Positions 1 to 64,000 of a stretch of 64,000 nucleotides of DNA are shown one piece after another (position 1 is the stretch's first letter; each line of letters starts with the position of its first letter). The translations under genes and the position numbers were made by a program. The DNA lies in contig CAVTQK010000024.1 of the NCBI GenBank assembly GCA_963736855.1, positions 64,001-128,000 on the forward strand, written 5' to 3'. This DNA is from an uncultured delta proteobacterium (lineage in GTDB: Bacteria > Desulfobacterota > Desulfobacteria > Desulfobacterales > UBA2156). Under the pieces are notes generated by a model. That model saw only the letters and a list, made by a program, of their open reading frames with translations. It did no database searches and was not told where the DNA came from.

Positions 1-88
1 AGTTCACAACTCAGAGACGGGGAGTGGACCAGTTTTTCCTGGTGGCGCTGGGAGTGGATGCCCTCAAAATCGATTCGATAGGGGATGG

Positions 89-646
89 ATGTTGACGAAG
101 AAACACCTTGATACCGATAGATATATGAAAGACGGAACGGAACTCGTTGTTGACGTTCATGACACTACCTTCCGCACCGATGTCATGCCCCAAGATCCCG
201 AGCACATCCGGCAGTTGGTAGCCGTCACCGATTTTTTTTCGGTAGAAGAAATTAAAGTCGCCGGCGAACTTGCTGAAGAACACCTCAAAACCGGGCCTCA
301 AAGCGGCTACTTCTTTCTTTTTGCCGAACAATACGGCCGACTGGCGGGATACGCCTGCTACGGCCCCGTCCCCATGACCGAGTCGAGCTTCGATCTCTAT
401 TGGATTGCGATCCATCCCGATCTTCAAAGGCGGGGTCTCGGCCGCCGCTTGCTGGTGGAATGTGAAAAAAGGATTCGCAAAACCGGCGGCACCCGGATCT
501 ATGTGGAAACCTCCAGCCGCGTCCAATACGCCAGCACTCACGCTTTTTACGAAGATATGGGTTACCAAAAAGAAGCGGTGTTGGCCGATTTTTACCGACC
601 GGGAGACAGCAAGATACAATATTGCAAAAGATTGGAAAAATCATGA
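89..646 (+). CDS. GNAT family N-acetyltransferase (true start may be ATG 125)
   Basis: Acetyl-CoA motif [20 protein letters not shown] and C-terminal AFYEDMGY; stop overlaps next start (ATGA at 643-646). Confidence 0.85.
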
Positions 647-2256
647 AAAAAGCAAATATCGCAGTAGTCGGTTCAGGGTATTGGGGCAAGCATTTGGTCC
701 GGAACTATCACCACCTCGGTGCACTTCGCCTGATTTGCGATAAAAACGAGGCGCTTCTTTCGGAATATCAAAAAAAATATTCAGAGATCGATCGTTGCAT
801 TGCTTTCAACGATGTTCTGAAGCATAAGCACATCGATGGTGTTGTCATTGCAACGCCTGCTGAAACTCATTTTTCGCTTGCCCGGGAAACATTGCTTGCG
901 GGAAAGCATGTCTTTGTGGAAAAACCGCTTGTGCTGCATGAAAAGGAGGCCGTAGAACTCATTTCAATCGCAAAATCCAAATCCCTTGTTCTCATGGTGG
1001 GCCATTTATTGCAATATCACCCCATCTTCACCAAATTAAAGGAATTGGCCGGATCCGGAGAACTTGGACGGATCAATTATATTTATTCGCATCGCCTCAA
1101 CTTGGGCAAGATTCGAAGAGAAGAAAATATTTTATGGTCTTTCGCACCTCATGATATTTCCATGATCCTTTCTTTGGCAGGAGAAGAACCTGAGATCGTC
1201 ATGGCTACGGGTGGAAATTACCTACATCAAAGGATAGCCGACGTTACTACCACGCATCTAAGTTTTCCTTCCGGGCTTCGTGCTCACATTTTTGTTTCGT
1301 GGCTCCATCCATTCAAGGAACAAAAGTTGGTGATTGTCGGGGATCGAAAAATGGCGGTGTTCGACGATACCAAAACTTGGACGGAAAAACTCCTTTTATT
1401 CCCCCATGAAATCCAATGGCGTGAAAGCCTCCCCGTTCCCATAAAAGCGGAACCTGAGCGAGTTAATGTCCCGGAAGAAGAACCCCTTAGAAGAGAATGC
1501 CAACACTTTTTATCCTGCATTTTAAACAAAACACAGCCGATAACCGACGGTGCAGAAGGCTTGCAGGTCCTGAGAATATTGAATGCAGCACAGCATTCGC
1601 TCAATAATAATTCAGAGACTGTTCGGATCCAAAAATGGGCCAAATCACTTAATAATAATTATTCAACTGGAAACATAGCGAACCAACAGGGTGAGAAAGC
1701 GGATTATTTTGTCCATGAGACTTCTATAATAGACAAAGGGTGCGAGATCGGTTCCGGAACAAAGATTTGGCATTTTTCACACATATTGTCCGGCTCAAAA
1801 ATAGGGAAAAACTGCAATATTGGTCAAAATGTGGTCATAGGCCCCGATGTTACCATCGGTAATGGTTGTAAAATCCAAAACAATGTTTCGGTGTTTAAAG
1901 GCGTGACCTTGGAAGACCATGTATTTTGTGGACCCTCAATGGTTTTCACAAACGTCTATAATCCGCGGGCGCATATTTCTCGCATGAACCAAATTCGTAA
2001 AACTTTAGTCAAAAAAGGGGCAACAATCGGAGCCAATGCCACCATTGTTTGCGGAGTGACCATTGGAGAGTATGCCTTCATTGGTGCCGGATCACTGGTG
2101 AACAAAGAGGTGCCGAATCATGCTCTTGTTGTGGGTGTTCCAGCTCGGCAGATAAGCTGGGTATGTGGATGTGGAGAAAAACTTAATAAAGATTTAGTTT
2201 GTGAGATATGCGGAGACAGATACTTGAAAAGTGGTAATGGTCTGAATGCGGTATAG
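643..2256 (+). CDS. Fused Gfo/Idh/MocA oxidoreductase (WbpB-like) and hexapeptide N-acetyltransferase (WbpD-like)
   Basis: N-term [33 protein letters not shown]-term left-handed beta-helix [26 protein letters not shown]...[14 protein letters not shown]; start set at ATG 643. Confidence 0.88.
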
Positions 2257-2265
2257 TATTAAGAT

Positions 2266-2450
2266 GTATTCGGTTTATTGTTTGATATGGCCACGCTGAT
2301 TCTTTTTATCAGGCTGTTTATATATGGGTTTCCCAGGGGCATATTCCGCCTTTAAATGCTCTTGAGGCGATTTTTTCGTTCATTACCGCCATACAGTTTA
2401 CGCTGTTCGCGATGTGGTTTGATATGGAAATCAACAAGGAGCTTAAATGA
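2266..2450 (+). pseudogene. 3' remnant (about 60 codons) of a GT2 glycosyltransferase paralogous to 7850-8800
   Basis: Translates (one 1-nt frameshift near 2318) as ...LFIRLF/YIWVSQGHIPPLNALEAIFSFITAIQFTLFAMWFDMEINKELK*, aligning to LFRLFYIWGITGVIPKTNAMALIFTIVSGLQALFFGMWFDMEYNKNLKA* of the intact GT2. Confidence 0.75.
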
Positions 2451-2493
2451 ATCAGACTTGCTGCAACAGTTTGCATTTTCAGGGCGATTAACT

Positions 2494-3690
2494 ATGTGGG
2501 TCTGTATGATTACCACATCATATCCGAGATGGCCGGGAGACCATGCCGGTCATTTTGTTTTTGAGCTGGCCAGAAGACTGGCAGGAGATTTTGAGGTTTC
2601 TGTGCTTGTGCCGAATTATCCCGGCGCTAAAGCTGACGAAATCGTCGATGGGATAAAGGTTCACCGGTTCAGATATTTTTTCAGGAAAGCGGAAAAACTT
2701 GCGGGAGAGGGCGGGATTGTGCCTGCACTGAAGAGCAACAAATTATATTACCTCCTGATACCATTTTTTTTGCTGGCTTATTTCTTTGCGTTGAGCAGGC
2801 AAATCAAAAAAGAGCGGCCTGACGTAATCTATGCTCACTGGATAATTCCGTCGGGTTTTATTGCAGCTTTAATAAAGAAAAAATATGGCGTAAAATTTCT
2901 GGTAACGGCTCACGGCGGAGATGTCTTTGGCCTGCAGGGCAGATTCACAACAGCTATCAAGAGATGGACACTTAAGTGTGCAGACAGGATAGCGGTTGTC
3001 AGCAGCGCTATGAAAAAAGAAATTTTGACAAAGATAGCTCCTGGCCTTGAAATCGAAATAATATCGATGGGTGTTGATAGCGAGCATTTCAGTTCTGTAA
3101 AAAAGGATAGTCTAATAAAAACCAAATACGCCATAGAAGGTCCTTTTCTGCTATTTGTTGGCAGATTAACTGAGAAGAAGGGTGTCCGGTTTCTGATAGA
3201 GGCGATGCCGACGGTGATAAAGGAATTTCCAAAGGCCATATTGCTGATTGTTGGCAGCGGTGCTTTGGAACAGGAATTGAAATCTCTTAGCCGAAAACTT
3301 GGTGTAGAGGGCAATATAATCTTTGCCGGTCAGATAGCAAACTCTGATTTACCGAAATATTACGCTACGGCTGATATTGTAATCGCACCATCAGTTATTG
3401 CAGAAGGTGGAGACAGGGAGGGGCTGCCTGTCGCCTTGATGGAGGCAATGTCCTGCGGTGCGGTTACAGTTGCTACTGACCTCGAAGGTAACAGGGATTT
3501 GATATTAAACGGCCAAACAGGTTTTTTGATTAAACAGAAAAGCCCTGCAGAGATTTCTAAAACGGTCGTCGAATTGCTGAAAAATGATTATTTAGTGCCG
3601 CAAATAAGAAAGCAAGCTAGGGAAAAAATAATTTCGGCGTTTGACTGGAAAGTAATCTCGGACAAATATAAGAAGATACTGAGTAGTTAA
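2494..3690 (+). CDS. Glycosyltransferase family 4 (GT-B)
   Basis: MITTSYPRW, AHWIIPSG, TAHGGD, FVGRLTEKKG, EGLPVALMEAMSCG; start moved to ATG 2494 because the upstream extension overlaps the GT2 remnant. Confidence 0.9.
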   Translation: MWVCMITTSYPRWPGDHAGHFVFELARRLAGDFEVSVLVPNYPGAKADEIVDGIKVHRFRYFFRKAEKLAGEGGIVPALKSNKLYYLLIPFFLLAYFFALSRQIKKERPDVIYAHWIIPSGFIAALIKKKYGVKFLVTAHGGDVFGLQGRFTTAIKRWTLKCADRIAVVSSAMKKEILTKIAPGLEIEIISMGVDSEHFSSVKKDSLIKTKYAIEGPFLLFVGRLTEKKGVRFLIEAMPTVIKEFPKAILLIVGSGALEQELKSLSRKLGVEGNIIFAGQIANSDLPKYYATADIVIAPSVIAEGGDREGLPVALMEAMSCGAVTVATDLEGNRDLILNGQTGFLIKQKSPAEISKTVVELLKNDYLVPQIRKQAREKIISAFDWKVISDKYKKILSS

Positions 3691-3738
3691 TGTCGTATTA
3701 ATGATTTAGGCAAATACATCGCAGGACTATGATATCGG

Positions 3739-4458
3739 ATGAGCGGCTTGTTACGGAAAAACAGAAATAGAATCAACGAAGAGCTTAACACGTGCCACAA
3801 GCGAAGGTTCTTTACACCCCTTACCTACGGCGCATATAGCGTAACGGTACCTGCTATTATAAATTATGCTGGCGGCAAGTTACTCGATATAGGTTGCGGA
3901 GATATGCCATATAAAGATGTCATTATGAGCAAGGTCAGCTGCTATGATACTTTTGATGTAGAAAAGCGCACCGAGGGTGTTACGTTCATAGGGGATATTC
4001 AAAATATGGCTATGATAAGTGACGGCAGTTATGACAGCGCCGTCTGCTTTGAGGTTTTAGAGCATATACAGCATCCGGCGAAGGCGCTTTCTGAGATTTT
4101 CAGGGTATTAAAACCCGGAGCACATCTTATACTTTCGATACCTCACTTAAGCCGATTGCATGAGGAGCCGCATGATTATTTTAGATACACAAAATATGGT
4201 ATCAGATTGCTGCTTGAGAATGCGGGTTTTAAGGTTATCGAGATAAATGTGCGGGGCGGTATTTTTAGTTTTTTAGGGCATCAATTCTCGACTCTTTTTG
4301 TTTGTTTGTTCTGGCATATACCTGTGATTAAACACATTGTCTTTTTTATTAACAAATGGCTTTGCGTAAGGTTTTGCCATTTTATTGACAAGACATTTGA
4401 TAAAAATCATATTTTGGCCTGTGGATATACCTGCGTTGCACAAAAACCCGATAAGTAG
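3739..4458 (+). CDS. Class I SAM-dependent methyltransferase
   Basis: LLDIGCG, CFEVLEHI, RVLKPG, HEEPHDYFRYT. Confidence 0.88.
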   Translation: MSGLLRKNRNRINEELNTCHKRRFFTPLTYGAYSVTVPAIINYAGGKLLDIGCGDMPYKDVIMSKVSCYDTFDVEKRTEGVTFIGDIQNMAMISDGSYDSAVCFEVLEHIQHPAKALSEIFRVLKPGAHLILSIPHLSRLHEEPHDYFRYTKYGIRLLLENAGFKVIEINVRGGIFSFLGHQFSTLFVCLFWHIPVIKHIVFFINKWLCVRFCHFIDKTFDKNHILACGYTCVAQKPDK

Positions 4459-4490
4459 AGATATTGGATAGTTTTAAAAAGGAAATTTAA

Positions 4491-5195
4491 GTGGTAAACA
4501 AAGCCTTAAAGGCAAGCGGCAATACATCGCAGGACTATGATAAATACTTTGAATCTATCCAGAAGTGTGGCCGGCACTATGTCAGATCCGTTTATAGAGC
4601 AGAAAAAGCCATTGAACTATTGCGGGCAAACAGCGGGTGTGCACTTTCGGTTGGGGTAGGAAGTCTCGGAGAAGCCAAAAAACTTAAAGAGGCAGGTTTT
4701 GAAGTGACTATTTGTGATATTTCGCCTCTTGCGGTGCAATTTGCAAAGAAAGAAAATTTTATGGTATTCCAATGCGACATTGCGAAAAATTCGCCTGACG
4801 GCAAATATGATTTTATTTTTGCCCTCGAAGTGCTGGAACATCTTGTTAACCCATTGGCTGCAATCAGGAACCTCGTTGCGGCGTTAAAAGATTCCGGAAC
4901 AATGGTTATCTCGTTGCCTAACGAATTTCACATTTGGGCGAGACTAATGATGCTGATAGGACGGCCACCATTTGGGGGCCATGACTGGCATCATTTAAGA
5001 TTTTTTAACCGTAAATTAGGCGAAAAGCTATTTGCTGAAGCAGGCTTGAATATATTGAGAAAAACATATTGTCCTTTGATGCCTTTACAGTGGAGTTGCC
5101 ATTGTGGTGAATTACTGCAATCTATTTGGCCGAGCTTATTTTCTCTTACTACTATTTGGACGCTTGAGCCTAAGCAAAATATATCAAAAAAGTGA
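4491..5195 (+). CDS. Class I SAM-dependent methyltransferase
   Basis: ALSVGVG, CDIS, YDFIFALEVLEHL, ISLPN. Confidence 0.82.
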   Translation: MVNKALKASGNTSQDYDKYFESIQKCGRHYVRSVYRAEKAIELLRANSGCALSVGVGSLGEAKKLKEAGFEVTICDISPLAVQFAKKENFMVFQCDIAKNSPDGKYDFIFALEVLEHLVNPLAAIRNLVAALKDSGTMVISLPNEFHIWARLMMLIGRPPFGGHDWHHLRFFNRKLGEKLFAEAGLNILRKTYCPLMPLQWSCHCGELLQSIWPSLFSLTTIWTLEPKQNISKK

Positions 5196-5225
5196 TAATC
5201 GTCTATCGAATTCCTGTGGCGGATT

Positions 5226-6722
5226 ATGTCTGATAATCAGCACAACAAGAAGATAGTTTTGGTCCGGAGCGGATACAAGGGGGGGTATGTCCATATACCT
5301 TTGGGCATTCTTTATTTGGCCGAAGCCCTTATTAAAAATGGATATGAGCCGCGGCTAATAGACCTGCGAATTCAGGAATTAGTTCCGGAGGATTTGGAGA
5401 ATGTTTTATATATGGGGGTCTCGCATATGACCGGTTCAATGCAGATTCCTCCCGCACTTAAGTGCGCCTCATTGGCAAAGGGAATGGGAGTGCCGGTGGT
5501 TTTCGGAGGACCGCATTCATCAATCCTTCCTGAACAAACGGCTGCTCATCCGCTTGTGGATATTGCGGTAAAAGGAGATGGCGAAGAGGTGGCTGTCGAA
5601 TTGGCTCAGTATTTCGAGGGACAAAGGGACCTTGCTTCTATAAAGTCGATTGCATACAAAGATTCTTCAGGCAAAGTAATCTTCACCGGCGACCGCAATC
5701 CTCCTCCTTTTAACCAGACGACTTTTCTTCCATACGAACTTCTTCCAATGAATAAATATTTGGCTACGAGCGCCGATTTCGACTTTCAGACGAGTCGCGG
5801 CTGCCCGCATCATTGCGCCTTCTGTGCGGAAATATCCCTGTTTGGACACTCCTGGCGTGCAAAACCTGCACAAGTCATTGTCGAAGAAGTCGAATCAGTA
5901 ATATCAAGGTATAATCCCTCCAGGATTCTCATTGTGGATTCCAACTTTTTCTGTAATAAAAAACGTGTCAGGGAGTTTTGCGAACTTGTAATCGAGCGGG
6001 GAATAAAAACCTGGTTTTTTGCGGAATGTCGTTTCGACTACTTTTCAAGATATGAAGATGAATTCCTGTATTTGTTGAAGAAAGCAGGTTTTACTGAAAT
6101 TGAGTTTGGGGGTGAATCAGGGTCAAATGTGACGCTTGCACGTATAAAGAAGGATGTATCGTCAGAGCAGATTCTGCAAAGTATAAAGAAGTGCCATGAA
6201 ACAGGATTAAAGTCATTCACTTCTTTTATGATTGGTTTTCCGGAAGAAACTGATGAACAGAGGATGGAAACTTTGGACATATATGACCAAATACGTCATT
6301 TATATCCTTCCGGTGCAAGAATAAACGGTATGTTTATCTATTCTCCATTTCCAGGAACAGAACTGTATGATAACGTAGTTGAAAGACATGGATTTGTACC
6401 GCCCAGAGACTTGGACGGCTGGGCGAAGTTTGAACTCTATGATTCTAAAAATGTAACATGGCTTGATGAACCGAAGAAGAAAGAGCTGCAAACTGTATCC
6501 ATTTTAGTTCGTTACTTCTTTACTTATAAGACAATTAGGGATTGGAGTTTTAAGGAGAAGAGAATTCGCCATCACGGCTTCATTAAGGCGGTCCTGTCCT
6601 TGGTTTGCAACGGGATTTTCTACCCTTTCGCAAAGCTTCGCTGGAAATTCAGAGTTTTCAGGTACGGAATTGAATGGAGAATCTGGCAAAAAATCTTTAG
6701 TTTGTATATGGGCCAGAAGTAG
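5226..6722 (+). CDS. B12-binding domain radical SAM protein (class B-like)
   Basis: PLGILYLA and VVFGGPH cobalamin-domain motifs; TSRGCPHHCAFC (CX3CX2C); GGESGS; FMIGFP; PFPGTELY. Confidence 0.9.
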   Translation: MSDNQHNKKIVLVRSGYKGGYVHIPLGILYLAEALIKNGYEPRLIDLRIQELVPEDLENVLYMGVSHMTGSMQIPPALKCASLAKGMGVPVVFGGPHSSILPEQTAAHPLVDIAVKGDGEEVAVELAQYFEGQRDLASIKSIAYKDSSGKVIFTGDRNPPPFNQTTFLPYELLPMNKYLATSADFDFQTSRGCPHHCAFCAEISLFGHSWRAKPAQVIVEEVESVISRYNPSRILIVDSNFFCNKKRVREFCELVIERGIKTWFFAECRFDYFSRYEDEFLYLLKKAGFTEIEFGGESGSNVTLARIKKDVSSEQILQSIKKCHETGLKSFTSFMIGFPEETDEQRMETLDIYDQIRHLYPSGARINGMFIYSPFPGTELYDNVVERHGFVPPRDLDGWAKFELYDSKNVTWLDEPKKKELQTVSILVRYFFTYKTIRDWSFKEKRIRHHGFIKAVLSLVCNGIFYPFAKLRWKFRVFRYGIEWRIWQKIFSLYMGQK

Positions 6723-6770
6723 CCGAATGTATTATAAAAGAGTTAGCGATATTTAGCAAAAAGTAAATCT

Positions 6771-7715
6771 ATGCATAAATGGTTTAAAAATATTACAGGT
6801 GTAGTAGTAATAATTTTTCTGGCGTGGTATTTGGCCAGGCACTGGGAACAGCTGAAAGAACTGTTTAAGTTAAGTCCGAAGCAGCTTTTTGTGATGTATT
6901 GCCTGTGGCTCTTAATAGCTCTAAGCGGGGCAGGTGCGGTCCGGTGTTTGCTGAGCGCCCTGAAGGTTAAGACCGGTTTTTGGGACATGGTAAGACTGCA
7001 GCACGCAGCCTTGCTGCTCAATTATGTCCCGATGAAATTCGGCACAGTTTTCCGTGCCAATTATCTGAAACGTCATTACGGACTGGCCTATACGCATTTT
7101 GCGACCTTTTTTTTGTATATCACTTTTTTAATGACCGCCGTGGCGGCAAGTGTAGCCCTGGTTGTTTTATTGAGCATCTATGGTCTGGGTGGATATGAAA
7201 ATAAGATTTTGGCTGTTGTTTTTGCGATAACAATCATAGGGTCATTATCTTTTCTGGTTGTGCCGCTTCCTGTCCCGGCTGGGCAGGGACGAGCAAGCTC
7301 CATTCTTCGGAAATTTCTTACAGGCCGAAGCCAAATATCGAAAGAAAAGAAAACGGTTTTTAGCTCGGCAGCGCTTCTGGGCGTAAATTTTTTGCTCGAT
7401 GCGGCGCGTCTCTGGATTATTTACACCAGTATGGGGGAAAGTATCAACGCGGGAGGATACCTTATACTCGGAGCTTTGAGTTTTGTTATTTTATTTGTAG
7501 GGCTGACGCCCGGTGCATTGGGAATCAGAGAGCTTGTTCTCGGTTTCTGTGCGACAGTTGTAGGATTACCGCTGGAGGTGGGCATCCTTGCGGCGATGAT
7601 AGACCGTGCAATAGCAGTTAGTTATATATTTGTTATAGGCGGTATATGTGCGATATGGCTTTGGCGCCAGTCGCCGGCGGATTTCAAAGAGCAGCGGAAC
7701 AACTGCCCGGCATAA
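6771..7715 (+). CDS. UPF0104 / lysylphosphatidylglycerol-synthase-TM-like membrane protein (putative flippase)
   Basis: About 8 hydrophobic segments; LLNYVPMKFG...RA and TPGALGIRE motifs. Confidence 0.75.
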   Translation: MHKWFKNITGVVVIIFLAWYLARHWEQLKELFKLSPKQLFVMYCLWLLIALSGAGAVRCLLSALKVKTGFWDMVRLQHAALLLNYVPMKFGTVFRANYLKRHYGLAYTHFATFFLYITFLMTAVAASVALVVLLSIYGLGGYENKILAVVFAITIIGSLSFLVVPLPVPAGQGRASSILRKFLTGRSQISKEKKTVFSSAALLGVNFLLDAARLWIIYTSMGESINAGGYLILGALSFVILFVGLTPGALGIRELVLGFCATVVGLPLEVGILAAMIDRAIAVSYIFVIGGICAIWLWRQSPADFKEQRNNCPA

Positions 7716-7849
7716 ACATCTAATAGCGGTTAATAATTGACCGGCAACCTTGCTGTTTAAGTCAAATATCATATATGGCGCCATACCTGTTTTGCAAAAA
7801 TTACCATTCTTTTATCTCGCTTAACCCGTATTCATTCAAATATTCATAA

Positions 7850-8800
7850 TCATGCTTTAAGGTTTTTATTGTATTCCATGTCAAACCACATTCCGAAAAA
7901 AAGAGCCTGCAGGCCGCTCACTATTGTGAAGATGAGCGCCATGGCGTTTGTTTTTGGGATAACGCCTGTAATACCCCATATATAGAAAAGCCTAAACAGC
8001 AGAGGTATGCTTCCAGCAAGAAGCAAAAATGACAAAATATAAAAAAATATTAAAGGGTGAAAGTCTTTGATCACATATTTGAAAACAAGCCTCCGCCAAA
8101 ATCCCTTGAATAATAGCCATGAAATTTTCGGAATGACTCTTCCAAGTCTTATGCCGGATTTCTCCCCAATGTTGTAAACGGGTCGGATATGAACATCTTT
8201 TACTTTGAAGTCGTATTGATTCAATTTGATCAGCATGTCGTTCGGCATTCCATAATAGCGGTATATCTCTTCCAGATCAAGCCGCCTTAAAGCTGTCAAA
8301 GAAATAGCGGTATATCCGCTCTGGGAATCTGCGATGTGCCAATAACCGGATGCAATTTTTGTTAATAAAGATAGGAAAGCGTTTCCTAAATATCGATAAT
8401 GTGGGATCATGCTCCATGCATCTCCGAAAAATAATCGATTTCCCTTTGAATAATCCGCGATACCCGAAACGACAGGATCGATAATGTTGTCAAAGTCCAG
8501 AGGGTCCATTTGGCCGTCACCTGCCATTACCGCCGTTACGTCGATATTGTTATCTCTCGCCCATTTGTATCCCGATGCGATAGCCCCTCCGACGCCCTGA
8601 TTATTTTCATGCTTGATCAGTTCTATACGCGAATCCTTTTGGAAATAACTTTCCACAACTTTTACGGTGCTGTCTGAACTCTTGTCGTCGACCACAATGA
8701 TAAAATCCACGTAGTCAGGCATGGTTTCGAAAACCCTGGCAATTTGGGTTTCTTCATTGTGAGCGGGGACAACGACACAAACCGATTTTTCTTTAACCAT
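7850..8800 (-). CDS. GT2 glycosyltransferase, DPM1/GtrB-like, with two C-terminal TM helices
   Basis: VVVPAHNEE, VVDDKSSD, NQGVGGA, MAGDGQM, DSQSGY; hydrophobic C-terminus. Confidence 0.88.
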   Translation of the reverse strand: MVKEKSVCVVVPAHNEETQIARVFETMPDYVDFIIVVDDKSSDSTVKVVESYFQKDSRIELIKHENNQGVGGAIASGYKWARDNNIDVTAVMAGDGQMDPLDFDNIIDPVVSGIADYSKGNRLFFGDAWSMIPHYRYLGNAFLSLLTKIASGYWHIADSQSGYTAISLTALRRLDLEEIYRYYGMPNDMLIKLNQYDFKVKDVHIRPVYNIGEKSGIRLGRVIPKISWLLFKGFWRRLVFKYVIKDFHPLIFFYILSFLLLAGSIPLLFRLFYIWGITGVIPKTNAMALIFTIVSGLQALFFGMWFDMEYNKNLKA

Positions 8801-9065
8801 TGGAATAATACCTCATGAGATAATCATATATAGCCCATAGCCGGCCTTGGAATATGACAACTTCGTATGGTTTTGGAAAAAAGCGACAAGTACTGTTTTT
8901 TCTGCTCATCCAATAATGCGCTTATCCAGTCATTAAGAAGATCGGATCTCAAGATCAATTAGCTTATACCATTTTTTTTAATTTCCATCAAAAGATTGCC
9001 GGAAAAAGGTGATACAACTGTTAATTTTTGAAAACCAGATTTTACAAATTCCGGAAGTGAAGCAC

Positions 9066-10267
9066 TCAACCCTCCAAATATTTCATGGAAACCGAGAAAA
9101 TCTTTTCCGGGGTGATCGATTTCAGACAAACATTATCCCCGTCACATGGAGAGTTCCTATGATTATAAGCGCTCAGACATGGCGAACAAGAGAGCCCTGC
9201 AAAAAGATTTTCCGCATTCGGACTTAGAGATCCGTATAAGATCGGCGTTTCAGGCCCGAAGATGGTTATGGTCGGGATAGGGCTCAGAGCGGCAATATGG
9301 ACCGGCCCGCCGTCGTTGGTTATCAGGAGGGATGCGATATGAAAAAGGGCCATCAGGTCCGTCAGGGAGCGAGTGTAACCCGTCAAATCGAAAACATTCG
9401 GGCTTTTTAAGGTCTGAATGAAGCCTTGCGCCAGATGCGAGTCGGCCGATAAGCCTATTATCCCAATATTAGATCCGGCTTTAAGGAGTTTTCGGATCAG
9501 TATGACATAATAACCAAACGGCCAAGCCCGGATGGATAATTGTCCACCGCCCGGATAAATCAAGGTCAGCTTTTTGGTAGAAATTTTAGGAAAATCGACG
9601 GCAAGTTTTTTTTGATATTCGTCCTTTTCCCGTTTTCCCATGCGCACATGTGGCAGGACTAATTGTTCGTCAGCGGGTTCCTTTTTTACCAATGGAAAGG
9701 AATCGGATTCAATGGCCTCGACCATATTGATGAATTGCCTGGAAATGTGAATGTAAGGATTGTACAAAACCGGCCGGTTGATAAAATTGCCTCGATAGAG
9801 CCCTTCCTGAGTATGGGGGTAAAATCCTACCATGATGGGTGCACCCGACAAAAAAGCGAAAATGCTGCTGATTCTGGAAAAAAGCTCACAGTCGATGACA
9901 ATATCCATCCGACGCTGCCGAATATCCGATAAGAGCAGACAGGCTGTCTTTGACCAAGGAAATAAAGGAATGGCTTCTTATGGGGAAAGATATTTTCATC
10001 GGGGACGGCTTCTAAAAGTTTCAGCGCTTCCGCGTTTTGGGCAAAGACCAGGTAATGAATCGTTGCGTTTGGATATTTCGATTCCAAGCGTTTCAACATG
10101 GGATAAGAAAGGATCAGGCTTCCAAGTTCGGAAAGTAAAATGATCAATATTCGGCGGATCTGAGGGGCTTTAAACTGATCCGGCTTTTTAAGATTGATTA
10201 AAGAAAAAAGACGGCAGATCAAGACCCCTGCCCATCTGTCGATTTTTCGCTGTGTTGCGATCTTCAT
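9066..10267 (-). pseudogene. GT9 (heptosyltransferase-like) glycosyltransferase split by two +1 frameshifts (possibly assembly errors)
   Basis: ORFs 9827-10267 (ILLSELGS) and 9066-9908 (TNDGGPVHIA, IFGPETP, CSPC) join into one frame if one base is removed from the run at 9982-9985 and one at 9926-9927. Confidence 0.78.
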
Positions 10268-10284
10268 TTTAATGCAGGTCCTTA

Positions 10285-12162
10285 TTATTGATGCAAGAGG
10301 GGCCACCTCGAAAAGCCCTTAAGAGCCGCCATTTTCAACCAATCCGATGAATCTTTTATATGAAATAAAGCAAGTGCCTCTGTGAATTGATTTTCTCGAA
10401 GATATGACACAGCAAGACAGTAACGGGCTTTCGGGTCATCCATTTCAGGCATGATATCCTGGAAGCCGATACAATCAGTATCTAAATCCTGTTTTATGTT
10501 TCCTTTCAGATATTTTTCGGCCTTGGCGGTCGATAAAAAACCAGTATTCATTTTCGCGTTCGAATCGCCCATGTGGAATTGTTTAAGGAGAAGGGCCTGA
10601 TAGAAGCTTTCAATGGCGCGATCCCCGCGTTCAATGCCTGTCATTGCCAGACCCAGATAATAAAACAGTTCCGCAAACCTTGCTTTTTGTTCAATGACAG
10701 ATTCCAGGACGGAGACGGCTTCACTGAAATGCCCGGTTGCAACCAATGCCCTTCCCAGATCATTCTGGTAATTGATTCTTTCTGGCTTCAGTCTTGCCGC
10801 TTCTCGGAAATGAACAACGGCGTTCTCCATATCACCCTGCTTTGCCATGGAATGCCCGAGGGCGGATTGGGCCAGATAATTGTCTTCCGTCACCTCCACG
10901 GCATGCTGAAAGAGCGCGAAACTATTTTTCCAGTATCCGATCTGCTTGAAAGAAAGCATCGATAAAGGAAAAAGAAGCGCGATTGCAAGGAAGGCACAAA
11001 TGGTTTTAGATATTTTCCATTTTTCAACAAGCTCCGCGGCGGTCCATGTCATCATCAGGTAAATCCCGACGATGGGAAAATAGAGGTAACGATCCGCGAT
11101 TGAAAAATCTCCGACTTTGATCAACCCTGAAACCGGCGCAAGAGCCAACAAAAACCACAACCCTCCGACGATGAGATATCCGTGATTTCGGCGGAAATAA
11201 ATCGTAATGGCGAGTGTTCCTCCCACCAGAATTGATGAAAGCGTGGTGCTGAGTATTGAAACATCTGTTTTCAGCGGGTAGATGCAGGAAAGCTTCAAGG
11301 GCCAGAACATTTTTGCCGTGTACGCGGGATATGTTGTTATCGCGTTGGCGATCCGGTTTGGAAAGGGATAGTCGGATAAAGGAATGATACCTCCAGAACT
11401 TTGTTGGGCTAAAAGTGTTAGGATACAGATGGTAAGCGATAAGAAAAGAAAGGGGATTTTTTCAGCAAAAGCGCGCAGATAGGAAATTTTTGGGAGCACA
11501 TCGGCATTTGAGCATTTCAAACGATTAAGCGGCCAAAAGTCGATGAGAAGCAGGATGAAGGGTAAAGTCATGAATATTGACTTGGACATCAGGCTTGCCG
11601 CAAAGGATATAATGGAAAGGACATAAAATAAAGTATTTTTTTGTTTTGCATATTTTAGGTATGCCCATAATGCAAGGAATGAAAAAAAAGCACCCAGAAC
11701 GTCCTTTCTGCTCGATATCCAGGCAACGGGTTCCACATGAATGGGATGCAAGGCGAAAAGCGCGGCGATAAAGGCGCTCGGCCATAAGGCGGAAGTCATG
11801 GTATTTAATATTATAAATAGAAGGATCGTATTTAAAACGTGAAGCAAAAGATTGGTAAGATGATAGCCGCCTGGATGCAGACCATGCAACGAGGCGTCCA
11901 GCATCAAAGAGATCCACGTCATGGGGTGCCAGAACTCAGCCTTGAAGGTCGTAAAGGCCCACTTGATATTTGAAAGGGAGAGGCCTCCTTTCACATGAGG
12001 ATTGTCTGTGACATAGACAGTATCATCGATGATGAGGAAGTCGTGTCTTAGTGCCTGCCGGTAAAGAAAAAAAAGAGTCACGCAGAGAATAATGCAGACA
12101 AGCAGCGCGAATCGTTTCCGGAAACGCATAAGATCCGTTTTGTCGGCAACAGGATTTATCAT
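10285..12162 (-). CDS. TMTC-like GT-C membrane glycosyltransferase with C-terminal TPRs
   Basis: First-loop DD (DFLIIDDTVYVTDNPHV), WHPMT, FALHPIHVEPVAWISSRKD, ADRYLYFP, about 11 TM segments then TPR-like repeats. Confidence 0.8.
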   Translation of the reverse strand: MINPVADKTDLMRFRKRFALLVCIILCVTLFFLYRQALRHDFLIIDDTVYVTDNPHVKGGLSLSNIKWAFTTFKAEFWHPMTWISLMLDASLHGLHPGGYHLTNLLLHVLNTILLFIILNTMTSALWPSAFIAALFALHPIHVEPVAWISSRKDVLGAFFSFLALWAYLKYAKQKNTLFYVLSIISFAASLMSKSIFMTLPFILLLIDFWPLNRLKCSNADVLPKISYLRAFAEKIPFLFLSLTICILTLLAQQSSGGIIPLSDYPFPNRIANAITTYPAYTAKMFWPLKLSCIYPLKTDVSILSTTLSSILVGGTLAITIYFRRNHGYLIVGGLWFLLALAPVSGLIKVGDFSIADRYLYFPIVGIYLMMTWTAAELVEKWKISKTICAFLAIALLFPLSMLSFKQIGYWKNSFALFQHAVEVTEDNYLAQSALGHSMAKQGDMENAVVHFREAARLKPERINYQNDLGRALVATGHFSEAVSVLESVIEQKARFAELFYYLGLAMTGIERGDRAIESFYQALLLKQFHMGDSNAKMNTGFLSTAKAEKYLKGNIKQDLDTDCIGFQDIMPEMDDPKARYCLAVSYLRENQFTEALALFHIKDSSDWLKMAALKGFSRWPLLHQ

Positions 12163-12167
12163 GCACG

Positions 12168-13827
12168 TTAAGGCCGGATTTCACACAACCAATAGTCGGA
12201 AAAGGCAAAAAGCAAATAGGTATGGTCGTTTAAAAAATTCACCATTATTTTTCCATGATACGGACTCAACTCATTCGTCACCCAGCCAAGGAAAAGATCG
12301 GCACGAAGTAGAATGTGGGTGACTCCTTTTTGTTTCATGGCTTCTGAAATAGAATCAGCCGTATTCTTCTTTTTAATCTCCCGTTTCAACCATTCATATC
12401 CGAAAAACACATCTCGATCGCTGTAATAGCCTCTGTTTCCGATAAACAGAAAAAGAATTTTACTATTAGGAGGCAGATGCCGATTGGCATATCGAATCAC
12501 ACGATATTCCGGGCGATACTTTTCAATGTAGTCATCCCGGCTGACCTTTCCTGAAATATAGGAAAATGGATCGACTACATGGAATTGTTCTTTCAAATAA
12601 AAAGCATTTGGGATTAGAAGTACTGCCATGATTATGGGAGGTATCCACGAATGAAATGATCTTAAAAATGCTTTTCGGATCAATATATCTTCGATATGTT
12701 TCAATCCCAATATCGAAAGTATAACCAGGGGGGGGATTATTGAGCCTGCATAGCGGATCCGCATGTCAGATTGGAAAAATACAAGCAGAAGCAAAAGAAT
12801 CGAAAATAAAACAAAGAATTTGATTTCGAATTGCAGTTGTGGGACCTGATTTTTGAAACCGATGAACAGAAAAAGTGGAAAAATGAGCAGAAATGGATTG
12901 AGCTTTCCATCAAAATACTTTGGGTTGTCGTCTTTTCCTTCAAAAAAGATTCTGATGGGAATAGTAATAAGCTGCCACCAATTCTCATTATAGATGACCT
13001 TTCTTAAGGCAAAGGGTTTTAATGCATAGATCGATTCGGATTTCTGGGCGTCGGCATCGCTATTTAATGATGATGTTGCTTGAGAATGAAACCAATGATC
13101 GAAGAGGGGATAGACAGGATTTTGGGTCAGGATATAGTTTCGGATCATCCATGGCGAAAAGAGGATCAAAGATACCAGCACGAAAAGACCCGAATAACCC
13201 AGCGCTTTGACCTGGCTTGCAGGAATTTTTCGGGGATATCGGATATAGGCCACGGGAATGAAAAAAGCTAACAAAAGCAGTGATATCAATGCGTTGTATT
13301 TGGTTCCGAGAGAAAGGCCGCACATGATGCCGGAAAAAACAAGCCATCTCATTTTCGAGGTTTCAAGCCATTTTAGAAGAAGCAACAGGGATGCTGTGGT
13401 AAAAAAGATCAATCCCAAGATCCACGTATACTGTAATGGAAAGTTTGACGATGATAGGGATGGAAAGGAAAAAAAGGGCGCCGAGAAGAGCGTAGTGAGT
13501 CGCAACGCGTTTTTTTAAATAATTAAAAATCAGCCATGCCGTCATCAAGGCAAAAGAAAAATGTATCAGCTTCGGAAGGATGTCGTTTCCGAAATATAAA
13601 GGAATCATATAAAGAAGATCGAGGTTCATGGGATAATAGGAAAAAGGGATATCGGGGATTTCATGGATGCCGCCATGCTTTAAATAAAGCTTTGGGACGA
13701 ACAAATGATGAGTCAATGCGTCCCGGCAGACCGGGGGAACCCAGGAAAGGACCACGATAATACCGATTAAGACGATGATCAGAACGGCAATGGTTTTCCG
13801 GATGAGGCGTTCGGCTCTTGAGTTCAT
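12168..13827 (-). pseudogene. ArnT/PMT-like GT-C membrane glycosyltransferase split by one +1 frameshift (possibly assembly error)
   Basis: PPVCRDALTHHL, SYYPMN, GLSLGTKYN, PWMIRNY..NPVYP; frames join as TVYVDLG-LIFFTTASL if one base of the run at 13414-13416 is removed. Confidence 0.75.
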
Positions 13828-14999
13828 TTCAATCCCTTATCGAGTACTTCCGGTGGAATCAAAGCCGTATAAAGTTGACCATCAATTAAATATGCCGGTG
13901 TTCCCCGAACTCCCAGTTTGATCCCCTCAAGGATATCTTTTCGAAGGAGAAAACGGATTGCCGGGTCATTTCTTGCCCTGGCAAGGGCAAGATAGTCCAA
14001 TCCTGTTTTTTCACCGATTTCTTTGGTGTTAAAGTTTCTTTTCTGGTCTGCGATTTCAAATAAAAAGTCGCTGGTTTTCCAAAATTTGTTTTGTGCTGCA
14101 GCGTAGATAGCCATGAGGGACATATCGCCGGATCCTCCGTGAAACGATTCTTTGACCAGATTATTAAATCGGTGATCCATGGGGAAATGCCGATGGATGA
14201 GCCGGATCTTTCCCGGGTTTTGCTGAATCAGAGTACGCAAAAAAAAATGCATTTTTTTGCACTGGAAGCACTGGTAGTCTGTGAATTCGGTGATGGTCAG
14301 CAATGGATTCTCGGCACCGATCCAGGGATGTCCCTCTATGGTAAATCCTGTGGGAATATCCTCAGAAAGCGGGGGCGCAGGAGTGCGCCAATAAGCAGGC
14401 AATCCAATCCAGATTGCGATGACCGAGGCAAAAAAAGGAACAAATAAATAAGTCGTTTTTCTTTTGGTAAGGAAGATGAATCGAAGATCTTGTTTTAAGG
14501 CTGAAAAAAAGGAATCCGGATCGAAACGTCTGCGAATCAGCCATGAGAAAAATAGAACCAGGAGATTGACCACATAGGTGGCGATGCACATGATACAATA
14601 GGATCGAATATAATATGTTGAAACCAAGGCAAAAAATACGCTCGTGAGGCTGAAAACCAAAGCGATCGTTACAATTGACGCCCATATGCGTTTTGGAATT
14701 GCTTGTTTATCCCAAGCATAAAAGAGGAGCAAAGAAAGAAAAGCATAACCGTAAATGCCCCATAGAGAGACCGGTACGCCAAACAGAATCGAATAGGGAC
14801 TTTGGGAAACCGTATCGCAATTCAAAGACTGGGTAATGGCACAAAAACTGCGGTATCCCATATCGGTGTGAACTCGATAATGGGAAATGAAAAGATAGAT
14901 GGAATCGAGAAACCCGAAAATCGTGAGTCCGACCACGGGCAAAAAATAGGCCCTGTAGGGAAGCGGGGTAACGGTCTTTATTAAATCCGCCTTTGACAT
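13824..14999 (-). CDS. VKOR (vitamin K epoxide reductase family) fused to DsbA/thioredoxin domain
   Basis: VKOR cysteines FCAITQSLNC and CIMC, SQSPYSILFGVP; Trx domain EFTDYQCFQC, RHFP, cis-Pro loop GVRGTP. Confidence 0.9.
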   Translation of the reverse strand: MSKADLIKTVTPLPYRAYFLPVVGLTIFGFLDSIYLFISHYRVHTDMGYRSFCAITQSLNCDTVSQSPYSILFGVPVSLWGIYGYAFLSLLLFYAWDKQAIPKRIWASIVTIALVFSLTSVFFALVSTYYIRSYCIMCIATYVVNLLVLFFSWLIRRRFDPDSFFSALKQDLRFIFLTKRKTTYLFVPFFASVIAIWIGLPAYWRTPAPPLSEDIPTGFTIEGHPWIGAENPLLTITEFTDYQCFQCKKMHFFLRTLIQQNPGKIRLIHRHFPMDHRFNNLVKESFHGGSGDMSLMAIYAAAQNKFWKTSDFLFEIADQKRNFNTKEIGEKTGLDYLALARARNDPAIRFLLRKDILEGIKLGVRGTPAYLIDGQLYTALIPPEVLDKGLK

Positions 15000-15007
15000 C
15001 GATTATT

Positions 15008-17092
15008 TCATGTGAAGTTTTTAATTGCCTGACGGATGATCGGGGCGATGCGATTTTTTTCGATGGGAGGAAAAACCGGATCCTTTTCAGTCATATTCAG
15101 ATACTTTGTTATTGAAACCAAGTCGGAATGGGCTAAAAGTTTTTTAGCATAACGCTGAGCCTGATCCAAATCTTTCCCCCGAATAGCATTTTCAATGAGG
15201 AAAAAGTAAGGCATCATATCTTCGGGAGAGGATTTGGCCGCCCGGAGCAAGAACCATTCGGCATTTTTAAAACTTCCTAAACGGCTCAGTGCGACGCCTA
15301 AATTCAGCAAAACAGGGCCTTCCTCCGGTGCGGTTTTCAGTGCCGCTTGAAGGAACGGCAGGGCTTCTACATACCGGTTCTGCCATAATAGGACAAAACC
15401 CTTGAGGTTTGCATATTTATAGGTTTTCAATGCTCCGTGCTGCAATACGAAATCAAGATGCAGCGAAGCCTCCTCAAATCGTTTGAGAAGGATCAGGGTT
15501 TTGGCGAGGTCGTAACGATTTTTGATAAAAAATGGGTCGATGTCGAGGGCTTTCTCATAGTATGGTAAAGCGGTATCGAATTTTTCAACATTAAAAAATA
15601 CACCCGCGATATTTCCGTAAACCTCTGCCTGATACAAAGGGTTGGACACGTAAAGAGAGAGGGCCTTTTCCGATAAATAAAGTGCGAGAGACAAATCTTT
15701 TGAAGAGGCATTCTTTTTCCATCCCAGCTCGATGGCCAGATTCACCAGGGGTCTGGAGTTGCCGGGGGCCTTCTTAGCCGCATCCTCCCATAGGGATACA
15801 TTTGTGGCCCAAGCCATGTTACGGATATGAGTCCCTATTCCCAGATTGATTAGAAGCAAAACGGTAAAAGCAATAACGGCAACCGATGCCCACCCGATTT
15901 TTTTTAAATGACGGATCGAATGATGTATTAAAAGAGCGACGGGTAAAAAAAGAAAAGCGGAAGGAAGATAATTGCGGTGTTCGAAAATGATTTCAAGGGC
16001 AATAACAGAGGATTCGATCAGGTGATTGAGAAAGAAGAAAAGAACGGCAAAGCCGATAAGGGGGCGCTTTTTCAAAAGAATGACTCCAATGCCGAAAAGT
16101 GCGAAAACGATGAGAATCGACGGCAATGTTGTCCATGGATGCATCAGGGATTGGGAAAGGGGTATATCGTGATCAATGGAAAGCCGTTGGGGCAATGGAT
16201 AAAAAATCAAACTCAAATAAAAGAGGAGGACCCGGGGCTGAGTCAGGATACGTTCCATGAAAGAAAAGGATCGATGAGCGTATCCTTTTAAAAAGAAAAA
16301 GGGATCTCCTTTGGAATAATAGAGCAAAAAAACTAAGAGTATGAGAATCCCCAAGCATAATAGGAGGGTTTGGGATGTTTTTTGGAACATAGTTCTCAAC
16401 GAAAAGTCGAAAAAGGCGATTTCGAGGAGGATCAGTGCAAGGGGAAACATGGCAGCGTTTTCCTTGGAAGAAAAGCTGCATAGAAAACTGAGTGTGCATC
16501 CGCTGAAATAAATCACTTTTCTGGAGTTAATGGGTGTAAACCGGGCTTGGAGGTAGAGAAAGAGCCCCAAAAGATAAAACAGCGCGGCAAGGGCGGTCAT
16601 ACGCTGAACGATATATGTCACCGCCTGGGTTTGGATGGGGTTGATCGCCCACAGGGATGCACTCAGCAGTGAAACGAAGTAGATTTCTTCTGGTTTGTAT
16701 TTTCCCTCCAACATCGGAGTGTTAAACAGGCCTTTTGTTATTAAGAAAAGGACGAATGCGGTCAAAACATGGATGATAATGTTAATCCAGTGATACCCGA
16801 CAGGATCGTCCTTTCCGAAATACCAGTTCAAGGCAAAGGTGAAACAGGCAAATGGACGATATAACTTCTTAACGGTTCCCGGGTATGCAATAAAGGTCTG
16901 ATAGAGGGTTTCGGGCATGAGGTTATCGATGTGGAGGCGCTCATTGTCGAGGATGTTGGGTTTGTCGTCCATCTGCCAGGAGGCATGGATCGAATTGGCA
17001 TAAACCGGAAAGATGAGCAACGCCAGCAGAATCAGGGCAACACAATATCTTCCGGCATTCACGGAGCAAGCGTCGGCGCTATTTCCATTCAT
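15008..17092 (-). CDS. TMTC-like GT-C membrane glycosyltransferase with C-terminal TPRs
   Basis: WQMDDKPNI (DD), LYRP, WAINPIQTQAVTYIVQR, SKENA, EHRNYLPS, TPR tail; start set at ATG 17092 because the longer ORF runs through a MITE and terminator. Confidence 0.82.
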   Translation of the reverse strand: MNGNSADACSVNAGRYCVALILLALLIFPVYANSIHASWQMDDKPNILDNERLHIDNLMPETLYQTFIAYPGTVKKLYRPFACFTFALNWYFGKDDPVGYHWINIIIHVLTAFVLFLITKGLFNTPMLEGKYKPEEIYFVSLLSASLWAINPIQTQAVTYIVQRMTALAALFYLLGLFLYLQARFTPINSRKVIYFSGCTLSFLCSFSSKENAAMFPLALILLEIAFFDFSLRTMFQKTSQTLLLCLGILILLVFLLYYSKGDPFFFLKGYAHRSFSFMERILTQPRVLLFYLSLIFYPLPQRLSIDHDIPLSQSLMHPWTTLPSILIVFALFGIGVILLKKRPLIGFAVLFFFLNHLIESSVIALEIIFEHRNYLPSAFLFLPVALLIHHSIRHLKKIGWASVAVIAFTVLLLINLGIGTHIRNMAWATNVSLWEDAAKKAPGNSRPLVNLAIELGWKKNASSKDLSLALYLSEKALSLYVSNPLYQAEVYGNIAGVFFNVEKFDTALPYYEKALDIDPFFIKNRYDLAKTLILLKRFEEASLHLDFVLQHGALKTYKYANLKGFVLLWQNRYVEALPFLQAALKTAPEEGPVLLNLGVALSRLGSFKNAEWFLLRAAKSSPEDMMPYFFLIENAIRGKDLDQAQRYAKKLLAHSDLVSITKYLNMTEKDPVFPPIEKNRIAPIIRQAIKNFT

Positions 17093-17137
17093 GGACGTTG
17101 TATTCCAACAGGGGTATTTTTTAGTGGATTCAAATTT

Positions 17138-17290
17138 GATGGCTTCGTAAAAAGTCCAATTTCTGCGTTGCGCTTCATCCCGTTGCGATTTCGACGTACG
17201 ATAAGTACGCCTCATCACACGGGATTCGCGACGCCTTGAACTTGAACTTTTTACTTTGCCATCTGATTTTCGACTTTTTACGAGTTCATC
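17138..17290. mobile_element. 153-bp MITE, family A (divergent copy)
   Basis: Ends GATGGCTTCGTAAAAAGTC / GACTTTTTACGAGTTCATC; flanks AAATTT / AAATTG; same length and layout as copies at 36666, 43140, 47467. Confidence 0.8.
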
Positions 17291-17386
17291 AAATTGTATA
17301 AATATAACACAATTTTTTAAAAATGATAAAGAATTAAACGGTTGTTGGGCTGCGGATTCATTAAAGAACCGATTTGAAAAAATTAA

Positions 17387-17413
17387 AACGGGAAAGCAAT
17401 ATGCTTTCCCGTT
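17387..17413 (-). terminator. Intrinsic terminator after pilin 1
   Basis: 12-bp stem AACGGGAAAGCA-ATA-TGCTTTCCCGTT followed by T-rich tract on minus strand. Confidence 0.7.
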
Positions 17414-17436
17414 AAATTGCTGAAGCTCGGCATGAC

Positions 17437-17853
17437 CTATCGGACTGAAATGAACTTGGTATTTACGTTGTTGTTCCAATAAGCAGATGCGGCCTGATAG
17501 TCGGGAGGACAACGCCCGCTTCCGTCCGTCACCGTGATGGTGATGTTGATATTCGGATCCAAACCGGTGATGGTGCCGGAATTGATGCTTACGCCTTCCC
17601 CGGAGAATCGGTATCCTAAGCTGTTGTTGAGATTCGCGATAGCGGGCGTGGAAGTACGGTTTGGGACGGCAAAGTAATCCGCAATGGCCGAGGAAATCCC
17701 GTCCGCATCCATCTCTGCTCGGGTGCAGAAGGATTTGTTCCGATAGGCGATGAAGTTGGGGATGGCGATGGCCGCCAGGATGCCGATGATGGCCACGACG
17801 ATCATCAGCTCGATCAGGGTAAAGCCCTTTTGAATTTTCAAGCGATCCGGCAT
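17437..17853 (-). CDS. pilA: Type IVa pilin 1 (10-aa leader, 128-aa mature)
   Basis: [32 protein letters not shown] before ATG 17853. Confidence 0.93.
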
Positions 17854-17913
17854 GAATTTTCCTCCTAAAAAAGGGATCGACGACAAACCTGATTGGACGT
17901 ATCTGAATTGTAC

Positions 17914-17929
17914 AGCAAAAAACGAGCCA
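17914..17929 (-). promoter_or_regulatory. sigma54 -24/-12 promoter of pilin 1
   Basis: TGGCTCGTTTTTTGCT on minus strand, GG-N10-GC spacing. Confidence 0.75.
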
Positions 17930-17956
17930 AGATAAAGTTTTTTACCAATATAATTA

Positions 17957-17969
17957 TAATTAATTGATA
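17957..17969. promoter_or_regulatory. IHF-like binding site, pilin 1 promoter
   Basis: TAATTAATTGATA matches YAANNNNTTGATW, between the sigma54 box and the putative UAS. Confidence 0.55.
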
Positions 17970-18049
17970 TAATTAGAATTTAGTGAAAATATAAGAGGGA
18001 TTGGATACGCTAAGGGAGATACAAACAGTAACAAAAAAACGCTATTCTA

Positions 18050-18061
18050 CAAAAATTTGTC
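18050..18061. promoter_or_regulatory. Putative PilR upstream activating site, pilin 1
   Basis: CAAAAATTTGTC about 120-130 bp upstream of the sigma54 box; same motif twice upstream of pilin 2. Confidence 0.4.
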
Positions 18062-18150
18062 TCCGTCAGGAAGTTCCCGCGTTTGAAAGAAAAACAGTTT
18101 CCCGGCGATTGAATACGAGTGCTGACACCAGGCCTGCTGAGAAAAAAATA

Positions 18151-18183
18151 AAAAAAGGGAAGGCGAAATGCCTTCCCTTTTTT
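18151..18183. terminator. Intrinsic terminator after pilin 2
   Basis: AAAAAAGGGAAGGC-GAAAT-GCCTTCCCTTTTTT perfect 14-bp inverted repeat. Confidence 0.85.
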
Positions 18184-18201
18184 AAATTAGTTCGTTGAAA
18201 G

Positions 18202-18637
18202 TTAGCGCACCGAGATGTATTTCGTGAAAACACCCATGGTTGCAGCGCCATCAGGAGACCAGTATGCGGCTGCTGTGCGATAGTCTGATCGGACAGCGAC
18301 CGCTCATGTCCGTTACCGTAATGGTGATTCTGACATTGACATCGTTGGCGGTAATGCTTCCCGAGTTTCGGCTGGCGCCTTCACCGGAGAAGCGGAAGCC
18401 CCCGCCGCCTTGGAGTTGGGCTATAGTGGGAAGGGTAACATGTGTGGGTATGGCAAAATAATCCGAAAGGGCAGCCGCCAATCCATCCGCATCCGCTTCG
18501 GCCCGGGAGCAGAAAGATTTATTCCTGTAGGCAATGAAGTTCGGAATGGCGATGGCCGCCAGGATGCCGATGATGGCCACGACGATCATCAGCTCGATCA
18601 GGGTAAAGCCTTTTTGGGTTCTCAGACGACTCAACAT
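18202..18637 (-). CDS. pilA: Type IVa pilin 2, with +1 frameshift near 18289-18290 (as written, ORF stops at 18251)
   Basis: [12 protein letters not shown]; removing one base gives GRCPSDYRTAAAYWSPDGAATMGVFTKYISVR*, matching pilin 1 [26 protein letters not shown]. Confidence 0.88.
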
Positions 18638-18712
18638 GGTAATTTCCTCCTTTTTTGATTGTTGTTATTGAAAGATCTCAAAAGATCTCAAAAAGATTTT
18701 GAAAGGAAATGA

Positions 18713-18728
18713 TGCAAAAGGTAGGCCA
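18713..18728 (-). promoter_or_regulatory. sigma54 -24/-12 promoter of pilin 2
   Basis: TGGCCTACCTTTTGCA on minus strand, GG-N10-GC spacing. Confidence 0.75.
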
Positions 18729-18840
18729 GAATTTAGCCATCTTTGTTGAATAATGTTAACCGGCTGATAATCCATTGAAAATTAATTTTATTCCAAAGGC
18801 CGGCGCCTTATTCAGCCCATAAAATTTTCTTGCCGACGCC

Positions 18841-18871
18841 CAAATTTTGTCATTTCGTGGCAAAATTTGTC
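18841..18871. promoter_or_regulatory. Putative tandem PilR upstream activating sites, pilin 2
   Basis: CAAATTTTGTC (18841-18851) and CAAAATTTGTC (18861-18871), 20-bp period, 113-143 bp upstream of the sigma54 box. Confidence 0.45.
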
Positions 18872-18890
18872 GCGAGATAGCCCATCAGTT

Positions 18891-20291
18891 TCATTTTTCA
18901 ATTCCCAACTTATCGAGCCGATAGCGAAGGGAGCGCAGGTTGATGCCTAAAAACTCTGCCGCACGATCCATTTTTCCTGAAGCGATTTCCAGGGCCTTTT
19001 CGAGATAGGCCTTTTCGATCTCTTCAAGGATGGTGTCCAGTGAAACCCCTTTGGCCACGTCGTCTAAGTCAAAGCGCTGGCCTTTGATACCTTCGATCCA
19101 TCGGCGCTTGAATACCGAGAGGGCGAGGCTGTCAGGCAAAAGGATGTTGGTTCCGGACAGGGCTACGCTGCGTTCGATGATGTTTTCCAGCTCCCGGACG
19201 TTACCCGGAAAATTATATTTATTGAGCATGTCGATGGCATAAGAGGAGATCTTTTTCATCTCCTTTCCCATCTCGCGGCTGTATTTTTCCAGGAAGTGTT
19301 GGGCTAAAAGCTTTAAGTCGCTCTTTCTTTCCCGCAAGGGAGGCATCTTGATCTCGATGACGTTGAGCCGGTAATAGAGGTCTTCCCGGAAGTTCTTGGC
19401 GATAACTTCGTCCTGGAGCTTTTTATTGGTGGCCGACAGTATCCGGATGTCCACCCGGACATCTTCGTTGCTTCCCACGGCCCGGATCACCTTTTCCTGG
19501 ACGGCGCGCAAGAGCTTGATCTGGATAGGAAGGCTCAAGTCCCCGATTTCATCCAAAAAGACCGTCCCTTTGTCGGCCACTTCGAAAAGCCCTTTCTTAT
19601 CGGCGGTGGCTCCGGTGAAAGACCCTTTCCTATGGCCGAAAAGCTCACTTTCCATGAGGGTCTCCGGGATCCCTCCGCAATGGATGGCCACAAAGGGGAA
19701 GTGTTTTCGGTCGCTTTCCTCATGAATGGCCTGGGCGACCAGTTCTTTCCCGGTGCCGCTTTCTCCGGTGATGAGGACATTGGTCTTGGTTTTGGCCACC
19801 TGCCTGACCATCTGGTAAATATGCTGCATCTGAGGGCTGTTCCCGATGATTTTTCCGAAATGCAGCGTCTTCTTCAATTCGTCGTCGATGAAGGCCTTTT
19901 CCTGCTCAACGGTCTTGAGGTGCAGGGCGCTTTGGATGGTCTGCTTGAGTTCTTCGGCGTCGAAGGGTTTGGGAACGTAGTCAAAGGCCCCGGCATTCAT
20001 GGCCTCCACAGCGGTTTCCGTGGAGGCATAGGCGCTGATCATGATGACAACGGCGTTGGGGTTTTTGGCTTTTGCCGCTTTCAGCACCTCGATGCCCGAG
20101 AGGCCGCCGAGCCGGATATCGAGAAGGAAGAGATCATAGTCTGACTCTTCAATGAGGGACAGGGCTTTTTCCCCACTTTCAGCTGAAACCACCTGGTATC
20201 CTTCCTTTTCCAGGAGGATCTCCAAGAATTCCCTCATGCTGAGTTCATCGTCGACGACGAGAATCTTTTCCGAAGGGTTTTGATTTTCCAT
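18891..20291 (-). CDS. pilR: sigma54-dependent response regulator (REC-AAA+-HTH), PilR-like
   Basis: ILVVDDE receiver, GESGTGKE, ESELFGHRKGSFTGA, FLDEIG, FPGNVRELEN, Fis-type HTH ending RSLRYRLDKLG; directly upstream of pilins. Confidence 0.88.
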   Translation of the reverse strand: MENQNPSEKILVVDDELSMREFLEILLEKEGYQVVSAESGEKALSLIEESDYDLFLLDIRLGGLSGIEVLKAAKAKNPNAVVIMISAYASTETAVEAMNAGAFDYVPKPFDAEELKQTIQSALHLKTVEQEKAFIDDELKKTLHFGKIIGNSPQMQHIYQMVRQVAKTKTNVLITGESGTGKELVAQAIHEESDRKHFPFVAIHCGGIPETLMESELFGHRKGSFTGATADKKGLFEVADKGTVFLDEIGDLSLPIQIKLLRAVQEKVIRAVGSNEDVRVDIRILSATNKKLQDEVIAKNFREDLYYRLNVIEIKMPPLRERKSDLKLLAQHFLEKYSREMGKEMKKISSYAIDMLNKYNFPGNVRELENIIERSVALSGTNILLPDSLALSVFKRRWIEGIKGQRFDLDDVAKGVSLDTILEEIEKAYLEKALEIASGKMDRAAEFLGINLRSLRYRLDKLGIEK

Positions 20292-20312
20292 GATTTCAGG
20301 GTTTCTTAGATT

Positions 20313-21593
20313 CTACACCGTTTCAAAGGCCACGGTTCCCGACACCACCGTAAAGACGGTTTTTCCTTTCAGTTCCCATTCATTGAAGGGCGTGTTCCGG
20401 CTCTTGGAGAAAAACCGGGTTGCGTTGACGCGAAAGGTTCGGTTCAAGTCGATGAGGGTCAGGTCCGCCGGATTTCCGGCGTTGATTCGATGGTTGATCC
20501 TCAGAATCTTTGCAGGGTTGATGGACATCTTTTCGATCAATCCGTTCAGGGACAGGACGCCGCTTTCCACGAGTTTGAGTCCCAAGGGGAGTGCCGTTTC
20601 CAGCCCGATGATGCCGAATGCCGCCTGGTCGAACTCTACGTCCTTTTCAATGCTGGAATGGGGGGCGTGATCGGTTGCGATGACATCCAAAGTCCCATCC
20701 GAAAGACCTTCCCATACGGCGTTTCGGTCTTCTTCGGAGCGCAGAGGCGGGTTCATCTTGGCGTGGGTGTCGTAATTTTGAACCGCCGCATCGGTTAAGG
20801 TGAAATAATGCGGCGCGGTCTCGGCGGTGACCGGTATACCCCGCGCTTTGGCGTCCCGGATGGCCGCAACCGATTCCCGGGTGCTCACATGGGCGATGTG
20901 AAGGCGTGCGCCGGTAAGTGCGCACAGGGCGATATCTCTTTGGACCATAATGCTTTCAGCCGCGTTGGGTATCCCCGGAAGCCCCATCCGGGTGGCGATT
21001 TCTCCCTCATTCATGACGCCGCCCTGGGCCAGGTCGAGGTCTTCGCAATGGGAGATGACAAAAAGTCCGAACCCCTTGGCATATTCCAGGGCACGTCGCA
21101 TCAATAGGCTTCCGAGCACGGGCCGGCCGTCGTCCGACACGGCCACAGCCCCGCCCTCCTTAAGATCCGAAAATTCGGTCAGTACCTCTCCTCTCAGCCC
21201 CTTGCTGATGGCTCCCACGGGATAGACCCGGACGCCGCAGGCCTTGGCGGCCTTTTCGAGGATGAATTCCGTGACCTGACGGTTGTCGTTGACCGGAAGT
21301 GTATTGGGCATGGTGCAGACGGCGGTAAAGCCCCCTGCCGCTGCCGCCAGGCACCCGGTTTCGATGGTCTCCTTATATTCGTGACCCGGTTCCCGGAAAT
21401 GAACGTGCAAGTCGATGAGCCCCGGGACCACGGTGAGTCCGGAAGCGTCGATAACCCTCGCTCCCGCGCCTTTTTTAACGGACCGAAGCGATTTCCCTAC
21501 CTTGGCGATCCGGCCGTCTTCCACCAGGATGTCCAGGATGTCGTCGATTCTTCCCGGATCCAGGACCCGGCCGCCTTTAATCAGAAGCTGCAT
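20313..21593 (-). CDS. pyrC: Dihydroorotase
   Basis: [28 protein letters not shown]; overlaps pyrB end; RBS before ATG 21593. Confidence 0.95.
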
Positions 21594-22515
21594 GTCGCAC
21601 ACCTCCTGCCACGAGATAAAGCAGCGCCATACGGACGGCCACACCATTTGCGACTTGATCGAGAATAACACTATAGGGGCCGTCTGCTACCTCGGGATCG
21701 ATTTCGACTCCTCGATTTATAGGTCCCGGATGCATGATCAGCACCTCGGGTTTGGCGCGGTTCAGCTTTTCCCTATTGAGTCCATAAGCCCGTGCGTATT
21801 CCCTTTCCGAGGAAAAAAGGAAACCCTTTTGCCGTTCTTTTTGGATCCGAAGCATCATGATGACGTCTGCATCAGAAATCGCCTTTTCCATATGGTAGGT
21901 CACGGCCGCCCCCAGCCTTTCGATTCCCGCAGGGATCATGGTGGGAGGCCCTGATACAACGACGGAAGCTCCCATTTTGGTGAACCCCACGATGTTGGAT
22001 CGCGCCACCCGGCTATGGGTAATATCGCCGATGATGGCAAGCCTCAACCCGGCGATAGTCCCTTTCTTTTCCCGAACCGTAAGCAAATCCAACAGGGCCT
22101 GGGTGGGATGGGCATGGGTTCCGTCCCCCGCGTTGATGACGCAGAATTTGCAAAGGGCGGCCAGCATGTGGGGCGCACCGGACGAGGAGTGCCGGATCAC
22201 AAGAATGTCAGGGTTCATGGCCTCTACGTTGCGGGCGGTGTCGATGAGGGTTTCTCCTTTAACCATGCTGCTGGTGCCGGCGGAGATGGAGTGGCTGTCC
22301 GCGGACAGGCGCTTGGCAGCGATGTCGAAAGACGTTCGGGTCCGGGTGCTGGGCTCGTAAAAAAAGAGCACAACGGTTTTTCCCCGCAGGGTAGGGACCT
22401 TTTTCACGGGCCGGGTACCGATTTCCTTCATGTGCTCGGCGGTATCGAGGATCAGCGTGATCTCTTCGGCCGTGAGGGACTCCATGTCCAGGATGTCTTT
22501 TTTGGTAAACTGCAT
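21577..22515 (-). CDS. pyrB: Aspartate carbamoyltransferase catalytic subunit
   Basis: [25 protein letters not shown]. Confidence 0.96.
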
Positions 22516-22615
22516 GGGGCACCTGATTTAAGGGTTAAAGGGACGGGGGTTCAAGGGGTTAGATATTAGATAAAGGGAGAACCCCCCGATTTGAATCCCT
22601 CAAATTCAAAAGGTA

Positions 22616-23278
22616 TCAGCGGATCCAATCCCCCAGCCGGCTCCAGCGTACGCCGAAATCGTCCTTGTCCCAGGACCAGTAGATCATGAAGGCTTTACCC
22701 TTCACGGCATCCAGGCCAACAAACCCCCAGAAACGGCTGTCGTAGCTCTGATCACGATTGTCTCCCATGACGAACAGGGAACCTTTGGGAACGGGCACCG
22801 GGCCGAAGTTATCCCGAGGCTGAATCGTCCCCGGTATAACGTGGGGGTCGGTATAAACGGCATAGTCGCTGTTTACAGCCTGATGGTTCACGTAAACCTG
22901 TTTGTTGCGGATTTCGATAACGTCGCCTTCAACGGCGATAACCCTCTTGATGAAGTCCTTTCCAGGTTCTTCCGGAAAGCGGAATACGATGATATCTCCC
23001 CTATGTGGCTTTTTGATGGGGATCAGCGTTTTTTGGATCAAAGGGATCTTGATCCCATAGAGGAACTTATTGACCAGGATGTGGTCTCCCACGAGGAGTG
23101 TTTCTTTCATGGAGCCGGACGGGATCTTGAAGGCCTGGACGATAAAGGCCCTGATGAAAAGGGCCAGGATCACCGCCACGATGATGGCTTCGATGTTTTC
23201 TCTGAGACGGCTTTTCTTCCGGACATCGCCTGCATCTAAGGCGTTTTCGGCTTTCATGGTTTTAGCGAATTCCTTCAT
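22616..23278 (-). CDS. lepB: Signal peptidase I
   Basis: IPSGSM, FIKRVI, MGDNRDQSYDSRFWG. Confidence 0.95.
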   Translation of the reverse strand: MKEFAKTMKAENALDAGDVRKKSRLRENIEAIIVAVILALFIRAFIVQAFKIPSGSMKETLLVGDHILVNKFLYGIKIPLIQKTLIPIKKPHRGDIIVFRFPEEPGKDFIKRVIAVEGDVIEIRNKQVYVNHQAVNSDYAVYTDPHVIPGTIQPRDNFGPVPVPKGSLFVMGDNRDQSYDSRFWGFVGLDAVKGKAFMIYWSWDKDDFGVRWSRLGDWIR

Positions 23279-23291
23279 AAGATTTCGGGGG

Positions 23292-23753
23292 TCAGACGAC
23301 CCAAAGGGTCATGAGTCTTAAAATTAAATTGGCATAGATTCCGGCGATCACGTCGTCCATCACCACACCGCATCCCCCTGGGACCTGCCGGTCGATCCAT
23401 CGGATCGGATACGGTTTCAGGATGTCAATAATCCTGAACAAGATGAAGCCGGTGATCAGGATCCACGCATTTATGGCAAAATTAGTAAATGTTATCACAA
23501 TTCCGATGATTTCATCAATAACAATATCACCCGGGTCCTTTTTGGCCATCACGATTTCGGCCCGGTTGGAGATAAGGACCGCAAAACCGATGAGAGCGAT
23601 TATTAAAAAAAGGCTGAAGGGGAGGGGTGTCAGGGAAACGAGATAGGCGATGGGCAGACCGACGGCAGAGCCAAAGGTGCCCGGGGCAAAGGGAATTTTC
23701 CCCACATAACACCCGGTGGCTAAAAAAAGGGCTGCTTTGTCCACAAAATGCAT
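23292..23753 (-). CDS. pgpA: Phosphatidylglycerophosphatase A
   Basis: APGTFGS, DPGDIVIDE, FRIIDILKPYP, VMDDVIAG. Confidence 0.93.
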   Translation of the reverse strand: MHFVDKAALFLATGCYVGKIPFAPGTFGSAVGLPIAYLVSLTPLPFSLFLIIALIGFAVLISNRAEIVMAKKDPGDIVIDEIIGIVITFTNFAINAWILITGFILFRIIDILKPYPIRWIDRQVPGGCGVVMDDVIAGIYANLILRLMTLWVV

Positions 23754-23793
23754 GGGCCGTCTCTAATACTCCGATCCGCCGTTTGTCAAGCAT

Positions 23794-24117
23794 GATGGCT
23801 TCGTAAAAAGTCCATCTGCTGCGTTGCACTGCATCCTTCGTCATTGCGGCGTACCCATATGTACGCCTCATTCCTCAGGATTTGCGCGCCTTGCATCTGA
23901 AGCTTTTTACTTTGCCATCCTAATTTTGATGAAATCGTAAAAAGGCCGATTTTTCTCGCGCCGCAAGTCTTTTCGGAAGATCCAAAGGGTTTCGCTAAAT
24001 CTCAAGAACTCGGCACAAGTGCCTCAAACAGCTTGAGATTTTTAACGCTCAACCCTTTGTCTCTCTTTTTCCGAAAAGACTTGAATGGCGCTCACAAAAC
24101 CTTTTTACGATTTCATC
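23794..24117. mobile_element. Composite MITE: family A left part (23794-23927) fused to complete family B element (23928-24117)
   Basis: Perfect 6-bp direct repeat AAGCAT on both sides; B has perfect 18-bp TIR GATGAAATCGTAAAAAGG and nested internal inverted repeats. Confidence 0.82.
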
Positions 24118-24302
24118 AAGCATGATGCCTTTTGTTTCGACAAAACCCTTTCCTTTTATATATCGGGGAAAGAGGGGTGGGGGAATCCTGATCCGCCTGC
24201 AAGATTTTACCCGGTTTAAGACCGGGATGGTATTGAAATACGGAACGTCTTGTGTCATGAGGAATTCGACAGTTCGGATTGAATGAAGGAAGGCGATTGC
24301 GA

Positions 24303-26894
24303 ATGAACGAACGGTATGAACCTAAAATTATCGAGTCCAAATGGCAGGCGTTCTGGGAACACCACGGACTATTTCGCGTGATAACCGATCATAGTCGGAA
24401 AAAATATTATATTTTAGAAATGTTTCCTTACCCGTCGGGTAAAATCCACATGGGGCATGTGCGGAATTACACCATCGGCGACGTGGTCGCCAGGTATAAA
24501 AGGATGCAGGGTTTTAACGTGCTCCATCCCATGGGGTGGGATGCCTTCGGTATGCCGGCAGAAAATGCGGCCATTGCCAACAAAACCCATCCGGCCCGGT
24601 GGACTTACCAGAATATCGACACCATGCGCCGACAGCTCAAACAGATGGGCTTTTCCTATGACTGGGAGCGGGAAGTGACTACCTGCAAACCCGAGTATTA
24701 TCGATGGGAGCAATGGCTTTTTTTAAGGATGCTGGAAAAGGGAATGGCCTATCGTAAAGAGTCCCACGTCAACTGGTGCGACTCGTGCCGGACGGTTCTG
24801 GCAAATGAACAGGTGGAAGCAGGGCTTTGCTGGCGTTGCGGAAAAGAGGTTAGGCAAAAAAAGCTCAGGCAATGGTTTTTCAAGATCAGCGATTTTGCAG
24901 AGGATCTCCTGGTTTATTGCGACCGTCTCCCGGGATGGCCCGAAAAAGTCGTCACCATGCAGAAAAACTGGATCGGCAAAAGTATCGGTGCCGAAATCCG
25001 GTTTCCCATTGAAAAGGGGGATCAGGCCATCGCCGTATTTACCACCCGACAGGACACGATTTATGGAGCCACCTTCATGTGCCTGGCACCGGAACATCCC
25101 ATGGTTGGAAGCCTTTCCCGGGGAACAGCACAGGAAAAGACGGTAGCCGATTTTTGCGAGAAGATGTCCCGCCAGGACCGCTCCAGCAAGACCGTAGATC
25201 TCTACGAAAAGGAAGGTGTATTCACGGGCGGCCATTGCGTCAATCCCTTAAGTGGACGACGCATGCCGGTCTGGGTGGCCAATTTCGCCCTCATGGAGTA
25301 TGGCACCGGCGCCGTCATGTCGGTCCCGGCCCACGACCAGCGGGATCTCGATTTTGCAAGAAAGTACGGTCTTGATGTGGTGGTGGTGGTCGATCCTCCG
25401 AATGGGGGCCTGGATCCTTACGTTATGACCGAGGCCTTTGCCGGCGAAGGGACCATGGTCCATTCCGGTGTCTTTAACGGGATGAAAAGCAGTGCAACCC
25501 TGGAGGCCATCGCCGATCACCTCGAAGAAAAGGGGATCGGTAAAAGGGCCGTGAGCTACCGTCTAAAGGATTGGGGAATTTCCAGGCAGAGGTACTGGGG
25601 TGCCCCCATCCCCGTGATCCACTGCCCGGATTGCGGTATCGTGGGAGTTTTGGACAAAGATCTCCCCGTGATCCTTCCCGAAGATGCGGATCTTCTGGAA
25701 GACGGAAAATCGCCTCTCCCGGTGCTGGAATCCTTTATCCGGGCCACATGCCCGAAATGCGGGAATACCGGAGCCAAACGGGAAACCGACACCATGGACA
25801 CCTTCGTGGAGTCGTCCTGGTACTTCGAGCGGTATTGCAGCCCCACATGCGATACCGCCATGTTCGACTCAAAGGATGTGGACTATTGGATGCCGGTCGA
25901 CCAGTACATTGGGGGGGTGGAGCATGCGATCCTGCATTTATTGTACTCCAGATATTATACGCGCGTGCTCAGGGAATTCGGCTTGGTCAACTTCAATGAG
26001 CCTTTCACGCGTCTTTTGACCCAGGGGATGGTTTGCAAGGAAACCGCGGCCTGCCCGGAACATGGTTTTTTGTTCCCTGAGGAGATTCGAGTGTCCGGAG
26101 AAGACCGCTTTTGCGGGAAGTGCGGCATACCGGCGGCGGTGGGCCGCGTGGAAAAAATGTCCAAGTCCAAGAAGAATGTCATCGATCCCAATGCCCTCCT
26201 GGAGCGTTACGGGGCCGATACCACCCGTCTGTTTTGTCTCTTTGCCGCTCCCCCGGAACGGGATCTGGAGTGGAGCGAGCAAGGGGTGGAAGGGGGATAC
26301 AGGTTTCTGAACCGGATCTGGCGCCTGGCGGTTCAGTGGATGGGTCGTATTTCGTCTGTGGAAGCGTATCGCGGAGAAACCGACCGCCTTTCCGGGGATG
26401 TCCGGGACCTTTTTAAAAAGACCCATCAGACCATCTCCAAAGTTACCCAGGATATCGAAGATCGCTTCCATTTTAACACCGCCATCAGCGCCGTCATGGA
26501 GTTGGTCAATGCCATCTACGCCTTGGAAAGCACCGAGGATTCTCCTCATCTGGCAAAGGTCTTGCGCTTTGCTTTAGAGTCGGTGGTGCGGTTGCTTTCC
26601 CCCATCGTTCCCCATCTCTCCGAGGAGATATGGGCCGCGTTGGGCAACACCACGAGCGTGCTCCTGGAATCCTGGCCGGAACCTCTGGAAGAGGCTCTTG
26701 CAAAAGACGAACTCGTGGTTGTGGTTCAGGTCAACGGCAAACTGAGAAGCAGGCTTGTGATCTCGTCGGATATAACAGAAGAAGCACTCCAAGAGATGGC
26801 CATCACGGATGAACGAGTACTCAGGTTCATCGAGGGAAAAGCCGTTCGAAAGATCATCGTCGTGGGGAAAAAGCTGGTCAATATCGTGGTGTGA
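24303..26894 (+). CDS. leuS: Leucine--tRNA ligase
   Basis: [13 protein letters not shown] (HIGH-like), [20 protein letters not shown] editing motif. Confidence 0.98.
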
Positions 26895-26917
26895 TTCCTG
26901 AGTAAGTAAGATTAAAG

Positions 26918-27460
26918 GTGACCCGGGAGGAAAAGGTGGCGCGAAAAAGGAGTCCGCTGGGTATTTTTGCGGTTTATTTCGCTGCAGTGGTGATGGCGGC
27001 GGGATGCGGGTATCGATTTGCCGGAAGCGGAAGCTTTCCGGCCGGGGTGAAGAAGATTCACATTGCGTTGCTGGATAACCGGACCACGGAGACCGGCATT
27101 GAAAAAGATTTCACGGACGATTTGGTCGATGAATTCATCCGGAGAAACGAGGAGGGCTTGGTCAACGCCCCGGAGAATGCCGACGCTGTCCTTTCCGGGG
27201 TCATCGCCGCCATGGGTGTGGAAACCATATCCAGGACCGGCGCGTCTACATCCGACGAAAGGCGGGTGACCATCACCGTTGTCTTAAAACTGACAGATCG
27301 GAAAAAACACGTTATCTGGTCCGGTTCCGTTTCTGAAGATGAGGCTTACCCGGTTGCTGGGGACCGCTTGACGACGGACAAGAACCGTAGGGATGCCATC
27401 AAGGCGCTCTCCAAGCTTATAGCCGAGAGGGTCTATAATAATCTCACCGCAGGCTTTTAG
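26918..27460 (+). CDS. lptE: LPS assembly lipoprotein LptE family
   Basis: Lipobox AAGCGYRF; directly after leuS (conserved synteny). Confidence 0.8.
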   Translation: MTREEKVARKRSPLGIFAVYFAAVVMAAGCGYRFAGSGSFPAGVKKIHIALLDNRTTETGIEKDFTDDLVDEFIRRNEEGLVNAPENADAVLSGVIAAMGVETISRTGASTSDERRVTITVVLKLTDRKKHVIWSGSVSEDEAYPVAGDRLTTDKNRRDAIKALSKLIAERVYNNLTAGF

Positions 27461-27470
27461 CGTGGCAAAA

Positions 27471-27504
27471 CTCTTCTCTCCGTTACTATTATCGGGGAGG
27501 GGAG
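27471..27504. terminator. Hairpin between convergent lptE and rpsT
   Basis: CTCTTCTCTCCG...CGGGGAGGGGAG stem with G-U pairs; no strong U tract. Confidence 0.3.
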
Positions 27505-27519
27505 GATGAGTCGGAAGCG

Positions 27520-27786
27520 CTATTTTTTAGCGTTGACAAGCCGTTCCAGACGGGAAACCTTCCGGGAAGCGGTTCTTTTGTGGACGGCTCCTTTTTTGGA
27601 ACTCCTCGCGATGACGGACTTGGCCTGATTCAGTTGTTTGGCAAGCGATTCGACGTCTGTACCGCCTGCAGCGGCCGTGCGAACCGCCTTGATGACGCTC
27701 TTGACCCGTGTTTTTGCGATTTTATTGCGCAGGCGCCGGTTTTCGTTTTGCCGAGCCCGCTTGATTGCAGATGGATGATTTGCCAA
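27520..27786 (-). CDS. rpsT: 30S ribosomal protein S20
   Basis: (M)ANHPSAIKRARQNENRRLRN...HKRTASRKVSRL; TTG start. Confidence 0.96.
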   Translation of the reverse strand: MANHPSAIKRARQNENRRLRNKIAKTRVKSVIKAVRTAAAGGTDVESLAKQLNQAKSVIARSSKKGAVHKRTASRKVSRLERLVNAKK

Positions 27787-27954
27787 GGGTGATCGTGCCT
27801 CCCGTTCCATTTTTCAGGCGTTTATCAAACGCCTGGTTTTTTATTAAAAACTTATAATTACAAAAAGGATGCTTCCTGTCAATAAAAAACATCATCGCTT
27901 CCAATACGTCGCCGAATCTCTTTTCACGGCCGGGCCCTGATTCTGCTATTGCCT

Positions 27955-29529
27955 ATGGATGAAAGCCGTCATGTTTTTCGGGCCGCCGGGGTGGTCGGGA
28001 GCGCCACCTTGTTGAGCCGGATTTTCGGGTTCGTCCGGGATGCGGTCATTGCCGGATTTTTCGGGGCCGGCGCCGGAGCGGATGCCTTTTTTGTGGCCTT
28101 CCGCATCCCCAACCTGCTCAGGCGCCTCCTTGCAGAAGGGTCGTTAAGCATTTCTTTTATTCCCGTCTTTACCGGGTATCTTTCCTACAAGGGCAGAGAA
28201 GAAGCTTACTGCCTGGCCAGATCCGCATTTCGGCTATTGGTTTTAGTTCTGGTAACCGTATCGGTTTTGGGAGTGCTTTTATCTCCGATCATCGTCAAAG
28301 TCATCGCTCCCGGCTTTGCTCGGTTTCCGGAAAAAATGGTCCTCACCGTTACTCTCACCCGGATCATGTTTCCGTATATTTTTTTTATTGGGCTCATGGC
28401 GCTTTTCATGGGAATTCTCAATGCCTTGGGCCATTTTGCCGCACCGGCCCTGGCTCCGGTGATGTTGAACCTGATGATCATCGGGGCGGTCTTTTTCATT
28501 TCTCCGGTGATGTCCGAACCGGTGTGGGGACTGGCCATCGGGGTGCTTTTGGGGGGTGCGCTGCAGGCAGCCTTGCAGGTGCCGGCGATCCTGAAAAAAG
28601 GGATACGCTTGGCTCAAAAAACGCCCTTATGGCATCCGGGTCTCAAAAAGGTCTTATGCCTGATGCTTCCCACCGTTCTTGGAGCGGCTGTTTATCAGAT
28701 CAATGTTTTGGTGAGCACCCTCCTGGCTTCTTTACTTCCCGAAGGGAGCGTCTCTTACCTGTATTATGCGGATCGGCTGGTACAGTTTCCTTTGGGAATA
28801 TTTGCCACCGCCACCGCCACTGCCCTACTGCCGAGTCTTTCCCGCCTGGCAGCATCCGGTGACCTCGACAGTGTTAGAAAGACGTTTTCGGATGCTTTAA
28901 GGTTGGTGGTTTTCATCAGCCTCCCTGCTATGACGGGGCTCATTGTGTTGAGAAAACCCCTCATCGCTTTGCTTTTCGAGCGTGGGGCCTTCAGCCCCGA
29001 ATCCACACGATTGACGGCTGTAGCGCTTTTATATTATAGTATGGGATTATGGGCATTTTCAGCCGTGAGGGTAGTGGTTTCAACCTTTTATGCCTTTCAG
29101 GACACAAAAACGCCGGTATGGACGGCCGCTGTCTCCGTCGTATCCAATATCGGTTTCGGGATCGTCCTGATGGAGCGTATGGGTCATGGAGGTCTAGCTT
29201 TGGCCGCATCCCTGGCTTCCATGGTGAACTTGGGACTTTTGCTATGGATGTTAAAAGCCCGCATGATTTCCATCGGGGCAAAGAAGATTTTACCGTCTTT
29301 GCTGCGCTCGGCTGCAGGGTCTTTGGTCATGGGTGCTGGTTTGTGGCTGGTCGCCTTTAAGGGAATTCCCGAACGGTTCTGGCATGATTCCGGTTTGCCG
29401 TTAAGCCTTGCGGTAAGCTTGGTTTTAGGGATTGGGTTTTACGGGGCATTTTCCCTGATGACGGGAAGCCCGGAATTAAAGCATTTTGCGTCATTTTTCA
29501 AAAAAGACGCAGTCCGGAATGATGAATAA
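27955..29529 (+). CDS. murJ: Lipid II flippase MurJ
   Basis: SRIFGFVRD, AFRIPNLLRRLLAEG, YADRLVQFPLG; divergent from rpsT. Confidence 0.95.
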   Translation: MDESRHVFRAAGVVGSATLLSRIFGFVRDAVIAGFFGAGAGADAFFVAFRIPNLLRRLLAEGSLSISFIPVFTGYLSYKGREEAYCLARSAFRLLVLVLVTVSVLGVLLSPIIVKVIAPGFARFPEKMVLTVTLTRIMFPYIFFIGLMALFMGILNALGHFAAPALAPVMLNLMIIGAVFFISPVMSEPVWGLAIGVLLGGALQAALQVPAILKKGIRLAQKTPLWHPGLKKVLCLMLPTVLGAAVYQINVLVSTLLASLLPEGSVSYLYYADRLVQFPLGIFATATATALLPSLSRLAASGDLDSVRKTFSDALRLVVFISLPAMTGLIVLRKPLIALLFERGAFSPESTRLTAVALLYYSMGLWAFSAVRVVVSTFYAFQDTKTPVWTAAVSVVSNIGFGIVLMERMGHGGLALAASLASMVNLGLLLWMLKARMISIGAKKILPSLLRSAAGSLVMGAGLWLVAFKGIPERFWHDSGLPLSLAVSLVLGIGFYGAFSLMTGSPELKHFASFFKKDAVRNDE

Positions 29530-29827
29530 ACAGACAATCCTCATTGCGGCCGCCTCTATAGGCCTTCTCAGTTTTCTTTTGTTTATTATATTCGGAGAAA
29601 GAGGGTTTACCGATTACCTTTCCCTCAAGGCCCAGAAACAGCATGTACTCGATGAAAATGAGGTGCTTGTGCAAAAGAACATTTCCCTATATCATAGAAT
29701 CGAGCGATTAAAACACGATCCCAGGTTCGCAGAATATGTTATACGAAAGGACCTTGGGGTTGTCGGGAAGGATGAAATCATTTTCAAGAAAACCCCGAAT
29801 CTTAAGAAAAAAAATCAGGTTGAGTAG
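29519..29827 (+). CDS. ftsB: Septum formation initiator (FtsB/DivIC family)
   Basis: TM helix, FGERG, coiled coil, IERLKHD...RKDLGVVGKDE. Confidence 0.8.
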   Translation: MMNKQTILIAAASIGLLSFLLFIIFGERGFTDYLSLKAQKQHVLDENEVLVQKNISLYHRIERLKHDPRFAEYVIRKDLGVVGKDEIIFKKTPNLKKKNQVE

Positions 29828-29894
29828 ATTTGCTTTGGTGCCGAAACAGCAGCTTGTTCGATAACAACAATCAAATGAAAAAGGAGGTTGGATC

Positions 29895-30350
29895 ATGATG
29901 CAGCGGAGGAAAAGGGGATGGCGTTTTTTGGGGGTCGGAATCGCGGCGATCCTCGCTCTGTCGGCATTCGGGTGCGCCAGCGTTTTGTACAATCAGGGCG
30001 AAGCAAAAAAGGATGTGCCCATGTACATGGACTTCGGGGATGTGATGGTGCCAAAGGAGCTGAAGATCGTCAAAGACCAGACATTTATCTATCGGACGGC
30101 AGGGCATACCAGCGGAGTTTTAACCCTCAAGGGTGACGTAGAGATGAATTCGCTCATCGCCTTTTTCGAAAATAATATGACCAAGGACAATTGGAAGAAA
30201 ATCGGCGAATTCAAATCACCTCGCACGGTTCTTCTTTTCCAGAAGGAAAACCGGCATTGCGTGATCAATATGCTCGAAGGGCAATATGAATGCAGGGTGG
30301 AAATTTGGGTCATGCCGACCATGCCGGTGGAGGCGGGGCTTTTAAAGTAA
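29895..30350 (+). CDS. Conserved hypothetical lipoprotein
   Basis: Signal peptide with lipobox AFGC; strong RBS; YMDFGDVMVP motif. Confidence 0.65.
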   Translation: MMQRRKRGWRFLGVGIAAILALSAFGCASVLYNQGEAKKDVPMYMDFGDVMVPKELKIVKDQTFIYRTAGHTSGVLTLKGDVEMNSLIAFFENNMTKDNWKKIGEFKSPRTVLLFQKENRHCVINMLEGQYECRVEIWVMPTMPVEAGLLK

Positions 30351-30409
30351 CTCCGATCATTTCCGGACAACAATATATCCTTCGATGAGCAAGGGATCGC
30401 CGGGAGATC

Positions 30410-31615
30410 ATGGAGCATCGGTTGAAGGACAAAAATATCGTTTTAGGGGTCTGCGGCGGTATTGCCGCTTATAAGAGCGCCGAGCTTGTGCGTCTTATCA
30501 TCAAACAAGGCGCATCGGTGCGGGTGATGATGACCCGAAACGCCCACAACTTCGTGGGACGCGTTACCTTCGAAGCCCTTTCAGGAAAGCCGGTCTGCTC
30601 GGATCTTTTCTCCGCCGACGGCGAAAGCGCCATGAAACACATTGATTGGGCCGAGACGGCGGAGGCTGTGGTCATTGCCCCCGCCACGGCCAACATGATC
30701 GGAAAGCTCGCCAATGGGATCGCCGACGACGCCTTGAGCACCTTTGTACTGGCCGTAACCGTCCCGGTGCTATTATGCCCGTCCATGAACGTCAACATGT
30801 ACAACAGCGAACCGGTCCGGCGGAACCTCAAGGTGTTGAAGAACGACGGATTTCATGTGTTGGAGCCGGATTCCGGCGACCTTGCCTGCGGCATTTCAGG
30901 CCCGGGTCGCCTTCCGGATCCCGCATATATCTTAGAACGCCTCACAGCATGTCTGACCCTAAAAGATCTTGCGGGAAAACGGATCCTGATCACGGCCGGA
31001 CCCACTCGCGAACCTATTGATCCGGTCCGATTCATCGCGAATCCCTCTTCGGGAAAGATGGGATTCGCGCTGGCGCGGGCCGCTGAGCACCGCGGCGCCG
31101 ATGTTTTTTTAATTACGGGACCCAGCACCCTGCCGGATCCGCCGGGGGTCAAGACTCTCCGGATACAAACCGCCCAGGAAATGGCCGAATCCGTCCTGGA
31201 AGTTGTTCAGGACTATCCGATCGTCATCAAAAACGCCGCAGTTTCAGATTATCGACCGACAAAAACAGCCGCCCAGAAAATCAAGAAGAAAAATGATCGA
31301 TGGATCCTGGAACTGGAGCAAACCACGGACATCTTAAAGGAAATCGGGAAAAGAAAACTGGCCGGACAGACTCTGGTCGGTTTTGCCGCCGAAACCGAAG
31401 ATCTCGAGGTCAACGCCGTAAAAAAGCTCAATGAAAAGAACCTGGATATCATCGCTGCCAATCGGATCGGAGAGATGGGTTCAGGGTTTGAGTCCGATAC
31501 CAATCGTGTTACTCTTTTTTATAAGGACGGAAGCCGGGAGATTCTTCCGGTTATGGAAAAGGAGGCCGTCGCCCATCTTCTCTTGGACCGGATTCTTTCT
31601 TTAAAGACGCCGTGA
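30410..31615 (+). CDS. coaBC: Phosphopantothenoylcysteine decarboxylase/ligase
   Basis: GGIAAYK, APATAN, PSMN, TAGPTREPIDPVRF, GFAAET. Confidence 0.96.
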   Translation: MEHRLKDKNIVLGVCGGIAAYKSAELVRLIIKQGASVRVMMTRNAHNFVGRVTFEALSGKPVCSDLFSADGESAMKHIDWAETAEAVVIAPATANMIGKLANGIADDALSTFVLAVTVPVLLCPSMNVNMYNSEPVRRNLKVLKNDGFHVLEPDSGDLACGISGPGRLPDPAYILERLTACLTLKDLAGKRILITAGPTREPIDPVRFIANPSSGKMGFALARAAEHRGADVFLITGPSTLPDPPGVKTLRIQTAQEMAESVLEVVQDYPIVIKNAAVSDYRPTKTAAQKIKKKNDRWILELEQTTDILKEIGKRKLAGQTLVGFAAETEDLEVNAVKKLNEKNLDIIAANRIGEMGSGFESDTNRVTLFYKDGSREILPVMEKEAVAHLLLDRILSLKTP

Positions 31616-31639
31616 GAAGACTTTTAACCCGGGAATCCG

Positions 31640-32356
31640 ATGACGACACCGGACATTTTCAAGGAATTCATGGAAACTCTCGATGCCGTGAGCCGAACGG
31701 TGCGATTCCTTTCTCAATCGGGACAAATCGGGTTCGACTGCACCGAAAAGACCCTAGATACTTTAGAACGTTGGGGAAGAGGACACAAGTTCCCGGAGAC
31801 CCTGGAAGATATCCGTGCCGATTTGGGGGATTGTCACCGGTGTGGTCTGAGTTCCGGGAGACGATACATCGTTTTCGGGGCGGGAGAGCCAAAGGCGCGG
31901 CTGGTCTTTGTCGGAGAGGGGCCCGGTTCCGAAGAAGATCGTCAGGGTGAACCCTTTGTCGGTGCAGCCGGCCAGTTGTTGACCAAAATTATCCATGCCA
32001 TCGGCTTGACCCGCGACAAGGTTTATATTTGCAACGTGGTCAAATGCCGACCACCGGGGAACCGGAACCCGCTGCCCGATGAGATGGCCCGGTGTCTCCC
32101 TTTTTTGAAGCGGCAGCTTTCAAGCATCCGTCCGGCAGTGATCTGTACGTTAGGGTCCGTAGCCACCCAGGCGCTCTTGGACGTCGAAACCCCCATTTCA
32201 CGGCTAAGAGGTCGGTTTCATGACTATCGGGGTATTCCGGTGATGCCGACATATCACCCGGCCTACCTGCTCAGGAACCCGGAAAGGAAAAGGGATGTTT
32301 GGGAAGACATGAAGCTGGTAATGTCGAGGATAGACCGAGGACTGAATGAAACTTAG
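31640..32356 (+). CDS. Uracil-DNA glycosylase family 4 (Fe-S)
   Basis: [35 protein letters not shown]. Confidence 0.93.
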
Positions 32357-33638
32357 ATACCTTTTCCTGTTTCTGTCCATCATGGTTGCACTCACCCTGC
32401 CCGCACCGCCGGAGGCAAGAAGCGAGACGGCGATGGTTCACGTGATCCGGGTGTCGGATACCATCAGCCCCGGTATGGCAAGTTTTATCCGCAGCGGAAT
32501 CCGAAAGGCCTCCGATGAAAATTCTTCTTTGATCGTCATTGAGCTGAACACGCCCGGCGGGCTTGTTGATTCCATGCGCGACATCGTCATGACATTGTAT
32601 GAGAGCAAGATTCCGGTGGTGGTCTTCGTATCTCCCAGCGGGGCCCGGGCCGCATCGGCAGGGGTCATGATCACCCTGGCCGCGGACGTGGCTGCCATGG
32701 CACCGGGTACGAACATCGGAGCGGCGCACCCCGTGGGAGCCGGTGGCCAGGAGATCAACAAGACCATGTCGGAAAAGGTCACCAACGACATGGTGGCCTA
32801 CATCAAAAGCATTGCGCAAAAACGAGGGAGGAACGCCGTTTGGGCCGAAAAAGCCGTTCGAGAAAGCATCTCGGCCACTGAGACCGAGGCCCTCAAGGCC
32901 GGAATCATCGACCTCATCGCAAAGGACTTGGAGGACCTGATCCGGAAGCTGGACGGTCTGGAGGTCAAGGGAAAGGGGAAACTGGCTCTTTCCGACCATC
33001 AGAAGGTTTTCATCAAGGAGAACCTGAGGACAAAGATTCTCAAGACCATCAGCAATCCCAATGTGGCCTATATTCTCATGATGATCGGTCTTGCCGGTCT
33101 TTACTTCGAGCTTTCACATCCGGGGACGATTTTCCCGGGAGTTATCGGCGGGATCTGCATCATTTTGGCCTTTTTCGCCTTCCAGACCCTTCCCGTCAAT
33201 TATGCCGGGATTCTTCTCATCCTGCTTTCCATTATCTTTTTCATCCTCGAAATGAAAATCGCCAGTTACGGCATGCTGAGTGTGGCCGGCATCCTTTCTC
33301 TACTTCTGGGATCCCTGATGCTTTTTGAGGGGGACAGCCCCGAGTTCAGTCTTTCCTGGGGTGTCCTTCTTCCCACGCTGGCCGTCGTTTCGGGATTTTT
33401 TGCCGGCCTTGCGGCCCTGGTATTCAAGTCCCAGATTTCAAAGCCCAGAACCGGGACCAAGGGACTCATCGGGGAGATCGGGGTCGTGAAGAAGGACCTT
33501 AACCCGGAAGGGAAAGTCTTTGTTCACGGCGAGCTTTGGAACGCGTTTTCCAAAAACCCGATCCGGGAAGGTGCCAAGATCCGGGTAGTTCGGATGGAAA
33601 ATCTGGTCCTGGAAGTGGAAGCGATCGACGCACCCTGA
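32346..33638 (+). CDS. nfeD: NfeD family membrane serine protease (long form)
   Basis: LNTPGG, RAASAG, NIGAAHP, TM domain, C-terminal OB fold [10 protein letters not shown]. Confidence 0.92.
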
Positions 33639-33746
33639 AGCACATGTATTTCGTATTTTGGACGCTTTAAAACGGAAGCCGGTTCGTAACGGTTCCTATT
33701 CTTTTTCCAGCATTGGAATAGACCTCTATCCGCAAAGGAGCAGCCG

Positions 33747-34514
33747 ATGTTTACAGCCATTGCCATTGTGATTATGGCGGCCTTTTTTCTTTCCACGGCC
33801 ATTCGTATCCTAAACGAATATGAGCGCGGCGTGATCTTCCGACTCGGTCGCGTCATCCTGGCCAAGGGTCCTGGCCTCATCATCCTGATCCCCATCGTGG
33901 ACAAGATGGTCAAGGTAAGCCTGCGGCTGGTGGCCATGGATGTTGATCCCCAGGATGTGATCACCCGGGACAACGTGTCGGTGAAGGTCAACGCGGTCAT
34001 CTACTTCCGCGTAATCGATCCGGTCAAGGCCATCATCGAGGTGGAAAATTACAACTATGCCATGTCCCAGCTGGCCCAGACGACACTGCGCAGCGTCTGC
34101 GGCCAGGCGGAGCTCGACGACCTGCTGTCGGAGCGAGATAAGATCAACGCCGAACTCCAGGAGATTTTGGATACCCACACGGATCCATGGGGGATCAAGG
34201 TGGCCACGGTGGAACTCAAGCATATCGATCTTCCGTCCGAGATGCAGCGGGCCATGGCCAAGCAGGCCGAAGCGGAGCGGGAGCGGCGTGCCAAAGTGAT
34301 TAATGCAGAGGGAGAATATCAGGCCGCCGCCAAGCTGGCGGAAGCGGCGGCAATCATCCAAACACATCCGATCGCCCTTCAACTGCGATACCTGCAGACC
34401 GTGCGTGAGATGGCTGCTGAGAATAACACCACCACCATTTTTCCGGTGCCCCTGGATCTTTTCAAGCCCTTCTTTAGTGCTGCAAGAAAAGCCGTGGAGG
34501 AAGATAAAGCATGA
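33747..34514 (+). CDS. Slipin / stomatin (SPFH) family protein
   Basis: [42 protein letters not shown]; paired with nfeD. Confidence 0.95.
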
Positions 34515-34584
34515 CGGAGCTTTTGAGCCTTGGACCCAAACGGAGTCCATGGTATCCTGTCCTCACTAAGGACGGAAGAAACTG

Positions 34585-34613
34585 TTGACATATTCGACTC
34601 AAATTGTTACATA
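34585..34613 (+). promoter_or_regulatory. Possible sigma70 promoter
   Basis: TTGACA-N17-TACATA with TG extension; -10 imperfect. Confidence 0.4.
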
Positions 34614-34744
34614 AATAACTTTACATCGGAAAATCGACAGGCTGAACGACTGGGACGAACCCGGACATCGGGGATCGACTAACTTTTCAACGGCGGGGGC
34701 GACAGGCCTCCGTTTGTGCTTTCAAATCCGACTGGGGGTATGCA

Positions 34745-35071
34745 ATGAGCAAAAAGAAAAAGGGAGAAAAGGAAAAACCGCTCGACAAGATGACCGTCAA
34801 AGAATTAAGGGAGATCGCCTTGGGAATGCCAGAAATATCGGGTGTTCACGGAAAAAACAAGTTCGAACTCCTTGCCGCCATTAAGAAATCCAAGGGGATG
34901 GTGGATGATTCACCTAAAAAAGCAGACTCTTCTTTGCGGGAATTAAAGAAAAAGGTGAGAGAGTTCAAGAAGAAACAGACGACTGCCCTGGAGGCGAAGG
35001 ATGCCAAGATGACCAATATCTATCGTAAAAAGGTCTCCCGGCTTAAGAAAAAGACCCGGAGGTCTGTTTGA
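34745..35071 (+). CDS. Small basic protein with Rho N-terminal-like domain
   Basis: LDKMTVKELREIA...GVHGKNKFELL resembles the Rho_N helix pair; Lys-rich coiled-coil tail. Confidence 0.72.
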   Translation: MSKKKKGEKEKPLDKMTVKELREIALGMPEISGVHGKNKFELLAAIKKSKGMVDDSPKKADSSLRELKKKVREFKKKQTTALEAKDAKMTNIYRKKVSRLKKKTRRSV

Positions 35072-35694
35072 GGGTTATTCAGCGAGAAAATATTGAAGGA
35101 GAGACGCTTCCTTTCACAGGTGGCCGGATCGATCCGACAAGGCTGGCCTTTGATTTCGATGGGGTATTTGCCGACACCATGCATCTGTTTTTGGAAATTG
35201 CCCATCAGGAATTTCGGGTAGACGGCATCCGTTATGAGGACATCACGTGTTACGATTTGGAGAGCTGCATCGATATGGATCCCGGGGTCATCCATGCGAT
35301 CATTGAACAAATCTTGGAAGGCAGCCACATCATTCCCTTACGACCCATGAATGAGGCTCCTTGGGTGATTTCCCGAATCCTCCGTCGGCATGCACCGGTA
35401 CTCTTCGTGACGGCTCGAACGGATCCAAAACCGGTCCTCAAATGGATGAAAGAAGTCTTGGGTCAAAATTCGAGTGCCATCGAGATCGTGGCGACCGGGA
35501 CATACGACAGGAAGGCTGAGGTTCTTTTGGATCGGAGCGTTTCGTATTTTGTTGAGGATCGGCTGGAGACCTGTTTTGCCCTGGATGCCGCCGGCGTGAA
35601 GCCGATAGTATACCGTCAACCGTGGAACCGGGCGCTGCATCCCTTTCCGGAAGTCGGTTCATGGGAGGAGCTTCAACTGCTCATCGATATATAA
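35068..35694 (+). CDS. HAD-family 5'(3')-nucleotidase-like (NT5C type)
   Basis: AFDFDGVFAD, FVTAR, FVED, QPWN. Confidence 0.8.
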   Translation: MRVIQRENIEGETLPFTGGRIDPTRLAFDFDGVFADTMHLFLEIAHQEFRVDGIRYEDITCYDLESCIDMDPGVIHAIIEQILEGSHIIPLRPMNEAPWVISRILRRHAPVLFVTARTDPKPVLKWMKEVLGQNSSAIEIVATGTYDRKAEVLLDRSVSYFVEDRLETCFALDAAGVKPIVYRQPWNRALHPFPEVGSWEELQLLIDI

Positions 35695-35707
35695 ATGGCT
35701 CGGATTT

Positions 35708-36652
35708 ATGGATGTAAAAAACCTAAAAGACAGGGTTTTTCAGTTTGTGGAATCCCTGTCATCAGAAAAAGGGTATTCCGCCAATACCTGCCGGGCTTAT
35801 GAGCAGGATCTTGCGGAATTTGTCGGATTCATGGATGAGGACGCTAGCTCACCGGATACACAAGGAAAAAGCCGAAAAGGGACCTTCGATGAAGTGGGTG
35901 TGAATGATATTCGTGCCTATCTGGCGATGCTGCACAACAAAAACCAAAAAGCGACAATCGCCAGAAAACTGGCCGCCCTGCGTTCTTTTTACCATTTTTT
36001 GACCAAACACGGAATGGCTCAGATAAACCCGGCCGAGCTGGTGCGCACTCCGAAGCAGGGGCGTTTCCTTCCCACGTATCTTTCGGTGGACGACATGTTC
36101 CGCCTGCTGGACTCTATTGATACATCACATCTGGCGGGATTGAGGGACCGCGCCATTTTTGAGACCCTTTATTCCACGGGAATCCGCGTCTCAGAACTGG
36201 CTCTCCTGGATGTTTCTCATTTGGATTTTTTAAAGGGGCTGATCCGTGTTTTTGGGAAAGGAAACAAGGAGCGCATCGTTCCGATCGGGGAAAAAGCCCT
36301 GGGTTCAATTTCACGATATCGGGAAAAGCTGGAATCCGATGACAAGTTCCAAAAGGCAAAAAAAGGCAAAAAGGAAAATCCGTTGTTCCTGAACAAGGAT
36401 TTCAGCCGGCTCAGCACACGGTCCATTGCACGGATTTTAGATCGAATTGCCCGGGAATGCGGTTTCACAATGGAAGTCCATCCCCATGCGCTGCGGCATT
36501 CTTTTGCCACCCACATGCTGGATGCCGGCGCTGATTTGCGTGCGGTCCAGGAGCTGCTGGGACACCAGAGCCTTTCCACCACCCAGAAGTACACTCATGT
36601 CAGCATCGACAGACTCATGGAGACCTATGACAAGGCCCATCCCCGGAAATAG
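35708..36652 (+). CDS. xerC: Tyrosine recombinase XerC
   Basis: LYSTGIRVSEL, GKGNKER, HPHALRHSFATHML, LLGH..LSTTQKYTH. Confidence 0.92.
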   Translation: MDVKNLKDRVFQFVESLSSEKGYSANTCRAYEQDLAEFVGFMDEDASSPDTQGKSRKGTFDEVGVNDIRAYLAMLHNKNQKATIARKLAALRSFYHFLTKHGMAQINPAELVRTPKQGRFLPTYLSVDDMFRLLDSIDTSHLAGLRDRAIFETLYSTGIRVSELALLDVSHLDFLKGLIRVFGKGNKERIVPIGEKALGSISRYREKLESDDKFQKAKKGKKENPLFLNKDFSRLSTRSIARILDRIARECGFTMEVHPHALRHSFATHMLDAGADLRAVQELLGHQSLSTTQKYTHVSIDRLMETYDKAHPRK

Positions 36653-36665
36653 TTCATCCAAGAAC

Positions 36666-36818
36666 GATGGCTTCGTAAAAAGTCCATCTGCTGCGTTGCA
36701 CCACATCCTTCGTCATTGCGGCGTACCCATATGTACACCTCATTTCTCAGGATTTGCGCGCCTTGCATCTGAAGCTTTTTACTTTGCCATCCCAATTTTG
36801 AGTTTTTACGATTTCATC
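36666..36818. mobile_element. 153-bp MITE, family A
   Basis: GATGGCTTCGTAAAAAGTCC...GTTTTTACGATTTCATC; flanks AAGAAC / AAGAAT. Confidence 0.85.
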
Positions 36819-36838
36819 AAGAATTAGAGGCAAGGAAA

Positions 36839-37741
36839 ATGGATCATCATGTGGCGGATATCCTGATCGAGGCGCTCCCTTATATCCGACGCTTTTCGGG
36901 CATGACCCTGGTCATCAAGTACGGCGGACATGCCATGGTCGAGGACCAACTCAAGGAGGATTTTGCTCGAGACGCCACCCTGCTTAAGTTCATCGGCATC
37001 CACCCTGTCATCGTCCACGGAGGGGGGCCCCAAATCAATGAGGTCATGGACAAAATGGGAATGCAGCCTCGGTTTATGCGGGGGATGCGCCTTACCGACG
37101 AGGCCACCATGGATGTGGTTGAGATGGTCCTGGGTGGAAAGATCAACAAGGCCATCGTCGCCCAGATCAATCAGCATGGAGGAAAAGCCGTCGGTTTGAC
37201 CGGGAAGGACGGCGGGCTCATCCTCGCTACAAAACTTCACATCGTGCATCAAGAAGATGCCACCAAACCCCCCGAAATCATCGATCCGGGTTTAGTGGGA
37301 AACGTCGCACGAGTGAACGCGGAACTGATCCAGACGCTGTCTTCTAATGGATTCATTCCGGTCATTGCCCCGGTGGGAGCAGGGGAGTCCGGAGAAACTT
37401 ACAACATCAACGCGGACCTGGTGGCCGGTAAAATCGCCTCGGCCTTGAAAGCCGCCCGCCTCATCTTCCTGACTGATGTGGACGGGGTCTTGGATTCCGA
37501 TGGAAAACTCATTTCTTCGCTGGACACGGCTTCGGTTTCCCGGATGATTACCGAAAAGATCATCTCCGGCGGGATGATCCCCAAGATCGAGTATGCCATG
37601 GATGCCCTGGAAAACGGAGTTCAAAAAGTTCAGATCATCAACGGCCGGCGCCGTCACGCCCTGCTTCTCGAGCTTTTTACAGACAAGGGGATCGGTACGG
37701 AAATCGCGGCAAAAGCATCTGAAAGCAAAAAATACGAATGA
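36839..37741 (+). CDS. argB: Acetylglutamate kinase
   Basis: VIKYGG, VHGGGP, NINAD, GGMIPK. Confidence 0.96.
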
Positions 37742-37772
37742 TCATGAAACCATATAGAGAGAGAAGTAACGC

Positions 37773-38948
37773 ATGAATGAGATCATCCACCAGGCGGACC
37801 AGGTTCTGGCCTCCACCTACAAGAGGCAGCCCCTTCTTTTGAATAAGGGTCAGGGGTATCGGCTCTGGGATTCCGAAGGCCGGGAGTATCTTGATTTTAT
37901 AGCCGGAATTGCCGTGTGCAGCCTGGGACATGCCCACCCGAGAATCGCCAAAGTCCTCTACGCCCAGGCAAACATGCTGGTTCACGTTTCCAACCTGTAT
38001 TATACTCAACCTCAGGTGGAACTGGCTTCCCGACTGGTCCAAAACAGCTTCGCCGATCGGGTCTTTTTCTGTAATAGCGGGGCCGAAGCCAATGAGGCGG
38101 CCATCAAACTGGCCCGGCGGTACTTTAAACAAAAGGGGGAGCCCCACCGGTATCGCATTATCACCATGGAACAATCCTTCCATGGCCGTACCATGGCGAC
38201 CCTTTCAGCCACCGGCCAGAAAAAGGTGAGAGACGGTTTTGAACCCTTGTTGGACGGGTTTGATTTCGTCCCTTTCAACGACTTCGATACCCTGTCCCAG
38301 GCGGTAGGCCCCAATACCTGTGCCGTGATGCTGGAGCCTGTTCAGGGAGAGGGAGGCGTCCGCTGCGCGGATCCGGCCTATCTTCTGGCGGTTAGAAACC
38401 TGTGCGATCAGATGAACCTGCTGCTGATTTTCGATGAAATTCAGACCGGGATGGGGCGTACGGGAAAACTCTTTGCCTATGAACACTTTGGGATTGTGCC
38501 GGATATCATGACGTTGGCCAAGGCCCTGGCCAACGGTCTTCCCATGGGCGCCATGCTGGCCAAAGAGAGCGTGGCAAAAGGTTTCGGCCCAGGCTCCCAT
38601 GCCTCCACCTTCGGAGGGACTCCATTAATTTGCGCTGCGGCCCTGGAGGTCCTGAAGATATTTGAAGAAGACAAGATCCTAGAAAAGTGCACGGCCACAG
38701 GCGCCTATTTTCGAAAAGCCCTCATGGAATTGAAATCACGCCATATATCGGTGATCGATGTTCGGGGGATGGGGCTTCTGCTGGGAGTAGAAATTGCCGG
38801 AGAGGGTGACGCTATAGTGGCGGCATGCCGGGAAAGGGGTTTTTTAATCAACTGTGTCCAGGAAAAGGTATTGCGATTTGCCCCGCCGCTGATCATCGAT
38901 ACGGAAGCTATCGACGCCCTCATCCGCTGCCTGGATGAATTGCTCTAG
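37773..38948 (+). CDS. argD: Acetylornithine aminotransferase
   Basis: NSGAEANE, FHGRT, DEIQTGMGRTG, AKALANG, HASTFGG. Confidence 0.94.
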   Translation: MNEIIHQADQVLASTYKRQPLLLNKGQGYRLWDSEGREYLDFIAGIAVCSLGHAHPRIAKVLYAQANMLVHVSNLYYTQPQVELASRLVQNSFADRVFFCNSGAEANEAAIKLARRYFKQKGEPHRYRIITMEQSFHGRTMATLSATGQKKVRDGFEPLLDGFDFVPFNDFDTLSQAVGPNTCAVMLEPVQGEGGVRCADPAYLLAVRNLCDQMNLLLIFDEIQTGMGRTGKLFAYEHFGIVPDIMTLAKALANGLPMGAMLAKESVAKGFGPGSHASTFGGTPLICAAALEVLKIFEEDKILEKCTATGAYFRKALMELKSRHISVIDVRGMGLLLGVEIAGEGDAIVAACRERGFLINCVQEKVLRFAPPLIIDTEAIDALIRCLDELL

Positions 38949-38993
38949 ACGTGCACCGGTATCGAGATGAAACGCCTTAAGGGAGAAACGCCC

Positions 38994-39911
38994 ATGAAAA
39001 AAGACATCTTGACACTTTTGGGTCTTTCCGCCCGGGAAATGGAGGATCTTTTTCGAATGGCGATCCGGCTGAAGGAGGAAAAAAAGGCCGGTATCACCTC
39101 TTCGGCACTGGCCGGAAAATCTTTGGGTCTTCTTTTCGACAAACCTTCTACACGGACCCGGATCAGTTTCGAAGCGGCCATGATTCAGCTTGGGGGAACG
39201 TCGGTTTTCATCGGCGCCTCGGACAGCCAGATCTCGCGGGGCGAACCGGCCAGGGACACGGCGAGGGTGCTGTCCCGCTACCTGGATGCATTGGCCATCC
39301 GCACCTTCTCCCAGGACCTGCTCAATGAGTTTGCCGAGTTTTCAACCATTCCTGTAATCAACGCCTTGACGGACCGCTACCATCCTTGCCAGGTACTGAG
39401 CGATTTGATGACGGTGATCGAAAAAAAGGGGGGATATCGTGGGATCAAGATCGTATGGGTGGGAGATGGAAACAATGTGGCGCATTCCTGGATCAACGCC
39501 GCGGCGGTGTTGGGTTTCGATCTGACGCTGGCATGCCCTCAGGCCTATATGCCCGACGCCCAGGTGATTCAGGATGCCCGGAAACTGGGAAAGGGGAATA
39601 TCGTTCTAACCGACGACCCGGTGAAAGCTGTTGCGGGGGCAGATGTTGTCTATACGGATGTGTGGGCCAGTATGGGACAAGAAAGGGAGCATAGTATCCG
39701 AAAGTCGGTTTTCAGACCTTTTTGCGTGAACGAAGCCCTCTTGGAAAATGCCGAAAGTGATGTGATCATCATGCATTGCCTCCCGGCACACCGGGGAGAG
39801 GAGATCAGCGAGTTGGTCCTGGAAGGGCCGCACTCCGTGGTATGGGATCAATCGGAAAACAAGCTGCATATGCACAAGGCCATCTTGTTGAAATGCATCG
39901 GATGGAAATGA
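38994..39911 (+). CDS. argF: Ornithine carbamoyltransferase
   Basis: [24 protein letters not shown] (alternative start 38967). Confidence 0.96.
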
Positions 39912-39963
39912 TGCGTGGCGGGCGCAGCCTAGACTTTACGGACAGGAGGATCGATTTGGCGAT

Positions 39964-41172
39964 ATGAAGGGAAAAATTCAGAAAGTGGTGCTGGCCTATT
40001 CCGGAGGGCTCGATACCTCCGTAATCTTGAAGTGGCTCATCGAGACTTATGGTTGCAACGTGATCACCTTTTCGGCGGACATCGGCCAGGAAGAAGAACT
40101 GGAGTTTATCCCCCAAAAAGCCAAAGCCACCGGCGCATCCAAAGTTTATGTAGAGGATTTAAAAGAGACGTTCGTCAAGGATTTTGTCTTTCCCGCTTTC
40201 AGGGCCAACGCCTTATATGAAGGGCAGTATTTACTGGGGACTTCCCTGGCCCGACCCTTGATTGCAAAGCGCCAGGTGGAGATTGCACGGATGGAAGGAG
40301 CGGATGCCGTGAGCCACGGGGCTACAGGCAAAGGGAACGATCAGGTCCGGTTTGAGCTGACCTATCTGGCCTTGGAGCCCGGAATCCGGATCATCGCGCC
40401 ATGGCGGGAATGGTCTTTCAAATCGAGAAGCGACTTGATGGCTTTTGCCAAAACGCACCACATCCCGGTTCCGACAAGCCCGGCCAAACCTTACAGCGTG
40501 GACCGCAACCTCCTGCACATCAGCTATGAAGGGGGTCTTCTGGAAGACCCCTGGCAGGCTCCTCCGGAAGATTTATTTACGCTCTCCGTGCCTCCTGAAA
40601 AGGCGCCGGATAGGCCTGAGGTCACCGAGATTGCATTTGAAAAGGGTAACCCCGTGGCAGTCGATGGAGAGCGACTTTCTCCTGCATCGCTTTTAGCACG
40701 CGTCAACCGCATGGCCGGAAAGCACGGCATCGGACGTGCCGATGTCGTTGAAAACCGATTCGTAGGTATGAAATCCCGGGGGGTCTATGAAACACCGGGC
40801 GGAACCCTCCTCAGGGCCGCGCACATCGCCATGGAATCCATCACCATGGACAGGGAAGTGATGCATTTGCGTGATTCTCTTATTACTAAATACAGCGAGA
40901 TGGTTTATTACGGATTCTGGTTTTCTCCGGAGATGCAAATGCTTCAAAAAGTCATGGATGAGGCCCAGACGGATGTCTCGGGTGTCGTCCGCATGAAGCT
41001 TTACAAGGGAAGCTGCACCGTTTTGGGAAGACGGTCGGACGCTTCTCTTTACCGGGAGGATTTTGCCACCTTCGAGGACGATACGGTATATAGCCAGAAA
41101 GATGCCGAAGGGTTCATCCGTATCAATGCGCTTCGGTTGCGTATCCGCAAGATGCTTCAGGAGAAACGATAA
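39964..41172 (+). CDS. argG: Argininosuccinate synthase
   Basis: [32 protein letters not shown]. Confidence 0.97.
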
Positions 41173-41203
41173 GGGCGAAAATATACTATCGCGAGGTAGA
41201 AAG

Positions 41204-42640
41204 ATGACGGAAAAGCTTTGGGGAGGACGCTTCTCGGAACGTACCGACCGGATTACGGAAGCATTTACCTCATCCATTGATGTGGACCGACGCCTGTATG
41301 CTTATGACATCGAAGGGAGCATTGCCCATTGCAAGACGCTCGCTAAAGCCGGTGTGATCACACAACAAGAGGCGGATACACTGATCCAGGGGCTGATCCG
41401 GATTAAAAGAGATATTGAACACCGAAAATTCGAACTGGATGAAAGCCTGGAAGACATTCACATGAACATCGAGGCCAGGCTCATCCATGACCTGGGAAAA
41501 GTCGCCCAGAAGCTGCACACCGCCCGGAGTCGAAACGATCAAATCGTTCTGGACGTGAGGATGTTTCTCAGGGATGAAAGCCTTGCCATCATTCAGGACC
41601 TTTTGCGTTTGCGGAAAACCGTCGTTAATCTTGCCGAAGCCAACATCGATGTCTTTCTTCCCGGATATACCCACCTGCAGAGGGCGCAGCCGGTTCTGTT
41701 GTCTCATCACCTTATGGCTTATTATGAGATGTTCACCCGAGATTTCGAACGATTTCAAGAAACCCTGCGCCGCATTGACGTGATGCCTTTGGGAAGTGCG
41801 GCGCTGGCCGGAACCACTTATCCCATCGATCGTCATTACACTGCAACCCTTCTGCACTTTCCAAAAGTCGCTCCCAACAGCATCGACGCAGTTTCGGACC
41901 GCGATTTCATCCTGGAGTTTTTATCCGATGCCGCTATAGCCATGGTCCACCTGAGCCGAATGTCGGAAGAGCTGATTCTCTGGTCTTCTTCGGAGTTTAA
42001 TTTCATCGAAATTCCGGATGCCTTTGCCACGGGAAGCAGCATCATGCCTCAGAAAAAAAATCCGGATGTTCCCGAGCTGACCAGAGGAAAAACCGGGATT
42101 GTTTTTGGAAACCTCATGGCGATGCTGACCCTCATGAAGGGTCTTCCCCTCTCCTATAACCGGGATATGCAGGAGGACAAGATATTGTTATTCCAGGGGA
42201 CCGATACCCTCAAGGCTTGCCTGGGAGTCTTTGCTGCAATGCTGCCCAAGATCCAATTCAATGCCGAAGTCATGGGACGGGCAACAGCATCCGGATTCCT
42301 CAATGCTACGGACATGGCCGATTATCTCGTGTCCAAAGGGATGGTGTTCCGGGATGCGCATCAATGCGTTGGAGAGGTCGTGAAATACGCCTTGTCCCAG
42401 GGAAAGGAACTCCAAGAGCTTTCCCTCGATGAGCTTAAATCCTTTTCTTCATCCATTGAAAAGGATATTTACGCGATTCTGGAAACCGAAGCCATGATCA
42501 ACCGTCGAACCTCCTTCGGAGGGACGGCCAAACGATGTGTTTTATCAGCCATCGAAACAGCCAAAGCCATCCTTGAAAAAGAGGATAAGGATGGGGATGC
42601 CAGCACACGGAAGGTACAGGAAAAGGATTCCCTCTTTTAG
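41204..42640 (+). CDS. argH: Argininosuccinate lyase
   Basis: LWGGRF, HTARSRNDQ, GYTHLQRAQP, GSSIMPQKKNPD. Confidence 0.97.
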   Translation: MTEKLWGGRFSERTDRITEAFTSSIDVDRRLYAYDIEGSIAHCKTLAKAGVITQQEADTLIQGLIRIKRDIEHRKFELDESLEDIHMNIEARLIHDLGKVAQKLHTARSRNDQIVLDVRMFLRDESLAIIQDLLRLRKTVVNLAEANIDVFLPGYTHLQRAQPVLLSHHLMAYYEMFTRDFERFQETLRRIDVMPLGSAALAGTTYPIDRHYTATLLHFPKVAPNSIDAVSDRDFILEFLSDAAIAMVHLSRMSEELILWSSSEFNFIEIPDAFATGSSIMPQKKNPDVPELTRGKTGIVFGNLMAMLTLMKGLPLSYNRDMQEDKILLFQGTDTLKACLGVFAAMLPKIQFNAEVMGRATASGFLNATDMADYLVSKGMVFRDAHQCVGEVVKYALSQGKELQELSLDELKSFSSSIEKDIYAILETEAMINRRTSFGGTAKRCVLSAIETAKAILEKEDKDGDASTRKVQEKDSLF

Positions 42641-42649
42641 GGAAAGCAC

Positions 42650-43108
42650 ATGAGAAGATCGGTTCAAGAACGCATCACCGCTTTTTTAATTTTTATTTCC
42701 GCGATTTTTTTGATACAAGGATGCGGTATCAAACGGTCTCCGGTCATTCCGCAGCAGGGTCCTTTGCCGGCCGTCAATGATTTGCGCCTGACCCGGGGAC
42801 CCCAAGGAATCTGGCTGACCTGGTCCATGCCCGAAACACCGTCGGTGGATCCCTTTGACCTGGCCGGTTTTATGATCCATCGCTCCAAGACAGAAGCGGC
42901 CGGCATGGTGTGCCAAGATTGCCCGATCCTGTTCGAGCGCCTTACCCGGGTGCCGATGGAAACTCGGAATGATCCAATAACAGGTGCACTAGTCTTTGTT
43001 TTTGAGGATCGGCCGATAGCGGGTTTCAATTATGTCTACAAAGTAACTCTATTGGACAAAGAAGGCCGGGAAGGCCCGGATTCCAACAGAGTGGAAGTGT
43101 TTTTTTAG
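42650..43108 (+). CDS. Lipoprotein with FnIII-like domain
   Basis: Lipobox IQGCGIKRSP; LTW, CQDCP, YVYKV...EGPDSN pattern. Confidence 0.65.
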   Translation: MRRSVQERITAFLIFISAIFLIQGCGIKRSPVIPQQGPLPAVNDLRLTRGPQGIWLTWSMPETPSVDPFDLAGFMIHRSKTEAAGMVCQDCPILFERLTRVPMETRNDPITGALVFVFEDRPIAGFNYVYKVTLLDKEGREGPDSNRVEVFF

Positions 43109-43139
43109 AGTTTATATTTTTTTAGGTTCATCAAAGTTT

Positions 43140-43292
43140 GATGAAATCGTAAAAACTCAAAATTAGGATGGCAAAGTAAAAAGCTTCAGATGCAAGGCGC
43201 GCAAATCCTGAGGAATGAGGCATACATATGGGTACACCGCAATGACGAAGGATGCAGTGCAACGCAGCAGATGGACTTTTTACGAAGCCATC
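43140..43292. mobile_element. 153-bp MITE, family A (reverse orientation)
   Basis: Perfect 6-bp direct repeat AAGTTT on both sides; near-identical to 47467 copy. Confidence 0.88.
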
Positions 43293-43317
43293 AAGTTTTA
43301 TTCAAAGCGAGAATAGA

Positions 43318-44580
43318 ATGCATCATTTCAACTACCGAAACGGGGAGCTTTTTTGTGAAGACGTGCCGGTAAAGGCCGTTGTCGAGGCGTCTGGAACTCC
43401 ATGTTATCTTTACAGTCACGCCACCCTGACGCGCCATTTTCAGGAGTTTTCGGACGCCTTTCAAGGAATGGACCGCCTGGTCTGCTATTCTGCCAAGGCC
43501 AACACAAATCTGGCGATCCTGCGGCTTTTTGTAAAAATGGGGGGCGGCCTAGACATTGTTTCGGGAGGGGAGCTGTATCGAGGACTTGCTGCCGGTTTTT
43601 CGGCGGAGCACATTGTTTACAGTGGTGTGGGAAAGATGGTGGATGAAATCGACTTTGCCCTTGAAAAAGGGATCCTCATGTTCAATGTGGAGTCCATTGA
43701 AGAACTCAAGCTTTTAAACGAAAGGGCCAAAACCCTTGGGAAGACGGCACCCATTGCACTGCGGGTCAATCCGGACGTAGATCCCAAGACACACCCATAT
43801 ATTTCTACCGGGCTGAATAAGAACAAGTTCGGCATCGACACGAAAGGAGCCATGGAAGGATACAGGTTGGCCCAAACGCTTTCCAATATTCGTGTTCGGG
43901 GAATCGATTGCCACATCGGCTCCCAGATTACCGAATCTACGCCTTTCAAGGATGCCCTGAAGAGCCTGGTCGGACTGGTCGGGAAGTTGAAGGATATGGG
44001 TATCCTCCTGGAGCATATCGACGTGGGCGGAGGTTTGGGGATCATTTACGACGATGAGTCGCCTCCCCTTCCCGTTGAATATGCCCGCGCCATCGTGGGT
44101 GCTCTTAAAGGGACCTCACTGAAGCTGATTTTGGAGCCGGGTCGGGTGATTGTGGGGAATGCCGGTATCTTGGTCACACGGGTACTGTACCGAAAAAAGG
44201 GAAAGGCTAAGGAGTTCGTCATCGTGGATGCCGCCATGAACGATCTCATCCGTCCCTCTTTGTATCATGCATACCATGCCGTGTGGCCGGTGGTTAGAAC
44301 GCGACGGAAAAAGATCCGCGCCGATGTGGTGGGACCTATTTGTGAAAGCGGGGATTTCCTGGCCGAGGACCGGGAAATGGCGGATGTCAAAAAGGGAGAA
44401 TTGCTGGCCGTGATGAGCGCCGGTGCATACGGTTTTTCCATGGCGTCCAACTATTGCTCCAGGCCCAAAGCCGCCGAGGTCATGGTGAAGGGCGACCGGT
44501 TCCATGTGGTGCGGGCACGAGAGACTTACGAGGATCTCATCCGGAGGGAATCGATTCCCGAGTTTATCGGATCACAATAG
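43318..44580 (+). CDS. lysA: Diaminopimelate decarboxylase
   Basis: YSAKAN, HIGSQ, GGGLG, EPGR, GPICESGD, GAYG. Confidence 0.96.
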   Translation: MHHFNYRNGELFCEDVPVKAVVEASGTPCYLYSHATLTRHFQEFSDAFQGMDRLVCYSAKANTNLAILRLFVKMGGGLDIVSGGELYRGLAAGFSAEHIVYSGVGKMVDEIDFALEKGILMFNVESIEELKLLNERAKTLGKTAPIALRVNPDVDPKTHPYISTGLNKNKFGIDTKGAMEGYRLAQTLSNIRVRGIDCHIGSQITESTPFKDALKSLVGLVGKLKDMGILLEHIDVGGGLGIIYDDESPPLPVEYARAIVGALKGTSLKLILEPGRVIVGNAGILVTRVLYRKKGKAKEFVIVDAAMNDLIRPSLYHAYHAVWPVVRTRRKKIRADVVGPICESGDFLAEDREMADVKKGELLAVMSAGAYGFSMASNYCSRPKAAEVMVKGDRFHVVRARETYEDLIRRESIPEFIGSQ

Positions 44581-44690
44581 CGAGCCCATTCCCTGCAGAT
44601 TGCTGCAGTGCCCTTCAACAACCGAAGAGGTGTCGGTGGTACCGAAAGGGAGCGGATCCTGTACACAGCCGAAAAGTTACGATTGAGGCC

Positions 44691-45536
44691 ATGAAAAAAA
44701 TCCCTTTTTTCAAAATGAGCGGCAGCGGAAACGACTTTATTGTTATCGACAACCGGGATCCTGTGGTTGACGAGGCTGTGCTGACTCGGTTTATCGCAGG
44801 TGTGTGTCGCAGAAGACTTTCCGCAGGGGCCGATGGTTTGATCCTGGTGGAGCGATCCGGGTGCGCGGATTTCAAGTGGCGGTATTATAACTCGGACGGG
44901 AGCCGGGCCGAAATGTGCGGCAACGGGGCACGGTGTGTGTCCCGGTTTGCCTATTTGAAAGGGATTGCCGGAGCCTCTTTGTCTTTTGAGGCGGATACCG
45001 GCCTTATGGAGGCAATAATGATCGGGGACCGCGTGAAGGTCAAGATGCCCATGCCTCATGACATGAGTATGGATGAATCCGTCGAGACAACGGAAGGTCT
45101 GGTCCGGCTGAGCCGCATCAACACGGGAGTTCCCCACGCCGTGGTGGAGGTTCGGGACCTGGGAGCGGTGGATGTGCGGGCCAGGGGTCGGGAAATGCGG
45201 TTTCATCGGCATTTTGCTCCGGCTGGGACCAACGTCAACTTCATTGTTCCCGAAAAGGACGGAGTGATTGCCATAAGGACCTATGAGCGGGGGGTTGAGG
45301 ATGAAACCTTGGCATGCGGAACCGGCGCCATCGCCAGTGCCCTGGTGACGGCGGTCAAACAGGGGATGACTTCTCCCATTCGGGTTCTGCCGAAGGGAGG
45401 CGGATATTTGACCATCCATTTCAAGCGTGAAAAGATCGGTTTTGACGAAGTGTTTCTCGAGGGGGATGCCCGAGTCATTTACGAGGGAGTCATGTGGGAC
45501 GAAGCCTGGAAAGAAGGAGGGACAACAAACCAATGA
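44691..45536 (+). CDS. dapF: Diaminopimelate epimerase
   Basis: [33 protein letters not shown]. Confidence 0.96.
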
Positions 45537-46714
45537 TCGCCATCGAGAAAGCGGAACGAGTCAAGAGCCTACCGCCGTATCTGTTCAAGGAACTCGACCG
45601 CCAAAAAGAAGCGGTCCGTAGTCAGGGAGTCGATATCATCGACCTAGGAGTAGGTGACCCGGACCTTCCCACTCCCAGACACATCATCGAAGCCCTCAGC
45701 CGCGCAGCCGACGACCCGGCCAACCATAGGTACCCGTCTTATACGGGTATGAAAGCTTTCAATGCCGCTGCAGCAAGATGGTATCAGAAGCGATTCAATG
45801 TGGACCTGGATCCCGAGAGGGAAGTCGTGACACTCATCGGTTCCAAGGAGGGGATTGCCCATCTTCCCCTGGCTTTTATTGATCCGGGGGATGTGGCCCT
45901 GGTGCCGAGTCCGGCGTATCCGGTATACAATATCGGAGTCCGATTTGCCGGAGGGCATTCCTATTTTATGGACCTGACCCTGCAAAATGAATTCTTGCCT
46001 GACTTTGCGGCGATTCCTCCGGAAATCGCTGAGAAGGCCAAGCTGATGTTCATTAATTACCCCAACAACCCTACTGCGGCCGTTGCTCCCAAGAGTTTTT
46101 TTGAAAAGGTGGTGGATTTCGCCCGGAGGTATCAAATCATCGTGTGTCACGATGCCGCTTATACCGAAATGGCCTTTGACGGTTATCGTCCCACAAGCTT
46201 TCTGGAGGTTCCCGGGGCCAAGGATGTGGGGATCGAGTTTCACAGCCTCTCCAAGACGTATGCGATGACAGGATGGCGGATTGGTTTTGCGGTGGGACGG
46301 GCAGAAGTGATCGAGGGTCTGGGGCAGGTGAAGAGTAACATCGACTCCGGCGCATTTCAGGCGATACAACTGGCCGGGATCGTGGCCTTGGAAGGAGATC
46401 AGACGTGCGTAAATAAAATGAACGCAGAATACCAGGCCCGCAGAGACATTCTGGTAGACGGACTTTCAAAACTGGGCCTGGCGGTCCTAAAACCGAAGGC
46501 GACTTTTTATGTCTGGGTCGGAATTCCGAAGGGTTTTTCGTCGGCCGATTTTGCCGGCCGTTTGTTGAAAAAAGCGGGCGTGGTGGCAACCCCCGGGAAC
46601 GGTTTCGGCGCCGCTGGGGAAGGGTATATCCGGATGGCCCTCACCGTGAGCCAAAAGCGGATGCAGGAGGCCGTGGAAAGGCTTGGCGCCATCGACTGGT
46701 CACATGCCTTTTGA
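45533..46714 (+). CDS. dapL: LL-diaminopimelate aminotransferase
   Basis: LPPYLF, IGSKEG, NYPNNP, HDAAY, SLSKTY.MTGWR; within lysA-dapF cluster. Confidence 0.9.
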
Positions 46715-47204
46715 AGAGGATGTCTTTCTTTCAGTCGGTTCCAACATGGGGGATCGGCTCGAAAACTGCAAACGCGGCATCGGCGGGCTTGCCGAATACG
46801 GGTCCACGCAGCTGACCGGGCAATCCCGTTTTTACCTGACCGAGCCGGTGGATTATAAAAACCAAGATTGGTTTGCCAATGCGGTGATTCGGATCCGGAC
46901 CGACTTGGGTCCACATGAATTGTTAAAAGCCATGCGGTTGATCCAGCATCGCGCAGGCAGAACATCAGACCCAGTAAGATTCGGGCCCCGGATCCTGGAT
47001 CTGGACATTTTGATTTATGGAGATCGAGTGGTAGAGACCAACGATCTCATCATCCCGCACCCGCGGATGCATGAAAGGCGATTTGTACTGCAACCCATGT
47101 GTGATATTAACCCGAACACAGTCCATCCGATTTTAAAAAAAAGCATGCGGTCCCTGTTGGACGCCTTGCCTGAAGGATCCCAGCGGGTGATGCTTTGCCC
47201 ATGA
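46704..47204 (+). CDS. folK: 2-amino-4-hydroxy-6-hydroxymethyldihydropteridine diphosphokinase
   Basis: [31 protein letters not shown]. Confidence 0.95.
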
Positions 47205-47461
47205 AAATTCTGGTTCTGATCGCTGCCGTATACTTGGGATATCGGTTCCTTCGTCACTGGATGGGCCATGTCACCATAACAAACCGAAAATATTCAGGTC
47301 ATGGGAATCGGGAAATCGATGATTTGATGGTCAAAGATCCGGTCTGCGAAGTCTATATTCCCAAGAATGAAGGGATTCGGCTGCTTGTAGACGGTCAGGA
47401 GTATTATTTTTGCAGTTCCAAATGCAGAGATACGTTTCTGGAGAATCGGCGGCGGCATTGA
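47201..47461 (+). CDS. YHS/TRASH domain small membrane protein
   Basis: N-terminal TM; VKDPVCEVY...YYFCS..C. Confidence 0.8.
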   Translation: MKILVLIAAVYLGYRFLRHWMGHVTITNRKYSGHGNREIDDLMVKDPVCEVYIPKNEGIRLLVDGQEYYFCSSKCRDTFLENRRRH

Positions 47462-47466
47462 AGTTT

Positions 47467-47619
47467 GATGAAATCGTAAAAACTCAAAATTAGGATGGCA
47501 AAGTAAAAAGCTTCATATGCAAGGCGTGCAAATCCTGAGGAATGAGGCGTATATATGGGTACGCCGCAATGACGAAGGATGCAGTGCAACGCAGCAGATG
47601 GACTTTTTACGAAGCCATC
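47467..47619. mobile_element. 153-bp MITE, family A (reverse orientation)
   Basis: Same TIRs and interior as 43140 copy; flanks AAGTTT / (A)AAGTTT. Confidence 0.88.
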
Positions 47620-47657
47620 AAAGTTTGATGAACGCATAAACAAGAAAAGAAACGGCA

Positions 47658-48215
47658 TTGGCGGATAAATCCAGTATATTAAGCCCGCCGAATCGGCTGA
47701 CCCTTTTGCGCATCGTCGCGATTCCCGGAATTATCATCTTATTGCATTTTCCTGGGAAAATGACGACGCTTGCGGCAGCAATGGTTTTTAGCATTGCAGC
47801 CATAACGGACTGGCTGGACGGATACTGGGCCCGGCGCTGCGGCTTGGTTTCTAACTTGGGGAAGGTCATGGATCCGGTGGCGGATAAGCTCCTCGTATCG
47901 TCGAGTTTCATCATGCTCACCTACCATGGATGGGTTCCCGCCTGGGTGGTGTGTGTGATTATCGGCAGGGAACTGGCGGTGACGGGATTGCGCAACGTCA
48001 TTGCGGAAAAAGGGGAGGACCTTTCCGCTTCCATGCTGGGAAAGTATAAAACCGGATTCCAGATTTCCGCCATCATCCCTCTTCTTTTACATTTTCCATA
48101 TTTAGGCATCCGTTTTCACGCCATCGGAACGGTCTTTCTATGGCTGGCCCTATTTTTCACCATCTGGTCGGGAGCGGACTATTTTATAAGATATCGAAAA
48201 TTGCTCAAGGGATGA
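47658..48215 (+). CDS. pgsA: CDP-diacylglycerol--glycerol-3-phosphate 3-phosphatidyltransferase
   Basis: PNRLTLLR, TDWLDGYWARR...GKVMDPVADK, GRELAVTGLR; precedes tRNA-Gly/Cys. Confidence 0.94.
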   Translation: MADKSSILSPPNRLTLLRIVAIPGIIILLHFPGKMTTLAAAMVFSIAAITDWLDGYWARRCGLVSNLGKVMDPVADKLLVSSSFIMLTYHGWVPAWVVCVIIGRELAVTGLRNVIAEKGEDLSASMLGKYKTGFQISAIIPLLLHFPYLGIRFHAIGTVFLWLALFFTIWSGADYFIRYRKLLKG

Positions 48216-48226
48216 AGAAAAGGGGG

Positions 48227-48255
48227 TTGACAAACGGTGCCGGATTGATTACTTG
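48227..48255 (+). promoter_or_regulatory. Possible sigma70 promoter for tRNA pair
   Basis: TTGACA at 48227 with weak -10 about 17 bp downstream, just before tRNA-Gly. Confidence 0.4.
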
Positions 48256-48267
48256 ATCCGAAAAAGA

Positions 48268-48342
48268 GCGGGAATAACTCAGTGGTAGAGTGCGACCTTG
48301 CCAAGGTCGAAGTCGCGGGTTCAAATCCCGTTTCCCGCTCCA
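48268..48342 (+). tRNA. tRNA-Gly (GCC)
   Basis: Cloverleaf GCGGGAA...TTCCCGC, anticodon loop TTGCCAA, GTTCAA T-loop, encoded CCA. Confidence 0.97.
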
Positions 48343-48352
48343 TTTTTTTTGA

Positions 48353-48427
48353 GGCGGCATAGCCAAGTGGTAAGGCAGCGGTCTGCAAAACCGTTATACT
48401 CCGGTTCAAATCCGGATGCCGCCTCCA
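48353..48427 (+). tRNA. tRNA-Cys (GCA)
   Basis: GGCGGCA...TGCCGCC acceptor stem, anticodon loop CTGCAAA, GTTCAA, encoded CCA. Confidence 0.97.
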
Positions 48428-48625
48428 TATTCGATTCTTCTTTTATGTGCATCCGAGTGAAAACCTCGTCAATTGTATTGGTTACCCAGTCCCTGAAATC
48501 AAAACGATCAAACCTATGCGTCGGTTCTTCCTATCAACCGAACCCAAGGGGTATCAGCCATTCATGTTGTTTCAGATCGATTCGGTTCAAGAAGAGTTAT
48601 AAACCACTTGCCAAGGAGGCCTGCC

Positions 48626-49069
48626 ATGAATCAAATCAGGGAACAAGCCGCTTTCATTTGTTCGAGGGACACAATCGATGGCGCATACCCCAGCCTGATT
48701 TTAGGTATCAATGCCGCCCGGCTGGGAATGGAGACAAAGGTATTTTACACTTTCATGGGGTTGCGCCTGCTCCTTAGAGGCGGATTTGAACGTGCCAAGT
48801 TCATTCCACCCGGCATTCTCGGGGCTATTCCGGGGATGGCCAGCATCGCCACGGCGATGATGAAAAGCAAGATCGACAAGGCTAACATTCCAAGCCTCGC
48901 CGAACTTCAAGAAATGGCGCAGATCGAGGGGGTCGAATTGATCGCCTGCCGGATGAGCGTGGACATGATGGAGCTTAAGGAAGAAGAGCTCATCGACGGC
49001 GCTCTGATCTGGTCTGCCCAGGATTTCATGAAATACGCCAAGGACGCCAAGCTGTGCCTTTTTACCTGA
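48626..49069 (+). CDS. DsrE/DsrF/DrsH-like (DsrE2-type) protein
   Basis: FYTFMGL, IACRMSVDMM with conserved Cys, ELIDG; RBS AGGAGG before ATG 48626. Confidence 0.82.
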   Translation: MNQIREQAAFICSRDTIDGAYPSLILGINAARLGMETKVFYTFMGLRLLLRGGFERAKFIPPGILGAIPGMASIATAMMKSKIDKANIPSLAELQEMAQIEGVELIACRMSVDMMELKEEELIDGALIWSAQDFMKYAKDAKLCLFT

Positions 49070-49078
49070 CGGACAAAG

Positions 49079-50638
49079 ATGATGAAAAACGGCCTGACGT
49101 CTAATTCGGAGCATCGCATGAGGCTGGGTCGACGCAAGGAGGACCGGATCCTCCTGGGTCAGTTGAAGCGCTATCACCAGCTTTATCAAGTGGGACAGGT
49201 GATCACCTCGGAGATGAACCTCGAGACCCTGTTCGAGGTGATCATCAACCAAACCGATGAGGTCATGGATACCCAGCGAAGTACGGTGTTTCTCTTTGAT
49301 GAACAGAGTAATACTTTGTGGTCCCTGGTCGCCTCAGGGATGGGGAAAGAACTGATCCGGATTTCGGCCGGAAAAGGGGTGGCCGGATGGGTCTTTCAAA
49401 AGGGCCAGGCTGCCCTGATCAATGACGCATACGCCGATCCCCGCTTCTACCCCGACATCGACCGTAAATCCGGATTTCATACCCGAAATATCCTTTGTAT
49501 CCCGCTGGTCAACCGCAGCAATCATCGCATCGGAGTCCTCCAGACGCTGAATAAAAAAGACGGTGATTTTACTTACGCGGATTTAGAGCTTTTGACCTCG
49601 ATTTCCCATTATGTGGCTATTTCTCTGGAAAACGCCAAGCTCTATGAGGATTTAAAGCTCATGGAAAAAGCCCGGGAGCGGGTCATCAACCACCTGTCAC
49701 ATGAACTCAAGACCCCTCTTGCAGTCATCGGCGCGGCATTGCACCAGATGGGAAAGAAACTCCATAAAAGCCATGTCGAAGGTTATGAGTCCATCCTGAA
49801 ACGGGGCAGACGAAGCATTGAGCGGCTCTTGAATCTTCAGGAAAAGATCGATGATATTTTGAATCAAAAAGTGGTGCTGGAAAAAGATACGCTCACTAAA
49901 ATCATCGAAGATGCCGCTTTTCTGGTGGAAGAGTCGATGGAAGAAAACGGCGGTACGCTGCGTCGAAGTCTCGAGGTAGTGCTGCAGAAGATACAGGCCA
50001 TATATGCCATCGATCCGATGATCATGGAAGACCTGGATCTGGGGAGCATTATAACCGAAGTTTTTAAACATGTTCAGGCCCAAAGCCATAACAGAAACCT
50101 GAAATTCAGAAGCACAATCGAAGAAAATCTTTGCATCCGACTGGATCGGAAGGTGTTGTCCAAGGTGCTGGGGGGAATCCTGAGAAACGCCGTGGAAAAC
50201 ACGCCCGATGAAGGTTGTATCGAAATATCGGCGGGTCGCAAGCAGGATGCAATCCAGGTGGAGATTCGCGATTCCGGCATCGGGATATCCCCCCAGAACC
50301 AAAAGTTAATATTTCAAGGTTTTATTCACATGACCGATACCACGGTTTATTCATCGAAGAATCCCTACGATTTCGGAGCCGGCGGAACCGGTTCGGACCT
50401 TTTGCGGATCAAATTATTTTCCGAGCGCCTGGGCTTTGACGTTTCTTTTAAAAGTGCCCGTTGCCCCTTTATCCCTATGGATCGAGATCAGTGCCCGGGC
50501 CGGATCTCAATCTGCCCTCACATCAATGCCGAAGAGCAATGCCAAGAATTTGGCGGAACGGCCTTCACCCTTCTCTTCCACACTGGGAAACCATTGAAAC
50601 TGCAAAAAGATCAAGGTGCCATGGGGCTCCTTGCCTGA
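49079..50638 (+). CDS. GAF-domain sensor histidine kinase with Cys-rich insert
   Basis: GAF (GVAGWV, DAYADPRF, NKK..F...D), H-box SHELKTPL, N-box RNAVENT, G1 DSGIGI, atypical G2 GGTGSDL. Confidence 0.88.
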   Translation: MMKNGLTSNSEHRMRLGRRKEDRILLGQLKRYHQLYQVGQVITSEMNLETLFEVIINQTDEVMDTQRSTVFLFDEQSNTLWSLVASGMGKELIRISAGKGVAGWVFQKGQAALINDAYADPRFYPDIDRKSGFHTRNILCIPLVNRSNHRIGVLQTLNKKDGDFTYADLELLTSISHYVAISLENAKLYEDLKLMEKARERVINHLSHELKTPLAVIGAALHQMGKKLHKSHVEGYESILKRGRRSIERLLNLQEKIDDILNQKVVLEKDTLTKIIEDAAFLVEESMEENGGTLRRSLEVVLQKIQAIYAIDPMIMEDLDLGSIITEVFKHVQAQSHNRNLKFRSTIEENLCIRLDRKVLSKVLGGILRNAVENTPDEGCIEISAGRKQDAIQVEIRDSGIGISPQNQKLIFQGFIHMTDTTVYSSKNPYDFGAGGTGSDLLRIKLFSERLGFDVSFKSARCPFIPMDRDQCPGRISICPHINAEEQCQEFGGTAFTLLFHTGKPLKLQKDQGAMGLLA

Positions 50639-50802
50639 TCCCCGGACTAACTCTGACGTTTTGGTAAAATCCATTTTCCTTTTTGATGTGAATCAGTTGC
50701 AGACTGTATGTCGCAGCCGGTATCGAAGTGTGGCGATATCGGAATTGACCCGGCTTGAGCCTTGGGGTATGGAAAAAGGGAAACAGGACGCGAGGCTTTC
50801 AT

Positions 50803-51957
50803 ATGAAATCGAAAATCGTACGGTGGGTGCTGGGGTTTTTAATCATCTTGGGGATCGGGGGATACCTATGGCATGCCACCCGCTCCAAACCGATTGAAAT
50901 CGTTGTTCATCCGGTTGAGCAGGGGTTGGTGGAAAAAACGGTTTCCAATACCCGTGCCGGGACAGTCAAAGCCTGCCGCCGGGCGAAGCTTTCGCCGGGA
51001 ATCGGTGGGCAAATCGTCAGGCTCAACGTCCGGGAGGGAGATCGGGCAAAAAAGGGCCAGCTTCTCCTGGAGCTGTGGAACGAAGATCTCACTGCAGAGC
51101 TGACTTTGGCCCAGCGGGAAGCCGGGGCGGCCTTGGCGAAAAAGAAAGCGGTCTGCCTGAGGGCGGAAATGGCCCAGCGGGAAGCCGAACGGCTTGTGAG
51201 TCTTCGGAAAAGCGGAGCGGCTTCCGAGGAGCGCGCAGACCGGGCCGTCACCGAAGCCAAAGCCCTGCAAGCGGAATGTACGGCAGCCGAAGCGGCTATT
51301 TCCATCAGTCAGGCGCGTGCTGCTGCGATCCTGGCGACTCTGGAACGCACTCGCCTTTTCGCTCCTTTTGACGGCGTTATCGCAGAAATCAACGGGGAGC
51401 TTAACGAATACGTCACACCGTCGCCCATCGGTATTCCAACCCCTCCGGCTGTTGATATCATCGACACCTCCTGTTTCTATGTGGTGGCTCCCATCGATGA
51501 GGTGGACGCTCCCCAGGTATCCGTAGGGATGACGGCAAGGGTCAGCCTCGATGCCTTCCGGGAGCGTCGTCTCATGGGAAAAGTCGAAAGAATCGATGCC
51601 TATGTCCTGGATCGGGAACGGCAGGCCCGGACGGTGGATGTGGAAGTTCGCTTCGCTCCGCCGGAAAATGTTACCCGCCTTTTGGCCGGATACAGCGCAG
51701 ACATCGATATTATACTGGAAGTTCACGCGGACACCCTTCGCGTCCCCTCGGAATCGATTTTGGGAAAAAAGAGCGTGTTTATTTTCGACCCGGCGACGAA
51801 AAAAATTGTGAGACGATCCGTGGAAATCGGAATTTCCAACTGGGATTTCACCGAAATCCGGTCCGGGCTCCAAAAAGGGGAACTGGTGGTTCTCAATGTG
51901 GATGAAGCCGGTGTCAAAGACGGGGCTGCCGCCGTACGCGTCGAGAAACGCTCATGA
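50803..51957 (+). CDS. Efflux periplasmic adaptor (MacA-like)
   Basis: TM anchor, GGQIVRLNVREGD, helical hairpin, APFDGVI, IDEVD. Confidence 0.9.
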   Translation: MKSKIVRWVLGFLIILGIGGYLWHATRSKPIEIVVHPVEQGLVEKTVSNTRAGTVKACRRAKLSPGIGGQIVRLNVREGDRAKKGQLLLELWNEDLTAELTLAQREAGAALAKKKAVCLRAEMAQREAERLVSLRKSGAASEERADRAVTEAKALQAECTAAEAAISISQARAAAILATLERTRLFAPFDGVIAEINGELNEYVTPSPIGIPTPPAVDIIDTSCFYVVAPIDEVDAPQVSVGMTARVSLDAFRERRLMGKVERIDAYVLDRERQARTVDVEVRFAPPENVTRLLAGYSADIDIILEVHADTLRVPSESILGKKSVFIFDPATKKIVRRSVEIGISNWDFTEIRSGLQKGELVVLNVDEAGVKDGAAAVRVEKRS

Positions 51958-52631
51958 TTCAGTTGATGGATGTGGACCGGATATTCGAGGTGGGAAATGA
52001 GAAGGTCTACGGACTGAACCGCGTTAATCTATCCGTGGCGGCTGGAGAGTATGTCGCTGTGATGGGGCCGTCCGGATCGGGAAAATCCACTCTTTTAAAT
52101 ATCATCGGTCTCCTCGATCGCCCAACACAGGGGATCTACCGCCTCGACGGTGTGAATACCACAGACCTTTCAGACCACGAGCAGGCCCTGGTCAGAAGGG
52201 ATAAGATCGGATTTGTTTTTCAGTTTTTCCATCTGATTCCGCGGTTGACGGCTGCCGAAAACATCGAACTTCCGCTCATCTTAGCCGGCATGGATGCAAA
52301 AGAACGGAAGCAACGCGTTATGGAAACCCTCAACGCCCTTGGGATTCGGGATAGATCCAGACATCGACCCGATCAGCTTTCAGGAGGCCAACGCCAGCGG
52401 GTGGCCATTGCCCGCGCCACAGTGATGCGGCCCCGCATTATTCTTGCTGATGAACCCACCGGGAACCTCGACCGGGCCTCCGGTACCGAGGTGATTCAGA
52501 TCCTGGAGAAATTGAACCGTATCGGCATTTCGCTGATTATGGTTACTCACGACCCTGCCCTTGGAGAACGGGCGTTGCGGAAAATCGTTATGGAAGACGG
52601 AAAGATCGTCTCAGATAGCCGAAAGGCGTAA
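51954..52631 (+). CDS. ABC transporter ATP-binding protein (MacB/LolD-like)
   Basis: [32 protein letters not shown]. Confidence 0.95.
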
Positions 52632-52641
52632 GAGAAAAACT

Positions 52642-53847
52642 GTGAAATCCGGGGACACGCTTCGATTCGGTATTCAAGCCCTTTTCGGGTATCCGGCGCG
52701 CACCCTCCTTGTCCTTTTGGCCATGGCGATGGGAGTGGCCTCCGTCATCGTATTGACAGCTCTGGGAGAGGGAGCGCGAAGGTACGTGACGCAAGAGTTC
52801 ACGTCCCTGGGCACCCATCTCCTCTTTGTACTTCCGGGACGATCAGAGACCGTGGGGGGACCACCCCCTTTTCTGGCTGCAACACCCAGGGACCTTACAC
52901 TGCAGGATGCCATGGCCCTGACCCGGATCGCTTCGGTGGTGCGGGTGGCTCCGATATCGGTTGGATCGGCCCCGGTTTCCTGGCGCCAGAGGGATCGGGA
53001 AGTTACCATCCTCGGTTCCACCTCCGATCTCTTCGAGATTCGTCAGCTATCCATGGCCCAGGGTGAATTTCTACCGGCACGGGATCCCTTTCAGGGAGAA
53101 GCAGTTGCCGTCCTGGGATCCAGGGTGAAAGAAGAGCTCTTCATGAACGAAAACGCCATGGGTGAGTGGATCCGCATCCAGGACCGCCGTTTCAGGGTCA
53201 TCGGAATCCTGTCAAAAAAGGGTCAGTCCCTCGGAATGGACATGAGCGATGTGGTCGTGATACCGGTGGCCTCCTCCCAGTCCCTTTTTAATACGTTCAC
53301 CTTGTTTCGGATCATGATCCAGGCCAAGAGCCGCCAATCGGTGATTCAAACCAAGGCATCCGTCATTGAGGTCATCCGGGAAAGGCATGACGGGGAAGAC
53401 GACATCACCGTCATCACCCAGGACGCGATCTTGTCCACCTTTGACCGAATACTCGTCACCATGACTTTGACGGTTGCCGGTATAGCGGCCATCAGCCTAG
53501 TGGTAGCCGGGATTCTGATCATGAATGTGATGTTGATTTCCGTTTCCCAACGGCAGACCGAGATCGGGCTCCTCAAGGCCCTGGGAGCCCGATCTCCTCA
53601 GATATTGCGCTTATTCTTAGTGGAAGCCTCCACATTGTCCTTTGCCGGCGCCTGTATGGGTTTGGTTATCGGTTATGGCGGAAAATGGGTTTTATCCGGA
53701 ATGTTTCCATCGTTTCCGCTTCACATCCCCCAGTGGTCCCTGATTGCGGCGGTCTGTGTGGCAGTTTCCAACGGACTGATCTTTGGAGTACTGCCCGCCC
53801 GACGCGCTTCGCGCTTAGACCCGGTGCTGGCTTTGGCCAAACGATGA
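52642..53847 (+). CDS. ABC transporter permease (MacB/FtsX-like)
   Basis: GVASVI, IMNVMLISV..R..EIGLLKALGA, PARRASRLDPV; GTG start inferred. Confidence 0.92.
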   Translation: MKSGDTLRFGIQALFGYPARTLLVLLAMAMGVASVIVLTALGEGARRYVTQEFTSLGTHLLFVLPGRSETVGGPPPFLAATPRDLTLQDAMALTRIASVVRVAPISVGSAPVSWRQRDREVTILGSTSDLFEIRQLSMAQGEFLPARDPFQGEAVAVLGSRVKEELFMNENAMGEWIRIQDRRFRVIGILSKKGQSLGMDMSDVVVIPVASSQSLFNTFTLFRIMIQAKSRQSVIQTKASVIEVIRERHDGEDDITVITQDAILSTFDRILVTMTLTVAGIAAISLVVAGILIMNVMLISVSQRQTEIGLLKALGARSPQILRLFLVEASTLSFAGACMGLVIGYGGKWVLSGMFPSFPLHIPQWSLIAAVCVAVSNGLIFGVLPARRASRLDPVLALAKR

Positions 53848-53857
53848 GAAGGGTGTC

Positions 53858-55057
53858 ATGAAGTTTAAGGATGCCGCCGTGTTGGGTTTCAATTCCATGT
53901 ATGCCCATCGAATGCGCAGTATTTTGACCGCTTTGGGAATCGCCGTCGGTATTGCCTCGGTGGTCCTTCTCACTTCTCTTGGTGAAGGGGTTCATCAGTT
54001 CCTGCTATCTGAATTTACCCAGTTCGGTACCCATCTGATCGCCGTCAATCCGGGAAAGACCACCACCGCCGGAGTCTCCGGTGCGCTAATCAGCAATGTC
54101 AGACCATTGACTCTCGAAGATGCCCTGGCGATCAAGCGGATTCCTGAGGTCGTCGGGTCGGTTCCGGTGGCTTGGGGAAACGCTTCTGTGGAGTTTGAAC
54201 AGCGCAGCCGTCGGACTTATATTTTCGGGACCGGCTCCGAGGCTCCCCAAGTCTGGAAGATGGCGGTTTCGATCGGCCGATTCCTCCCGGACGACGACCC
54301 GAGGGCTGCCAGGGCATTCGCAGTTTTGGGAAGCCGTGTGAAGGAGGAGATTTTCGGATTGCTCAATCCATTGGGCAAGCGGGTCCGTATCGGAGGCGAG
54401 CGCTACCGGGTCATCGGGGTCATGGAGTCGAAAGGGCAGATGCTGGGATTTGACCTGGATGACGCCGTCTATATTCCTGTAGCAAGGGCTTTATCCATGT
54501 TCAACCGGGGAAGCCTCTTGGAGATCGACCTGGTCTATGAGGCGGGCATCAGCGCCGATCAGATCAAGAATAAGGTCAAAAAACTCCTCATTTCCCGGCA
54601 TGGGAGCGAGGATTTCACCATCACCACTCAGGAACAGATGCTATCGGTGCTTGGCTCGGTCTTGAACATCCTGACGTTGGCTATCGGCGCACTGGGCGGG
54701 ATCTCGCTGCTGGTCGGCGGCGTCGGCATTTTAACCATCATGACCATCGCCGTCCAGGAGCGGACCGGGGAAATCGGCCTTTTACGAGCCATCGGCGCCG
54801 GACGAAACCAGATTCTTTCCATTTTTATCGGCGAAGCCCTTGTTCTATCGGGGATCGGCGGATTGGCCGGACTTGTCCTCGGTAGCGGGGGAGCATGGCT
54901 TCTGAGTGCCTTGGTACCGGCCCTCCCAACGCACACCCCGTGGATCTACGCGGTATTGGCTGAACTCCTGGCGTCGGTCGTGGGCTTGGCGGCGGGAGTG
55001 GTCCCTGCGCTTCGTGCGGCCGGTATGGATCCGGTGGAAGCGTTGCGGGCCGAGTAA
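53858..55057 (+). CDS. ABC transporter permease (MacB/FtsX-like)
   Basis: RSILTALGIAVG, VGGVGI, ERTGEIGLLRAIGA, DPVEALRAE. Confidence 0.93.
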   Translation: MKFKDAAVLGFNSMYAHRMRSILTALGIAVGIASVVLLTSLGEGVHQFLLSEFTQFGTHLIAVNPGKTTTAGVSGALISNVRPLTLEDALAIKRIPEVVGSVPVAWGNASVEFEQRSRRTYIFGTGSEAPQVWKMAVSIGRFLPDDDPRAARAFAVLGSRVKEEIFGLLNPLGKRVRIGGERYRVIGVMESKGQMLGFDLDDAVYIPVARALSMFNRGSLLEIDLVYEAGISADQIKNKVKKLLISRHGSEDFTITTQEQMLSVLGSVLNILTLAIGALGGISLLVGGVGILTIMTIAVQERTGEIGLLRAIGAGRNQILSIFIGEALVLSGIGGLAGLVLGSGGAWLLSALVPALPTHTPWIYAVLAELLASVVGLAAGVVPALRAAGMDPVEALRAE

Positions 55058-55107
55058 GTAGGTTAAAGGTAATCCCTGCCAGGAGCATCTATGGACCGGT
55101 TGGACCC

Positions 55108-56076
55108 TCATCGAAGCAGGATATCGTCCATGGAGCGAATTTCCAGACCCTCGGAATCCCGGTACTTGACATACACGGTTTTGGGACCCGGGCCTTCCAT
55201 GAGGACCCATGTCTTGTGCGGGGAATAGGGTTCCCAGGCGGCTCCGGTGAAATCCGCAGTGTTGTTGATGGACACTTCATGGGCATAATCGATGCCGCCG
55301 AATCCGGAAACTTCTTCGTTGGTCATGGACAGTGTAACTTGGCAGACAGGGGTTTCGCTGTCGTCAAAGTTGATGAAAACAGGGAGGACATTGGGCTGGC
55401 TCCCGGCATCGAGGGTCCAATAGGTCTTATGGGAGCCGCCGGCGGAAAAACCGACGCCGATCTCCCTGAGCTGGGGGTGCATCAGGATCGCACAATGGGA
55501 AGGGCTCGCCATCCAGCCAGCCACGACGCTTGCAGGACTGCTATAGCCGGCGGCGATGGTCTCGCCGATGAAACATGAGCCGCCCCCCGGGCCCGGCCCC
55601 CCGCCTCCGCTTTCGATGCCGGAATCGGTGAGGGACTGGGTACCGCCGAACACCCCAAACCCTGAAAGGCATATCCGTTCGGCAGGTGTATATTCCACGG
55701 TGCACTGGTGGGCAAAACAACCGGTATTTCGCATGTGATCTGAGTGGGCCTGAGCCAATGCATTTAAAAGCGGGTTGGCTTTGAAGGGGAGAAGCCCCGC
55801 ACCCAATCGGTTCCGGTTAACGAGGTGGATGACTTCCCGGGAAAAAGCGGCAGACGATTCGACAAATCCCGAAGCGTCCGGTTCCTTTTGAAAAAACGTT
55901 ACATGGCCGATTTGTTCTTGCGGGTCGTAATATCCCAGGGCGAAGTCACTGAAGGGCCCCGATGCCCATGACGAGGCAACCGAGACCGATGTCCAAATCA
56001 AAACAAACAAGGCGGTCAAATGACGGCGATCGCAAAATGTCATTTTACGAAGCGTCGATTGCGGCAATAACCTCAT
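55108..56076 (-). CDS. Secreted CAP (SCP) domain protein with small C-terminal beta domain
   Basis: LVNRNR, AQAHSDHM, GETIAAG, WMASPSHC, EIGVG, YWT. Confidence 0.8.
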   Translation of the reverse strand: MRLLPQSTLRKMTFCDRRHLTALFVLIWTSVSVASSWASGPFSDFALGYYDPQEQIGHVTFFQKEPDASGFVESSAAFSREVIHLVNRNRLGAGLLPFKANPLLNALAQAHSDHMRNTGCFAHQCTVEYTPAERICLSGFGVFGGTQSLTDSGIESGGGGPGPGGGSCFIGETIAAGYSSPASVVAGWMASPSHCAILMHPQLREIGVGFSAGGSHKTYWTLDAGSQPNVLPVFINFDDSETPVCQVTLSMTNEEVSGFGGIDYAHEVSINNTADFTGAAWEPYSPHKTWVLMEGPGPKTVYVKYRDSEGLEIRSMDDILLR

Positions 56077-56252
56077 GAGCGGGCATCCTCATTTTGGCCG
56101 TTTCCATCTGATATTTACTATACGGGACAAATGGCGTCAATTGAAAAAACAATCCTTTCGTCAGACCGTTTACTTCTTACTGGATTTCCATTAGCATAAA
56201 GTGAAATCCTCTTAAGTCCCTTGGATTTTAAAAAGAAAGGTAATTTTTACCT

Positions 56253-57521
56253 ATGATTGGCGAGATTTTAGCCACTGGGGATGAGGTTCGCAGTGGAGCC
56301 CTCATCGACAGTAACTCAGCCCATATTGCCCAGAAGCTGGAAGAGGCAGGGGTTGCCGTCATGCGTCATACTTGTGTGGGGGATGACCACGCGGCCCTTG
56401 TTGCAGCTCTGAGGGAAATCGGGGATAGGGCCGATGTCGCCGTGGTCACGGGGGGGTTGGGTCCCACTGAAGATGACCTTTCAACGGCCGCAGCCGCTGT
56501 TGCGGCAGAGGTGTCACTTGAGTTCTACAATCAGGCCATGCAGGAAATCGAGCGCTTTTTTGAAAACCGTAAGCGCCTGATGAGCGACTCCAACCGAAAA
56601 CAGGCATTTTTACCCAAAGGCTCCATCATGCTGAGCAATCCCATCGGGAGTGCGCCGGGATTTTCCCTCACCATTGGAAAGTGCACTTTTTTTTTCCTTC
56701 CGGGTGTGCCGGTGGAAATGAAAAAGATGCTCACAGAACAGGTTCTGCCCCGGCTTCCCAGGGTTTCTCCGGAGCACCGAACACTCTGCTTGATACGCAC
56801 CTTATCCACATTTGGATTGCCCGAAGCGGCGACCGGAGAACGGCTCTCCGGTCTTTCGGACCTGTTCCCCGGGATCAAGCTGGGGCTCAGGGCAAAGTTT
56901 CCGGAAATTCAGGTCAAACTCTATGCATACGGCAAGGAGGATCAAAACCTCAAAGAGGCATTGGAAAAGGCTTCATCCTGGGTGGCCAATCAGCTTGGGA
57001 AATGCATCGTTTCTATGGACGGCAGCTCCATGGAGGCGGTGATTGGAAGGCTCCTCCTGGAGCGAAACGCTGCTGTCGCCGTGGCCGAAAGCTGCACCGG
57101 GGGCCTGATTTCCCATCGGCTTACCAATATTCCGGGAAGCTCCGACTATTTCCTTCTTTCAGCCGTTACTTATTCGAATGCATCCAAAATCTCGGTACTG
57201 GGGGTTTCTCCAGAAACCATCGATCAATTCGGAGCGGTGCATGAAGAGACCGCAAAGGAGATGGCACTGGGGGTCAAACGGATATCCGGTGCCGACTATG
57301 GTCTTTCCACCACCGGAATTGCCGGTCCCGACGGCGGATCACCCGAAAAACCCGTGGGGACTGTCTGCATCGGCCTGGCTTCGCCCCAGGGTGTGTTTTC
57401 CAAAAAACTCCATTTTTCTTTTGGGAGCCGCCTCATGCACAAAAAAATATTTGCCCAAAGCGCCATGGATATACTCCGGATGAACCTTCTTCACAGTTGT
57501 CCCGAAAAAGCCAGTGCTTAG
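56253..57521 (+). CDS. cinA: CinA family (MoCF-like + NMN deamidase PncC) protein
   Basis: TGDE, TGGLGPTEDD, LPGVP, AESCTGG, TGIAGPDGG. Confidence 0.94.
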   Translation: MIGEILATGDEVRSGALIDSNSAHIAQKLEEAGVAVMRHTCVGDDHAALVAALREIGDRADVAVVTGGLGPTEDDLSTAAAAVAAEVSLEFYNQAMQEIERFFENRKRLMSDSNRKQAFLPKGSIMLSNPIGSAPGFSLTIGKCTFFFLPGVPVEMKKMLTEQVLPRLPRVSPEHRTLCLIRTLSTFGLPEAATGERLSGLSDLFPGIKLGLRAKFPEIQVKLYAYGKEDQNLKEALEKASSWVANQLGKCIVSMDGSSMEAVIGRLLLERNAAVAVAESCTGGLISHRLTNIPGSSDYFLLSAVTYSNASKISVLGVSPETIDQFGAVHEETAKEMALGVKRISGADYGLSTTGIAGPDGGSPEKPVGTVCIGLASPQGVFSKKLHFSFGSRLMHKKIFAQSAMDILRMNLLHSCPEKASA

Positions 57522-57560
57522 CGAGCGGTTGGCAGGGTAAAAGAAGCATAAAAAGAGACT

Positions 57561-58793
57561 ATGGATCTACTAAGGATTTGCGCCGGCTGGCTGATCGACG
57601 GGACCGGCGGCGCCATTCTCCGGAATGGAGTCATGGAAATCGACGGGGAAAGAATCTTATCCGTTTCCAGGATGGATCCCGGAGCCCGGAATCAGGGAGA
57701 AGTTCTCGATTTTTCAGGGTGTACGCTGATACCCGGTCTCATCGATTGCCATGTGCATCTCTGCATGTCCGGAACCACGGACATGACGGTACGGGAAAAG
57801 CAACTGACGGCCGGTTTCGATGAAGCCGGTTTGAGCATCACCCGACACCTGAATCAAGACCTTGATTTCGGCGTAGTTGCCGTGAGGGATGCCGGTGACC
57901 GTTTCGGTCACACCTTGAGATTCAAGGAACAAAAGTTAAAAAATAACCCGTTTTCCGTCCGTCTTCATGCGGCTGGAAAAGCATGGCACGCACCGGGTCG
58001 ATACGGAAGCCTTATCGGAAGGTCCACTGAAAAAGGAGAGAGCCTGGCCCAGGCCATAGAAAGAAAAAGTCTTGGCATTGACTGCGTCAAGATCGTTAAT
58101 TCAGGTGTCAACAGTCTGATCCGGTACGGCAGACAGACCTTGCCCCAATTTAACGCCGAAGAATTGGAAAAAGCGACTCAAGCGGCTCGGGCACGGGGCC
58201 TTCCCGTCATGGTGCATGCCAACGGTGTCGAACCGGTACTGTCGGCCGTATCCGCCCGCGTTCAGTCCATTGAGCATGGGTTTTTCATGGGGACCGAAAA
58301 CCTGAAGCGCATGCGCCATCAGGGTGTGACTTGGGTTCCCACCGCTTTTGCCATGAAAGCCCTCGCGGATCCGGCGGTATGTAAAAACCGGATTCTTTTT
58401 AAAAACGGCTCCAAAGGCTTGCCGCATACGCCTGTTGAAGCGCGCAGTCGAAAGGTTGCCGAACAGACTCTGTCACACCAGCTCGATCAGATCCGGAAAG
58501 CCAAAGAGATCGGCGTCGAGATCGCCTTAGGGACCGATTCCGGTAGTATCGGTGTTAATCATGGGGTATCCACGGTTCAGGAGCTCTCCCTGCTGCTGGA
58601 GTCTGGGCTTCCCATACAGGAAGCCATCCACTGTGCCACCGAAGTCGGCGCAGCCCTTTTGGGTCTTGAAGGACTGGGAACCCTGGTTCCGGGAAAGGAG
58701 GCAACCTTTCTGGTGGTCAAGGGGGCGCCACACAAGCTTCCTGAAAGCCTCTATCAGATCAATACGTTGTACGTGAAAGGGAAAAGAATCTAA
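57561..58793 (+). CDS. Amidohydrolase family protein
   Basis: PGLIDCHVHL, VHANG, SIEHG, LGTDSG. Confidence 0.88.
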   Translation: MDLLRICAGWLIDGTGGAILRNGVMEIDGERILSVSRMDPGARNQGEVLDFSGCTLIPGLIDCHVHLCMSGTTDMTVREKQLTAGFDEAGLSITRHLNQDLDFGVVAVRDAGDRFGHTLRFKEQKLKNNPFSVRLHAAGKAWHAPGRYGSLIGRSTEKGESLAQAIERKSLGIDCVKIVNSGVNSLIRYGRQTLPQFNAEELEKATQAARARGLPVMVHANGVEPVLSAVSARVQSIEHGFFMGTENLKRMRHQGVTWVPTAFAMKALADPAVCKNRILFKNGSKGLPHTPVEARSRKVAEQTLSHQLDQIRKAKEIGVEIALGTDSGSIGVNHGVSTVQELSLLLESGLPIQEAIHCATEVGAALLGLEGLGTLVPGKEATFLVVKGAPHKLPESLYQINTLYVKGKRI

Positions 58794-58844
58794 TCCCCCT
58801 TGATTCGTTGAACCCTTCATCGATCAGCTTTAGCAATCAGCAGA

Positions 58845-59606
58845 TCATTTTTTCTGTTTGAAATCCGGATAGAGTTTCTTGAAGCACTCCGGACAGACGC
58901 TGTGGCTGAACGACAGCTCGGAGTGGGCCTCCAGATAGTTTTCGATCTGATTCCAGTACCCTTTGTCGTCCCTGATTTTTTTGCATGAGGCGCATATAGG
59001 GAGCATGCCTTGAAGTGTCTTAACATTCGACAGAGCCTCTTGAAGACTTGCAACCAGCTGATCACGCTCTTCTTCCGCTTTCATTTCCTTGGTGACAACC
59101 GTCAACATTCCCAGGGACAATGAGATATGGTCATAGGGATAAGTTTCGATGACTGCCTGATCCTTCAGCCAGATGGGATTCCCGGTCTTTGGAAGCACCT
59201 TGTAAACCGCCTCGATGGCTCCGGTTTTCAGGGTAGTCTTTCTCAACTTGTCCCGAATTCCTTCCAAGTGGCTGAGAGTTAGAACCTCTTTATGAATGCT
59301 TTCTGATTCCGTGTATCGGTAGGTACGGTGGTCTATGATATGCGTTTTGAAAGTATCGGCCAGCTCGGTAAAAGAGCACTCCATCAACTCCATGAAGCGT
59401 TTTGCGGCATATTCATACCAGATGTCTTTTTTCTTTTCTTTCCAGGCGGCGATATACGGGATGGCCGGTGTTCCCGTCTCTTCGAACAAGGTGAAAATAT
59501 CGATGTATTGCGCTACGCGGTCTTTGAGATCACGGCTGAAGTCTCCGGTCAGGATCTTCCCTAAATATTTATTTAAAGAGGGGGCCTCGTCGCTGGTTCC
59601 GTTCAT
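58845..59606 (-). CDS. PAS-like domain protein with C-terminal Cys/His-rich (LPICxxCKKIRDD) domain
   Basis: PAS-like end IWLKD...LTVVTKE, coiled coil, LPICASCKKIRDDKGYW...SHSVCPEC. Confidence 0.72.
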   Translation of the reverse strand: MNGTSDEAPSLNKYLGKILTGDFSRDLKDRVAQYIDIFTLFEETGTPAIPYIAAWKEKKKDIWYEYAAKRFMELMECSFTELADTFKTHIIDHRTYRYTESESIHKEVLTLSHLEGIRDKLRKTTLKTGAIEAVYKVLPKTGNPIWLKDQAVIETYPYDHISLSLGMLTVVTKEMKAEEERDQLVASLQEALSNVKTLQGMLPICASCKKIRDDKGYWNQIENYLEAHSELSFSHSVCPECFKKLYPDFKQKK

Positions 59607-59639
59607 CGCGGGTTTTCTCTCCTTTCACTGTTGTTTTTA

Positions 59640-60371
59640 TCATAACAAAGATCCGGCCGTCCGGATAAACCATTTAGTTGCCTCTTGAATAAAAATAGCT
59701 TGATGAACGGGATTGCTCATTCGATGATCTCCTGCCTCAAATCGGATCAGTCGCTTGGGGTTTTCGGCTTTTTCCCGGATTTCAAGGGCATTGGAAAAGG
59801 GAACGGTCTCATCGGCATCCCCGTGAAAAAGAAGGATGTTCCGAATGCGAGGCAAATACTGGGAAAGATCAAAATGAAGGGGATTTCTGTTCAACAGCGC
59901 CCTTGTCAAGGGATCGTGATTCGAATCCGGGTCGGATCCTTTGATTTCGCGGCTTCGGAGCGGTGCGGCCACGGTGACCAGGGCAGGAACGGCACGCCTT
60001 GAAGCAACCCATAAAGATGCGGCACCGCCCATGCTGCTTCCAAACAGGCCTAGAAAGGGCCCTAAGCCTTTTCGGGCGTTGAGCACCTCAATGGCGTTGA
60101 GGATATCCGAGGCTCTCCCCTCAAGAGAGGTTACTTTCACAAAATCCCCATCGCTTTTTCCGCATCCCCGATGATCGAACCGGAAATAGGCGATCCCTTT
60201 TTCGGAAAGTGTTTCGCCAAGGCGCACCTGCTTGGGTGAAGCGGCGTCGCTGAAAAGTCCATGACTTCCGACGACAAAAGGCGAGGCTGGTCGGTTCGGT
60301 TCATGCAAAACACCCCGGAGTTGCATGCCGTCGGATTGAAAAAAGATTTCTACTGAGTCGGAGCCGAACAC
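59640..60371 (-). CDS. Alpha/beta hydrolase
   Basis: SHGL, FDHRGCGKSDG, GSSMG nucleophile, HGDADETVP, GDH. Confidence 0.9.
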   Translation of the reverse strand: MFGSDSVEIFFQSDGMQLRGVLHEPNRPASPFVVGSHGLFSDAASPKQVRLGETLSEKGIAYFRFDHRGCGKSDGDFVKVTSLEGRASDILNAIEVLNARKGLGPFLGLFGSSMGGAASLWVASRRAVPALVTVAAPLRSREIKGSDPDSNHDPLTRALLNRNPLHFDLSQYLPRIRNILLFHGDADETVPFSNALEIREKAENPKRLIRFEAGDHRMSNPVHQAIFIQEATKWFIRTAGSLL

Positions 60372-60392
60372 GAGGTGCTTCCCTCTTTACGA

Positions 60393-60453
60393 GGTGCGCC
60401 GCAATGAGGAAGGGTGCTGCGCAACGCCGTAGTTTGATTTATATGATGCCATC
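60393..60453. repeat. Degenerate fragment of MITE family A
   Basis: GGTGCGCCGCAATGAGGAAGGGTGCTGCGCAACGCC...GATGCCATC aligns to GGTACGCCGCAATGACGAAGGATGCAGTGCAACGCA...GAAGCCATC. Confidence 0.6.
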
Positions 60454-60618
60454 CTGCTTGATTTGTCGGTTTGAATCGCATATGCAGCAAGGACTCGATT
60501 TCTTAAAACCCTTGACCCCTTAAATCTTTTTTTTGAGAAAATTCGAACCCATATTTTTACCCAAAGGCAAATGATTTTTCCCAATTACCGTATGAGATAA
60601 CAAAGTATAAACACAATC

Positions 60619-62007
60619 TTGGAAATAAAAAAAGGGAAAATAGTCGAGCTTGATATTGTGGCCATGGCCTTCGGCGGTCGTGGGATCGGCCGCATCGACG
60701 GTTTGGTGGTGTTTGTGGATCATGTTGTTCCGGGTGATCGGGCGCGGGTTGGCATCATCAAGAAGCGCAGCAGCTATGCCGAAGCCCGGCTAGTGGAGCT
60801 CCTTTCCCCCTCTGAGTATCGAACCGATCCTCCCTGTCCATACGCCGGTTTTTGCGGGGGATGCAGTTGGCAACACATCCGATACGATCAGCAGCTCGGA
60901 TATAAACGTCAGCATATCACCGATTCCCTGGAGCGGATCGCCGGTCTTTTTCAGGTCACGGTGCATCCGGTGCTCCCGTCGGTGCGTATTTATGGATATC
61001 GGAATAAGATGGAATTTTCCTGCTCCGACCGAAGATGGCTTTTACCCGAAGAGATGGATAGGCCGGTGGGCCGAACCGATTTTGCCCTTGGGCTTCATAT
61101 TCCCGGGACTTTCAATAGGATCATCGATATCCAAAGATGCCTCCTTCAGCCGGAAGCCGGAAACGCTATTGTAGGCACGGTTCGTTCCCTTATCATGAAT
61201 TCTGGGCTTCCTCCTTATGGCCTGAAGAGCCATGTCGGTTTCTGGCGCTTCGTGATGCTGCGCCATTCCGAAACCCATGATCGGTGGATGGTAAACCTCG
61301 TCACGGCATCGGAGGATCTTGAAAAGATGCATCCGGTGGCCGACCGTCTGGTTAGGCAACACCCCGAAATCCTTTCCGTGGTCAACAACATTACTGCAAA
61401 AAAGGCAGGAATCGCCGTGGGGGAACGGGAAATTCCTCTTGCCGGCCCATCGAAAATTTCGGATCGCCTGGGACCTTATGATTTCCGGATTTCGGCAAAT
61501 TCTTTTTTCCAGGTGAATCCTTCAAGTGCCTGGACGCTTTTCAGTACGGCCAAACGATACGCACAACTCACCGGCACCGAAACCGTCCTGGATCTTTACA
61601 GCGGCACCGGGGCCATCGCCATCGCTCTCTCCGGGAGTGCCCGATCCGTCATCGGGATGGAGATCGTATCGAGTGCCGTAGAAGATGCACAGGAAAATTG
61701 CCGGATTAATGGGATTGCGAACTGCCGGTTTCTCTGTGGGGATATTCTGGATCTGATCCCCAGGATGGAAAAGCGGCCTGACGTGGTTGTCATCGACCCT
61801 CCCCGGGCCGGGATGCATCCGAAGTCCGTGGCAAAGATCCTGGAGCTCAAACCTGAACGGATGGTTTATGTTTCCTGCAACCCGGCGACCCTGGCCAGAG
61901 ACCTTAGCCTCATGAAGGAATCCTATGGTGTTTTAGAGGTCCAGCCGGTAGACATGTTTCCCCATACCCCCCATATCGAGGCAGTTGCGAAACTGGAAAG
62001 AAGATGA
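60619..62007 (+). CDS. rlmD: 23S rRNA (uracil-1939-C5)-methyltransferase
   Basis: TRAM domain, CPYAGFCGGC, YRNKMEF, SFFQVN, DPPRAG, YVSCNP, DMFPHT. Confidence 0.94.
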   Translation: MEIKKGKIVELDIVAMAFGGRGIGRIDGLVVFVDHVVPGDRARVGIIKKRSSYAEARLVELLSPSEYRTDPPCPYAGFCGGCSWQHIRYDQQLGYKRQHITDSLERIAGLFQVTVHPVLPSVRIYGYRNKMEFSCSDRRWLLPEEMDRPVGRTDFALGLHIPGTFNRIIDIQRCLLQPEAGNAIVGTVRSLIMNSGLPPYGLKSHVGFWRFVMLRHSETHDRWMVNLVTASEDLEKMHPVADRLVRQHPEILSVVNNITAKKAGIAVGEREIPLAGPSKISDRLGPYDFRISANSFFQVNPSSAWTLFSTAKRYAQLTGTETVLDLYSGTGAIAIALSGSARSVIGMEIVSSAVEDAQENCRINGIANCRFLCGDILDLIPRMEKRPDVVVIDPPRAGMHPKSVAKILELKPERMVYVSCNPATLARDLSLMKESYGVLEVQPVDMFPHTPHIEAVAKLERR

Positions 62008-62930
62008 AACCGGAAGAACAAAAGCGGACAATGGTCGGCATTGCCAGCCTTGTGGGGGCCTTCCTGATCTGGGGCACCAGCCCTATCTATTTCAAGTGGC
62101 TCAAAGTGGTCCCTCCCTTTGAAATCCTGATGCACCGAATGATCTGGTCATTTGTGTTTCTGATGCCTTTGGTCCTTCTCTTAGGTCAATGGCGTGAATT
62201 TCTGTATGCTTTAAAAAATCGTTTCACTCTTGGAATCCTTTTAGGAACGACCCTTTTGGTTTCTGTGAATTGGTTTTTGTTTATCTGGGCCATCAACAAC
62301 GATCAGATTCTGCAGACGAGCTTGGGGTATTACATCAATCCGCTCGTCAATGTCCTTTTAGGAAGGATTTTTTTAAAAGAAAGGCTCAGATCGGCACAGA
62401 GGGCAGCGGTTATCTTGGCCGCTTTGGGGGTCGGATATTTGACGGTTCAATTCGGACAGGTCCCTTGGATTTCTTTAGCCCTGGCTTTGACTTTCGGCTT
62501 TTACGGACTGATCCGCAAGGTGGCGCCTGTGGGGGCACTGGTGGGACTGACTCTGGAGACGCTTTTAATGTGCGGCCCTGCTCTGACATATCTTTTTTAT
62601 ATAAATACCAATGGCGGCGGCGCCTTTTTCAGAACAGGAACTCGAATTGATTTGCTTCTTATGGCCGCCGCCCTGGTGACGGCCTTTCCCCTTCTTCTTT
62701 TCACCGAAGGGGCGAGGCGGATCCACTTTTCCACGGTGGGGATCCTGCAGTACCTGGCGCCGAGCTGCACCTTTATCCTTGCGGTCTTCATTTACGGAGA
62801 GCCGTTTTCAGTGGCGAAGTTGTGGACGTTTATCCTGATCTGGATCGCTTTGATCATCTATTCCACCGATTCGATCCTGAATTTCCGCAAGCACGGATTC
62901 GAACCCCGGCAAAGTCCACAAAAAAGATAG
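62004..62930 (+). CDS. rarD: EamA family transporter RarD
   Basis: EILMHRMIWS, SLGYYINPL, FGFYGLIRK, GILQYLAP. Confidence 0.93.
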   Translation: MKPEEQKRTMVGIASLVGAFLIWGTSPIYFKWLKVVPPFEILMHRMIWSFVFLMPLVLLLGQWREFLYALKNRFTLGILLGTTLLVSVNWFLFIWAINNDQILQTSLGYYINPLVNVLLGRIFLKERLRSAQRAAVILAALGVGYLTVQFGQVPWISLALALTFGFYGLIRKVAPVGALVGLTLETLLMCGPALTYLFYINTNGGGAFFRTGTRIDLLLMAAALVTAFPLLLFTEGARRIHFSTVGILQYLAPSCTFILAVFIYGEPFSVAKLWTFILIWIALIIYSTDSILNFRKHGFEPRQSPQKR

Positions 62931-62934
62931 GGTG

Positions 62935-64000
62935 TCACATTACGACGGCATTGATAAAAAGATGCACGAGGATAGCGGCGGCATACCCCAGAGCGATCAC
63001 TGGAGTCCAAATGAGGTGAGAGCCGAAGGTATAAATGCCTCTCGCTGTCCCTAAAAGACCCACACCGGCGGCGGATCCGATGGCAAGTAAACTGCCACCT
63101 GTTCCTGTAGTCAGAGTGATCAGAAGCCATTGCCCCGTGGACATGGAAGGATCCATGGTCAAGACGGCGTACATTACCGGGATATTGTCCACCACGGCTG
63201 AAAGCAATCCCACGAGGATATTGGCAATGGTGGGACCCAAGCCCGTGTACATGAGGTTGGAAATCAGGCTAAGATAGCCGAATTCGGCCAAACCCCCCAC
63301 GCATAAGATTACGCCGTAGAAAAACAGCAGGGTATCCCACTCGGCGCGGGCGATCCGTTTCATCAGGTCGAAATGCTCCGCCATCTTTTTTTGCTCGGTG
63401 CAATCCTGAATGATCTCGATGGCGCCGATGACTTGGCCTTTTCCATCTTTGACGGGTGCGGCGGTGAACCCGAGCCATTTCCCGTCTTTTCCGAGGGTCG
63501 GGAAGAAGTCCGCGGCATCATAGGCTTCTTCGGCCAGGGGGCTGATGCGGTGCTTGCCCTCATAAAATTTGCCGATCTGGACCTCGGGCATACTGTCCAG
63601 AACCAGGTCCGCCAGGGCAGGGCGTTTGCTCTTGTAAAAAGGGGACCACGTCAGATTCGTCCCGGCCCGTTCGGAAGCCGAAACACCCGTCAATTCCTCC
63701 ATCCCCTTATTCCATACGGTGATCTTGTGATCCCGGCCGATCATAAATGCCGGCATGGGGATTTTTTCGATGACTTGGCCCACATCTTCCCCGTATTTCC
63801 GCAAAAGGCGCAAAGGGTTTAGACTTTCGTCGGGTCGGGCTCCCAGGATGGGGTCATAGCGATAAAGGCGGCCTTCCTGTTGTTTGACGTGGTGGCTTAA
63901 AACCCCTAAAAATCCGAGTCCCAGCATCATTCCTGCTGCAGGGGGGAGATGCAGGAAGTGATGAAAACAGACTGCCGTGGCGATAGTCAGGATAAAGAGC
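62935..64000 (-). CDS. nhaD: NhaD-type Na+/H+ antiporter (5' part outside window) carrying an internal PAS domain
   Basis: Open frame to window edge LFILTIATAVCFHHFLHLPPAAGMMLGLG; EWDTLLFFYG, SAVVDNIP, GGSLLAIGSAAG; PAS-like segment at about 63382-63783. Confidence 0.85.
   Translation of the reverse strand, partial: LFILTIATAVCFHHFLHLPPAAGMMLGLGFLGVLSHHVKQQEGRLYRYDPILGARPDESLNPLRLLRKYGEDVGQVIEKIPMPAFMIGRDHKITVWNKGMEELTGVSASERAGTNLTWSPFYKSKRPALADLVLDSMPEVQIGKFYEGKHRISPLAEEAYDAADFFPTLGKDGKWLGFTAAPVKDGKGQVIGAIEIIQDCTEQKKMAEHFDLMKRIARAEWDTLLFFYGVILCVGGLAEFGYLSLISNLMYTGLGPTIANILVGLLSAVVDNIPVMYAVLTMDPSMSTGQWLLITLTTGTGGSLLAIGSAAGVGLLGTARGIYTFGSHLIWTPVIALGYAAAILVHLFINAVVM

Follow-up and report, generated by a model that had tools for sequence, protein, structure and literature searches.

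A pilA-linked gene cassette with TMTC-like GT-C proteins, a candidate pilin maturation unit in an uncultured delta proteobacterium

Do the genes that follow two type IV pilin genes in an uncultured delta proteobacterium (Desulfobacterales, UBA2156) serve the maturation of the pilin itself, and does such a system have a characterised counterpart? The window analysed is a stretch of 64,000 nt (contig CAVTQK010000024.1, positions 64,001 to 128,000), in which the original prediction saw a pilin-dedicated TMTC-type O-glycosylation and maturation system. From the gene content, folds, motifs and linkage observed, we lean towards an enlarged pilA-linked maturation unit of the TfpW kind, for which we infer the donor sugar and the acceptor. 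The features of the locus are:

18891..20291, minus strand: pilR, PilR-type sigma-54 response regulator (Pfam Response_reg, Sigma54_activat and HTH_8)
18714..18728, minus strand: sigma-54-type -24/-12 site of pilA1 (pattern match)
18202..18637, minus strand: pilA1, type IVa major pilin of the two-cysteine type (N_methyl; NF041775, below cut-off)
17915..17929, minus strand: sigma-54-type -24/-12 site of pilA2 (pattern match)
17437..17853, minus strand: pilA2, type IVa major pilin, candidate acceptor (mature protein 128 aa, Cys33 and Cys105)
17387..17413, minus strand: intrinsic-terminator-like hairpin after pilA2 (hairpin scan)
17138..17298, strand not applicable: 161-bp palindromic MITE-like insertion, outside the system (repeat, skipped in run X1)
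15008..17092, minus strand: TMTC_A, GT-C membrane domain plus TPR, candidate pilin O-glycosyltransferase (694 aa)
13824..14999, minus strand: VKOR-DsbA fusion, candidate pilin disulfide catalyst (Pfam VKOR and DSBA; 391 aa)
12168..13827, minus strand: ArnT/PMT-like GT-C without TPR (homologues pass PMT_2 and PMT cut-offs)
10285..12162, minus strand: TMTC_B, second GT-C plus TPR, of a different clade from TMTC_A (625 aa)
9066..10267, minus strand: GT9, heptosyltransferase-family GT-B, accessory (Pfam Glyco_transf_9)
7850..8800, minus strand: GT2, polyprenol-phosphate-sugar synthase-like (profile best match 5mlz)
6771..7715, plus strand: UPF0104/LPG_synthase_TM membrane protein, possible translocase (PF03706)
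622..6722, plus strand: convergent variable glycan genes, cassette membership uncertain (Pfam scan)

Layout and expression signals

Re-reading of the ORFs reproduced the predicted gene set, order and strands, and the operon gaps of 8, -4, 5 and 17 nt were exact. All genes from pilR to GT2 are on the minus strand in the ORF list of the window, with 265 nt between GT9 and GT2, and the convergent UPF0104 gene is the last of a separate plus-strand run (622-7715). The genes at 622..6722 encode a Gfo/Idh/MocA-hexapeptide fusion, a GT4, two SAM methyltransferases and a B12 radical SAM protein.

Four frame breaks occur in this assembly, two in GT9 and one each in pilA1 and the ArnT-like gene, the latter being assembled as two ORFs (154 and 445 aa). 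Extra single bases were located at 13413, 9928, 9989 (9982 in one run) and 18286. Contigs of close strains do not have them: the base near 13413 in the ArnT-like gene is absent from runs X1, X2 and X5, both GT9 bases from X1 and X5, and the pilA1 base near 18286 from X1. The frameshifts are therefore most likely assembly errors, and pseudogene status of the three genes was rejected. A TTG start at 17512, giving an 834-aa TMTC_A, was also rejected, as that ORF crosses a terminator and a repeat element; the ATG start of the 694-aa protein agrees with the database entry and homologues.

The 344 nt separating pilA2 from TMTC_A hold this terminator-like hairpin and the 161-bp element. The element is missing from one X1 contig, blastn matches it 97 times in the genome, 87 times at close to full length, its folding z is -6.0, and no Rfam match was found in positions 1-30000. 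Another hairpin (18183-18151) follows pilA1. The sigma-54-type pattern occurs six times in the window, compared with 2.8 expected by chance, and a motif of this type precedes 36 of 57 related pilins against a background of 2%. Orthologues of pilR lie upstream of pilA in many related loci; the name is given by gene position. PilR would drive both pilA genes from sigma-54 promoters, while the terminators would hold the accessory genes at a lower level.

Predicted GT-C domains of the TMTC-like proteins

The AF2 model of TMTC_A (pLDDT 81.7, pTM 0.87) has a predicted polytopic GT-C fold, as the original prediction required. VIA alignment placed it with AglB (Z 18.4, rmsd 3.8, 286 aligned), ArnT (Z 17.3, rmsd 4.8, 332 aligned) and Pmt (Z 17.0), and the best 20 rows (Z 8.6-18.4) are all GT-C enzymes or the related GPI-transamidase subunit. 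The leading Foldseek rows come from the same GT-C clan, none reaching E<=0.001. No PDB sequence was matched by the membrane domain, and there were no TMTC or TMEM260 chains among the fold-search rows, which does not exclude them. TMTC_B shares 22% identity with TMTC_A, and its profile evidence, a weak PMT_2 match, hints at a GT-C enzyme. Both proteins carry a C-terminal TPR array (Pfam TPR families) after the membrane domain.

The first-loop DD predicted for both proteins is present as D42-D43 in TMTC_A and D46-D47 in TMTC_B. In TMTC_A the DD pair, R79, R164, K210 and the EHRxY motif (E371-H-R-N-Y375) are invariant in 60/60 homologues, with P80 kept in 59 and E211 in 57. TMTC_B has DD46-47, RKD152-154, K194 and DRYLY357-361; among its clade-B homologues, D46 is found in 60/60 and D47 in 59/60. 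When motifs were placed by comparing their order and spacing with Table 4 of PMC7801869, rather than by alignment to human TMTC, TMTC_A displayed M1, M4 and M7 (DD; KE; ERxxY) as D42-D43, K210-E211 and E371-H-R-N-Y375, the arginine of the last shifted by one. The TMTC_B equivalents are DD, K194 without the Glu, and D-R-Y-L-Y. Motifs M2 (SHKSYRP), M3 (RxD) and M5 (DW) are not complete in TMTC_A or TMTC_B: TMTC_A keeps YRP and R164 and has RMT and DH at M3/M5, and TMTC_B has WHP, RKD and no DW. In the same loop, each protein has a Y-x6-P stretch (292-299 in TMTC_A, 281-288 in TMTC_B), and the full proline-rich YX6PFX7P motif of TfpW is absent from both, the F and final P at that spacing being missing.

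Direct assignment to TMTC through PF08409 (DUF1736) failed, neither protein giving a match, and the cut-off was passed in just 2/41 related genomes. Both window proteins match a relative that passes it, L063 at 35 bits, with E values of 1.8e-18 and 1.1e-26. Eukaryotic DUF1736 clusters appear in ESM Atlas at 0.93 and 0.92. Homology to the TMTC group was upheld; the GT-C fold of TMTC_A, the TPR and several motifs agree with it, and the DUF1736 match, M3 and M5 do not. A tblastn search against plasmids gave no homologue of either protein.

Pilin linkage, modelled docking and proposed disulfide formation

If the cassette serves the pilin, its genes might be expected to stay beside pilins. The TMTC_A clade (113 members, support 0.99) includes, besides the window itself, 71 members with a pilin gene within 1.2 kb, 16 more within 5 kb, five with none and 20 that are uninformative. 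The predicted enrichment beside pilins was thus found: of 92 informative relatives, 87 have a pilin gene no more than 5 kb away, compared with 0/7 in the sister clade (10 members, 7 informative), although related genomes in these counts are not independent. A hand count starting from the pilins covered 26 informative genomes: in 18, a TMTC-like gene lies no more than 3 kb from the best pilin, and in three others an ArnT-like gene does. TMTC_A and TMTC_B are the only two TMTC-like matches in the whole genome.

The cassette could instead be a general envelope-glycosylation island behind pilA, whose GT-Cs act on other proteins of the periplasm or surface, lipid A or glycolipids, the pilin not being their chief acceptor and VKOR-DsbA being a general oxidase. 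ArnT-like and GT9 families act on LPS, and synteny may persist by descent. TMTC_A belongs to a large family (6,884 clusters at E<=1e-30), most of whose members across the phylum are not beside pilins: in an even phylum draw, 7/80 matches (33 genomes) were within 3.4 kb of a listed pilin, and 7/29 best pilin loci had a TMTC-like match within 1.5 kb. Arrays of paralogs also occur away from pilins, one relative having 14 clade-B matches with none in the 20 kb around its best pilin. Against this, the adjacency to pilA is kept where the locus is inverted or reordered and where clade B or others take the place of clade A, the sister clade lacks it, and the seven relatives in which TMTC_A was not found also had no pilR orthologue and no pilin of this type found. 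VKOR presence also follows the pilin cysteines. An envelope island is an unlikely explanation.

The VKOR-DsbA protein shows the four VKOR cysteines, thioredoxin CxxC and cis-Pro-type motif of such fusions (C53/C61, CIMC135-138, CFQC244-247, GTP366) and is the sole VKOR of the genome; DsbB was found in 0/41 genomes. The idea that it belongs to the cassette was upheld, since VKOR adjoins two-cysteine pilins in 36/48 loci and pilins with fewer cysteines in 0/22. C33, C105 and P106 are invariant in 57/57 aligned pilins, a set picked by that motif. PilA2 models as a pilin (pLDDT 88.9; best Foldseek row PAK pilin, E 0.012). VKOR-DsbA quite likely oxidises PilA.

The modelled TMTC_A-PilA2 complex scored 0.78, with contact agreement of at least 96% and partner pLDDT of at least 77; the mark for this score is reached by 116/157 solved pairs and 2/215 mismatched pairs. 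The best of three controls, which were not selected as membrane helices, scored 0.00. The interface is the generic membrane helix of the pilin, and the TMTC_A surface involved shows no conservation beyond that of neighbouring positions (entropy 2.56 vs 2.52). This predicted contact, intramembrane and distant from the DD motif, would suit TMTC_A as mainly a pilin-binding factor for assembly or quality control, like TfpY, with the ArnT-like GT-C as the true transferase. An ArnT-like gene is present in 22/27 VKOR loci, and two loci (L152, L166) have pilA with VKOR and/or an ArnT-like gene and no TMTC-like gene nearby, L152 being pilA-VKOR-ArnT-like without TMTC_A. Such a division of roles is improbable: the residues invariant in 60/60 TMTC_A homologues are as expected of an active enzyme, and distances among ArnT-like proteins show no relation to those among pilins (rho 0.0-0.07). 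Among two-cysteine pilins, pilin distance correlated with TPR distance at rho 0.41 (n 38), compared with 0.07-0.09 for pilR, ArnT-like and VKOR; over all 67 loci the TM domain (0.52) and pilR (0.56) did no worse than the TPR (0.42). A first pairwise pilin-TPR value of 0.80 (29 loci) was set aside, the alignment-based repeat giving 0.42 overall and 0.41 within type. We consider it rather probable that TMTC_A glycosylates PilA.

Possible donor supply, proposed pathway and known systems

The ArnT-like protein is a candidate GT-C by profile evidence from its homologues: 7/7 intact ones pass the PMT_2 and PMT cut-offs, and the first-loop Asp is conserved in at least 90% of 43. GT9 was rejected as a core component, being present in 2/66 related loci. 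The DPM1/GtrB-like character of the GT2 was borne out: its best profile match is Dol-P-Man synthase (5mlz, E 1.4e-17), followed by chondroitin synthase, ArnC and GtrB, and it has hydrophobic C-terminal segments. Its best NCBIfam match is AglJ (below cut-off), and it has A-G-D in place of the consensus D-G-D. Whether this GT2 makes the donor for the cassette is an even call. UPF0104-related proteins occur in 18/67 loci by profile, a single-sequence BLAST count (2/66 loci) and a count over genomes (2/41) being too low, so the protein was not dismissed as an unrelated neighbour. It is one of four family members in this genome and possibly a flippase or translocase; the genome yielded no GtrA-type flippase.

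The donor could also be a rare, modified sugar or a short oligosaccharide, assembled on a lipid carrier by the variable neighbouring genes together with GT9 and moved en bloc to the same acceptor, with the GT2 serving just one GT-C. These genes share the low-GC segment of the cassette, recur beside related cassettes and are twice followed by a Wzx-like flippase (L089, L097); a close GT2 orthologue is present in only 17/66 loci, and the top structural row for TMTC_A, about tied with ArnT and Pmt, is the oligosaccharyltransferase AglB. Homologues of the fusion, GT4, two methyltransferases and radical SAM protein occur, however, in 4, 10, 7, 2 and 4 of 67 loci, at most 10 for each, while TMTC_A is constant. 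Some GT2 is present in 38/66 loci, and the donors of TMTCs, ArnT and PMTs are of the monosaccharide-phosphate type (PMC7801869). Such a donor is unlikely.

On the preferred reading of an enlarged maturation unit, the Cys33-Cys105 disulfide of the membrane-anchored pilin would be formed by VKOR-DsbA, with electrons passing to quinone. In the cytoplasm, the GT2 would charge polyprenol phosphate with a monosaccharide, to be flipped by a translocase that may be the UPF0104 protein. TMTC_A, its DD motif periplasmic, would then place this sugar on Ser/Thr residues in the head of the pilin, its TPR domain helping to recognise the pilin, and the ArnT-like GT-C and TMTC_B would extend the glycan or act at other sites or on other proteins. 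By analogy with TfpW, the unit probably serves to stabilise the pilus and to evade phages. More speculatively, glycosylation may be fold-dependent, a pilin first disulfide-locked by its own VKOR-DsbA being docked on TMTC_A by its membrane helix and read by the TPR, with the alternating Thr of I-T-I-T-V-T-D before Cys105 modified and the two other GT-Cs extending the glycan in the periplasm, and likewise for cable-bacterium PilA; this beta-strand would resemble the cadherin strands glycosylated by TMTCs.

If the pathway is correct, many sulfate reducers and cable bacteria would have glycoprotein pili matured by a dedicated kit, and anaerobes without DsbB would make one needed disulfide by VKOR-DsbA. 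It would bear on phage defence and on the role of cable-bacterium PilA (PMC10580974), and provide a small bacterial enzyme-substrate pair for studies of TMTC-like enzymes, for which PDB sequence and fold searches returned no structures.

Animal TMTC1-4 (GT105, PF08409), protein O-mannosyltransferases that move mannose from Dol-P-Man to Ser/Thr of beta-strands, share with the window proteins GT-C plus TPR and co-linear DD, YRP, R, KE and E-R-Y motifs; unlike them, the window proteins have no PF08409 match and lack the SHKS part of M2 and the DW motif. Full-length prokaryotic TMTC homologues were noted earlier, without function (PMC7801869). VKOR-thioredoxin enzymes of Synechococcus and Actinobacteria have the same four VKOR Cys, CxxC thioredoxin domain and cis-Pro-type motif, whereas here the fusion is a cassette gene that accompanies a single pilin type, in anaerobes for which no DsbB was found. 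Printed links between VKOR and pilus assembly, in the excerpts available, concern sortase pili of Actinobacteria. In the cable bacterium Ca. Electrothrix, the available part of PMC10580974 describes pilA followed by TPR genes and flanked by sugar-modifying enzymes. It reads the TPR proteins as mediating protein-protein interaction, not glycosyl transfer, and that part makes no mention of VKOR-DsbA; the TPR genes score here as TMTC_A relatives (L107, L108). PilA is reported to be more expressed than any other protein in the proteome of one cable bacterium.

The closest counterpart is TfpW, which adds D-arabinofuranose to pilin in the Pseudomonas aeruginosa group IV strains Pa5196 and PA7. This GT-C of 646 aa carries a DDX motif, 11 predicted TMs and a C-terminal TPR domain; it is encoded directly after pilA, is needed for pilin glycosylation and uses a lipid-linked donor for O-linkage to pilin Ser/Thr (10.1101/2020.04.19.049825). 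Because TfpW is characterised, the claim that the architecture lacks a characterised counterpart fails, and the surprise is limited, the principle of a GT-C plus TPR transferase after pilA being known. Judged from the published description of TfpW, the likeness covers the first-loop DDX, 11 predicted TMs, periplasmic C-terminal TPR, length of about 650 aa and position after pilA; here too a GT-C plus TPR gene lies directly 3' of the major pilin gene. Genes for the D-Araf donor (DprE1, DprE2, DPPR synthase) were not found among the 82 of 115 neighbouring ORFs scanned. The cassette differs in having three GT-Cs where the TfpW system has one, a fused VKOR-DsbA and, as far as those 82 ORFs show, a DPM1-like GT2 where that system has D-Araf genes.

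Layout and regulatory sites of the pilA locus

Re-annotation agrees with the original prediction in gene order, strands and gaps (8, −4, 5 and 17 nt): pilR, pilA1, pilA2, TMTC_A, VKOR-DsbA, ArnT-like, TMTC_B, GT9 and GT2 on the minus strand, and UPF0104 on the plus strand. The name PilR is our assumption for the sigma-54 regulator gene before pilA. The following features lie within or beside this cassette.

17915–17929, sigma-54-type site of pilA2
18714–18728, sigma-54-type site of pilA1
17138–17298, 161-bp palindromic MITE-like element between pilA2 and TMTC_A
622–6722, plus strand, convergent run of genes: Gfo/Idh/MocA dehydrogenase-hexapeptide acetyltransferase fusion, GT4, two methyltransferases, B12 radical SAM

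Each pilA is followed by a terminator-like hairpin, and a sigma-54-type site precedes 36 of the 57 related pilins, compared with 2% of random windows. The 161-bp element (87 near-full copies among 97 genome matches) is missing from public sequencing run X1 and is polymorphic between strains. Its copies form two similarity classes, of about 95–100% and about 75–81%, and a diverged copy lies near position 23800. Segment 1–19,000 is AT-richer (GC mostly 0.39–0.46) than the DNA after it.

Three genes are broken as assembled: ArnT-like into 154 + 445 aa, pilA1 close to its end, and GT9 in two places. Positions 7000–20400 were compared with contigs of four public runs (X1, X2, X3 and X5). The base at 13413 (ArnT-like) is missing from X1, X2 and X5; that at 9928 (GT9) from X1, X3 and X5; that at 9989 (GT9) from X1, X2 and X5, with 9982 the corresponding position in X3; and that at 18286 (pilA1) from X1 only. 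The breaks are likely, rather than proven, assembly errors, because these runs come from other strains and include none of the reads behind the window. In the X1 and X5 contigs one base is missing at the stop codon of UPF0104 (7714), and the true gene end may differ. Elsewhere in the genome, pilB and pilT have matches above the cut-off, and the best pilQ match (G000:C20:36263-37433) is divided between two frames, likely by a further assembly indel.

Linkage of the TMTC-like genes to pilins

The cassette is real, conserved and linked to pilA. Its distribution was followed in 136 annotated loci: 40 around some of the TMTC_A matches, 76 from genome contigs (taken from the best 80 of 621) and 20 around pilins or pilR, with sequence duplicates removed throughout. 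A pilin lies within 3 kb of 85 of the 127 clade-A proteins (relatives of TMTC_A), or 85 of 104 once the 23 too near a contig edge to judge are set aside. For clade B (relatives of TMTC_B) the figure is 12 of 29 informative proteins (39 in all), inflated by pilin-anchored loci. A tree built from 174 membrane domains places the window TMTC_A in a 113-member clade (support 0.99). Besides TMTC_A itself, this clade comprises 71 pilin-adjacent members, 16 with a pilin within 5 kb, 5 without and 20 uninformative; none of the 10 members of the sister clade (7 informative) is pilin-linked. With pilins as the starting point, a pilin at E ≤ 1e-11 is present in 30 of 41 related genomes; four of these were dropped, two with the pilin at a contig end and two whose loci lay outside the retrieved set. 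By hand count, the remaining 26 have a TMTC-like gene within 3 kb in 18 cases, ArnT-like alone in 3 and neither in 5. Records named as Desulfobacterales, Desulfobulbales (among them Ca. Electrothrix and Ca. Electronema) or Syntrophales carry the arrangement, in co-directional, convergent or reordered form; Desulfofustis glycolicus (L093) is a cultured carrier.

From 120 genomes drawn evenly across the phylum came 80 TMTC-like matches (33 genomes), only 7 of them within 3.4 kb of a listed pilin (list cut at E 1e-14), and a TMTC-like match lay within 1.5 kb at 7 of the 29 best pilin loci. The proposed cross-genome co-occurrence with pilA holds in the TMTC_A clade; across the phylum most homologues stand apart from pilins. 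The 120 genomes yielded no close VKOR-DsbA orthologue (27% identity at best, E 4.5e-38). Dedication to pilins belongs to the subclade, and the full cassette is narrow.

Counts over the 66 clade-A loci that span 15 kb or more are 33 for ArnT-like, 27 for VKOR, 38 for any GT2 (17 for a close GT2 orthologue), 12 for clade B and 2 for GT9. Over 67 loci, the convergent genes recur in 2 to 10, and UPF0104 relatives in 18. The UPF0104 protein may still be a putative flippase, because proteins of its family, PF03706, have been described as potential lipid translocators (10.1101/2022.03.11.483950). The Gfo/Idh/MocA-hexapeptide fusion recurs at 63–68% identity beside related cassettes (L089, L097, L117).

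Several other arrangements were seen. In nine loci a clade-A gene runs convergently to the gene of a different type of pilin, in most cases without Cys, beside minor-pilin genes and often with a different sigma-54 regulator:

L046, L047, L049, L050, L054, L118, L119, L137, L143

Arrays of TMTC-like paralogs occur in G038 (14 clade-B matches, none in the 20 kb around the best pilin), G073 (14 clade-A-like matches) and L157 (pilA, then four clade-B genes). Very short pilins (59–61 aa mature) of same-order relatives (L155:5704-5919; L170:7664-7963 and 8555-8836) resemble Geobacter PilA-N; that of L155 precedes two genes, one ABC-ATPase-like and the other a divergent TMTC-like one. At L163:7344-10322, pilA precedes a GT2 and a 678-aa membrane protein lacking a Pfam match, possibly another pilin-modifying GT-C. 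TMTC_A, the pilR orthologue and the Cys33/Cys105 pilin type were all not found in seven relatives (G002, G004, G006, G007, G008, G014 and G015), which suggests block loss or a shared assembly gap.

Fold and family of the cassette enzymes

The fold of TMTC_A had been named beforehand as a point on which the prediction might fail. An AF2 model of residues 1–450 (45 sequences, pLDDT 81.7) shows a GT-C fold, with AglB as top match by structure comparison (Z 18.4, rmsd 3.8, 286 aligned), followed by ArnT (Z 17.3), STT3B (17.2), ALG12 (17.1) and Pmt (17.0); the first unrelated structure scores Z 5.8. Against the motif table of PMC7801869, assigned by order and spacing rather than by alignment to human TMTC, TMTC_A keeps DD42-43, YRP78-80, R164, KE210-211 and EHRNY371-375, and TMTC_B keeps DD46-47, RKD152-154, K194 and DRYLY357-361; the DD motif named in the original prediction is present in both. 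Neither protein matches PF08409 (DUF1736), the animal TMTC domain, but both match a relative (L063) that does. By homology both are therefore TMTC-like, but they fall outside strict TMTC membership. They are distant paralogs (22% identity), and the genome has no other match of this kind. The family is very large, with 6,884 clusters at E ≤ 1e-30 and 38,496 at 0.001.

All seven intact ArnT-like homologues scanned pass PMT_2. The best structure by GT2 profile is Dol-P-Man synthase. The GT9 and ArnT families act on LPS.

Pilin cysteines, acceptor clues and known systems

Among the new elements of the cassette, the dedicated VKOR-DsbA has the strongest support. It retains all catalytic cysteines and is the only VKOR in the genome; VKOR passes electrons to quinone. 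PilA1 and PilA2 are of one pilin type, marked by Cys33 in helix alpha1 and by Cys105 within an R-C-P motif. Across 70 loci, which include kin and so are not independent (those shorter than 12 kb were counted only if VKOR was present), VKOR accompanies this pilin type in 35 of 41 cases, the other two-Cys pilins in 1 of 7, and pilins with one Cys or none in 0 of 22. The full fusion occurs in 12 of 41 genomes, all twelve carrying the Cys33/Cys105 type; in three genomes with this type, G001 (contig end), G010 and G032 (79% complete), no fusion was found. DsbB was found in none of the 41. DsbA-like matches with one in-frame TGA (G036:C10, G010:C427, G003:C13 and others) are possibly selenocysteine thioredoxins.

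In 38 Cys33/Cys105-type loci, TPR distance follows pilin distance most closely (rho 0.41, permutation p 0.004), compared with 0.26 for the TM domain, 0.09 for pilR and 0.07 each for ArnT-like and VKOR; over all 67 loci the values are 0.56 (pilR), 0.52 (TM) and 0.42 (TPR). This gives weak support to TPR–pilin pairing, since rapid evolution by itself may make two parts correlate. Several positions of the pilin head retain Ser/Thr, including the strand before Cys105 (55–87% of 38). In TMTCs, which add sugars to Ser/Thr of beta-strands, the TPRs are the proposed recognition part (PMC11292533).

A TMTC_A–PilA2 complex model scored 0.78 against 0.00 for the best control, with contact agreement of at least 96% between runs and partner pLDDT of at least 77. 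Of the solved pairs 116 of 157 reach this score mark, against 2 of 215 among mismatched ones; these counts are only rough for the alignments used here. Pilin residues 2–19 pack on TMTC_A helices 18–30, 135–146 and 407–422, a surface no more conserved than the remainder of these helices, and the modelled contact may be generic helix packing.

The literature search, with most subscription papers outside its scope, did not find the Desulfobacterota cassette described as a glycosylation or disulfide system. Prokaryotic TMTC homologues were already noted, without function in the part of the paper available (PMC7801869), and a cable-bacterium pilA cluster was already drawn, its TPR genes being read there, in the portion available, as interaction proteins (PMC10580974). 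The original prediction knew of no characterised bacterial TMTC–pilin pathway. That view gives way to TfpW of Pseudomonas, a characterised pilA/GT-C + TPR pathway, because TfpW shares the architecture and the position after pilA (a likeness in domain and gene order) and glycosylates pilin. TfpW (AAM52060.1) requires a DDX motif, adds D-Araf to pilin Ser/Thr (10.1101/2020.04.19.049825) and protects against pilus phages (PMC11841053). The cassette is best read as an enlarged candidate system for pilin glycosylation, of the TfpW type and equipped with a disulfide catalyst of its own, for which we infer the donor, the acceptor sites and the split of labour among three GT-Cs.
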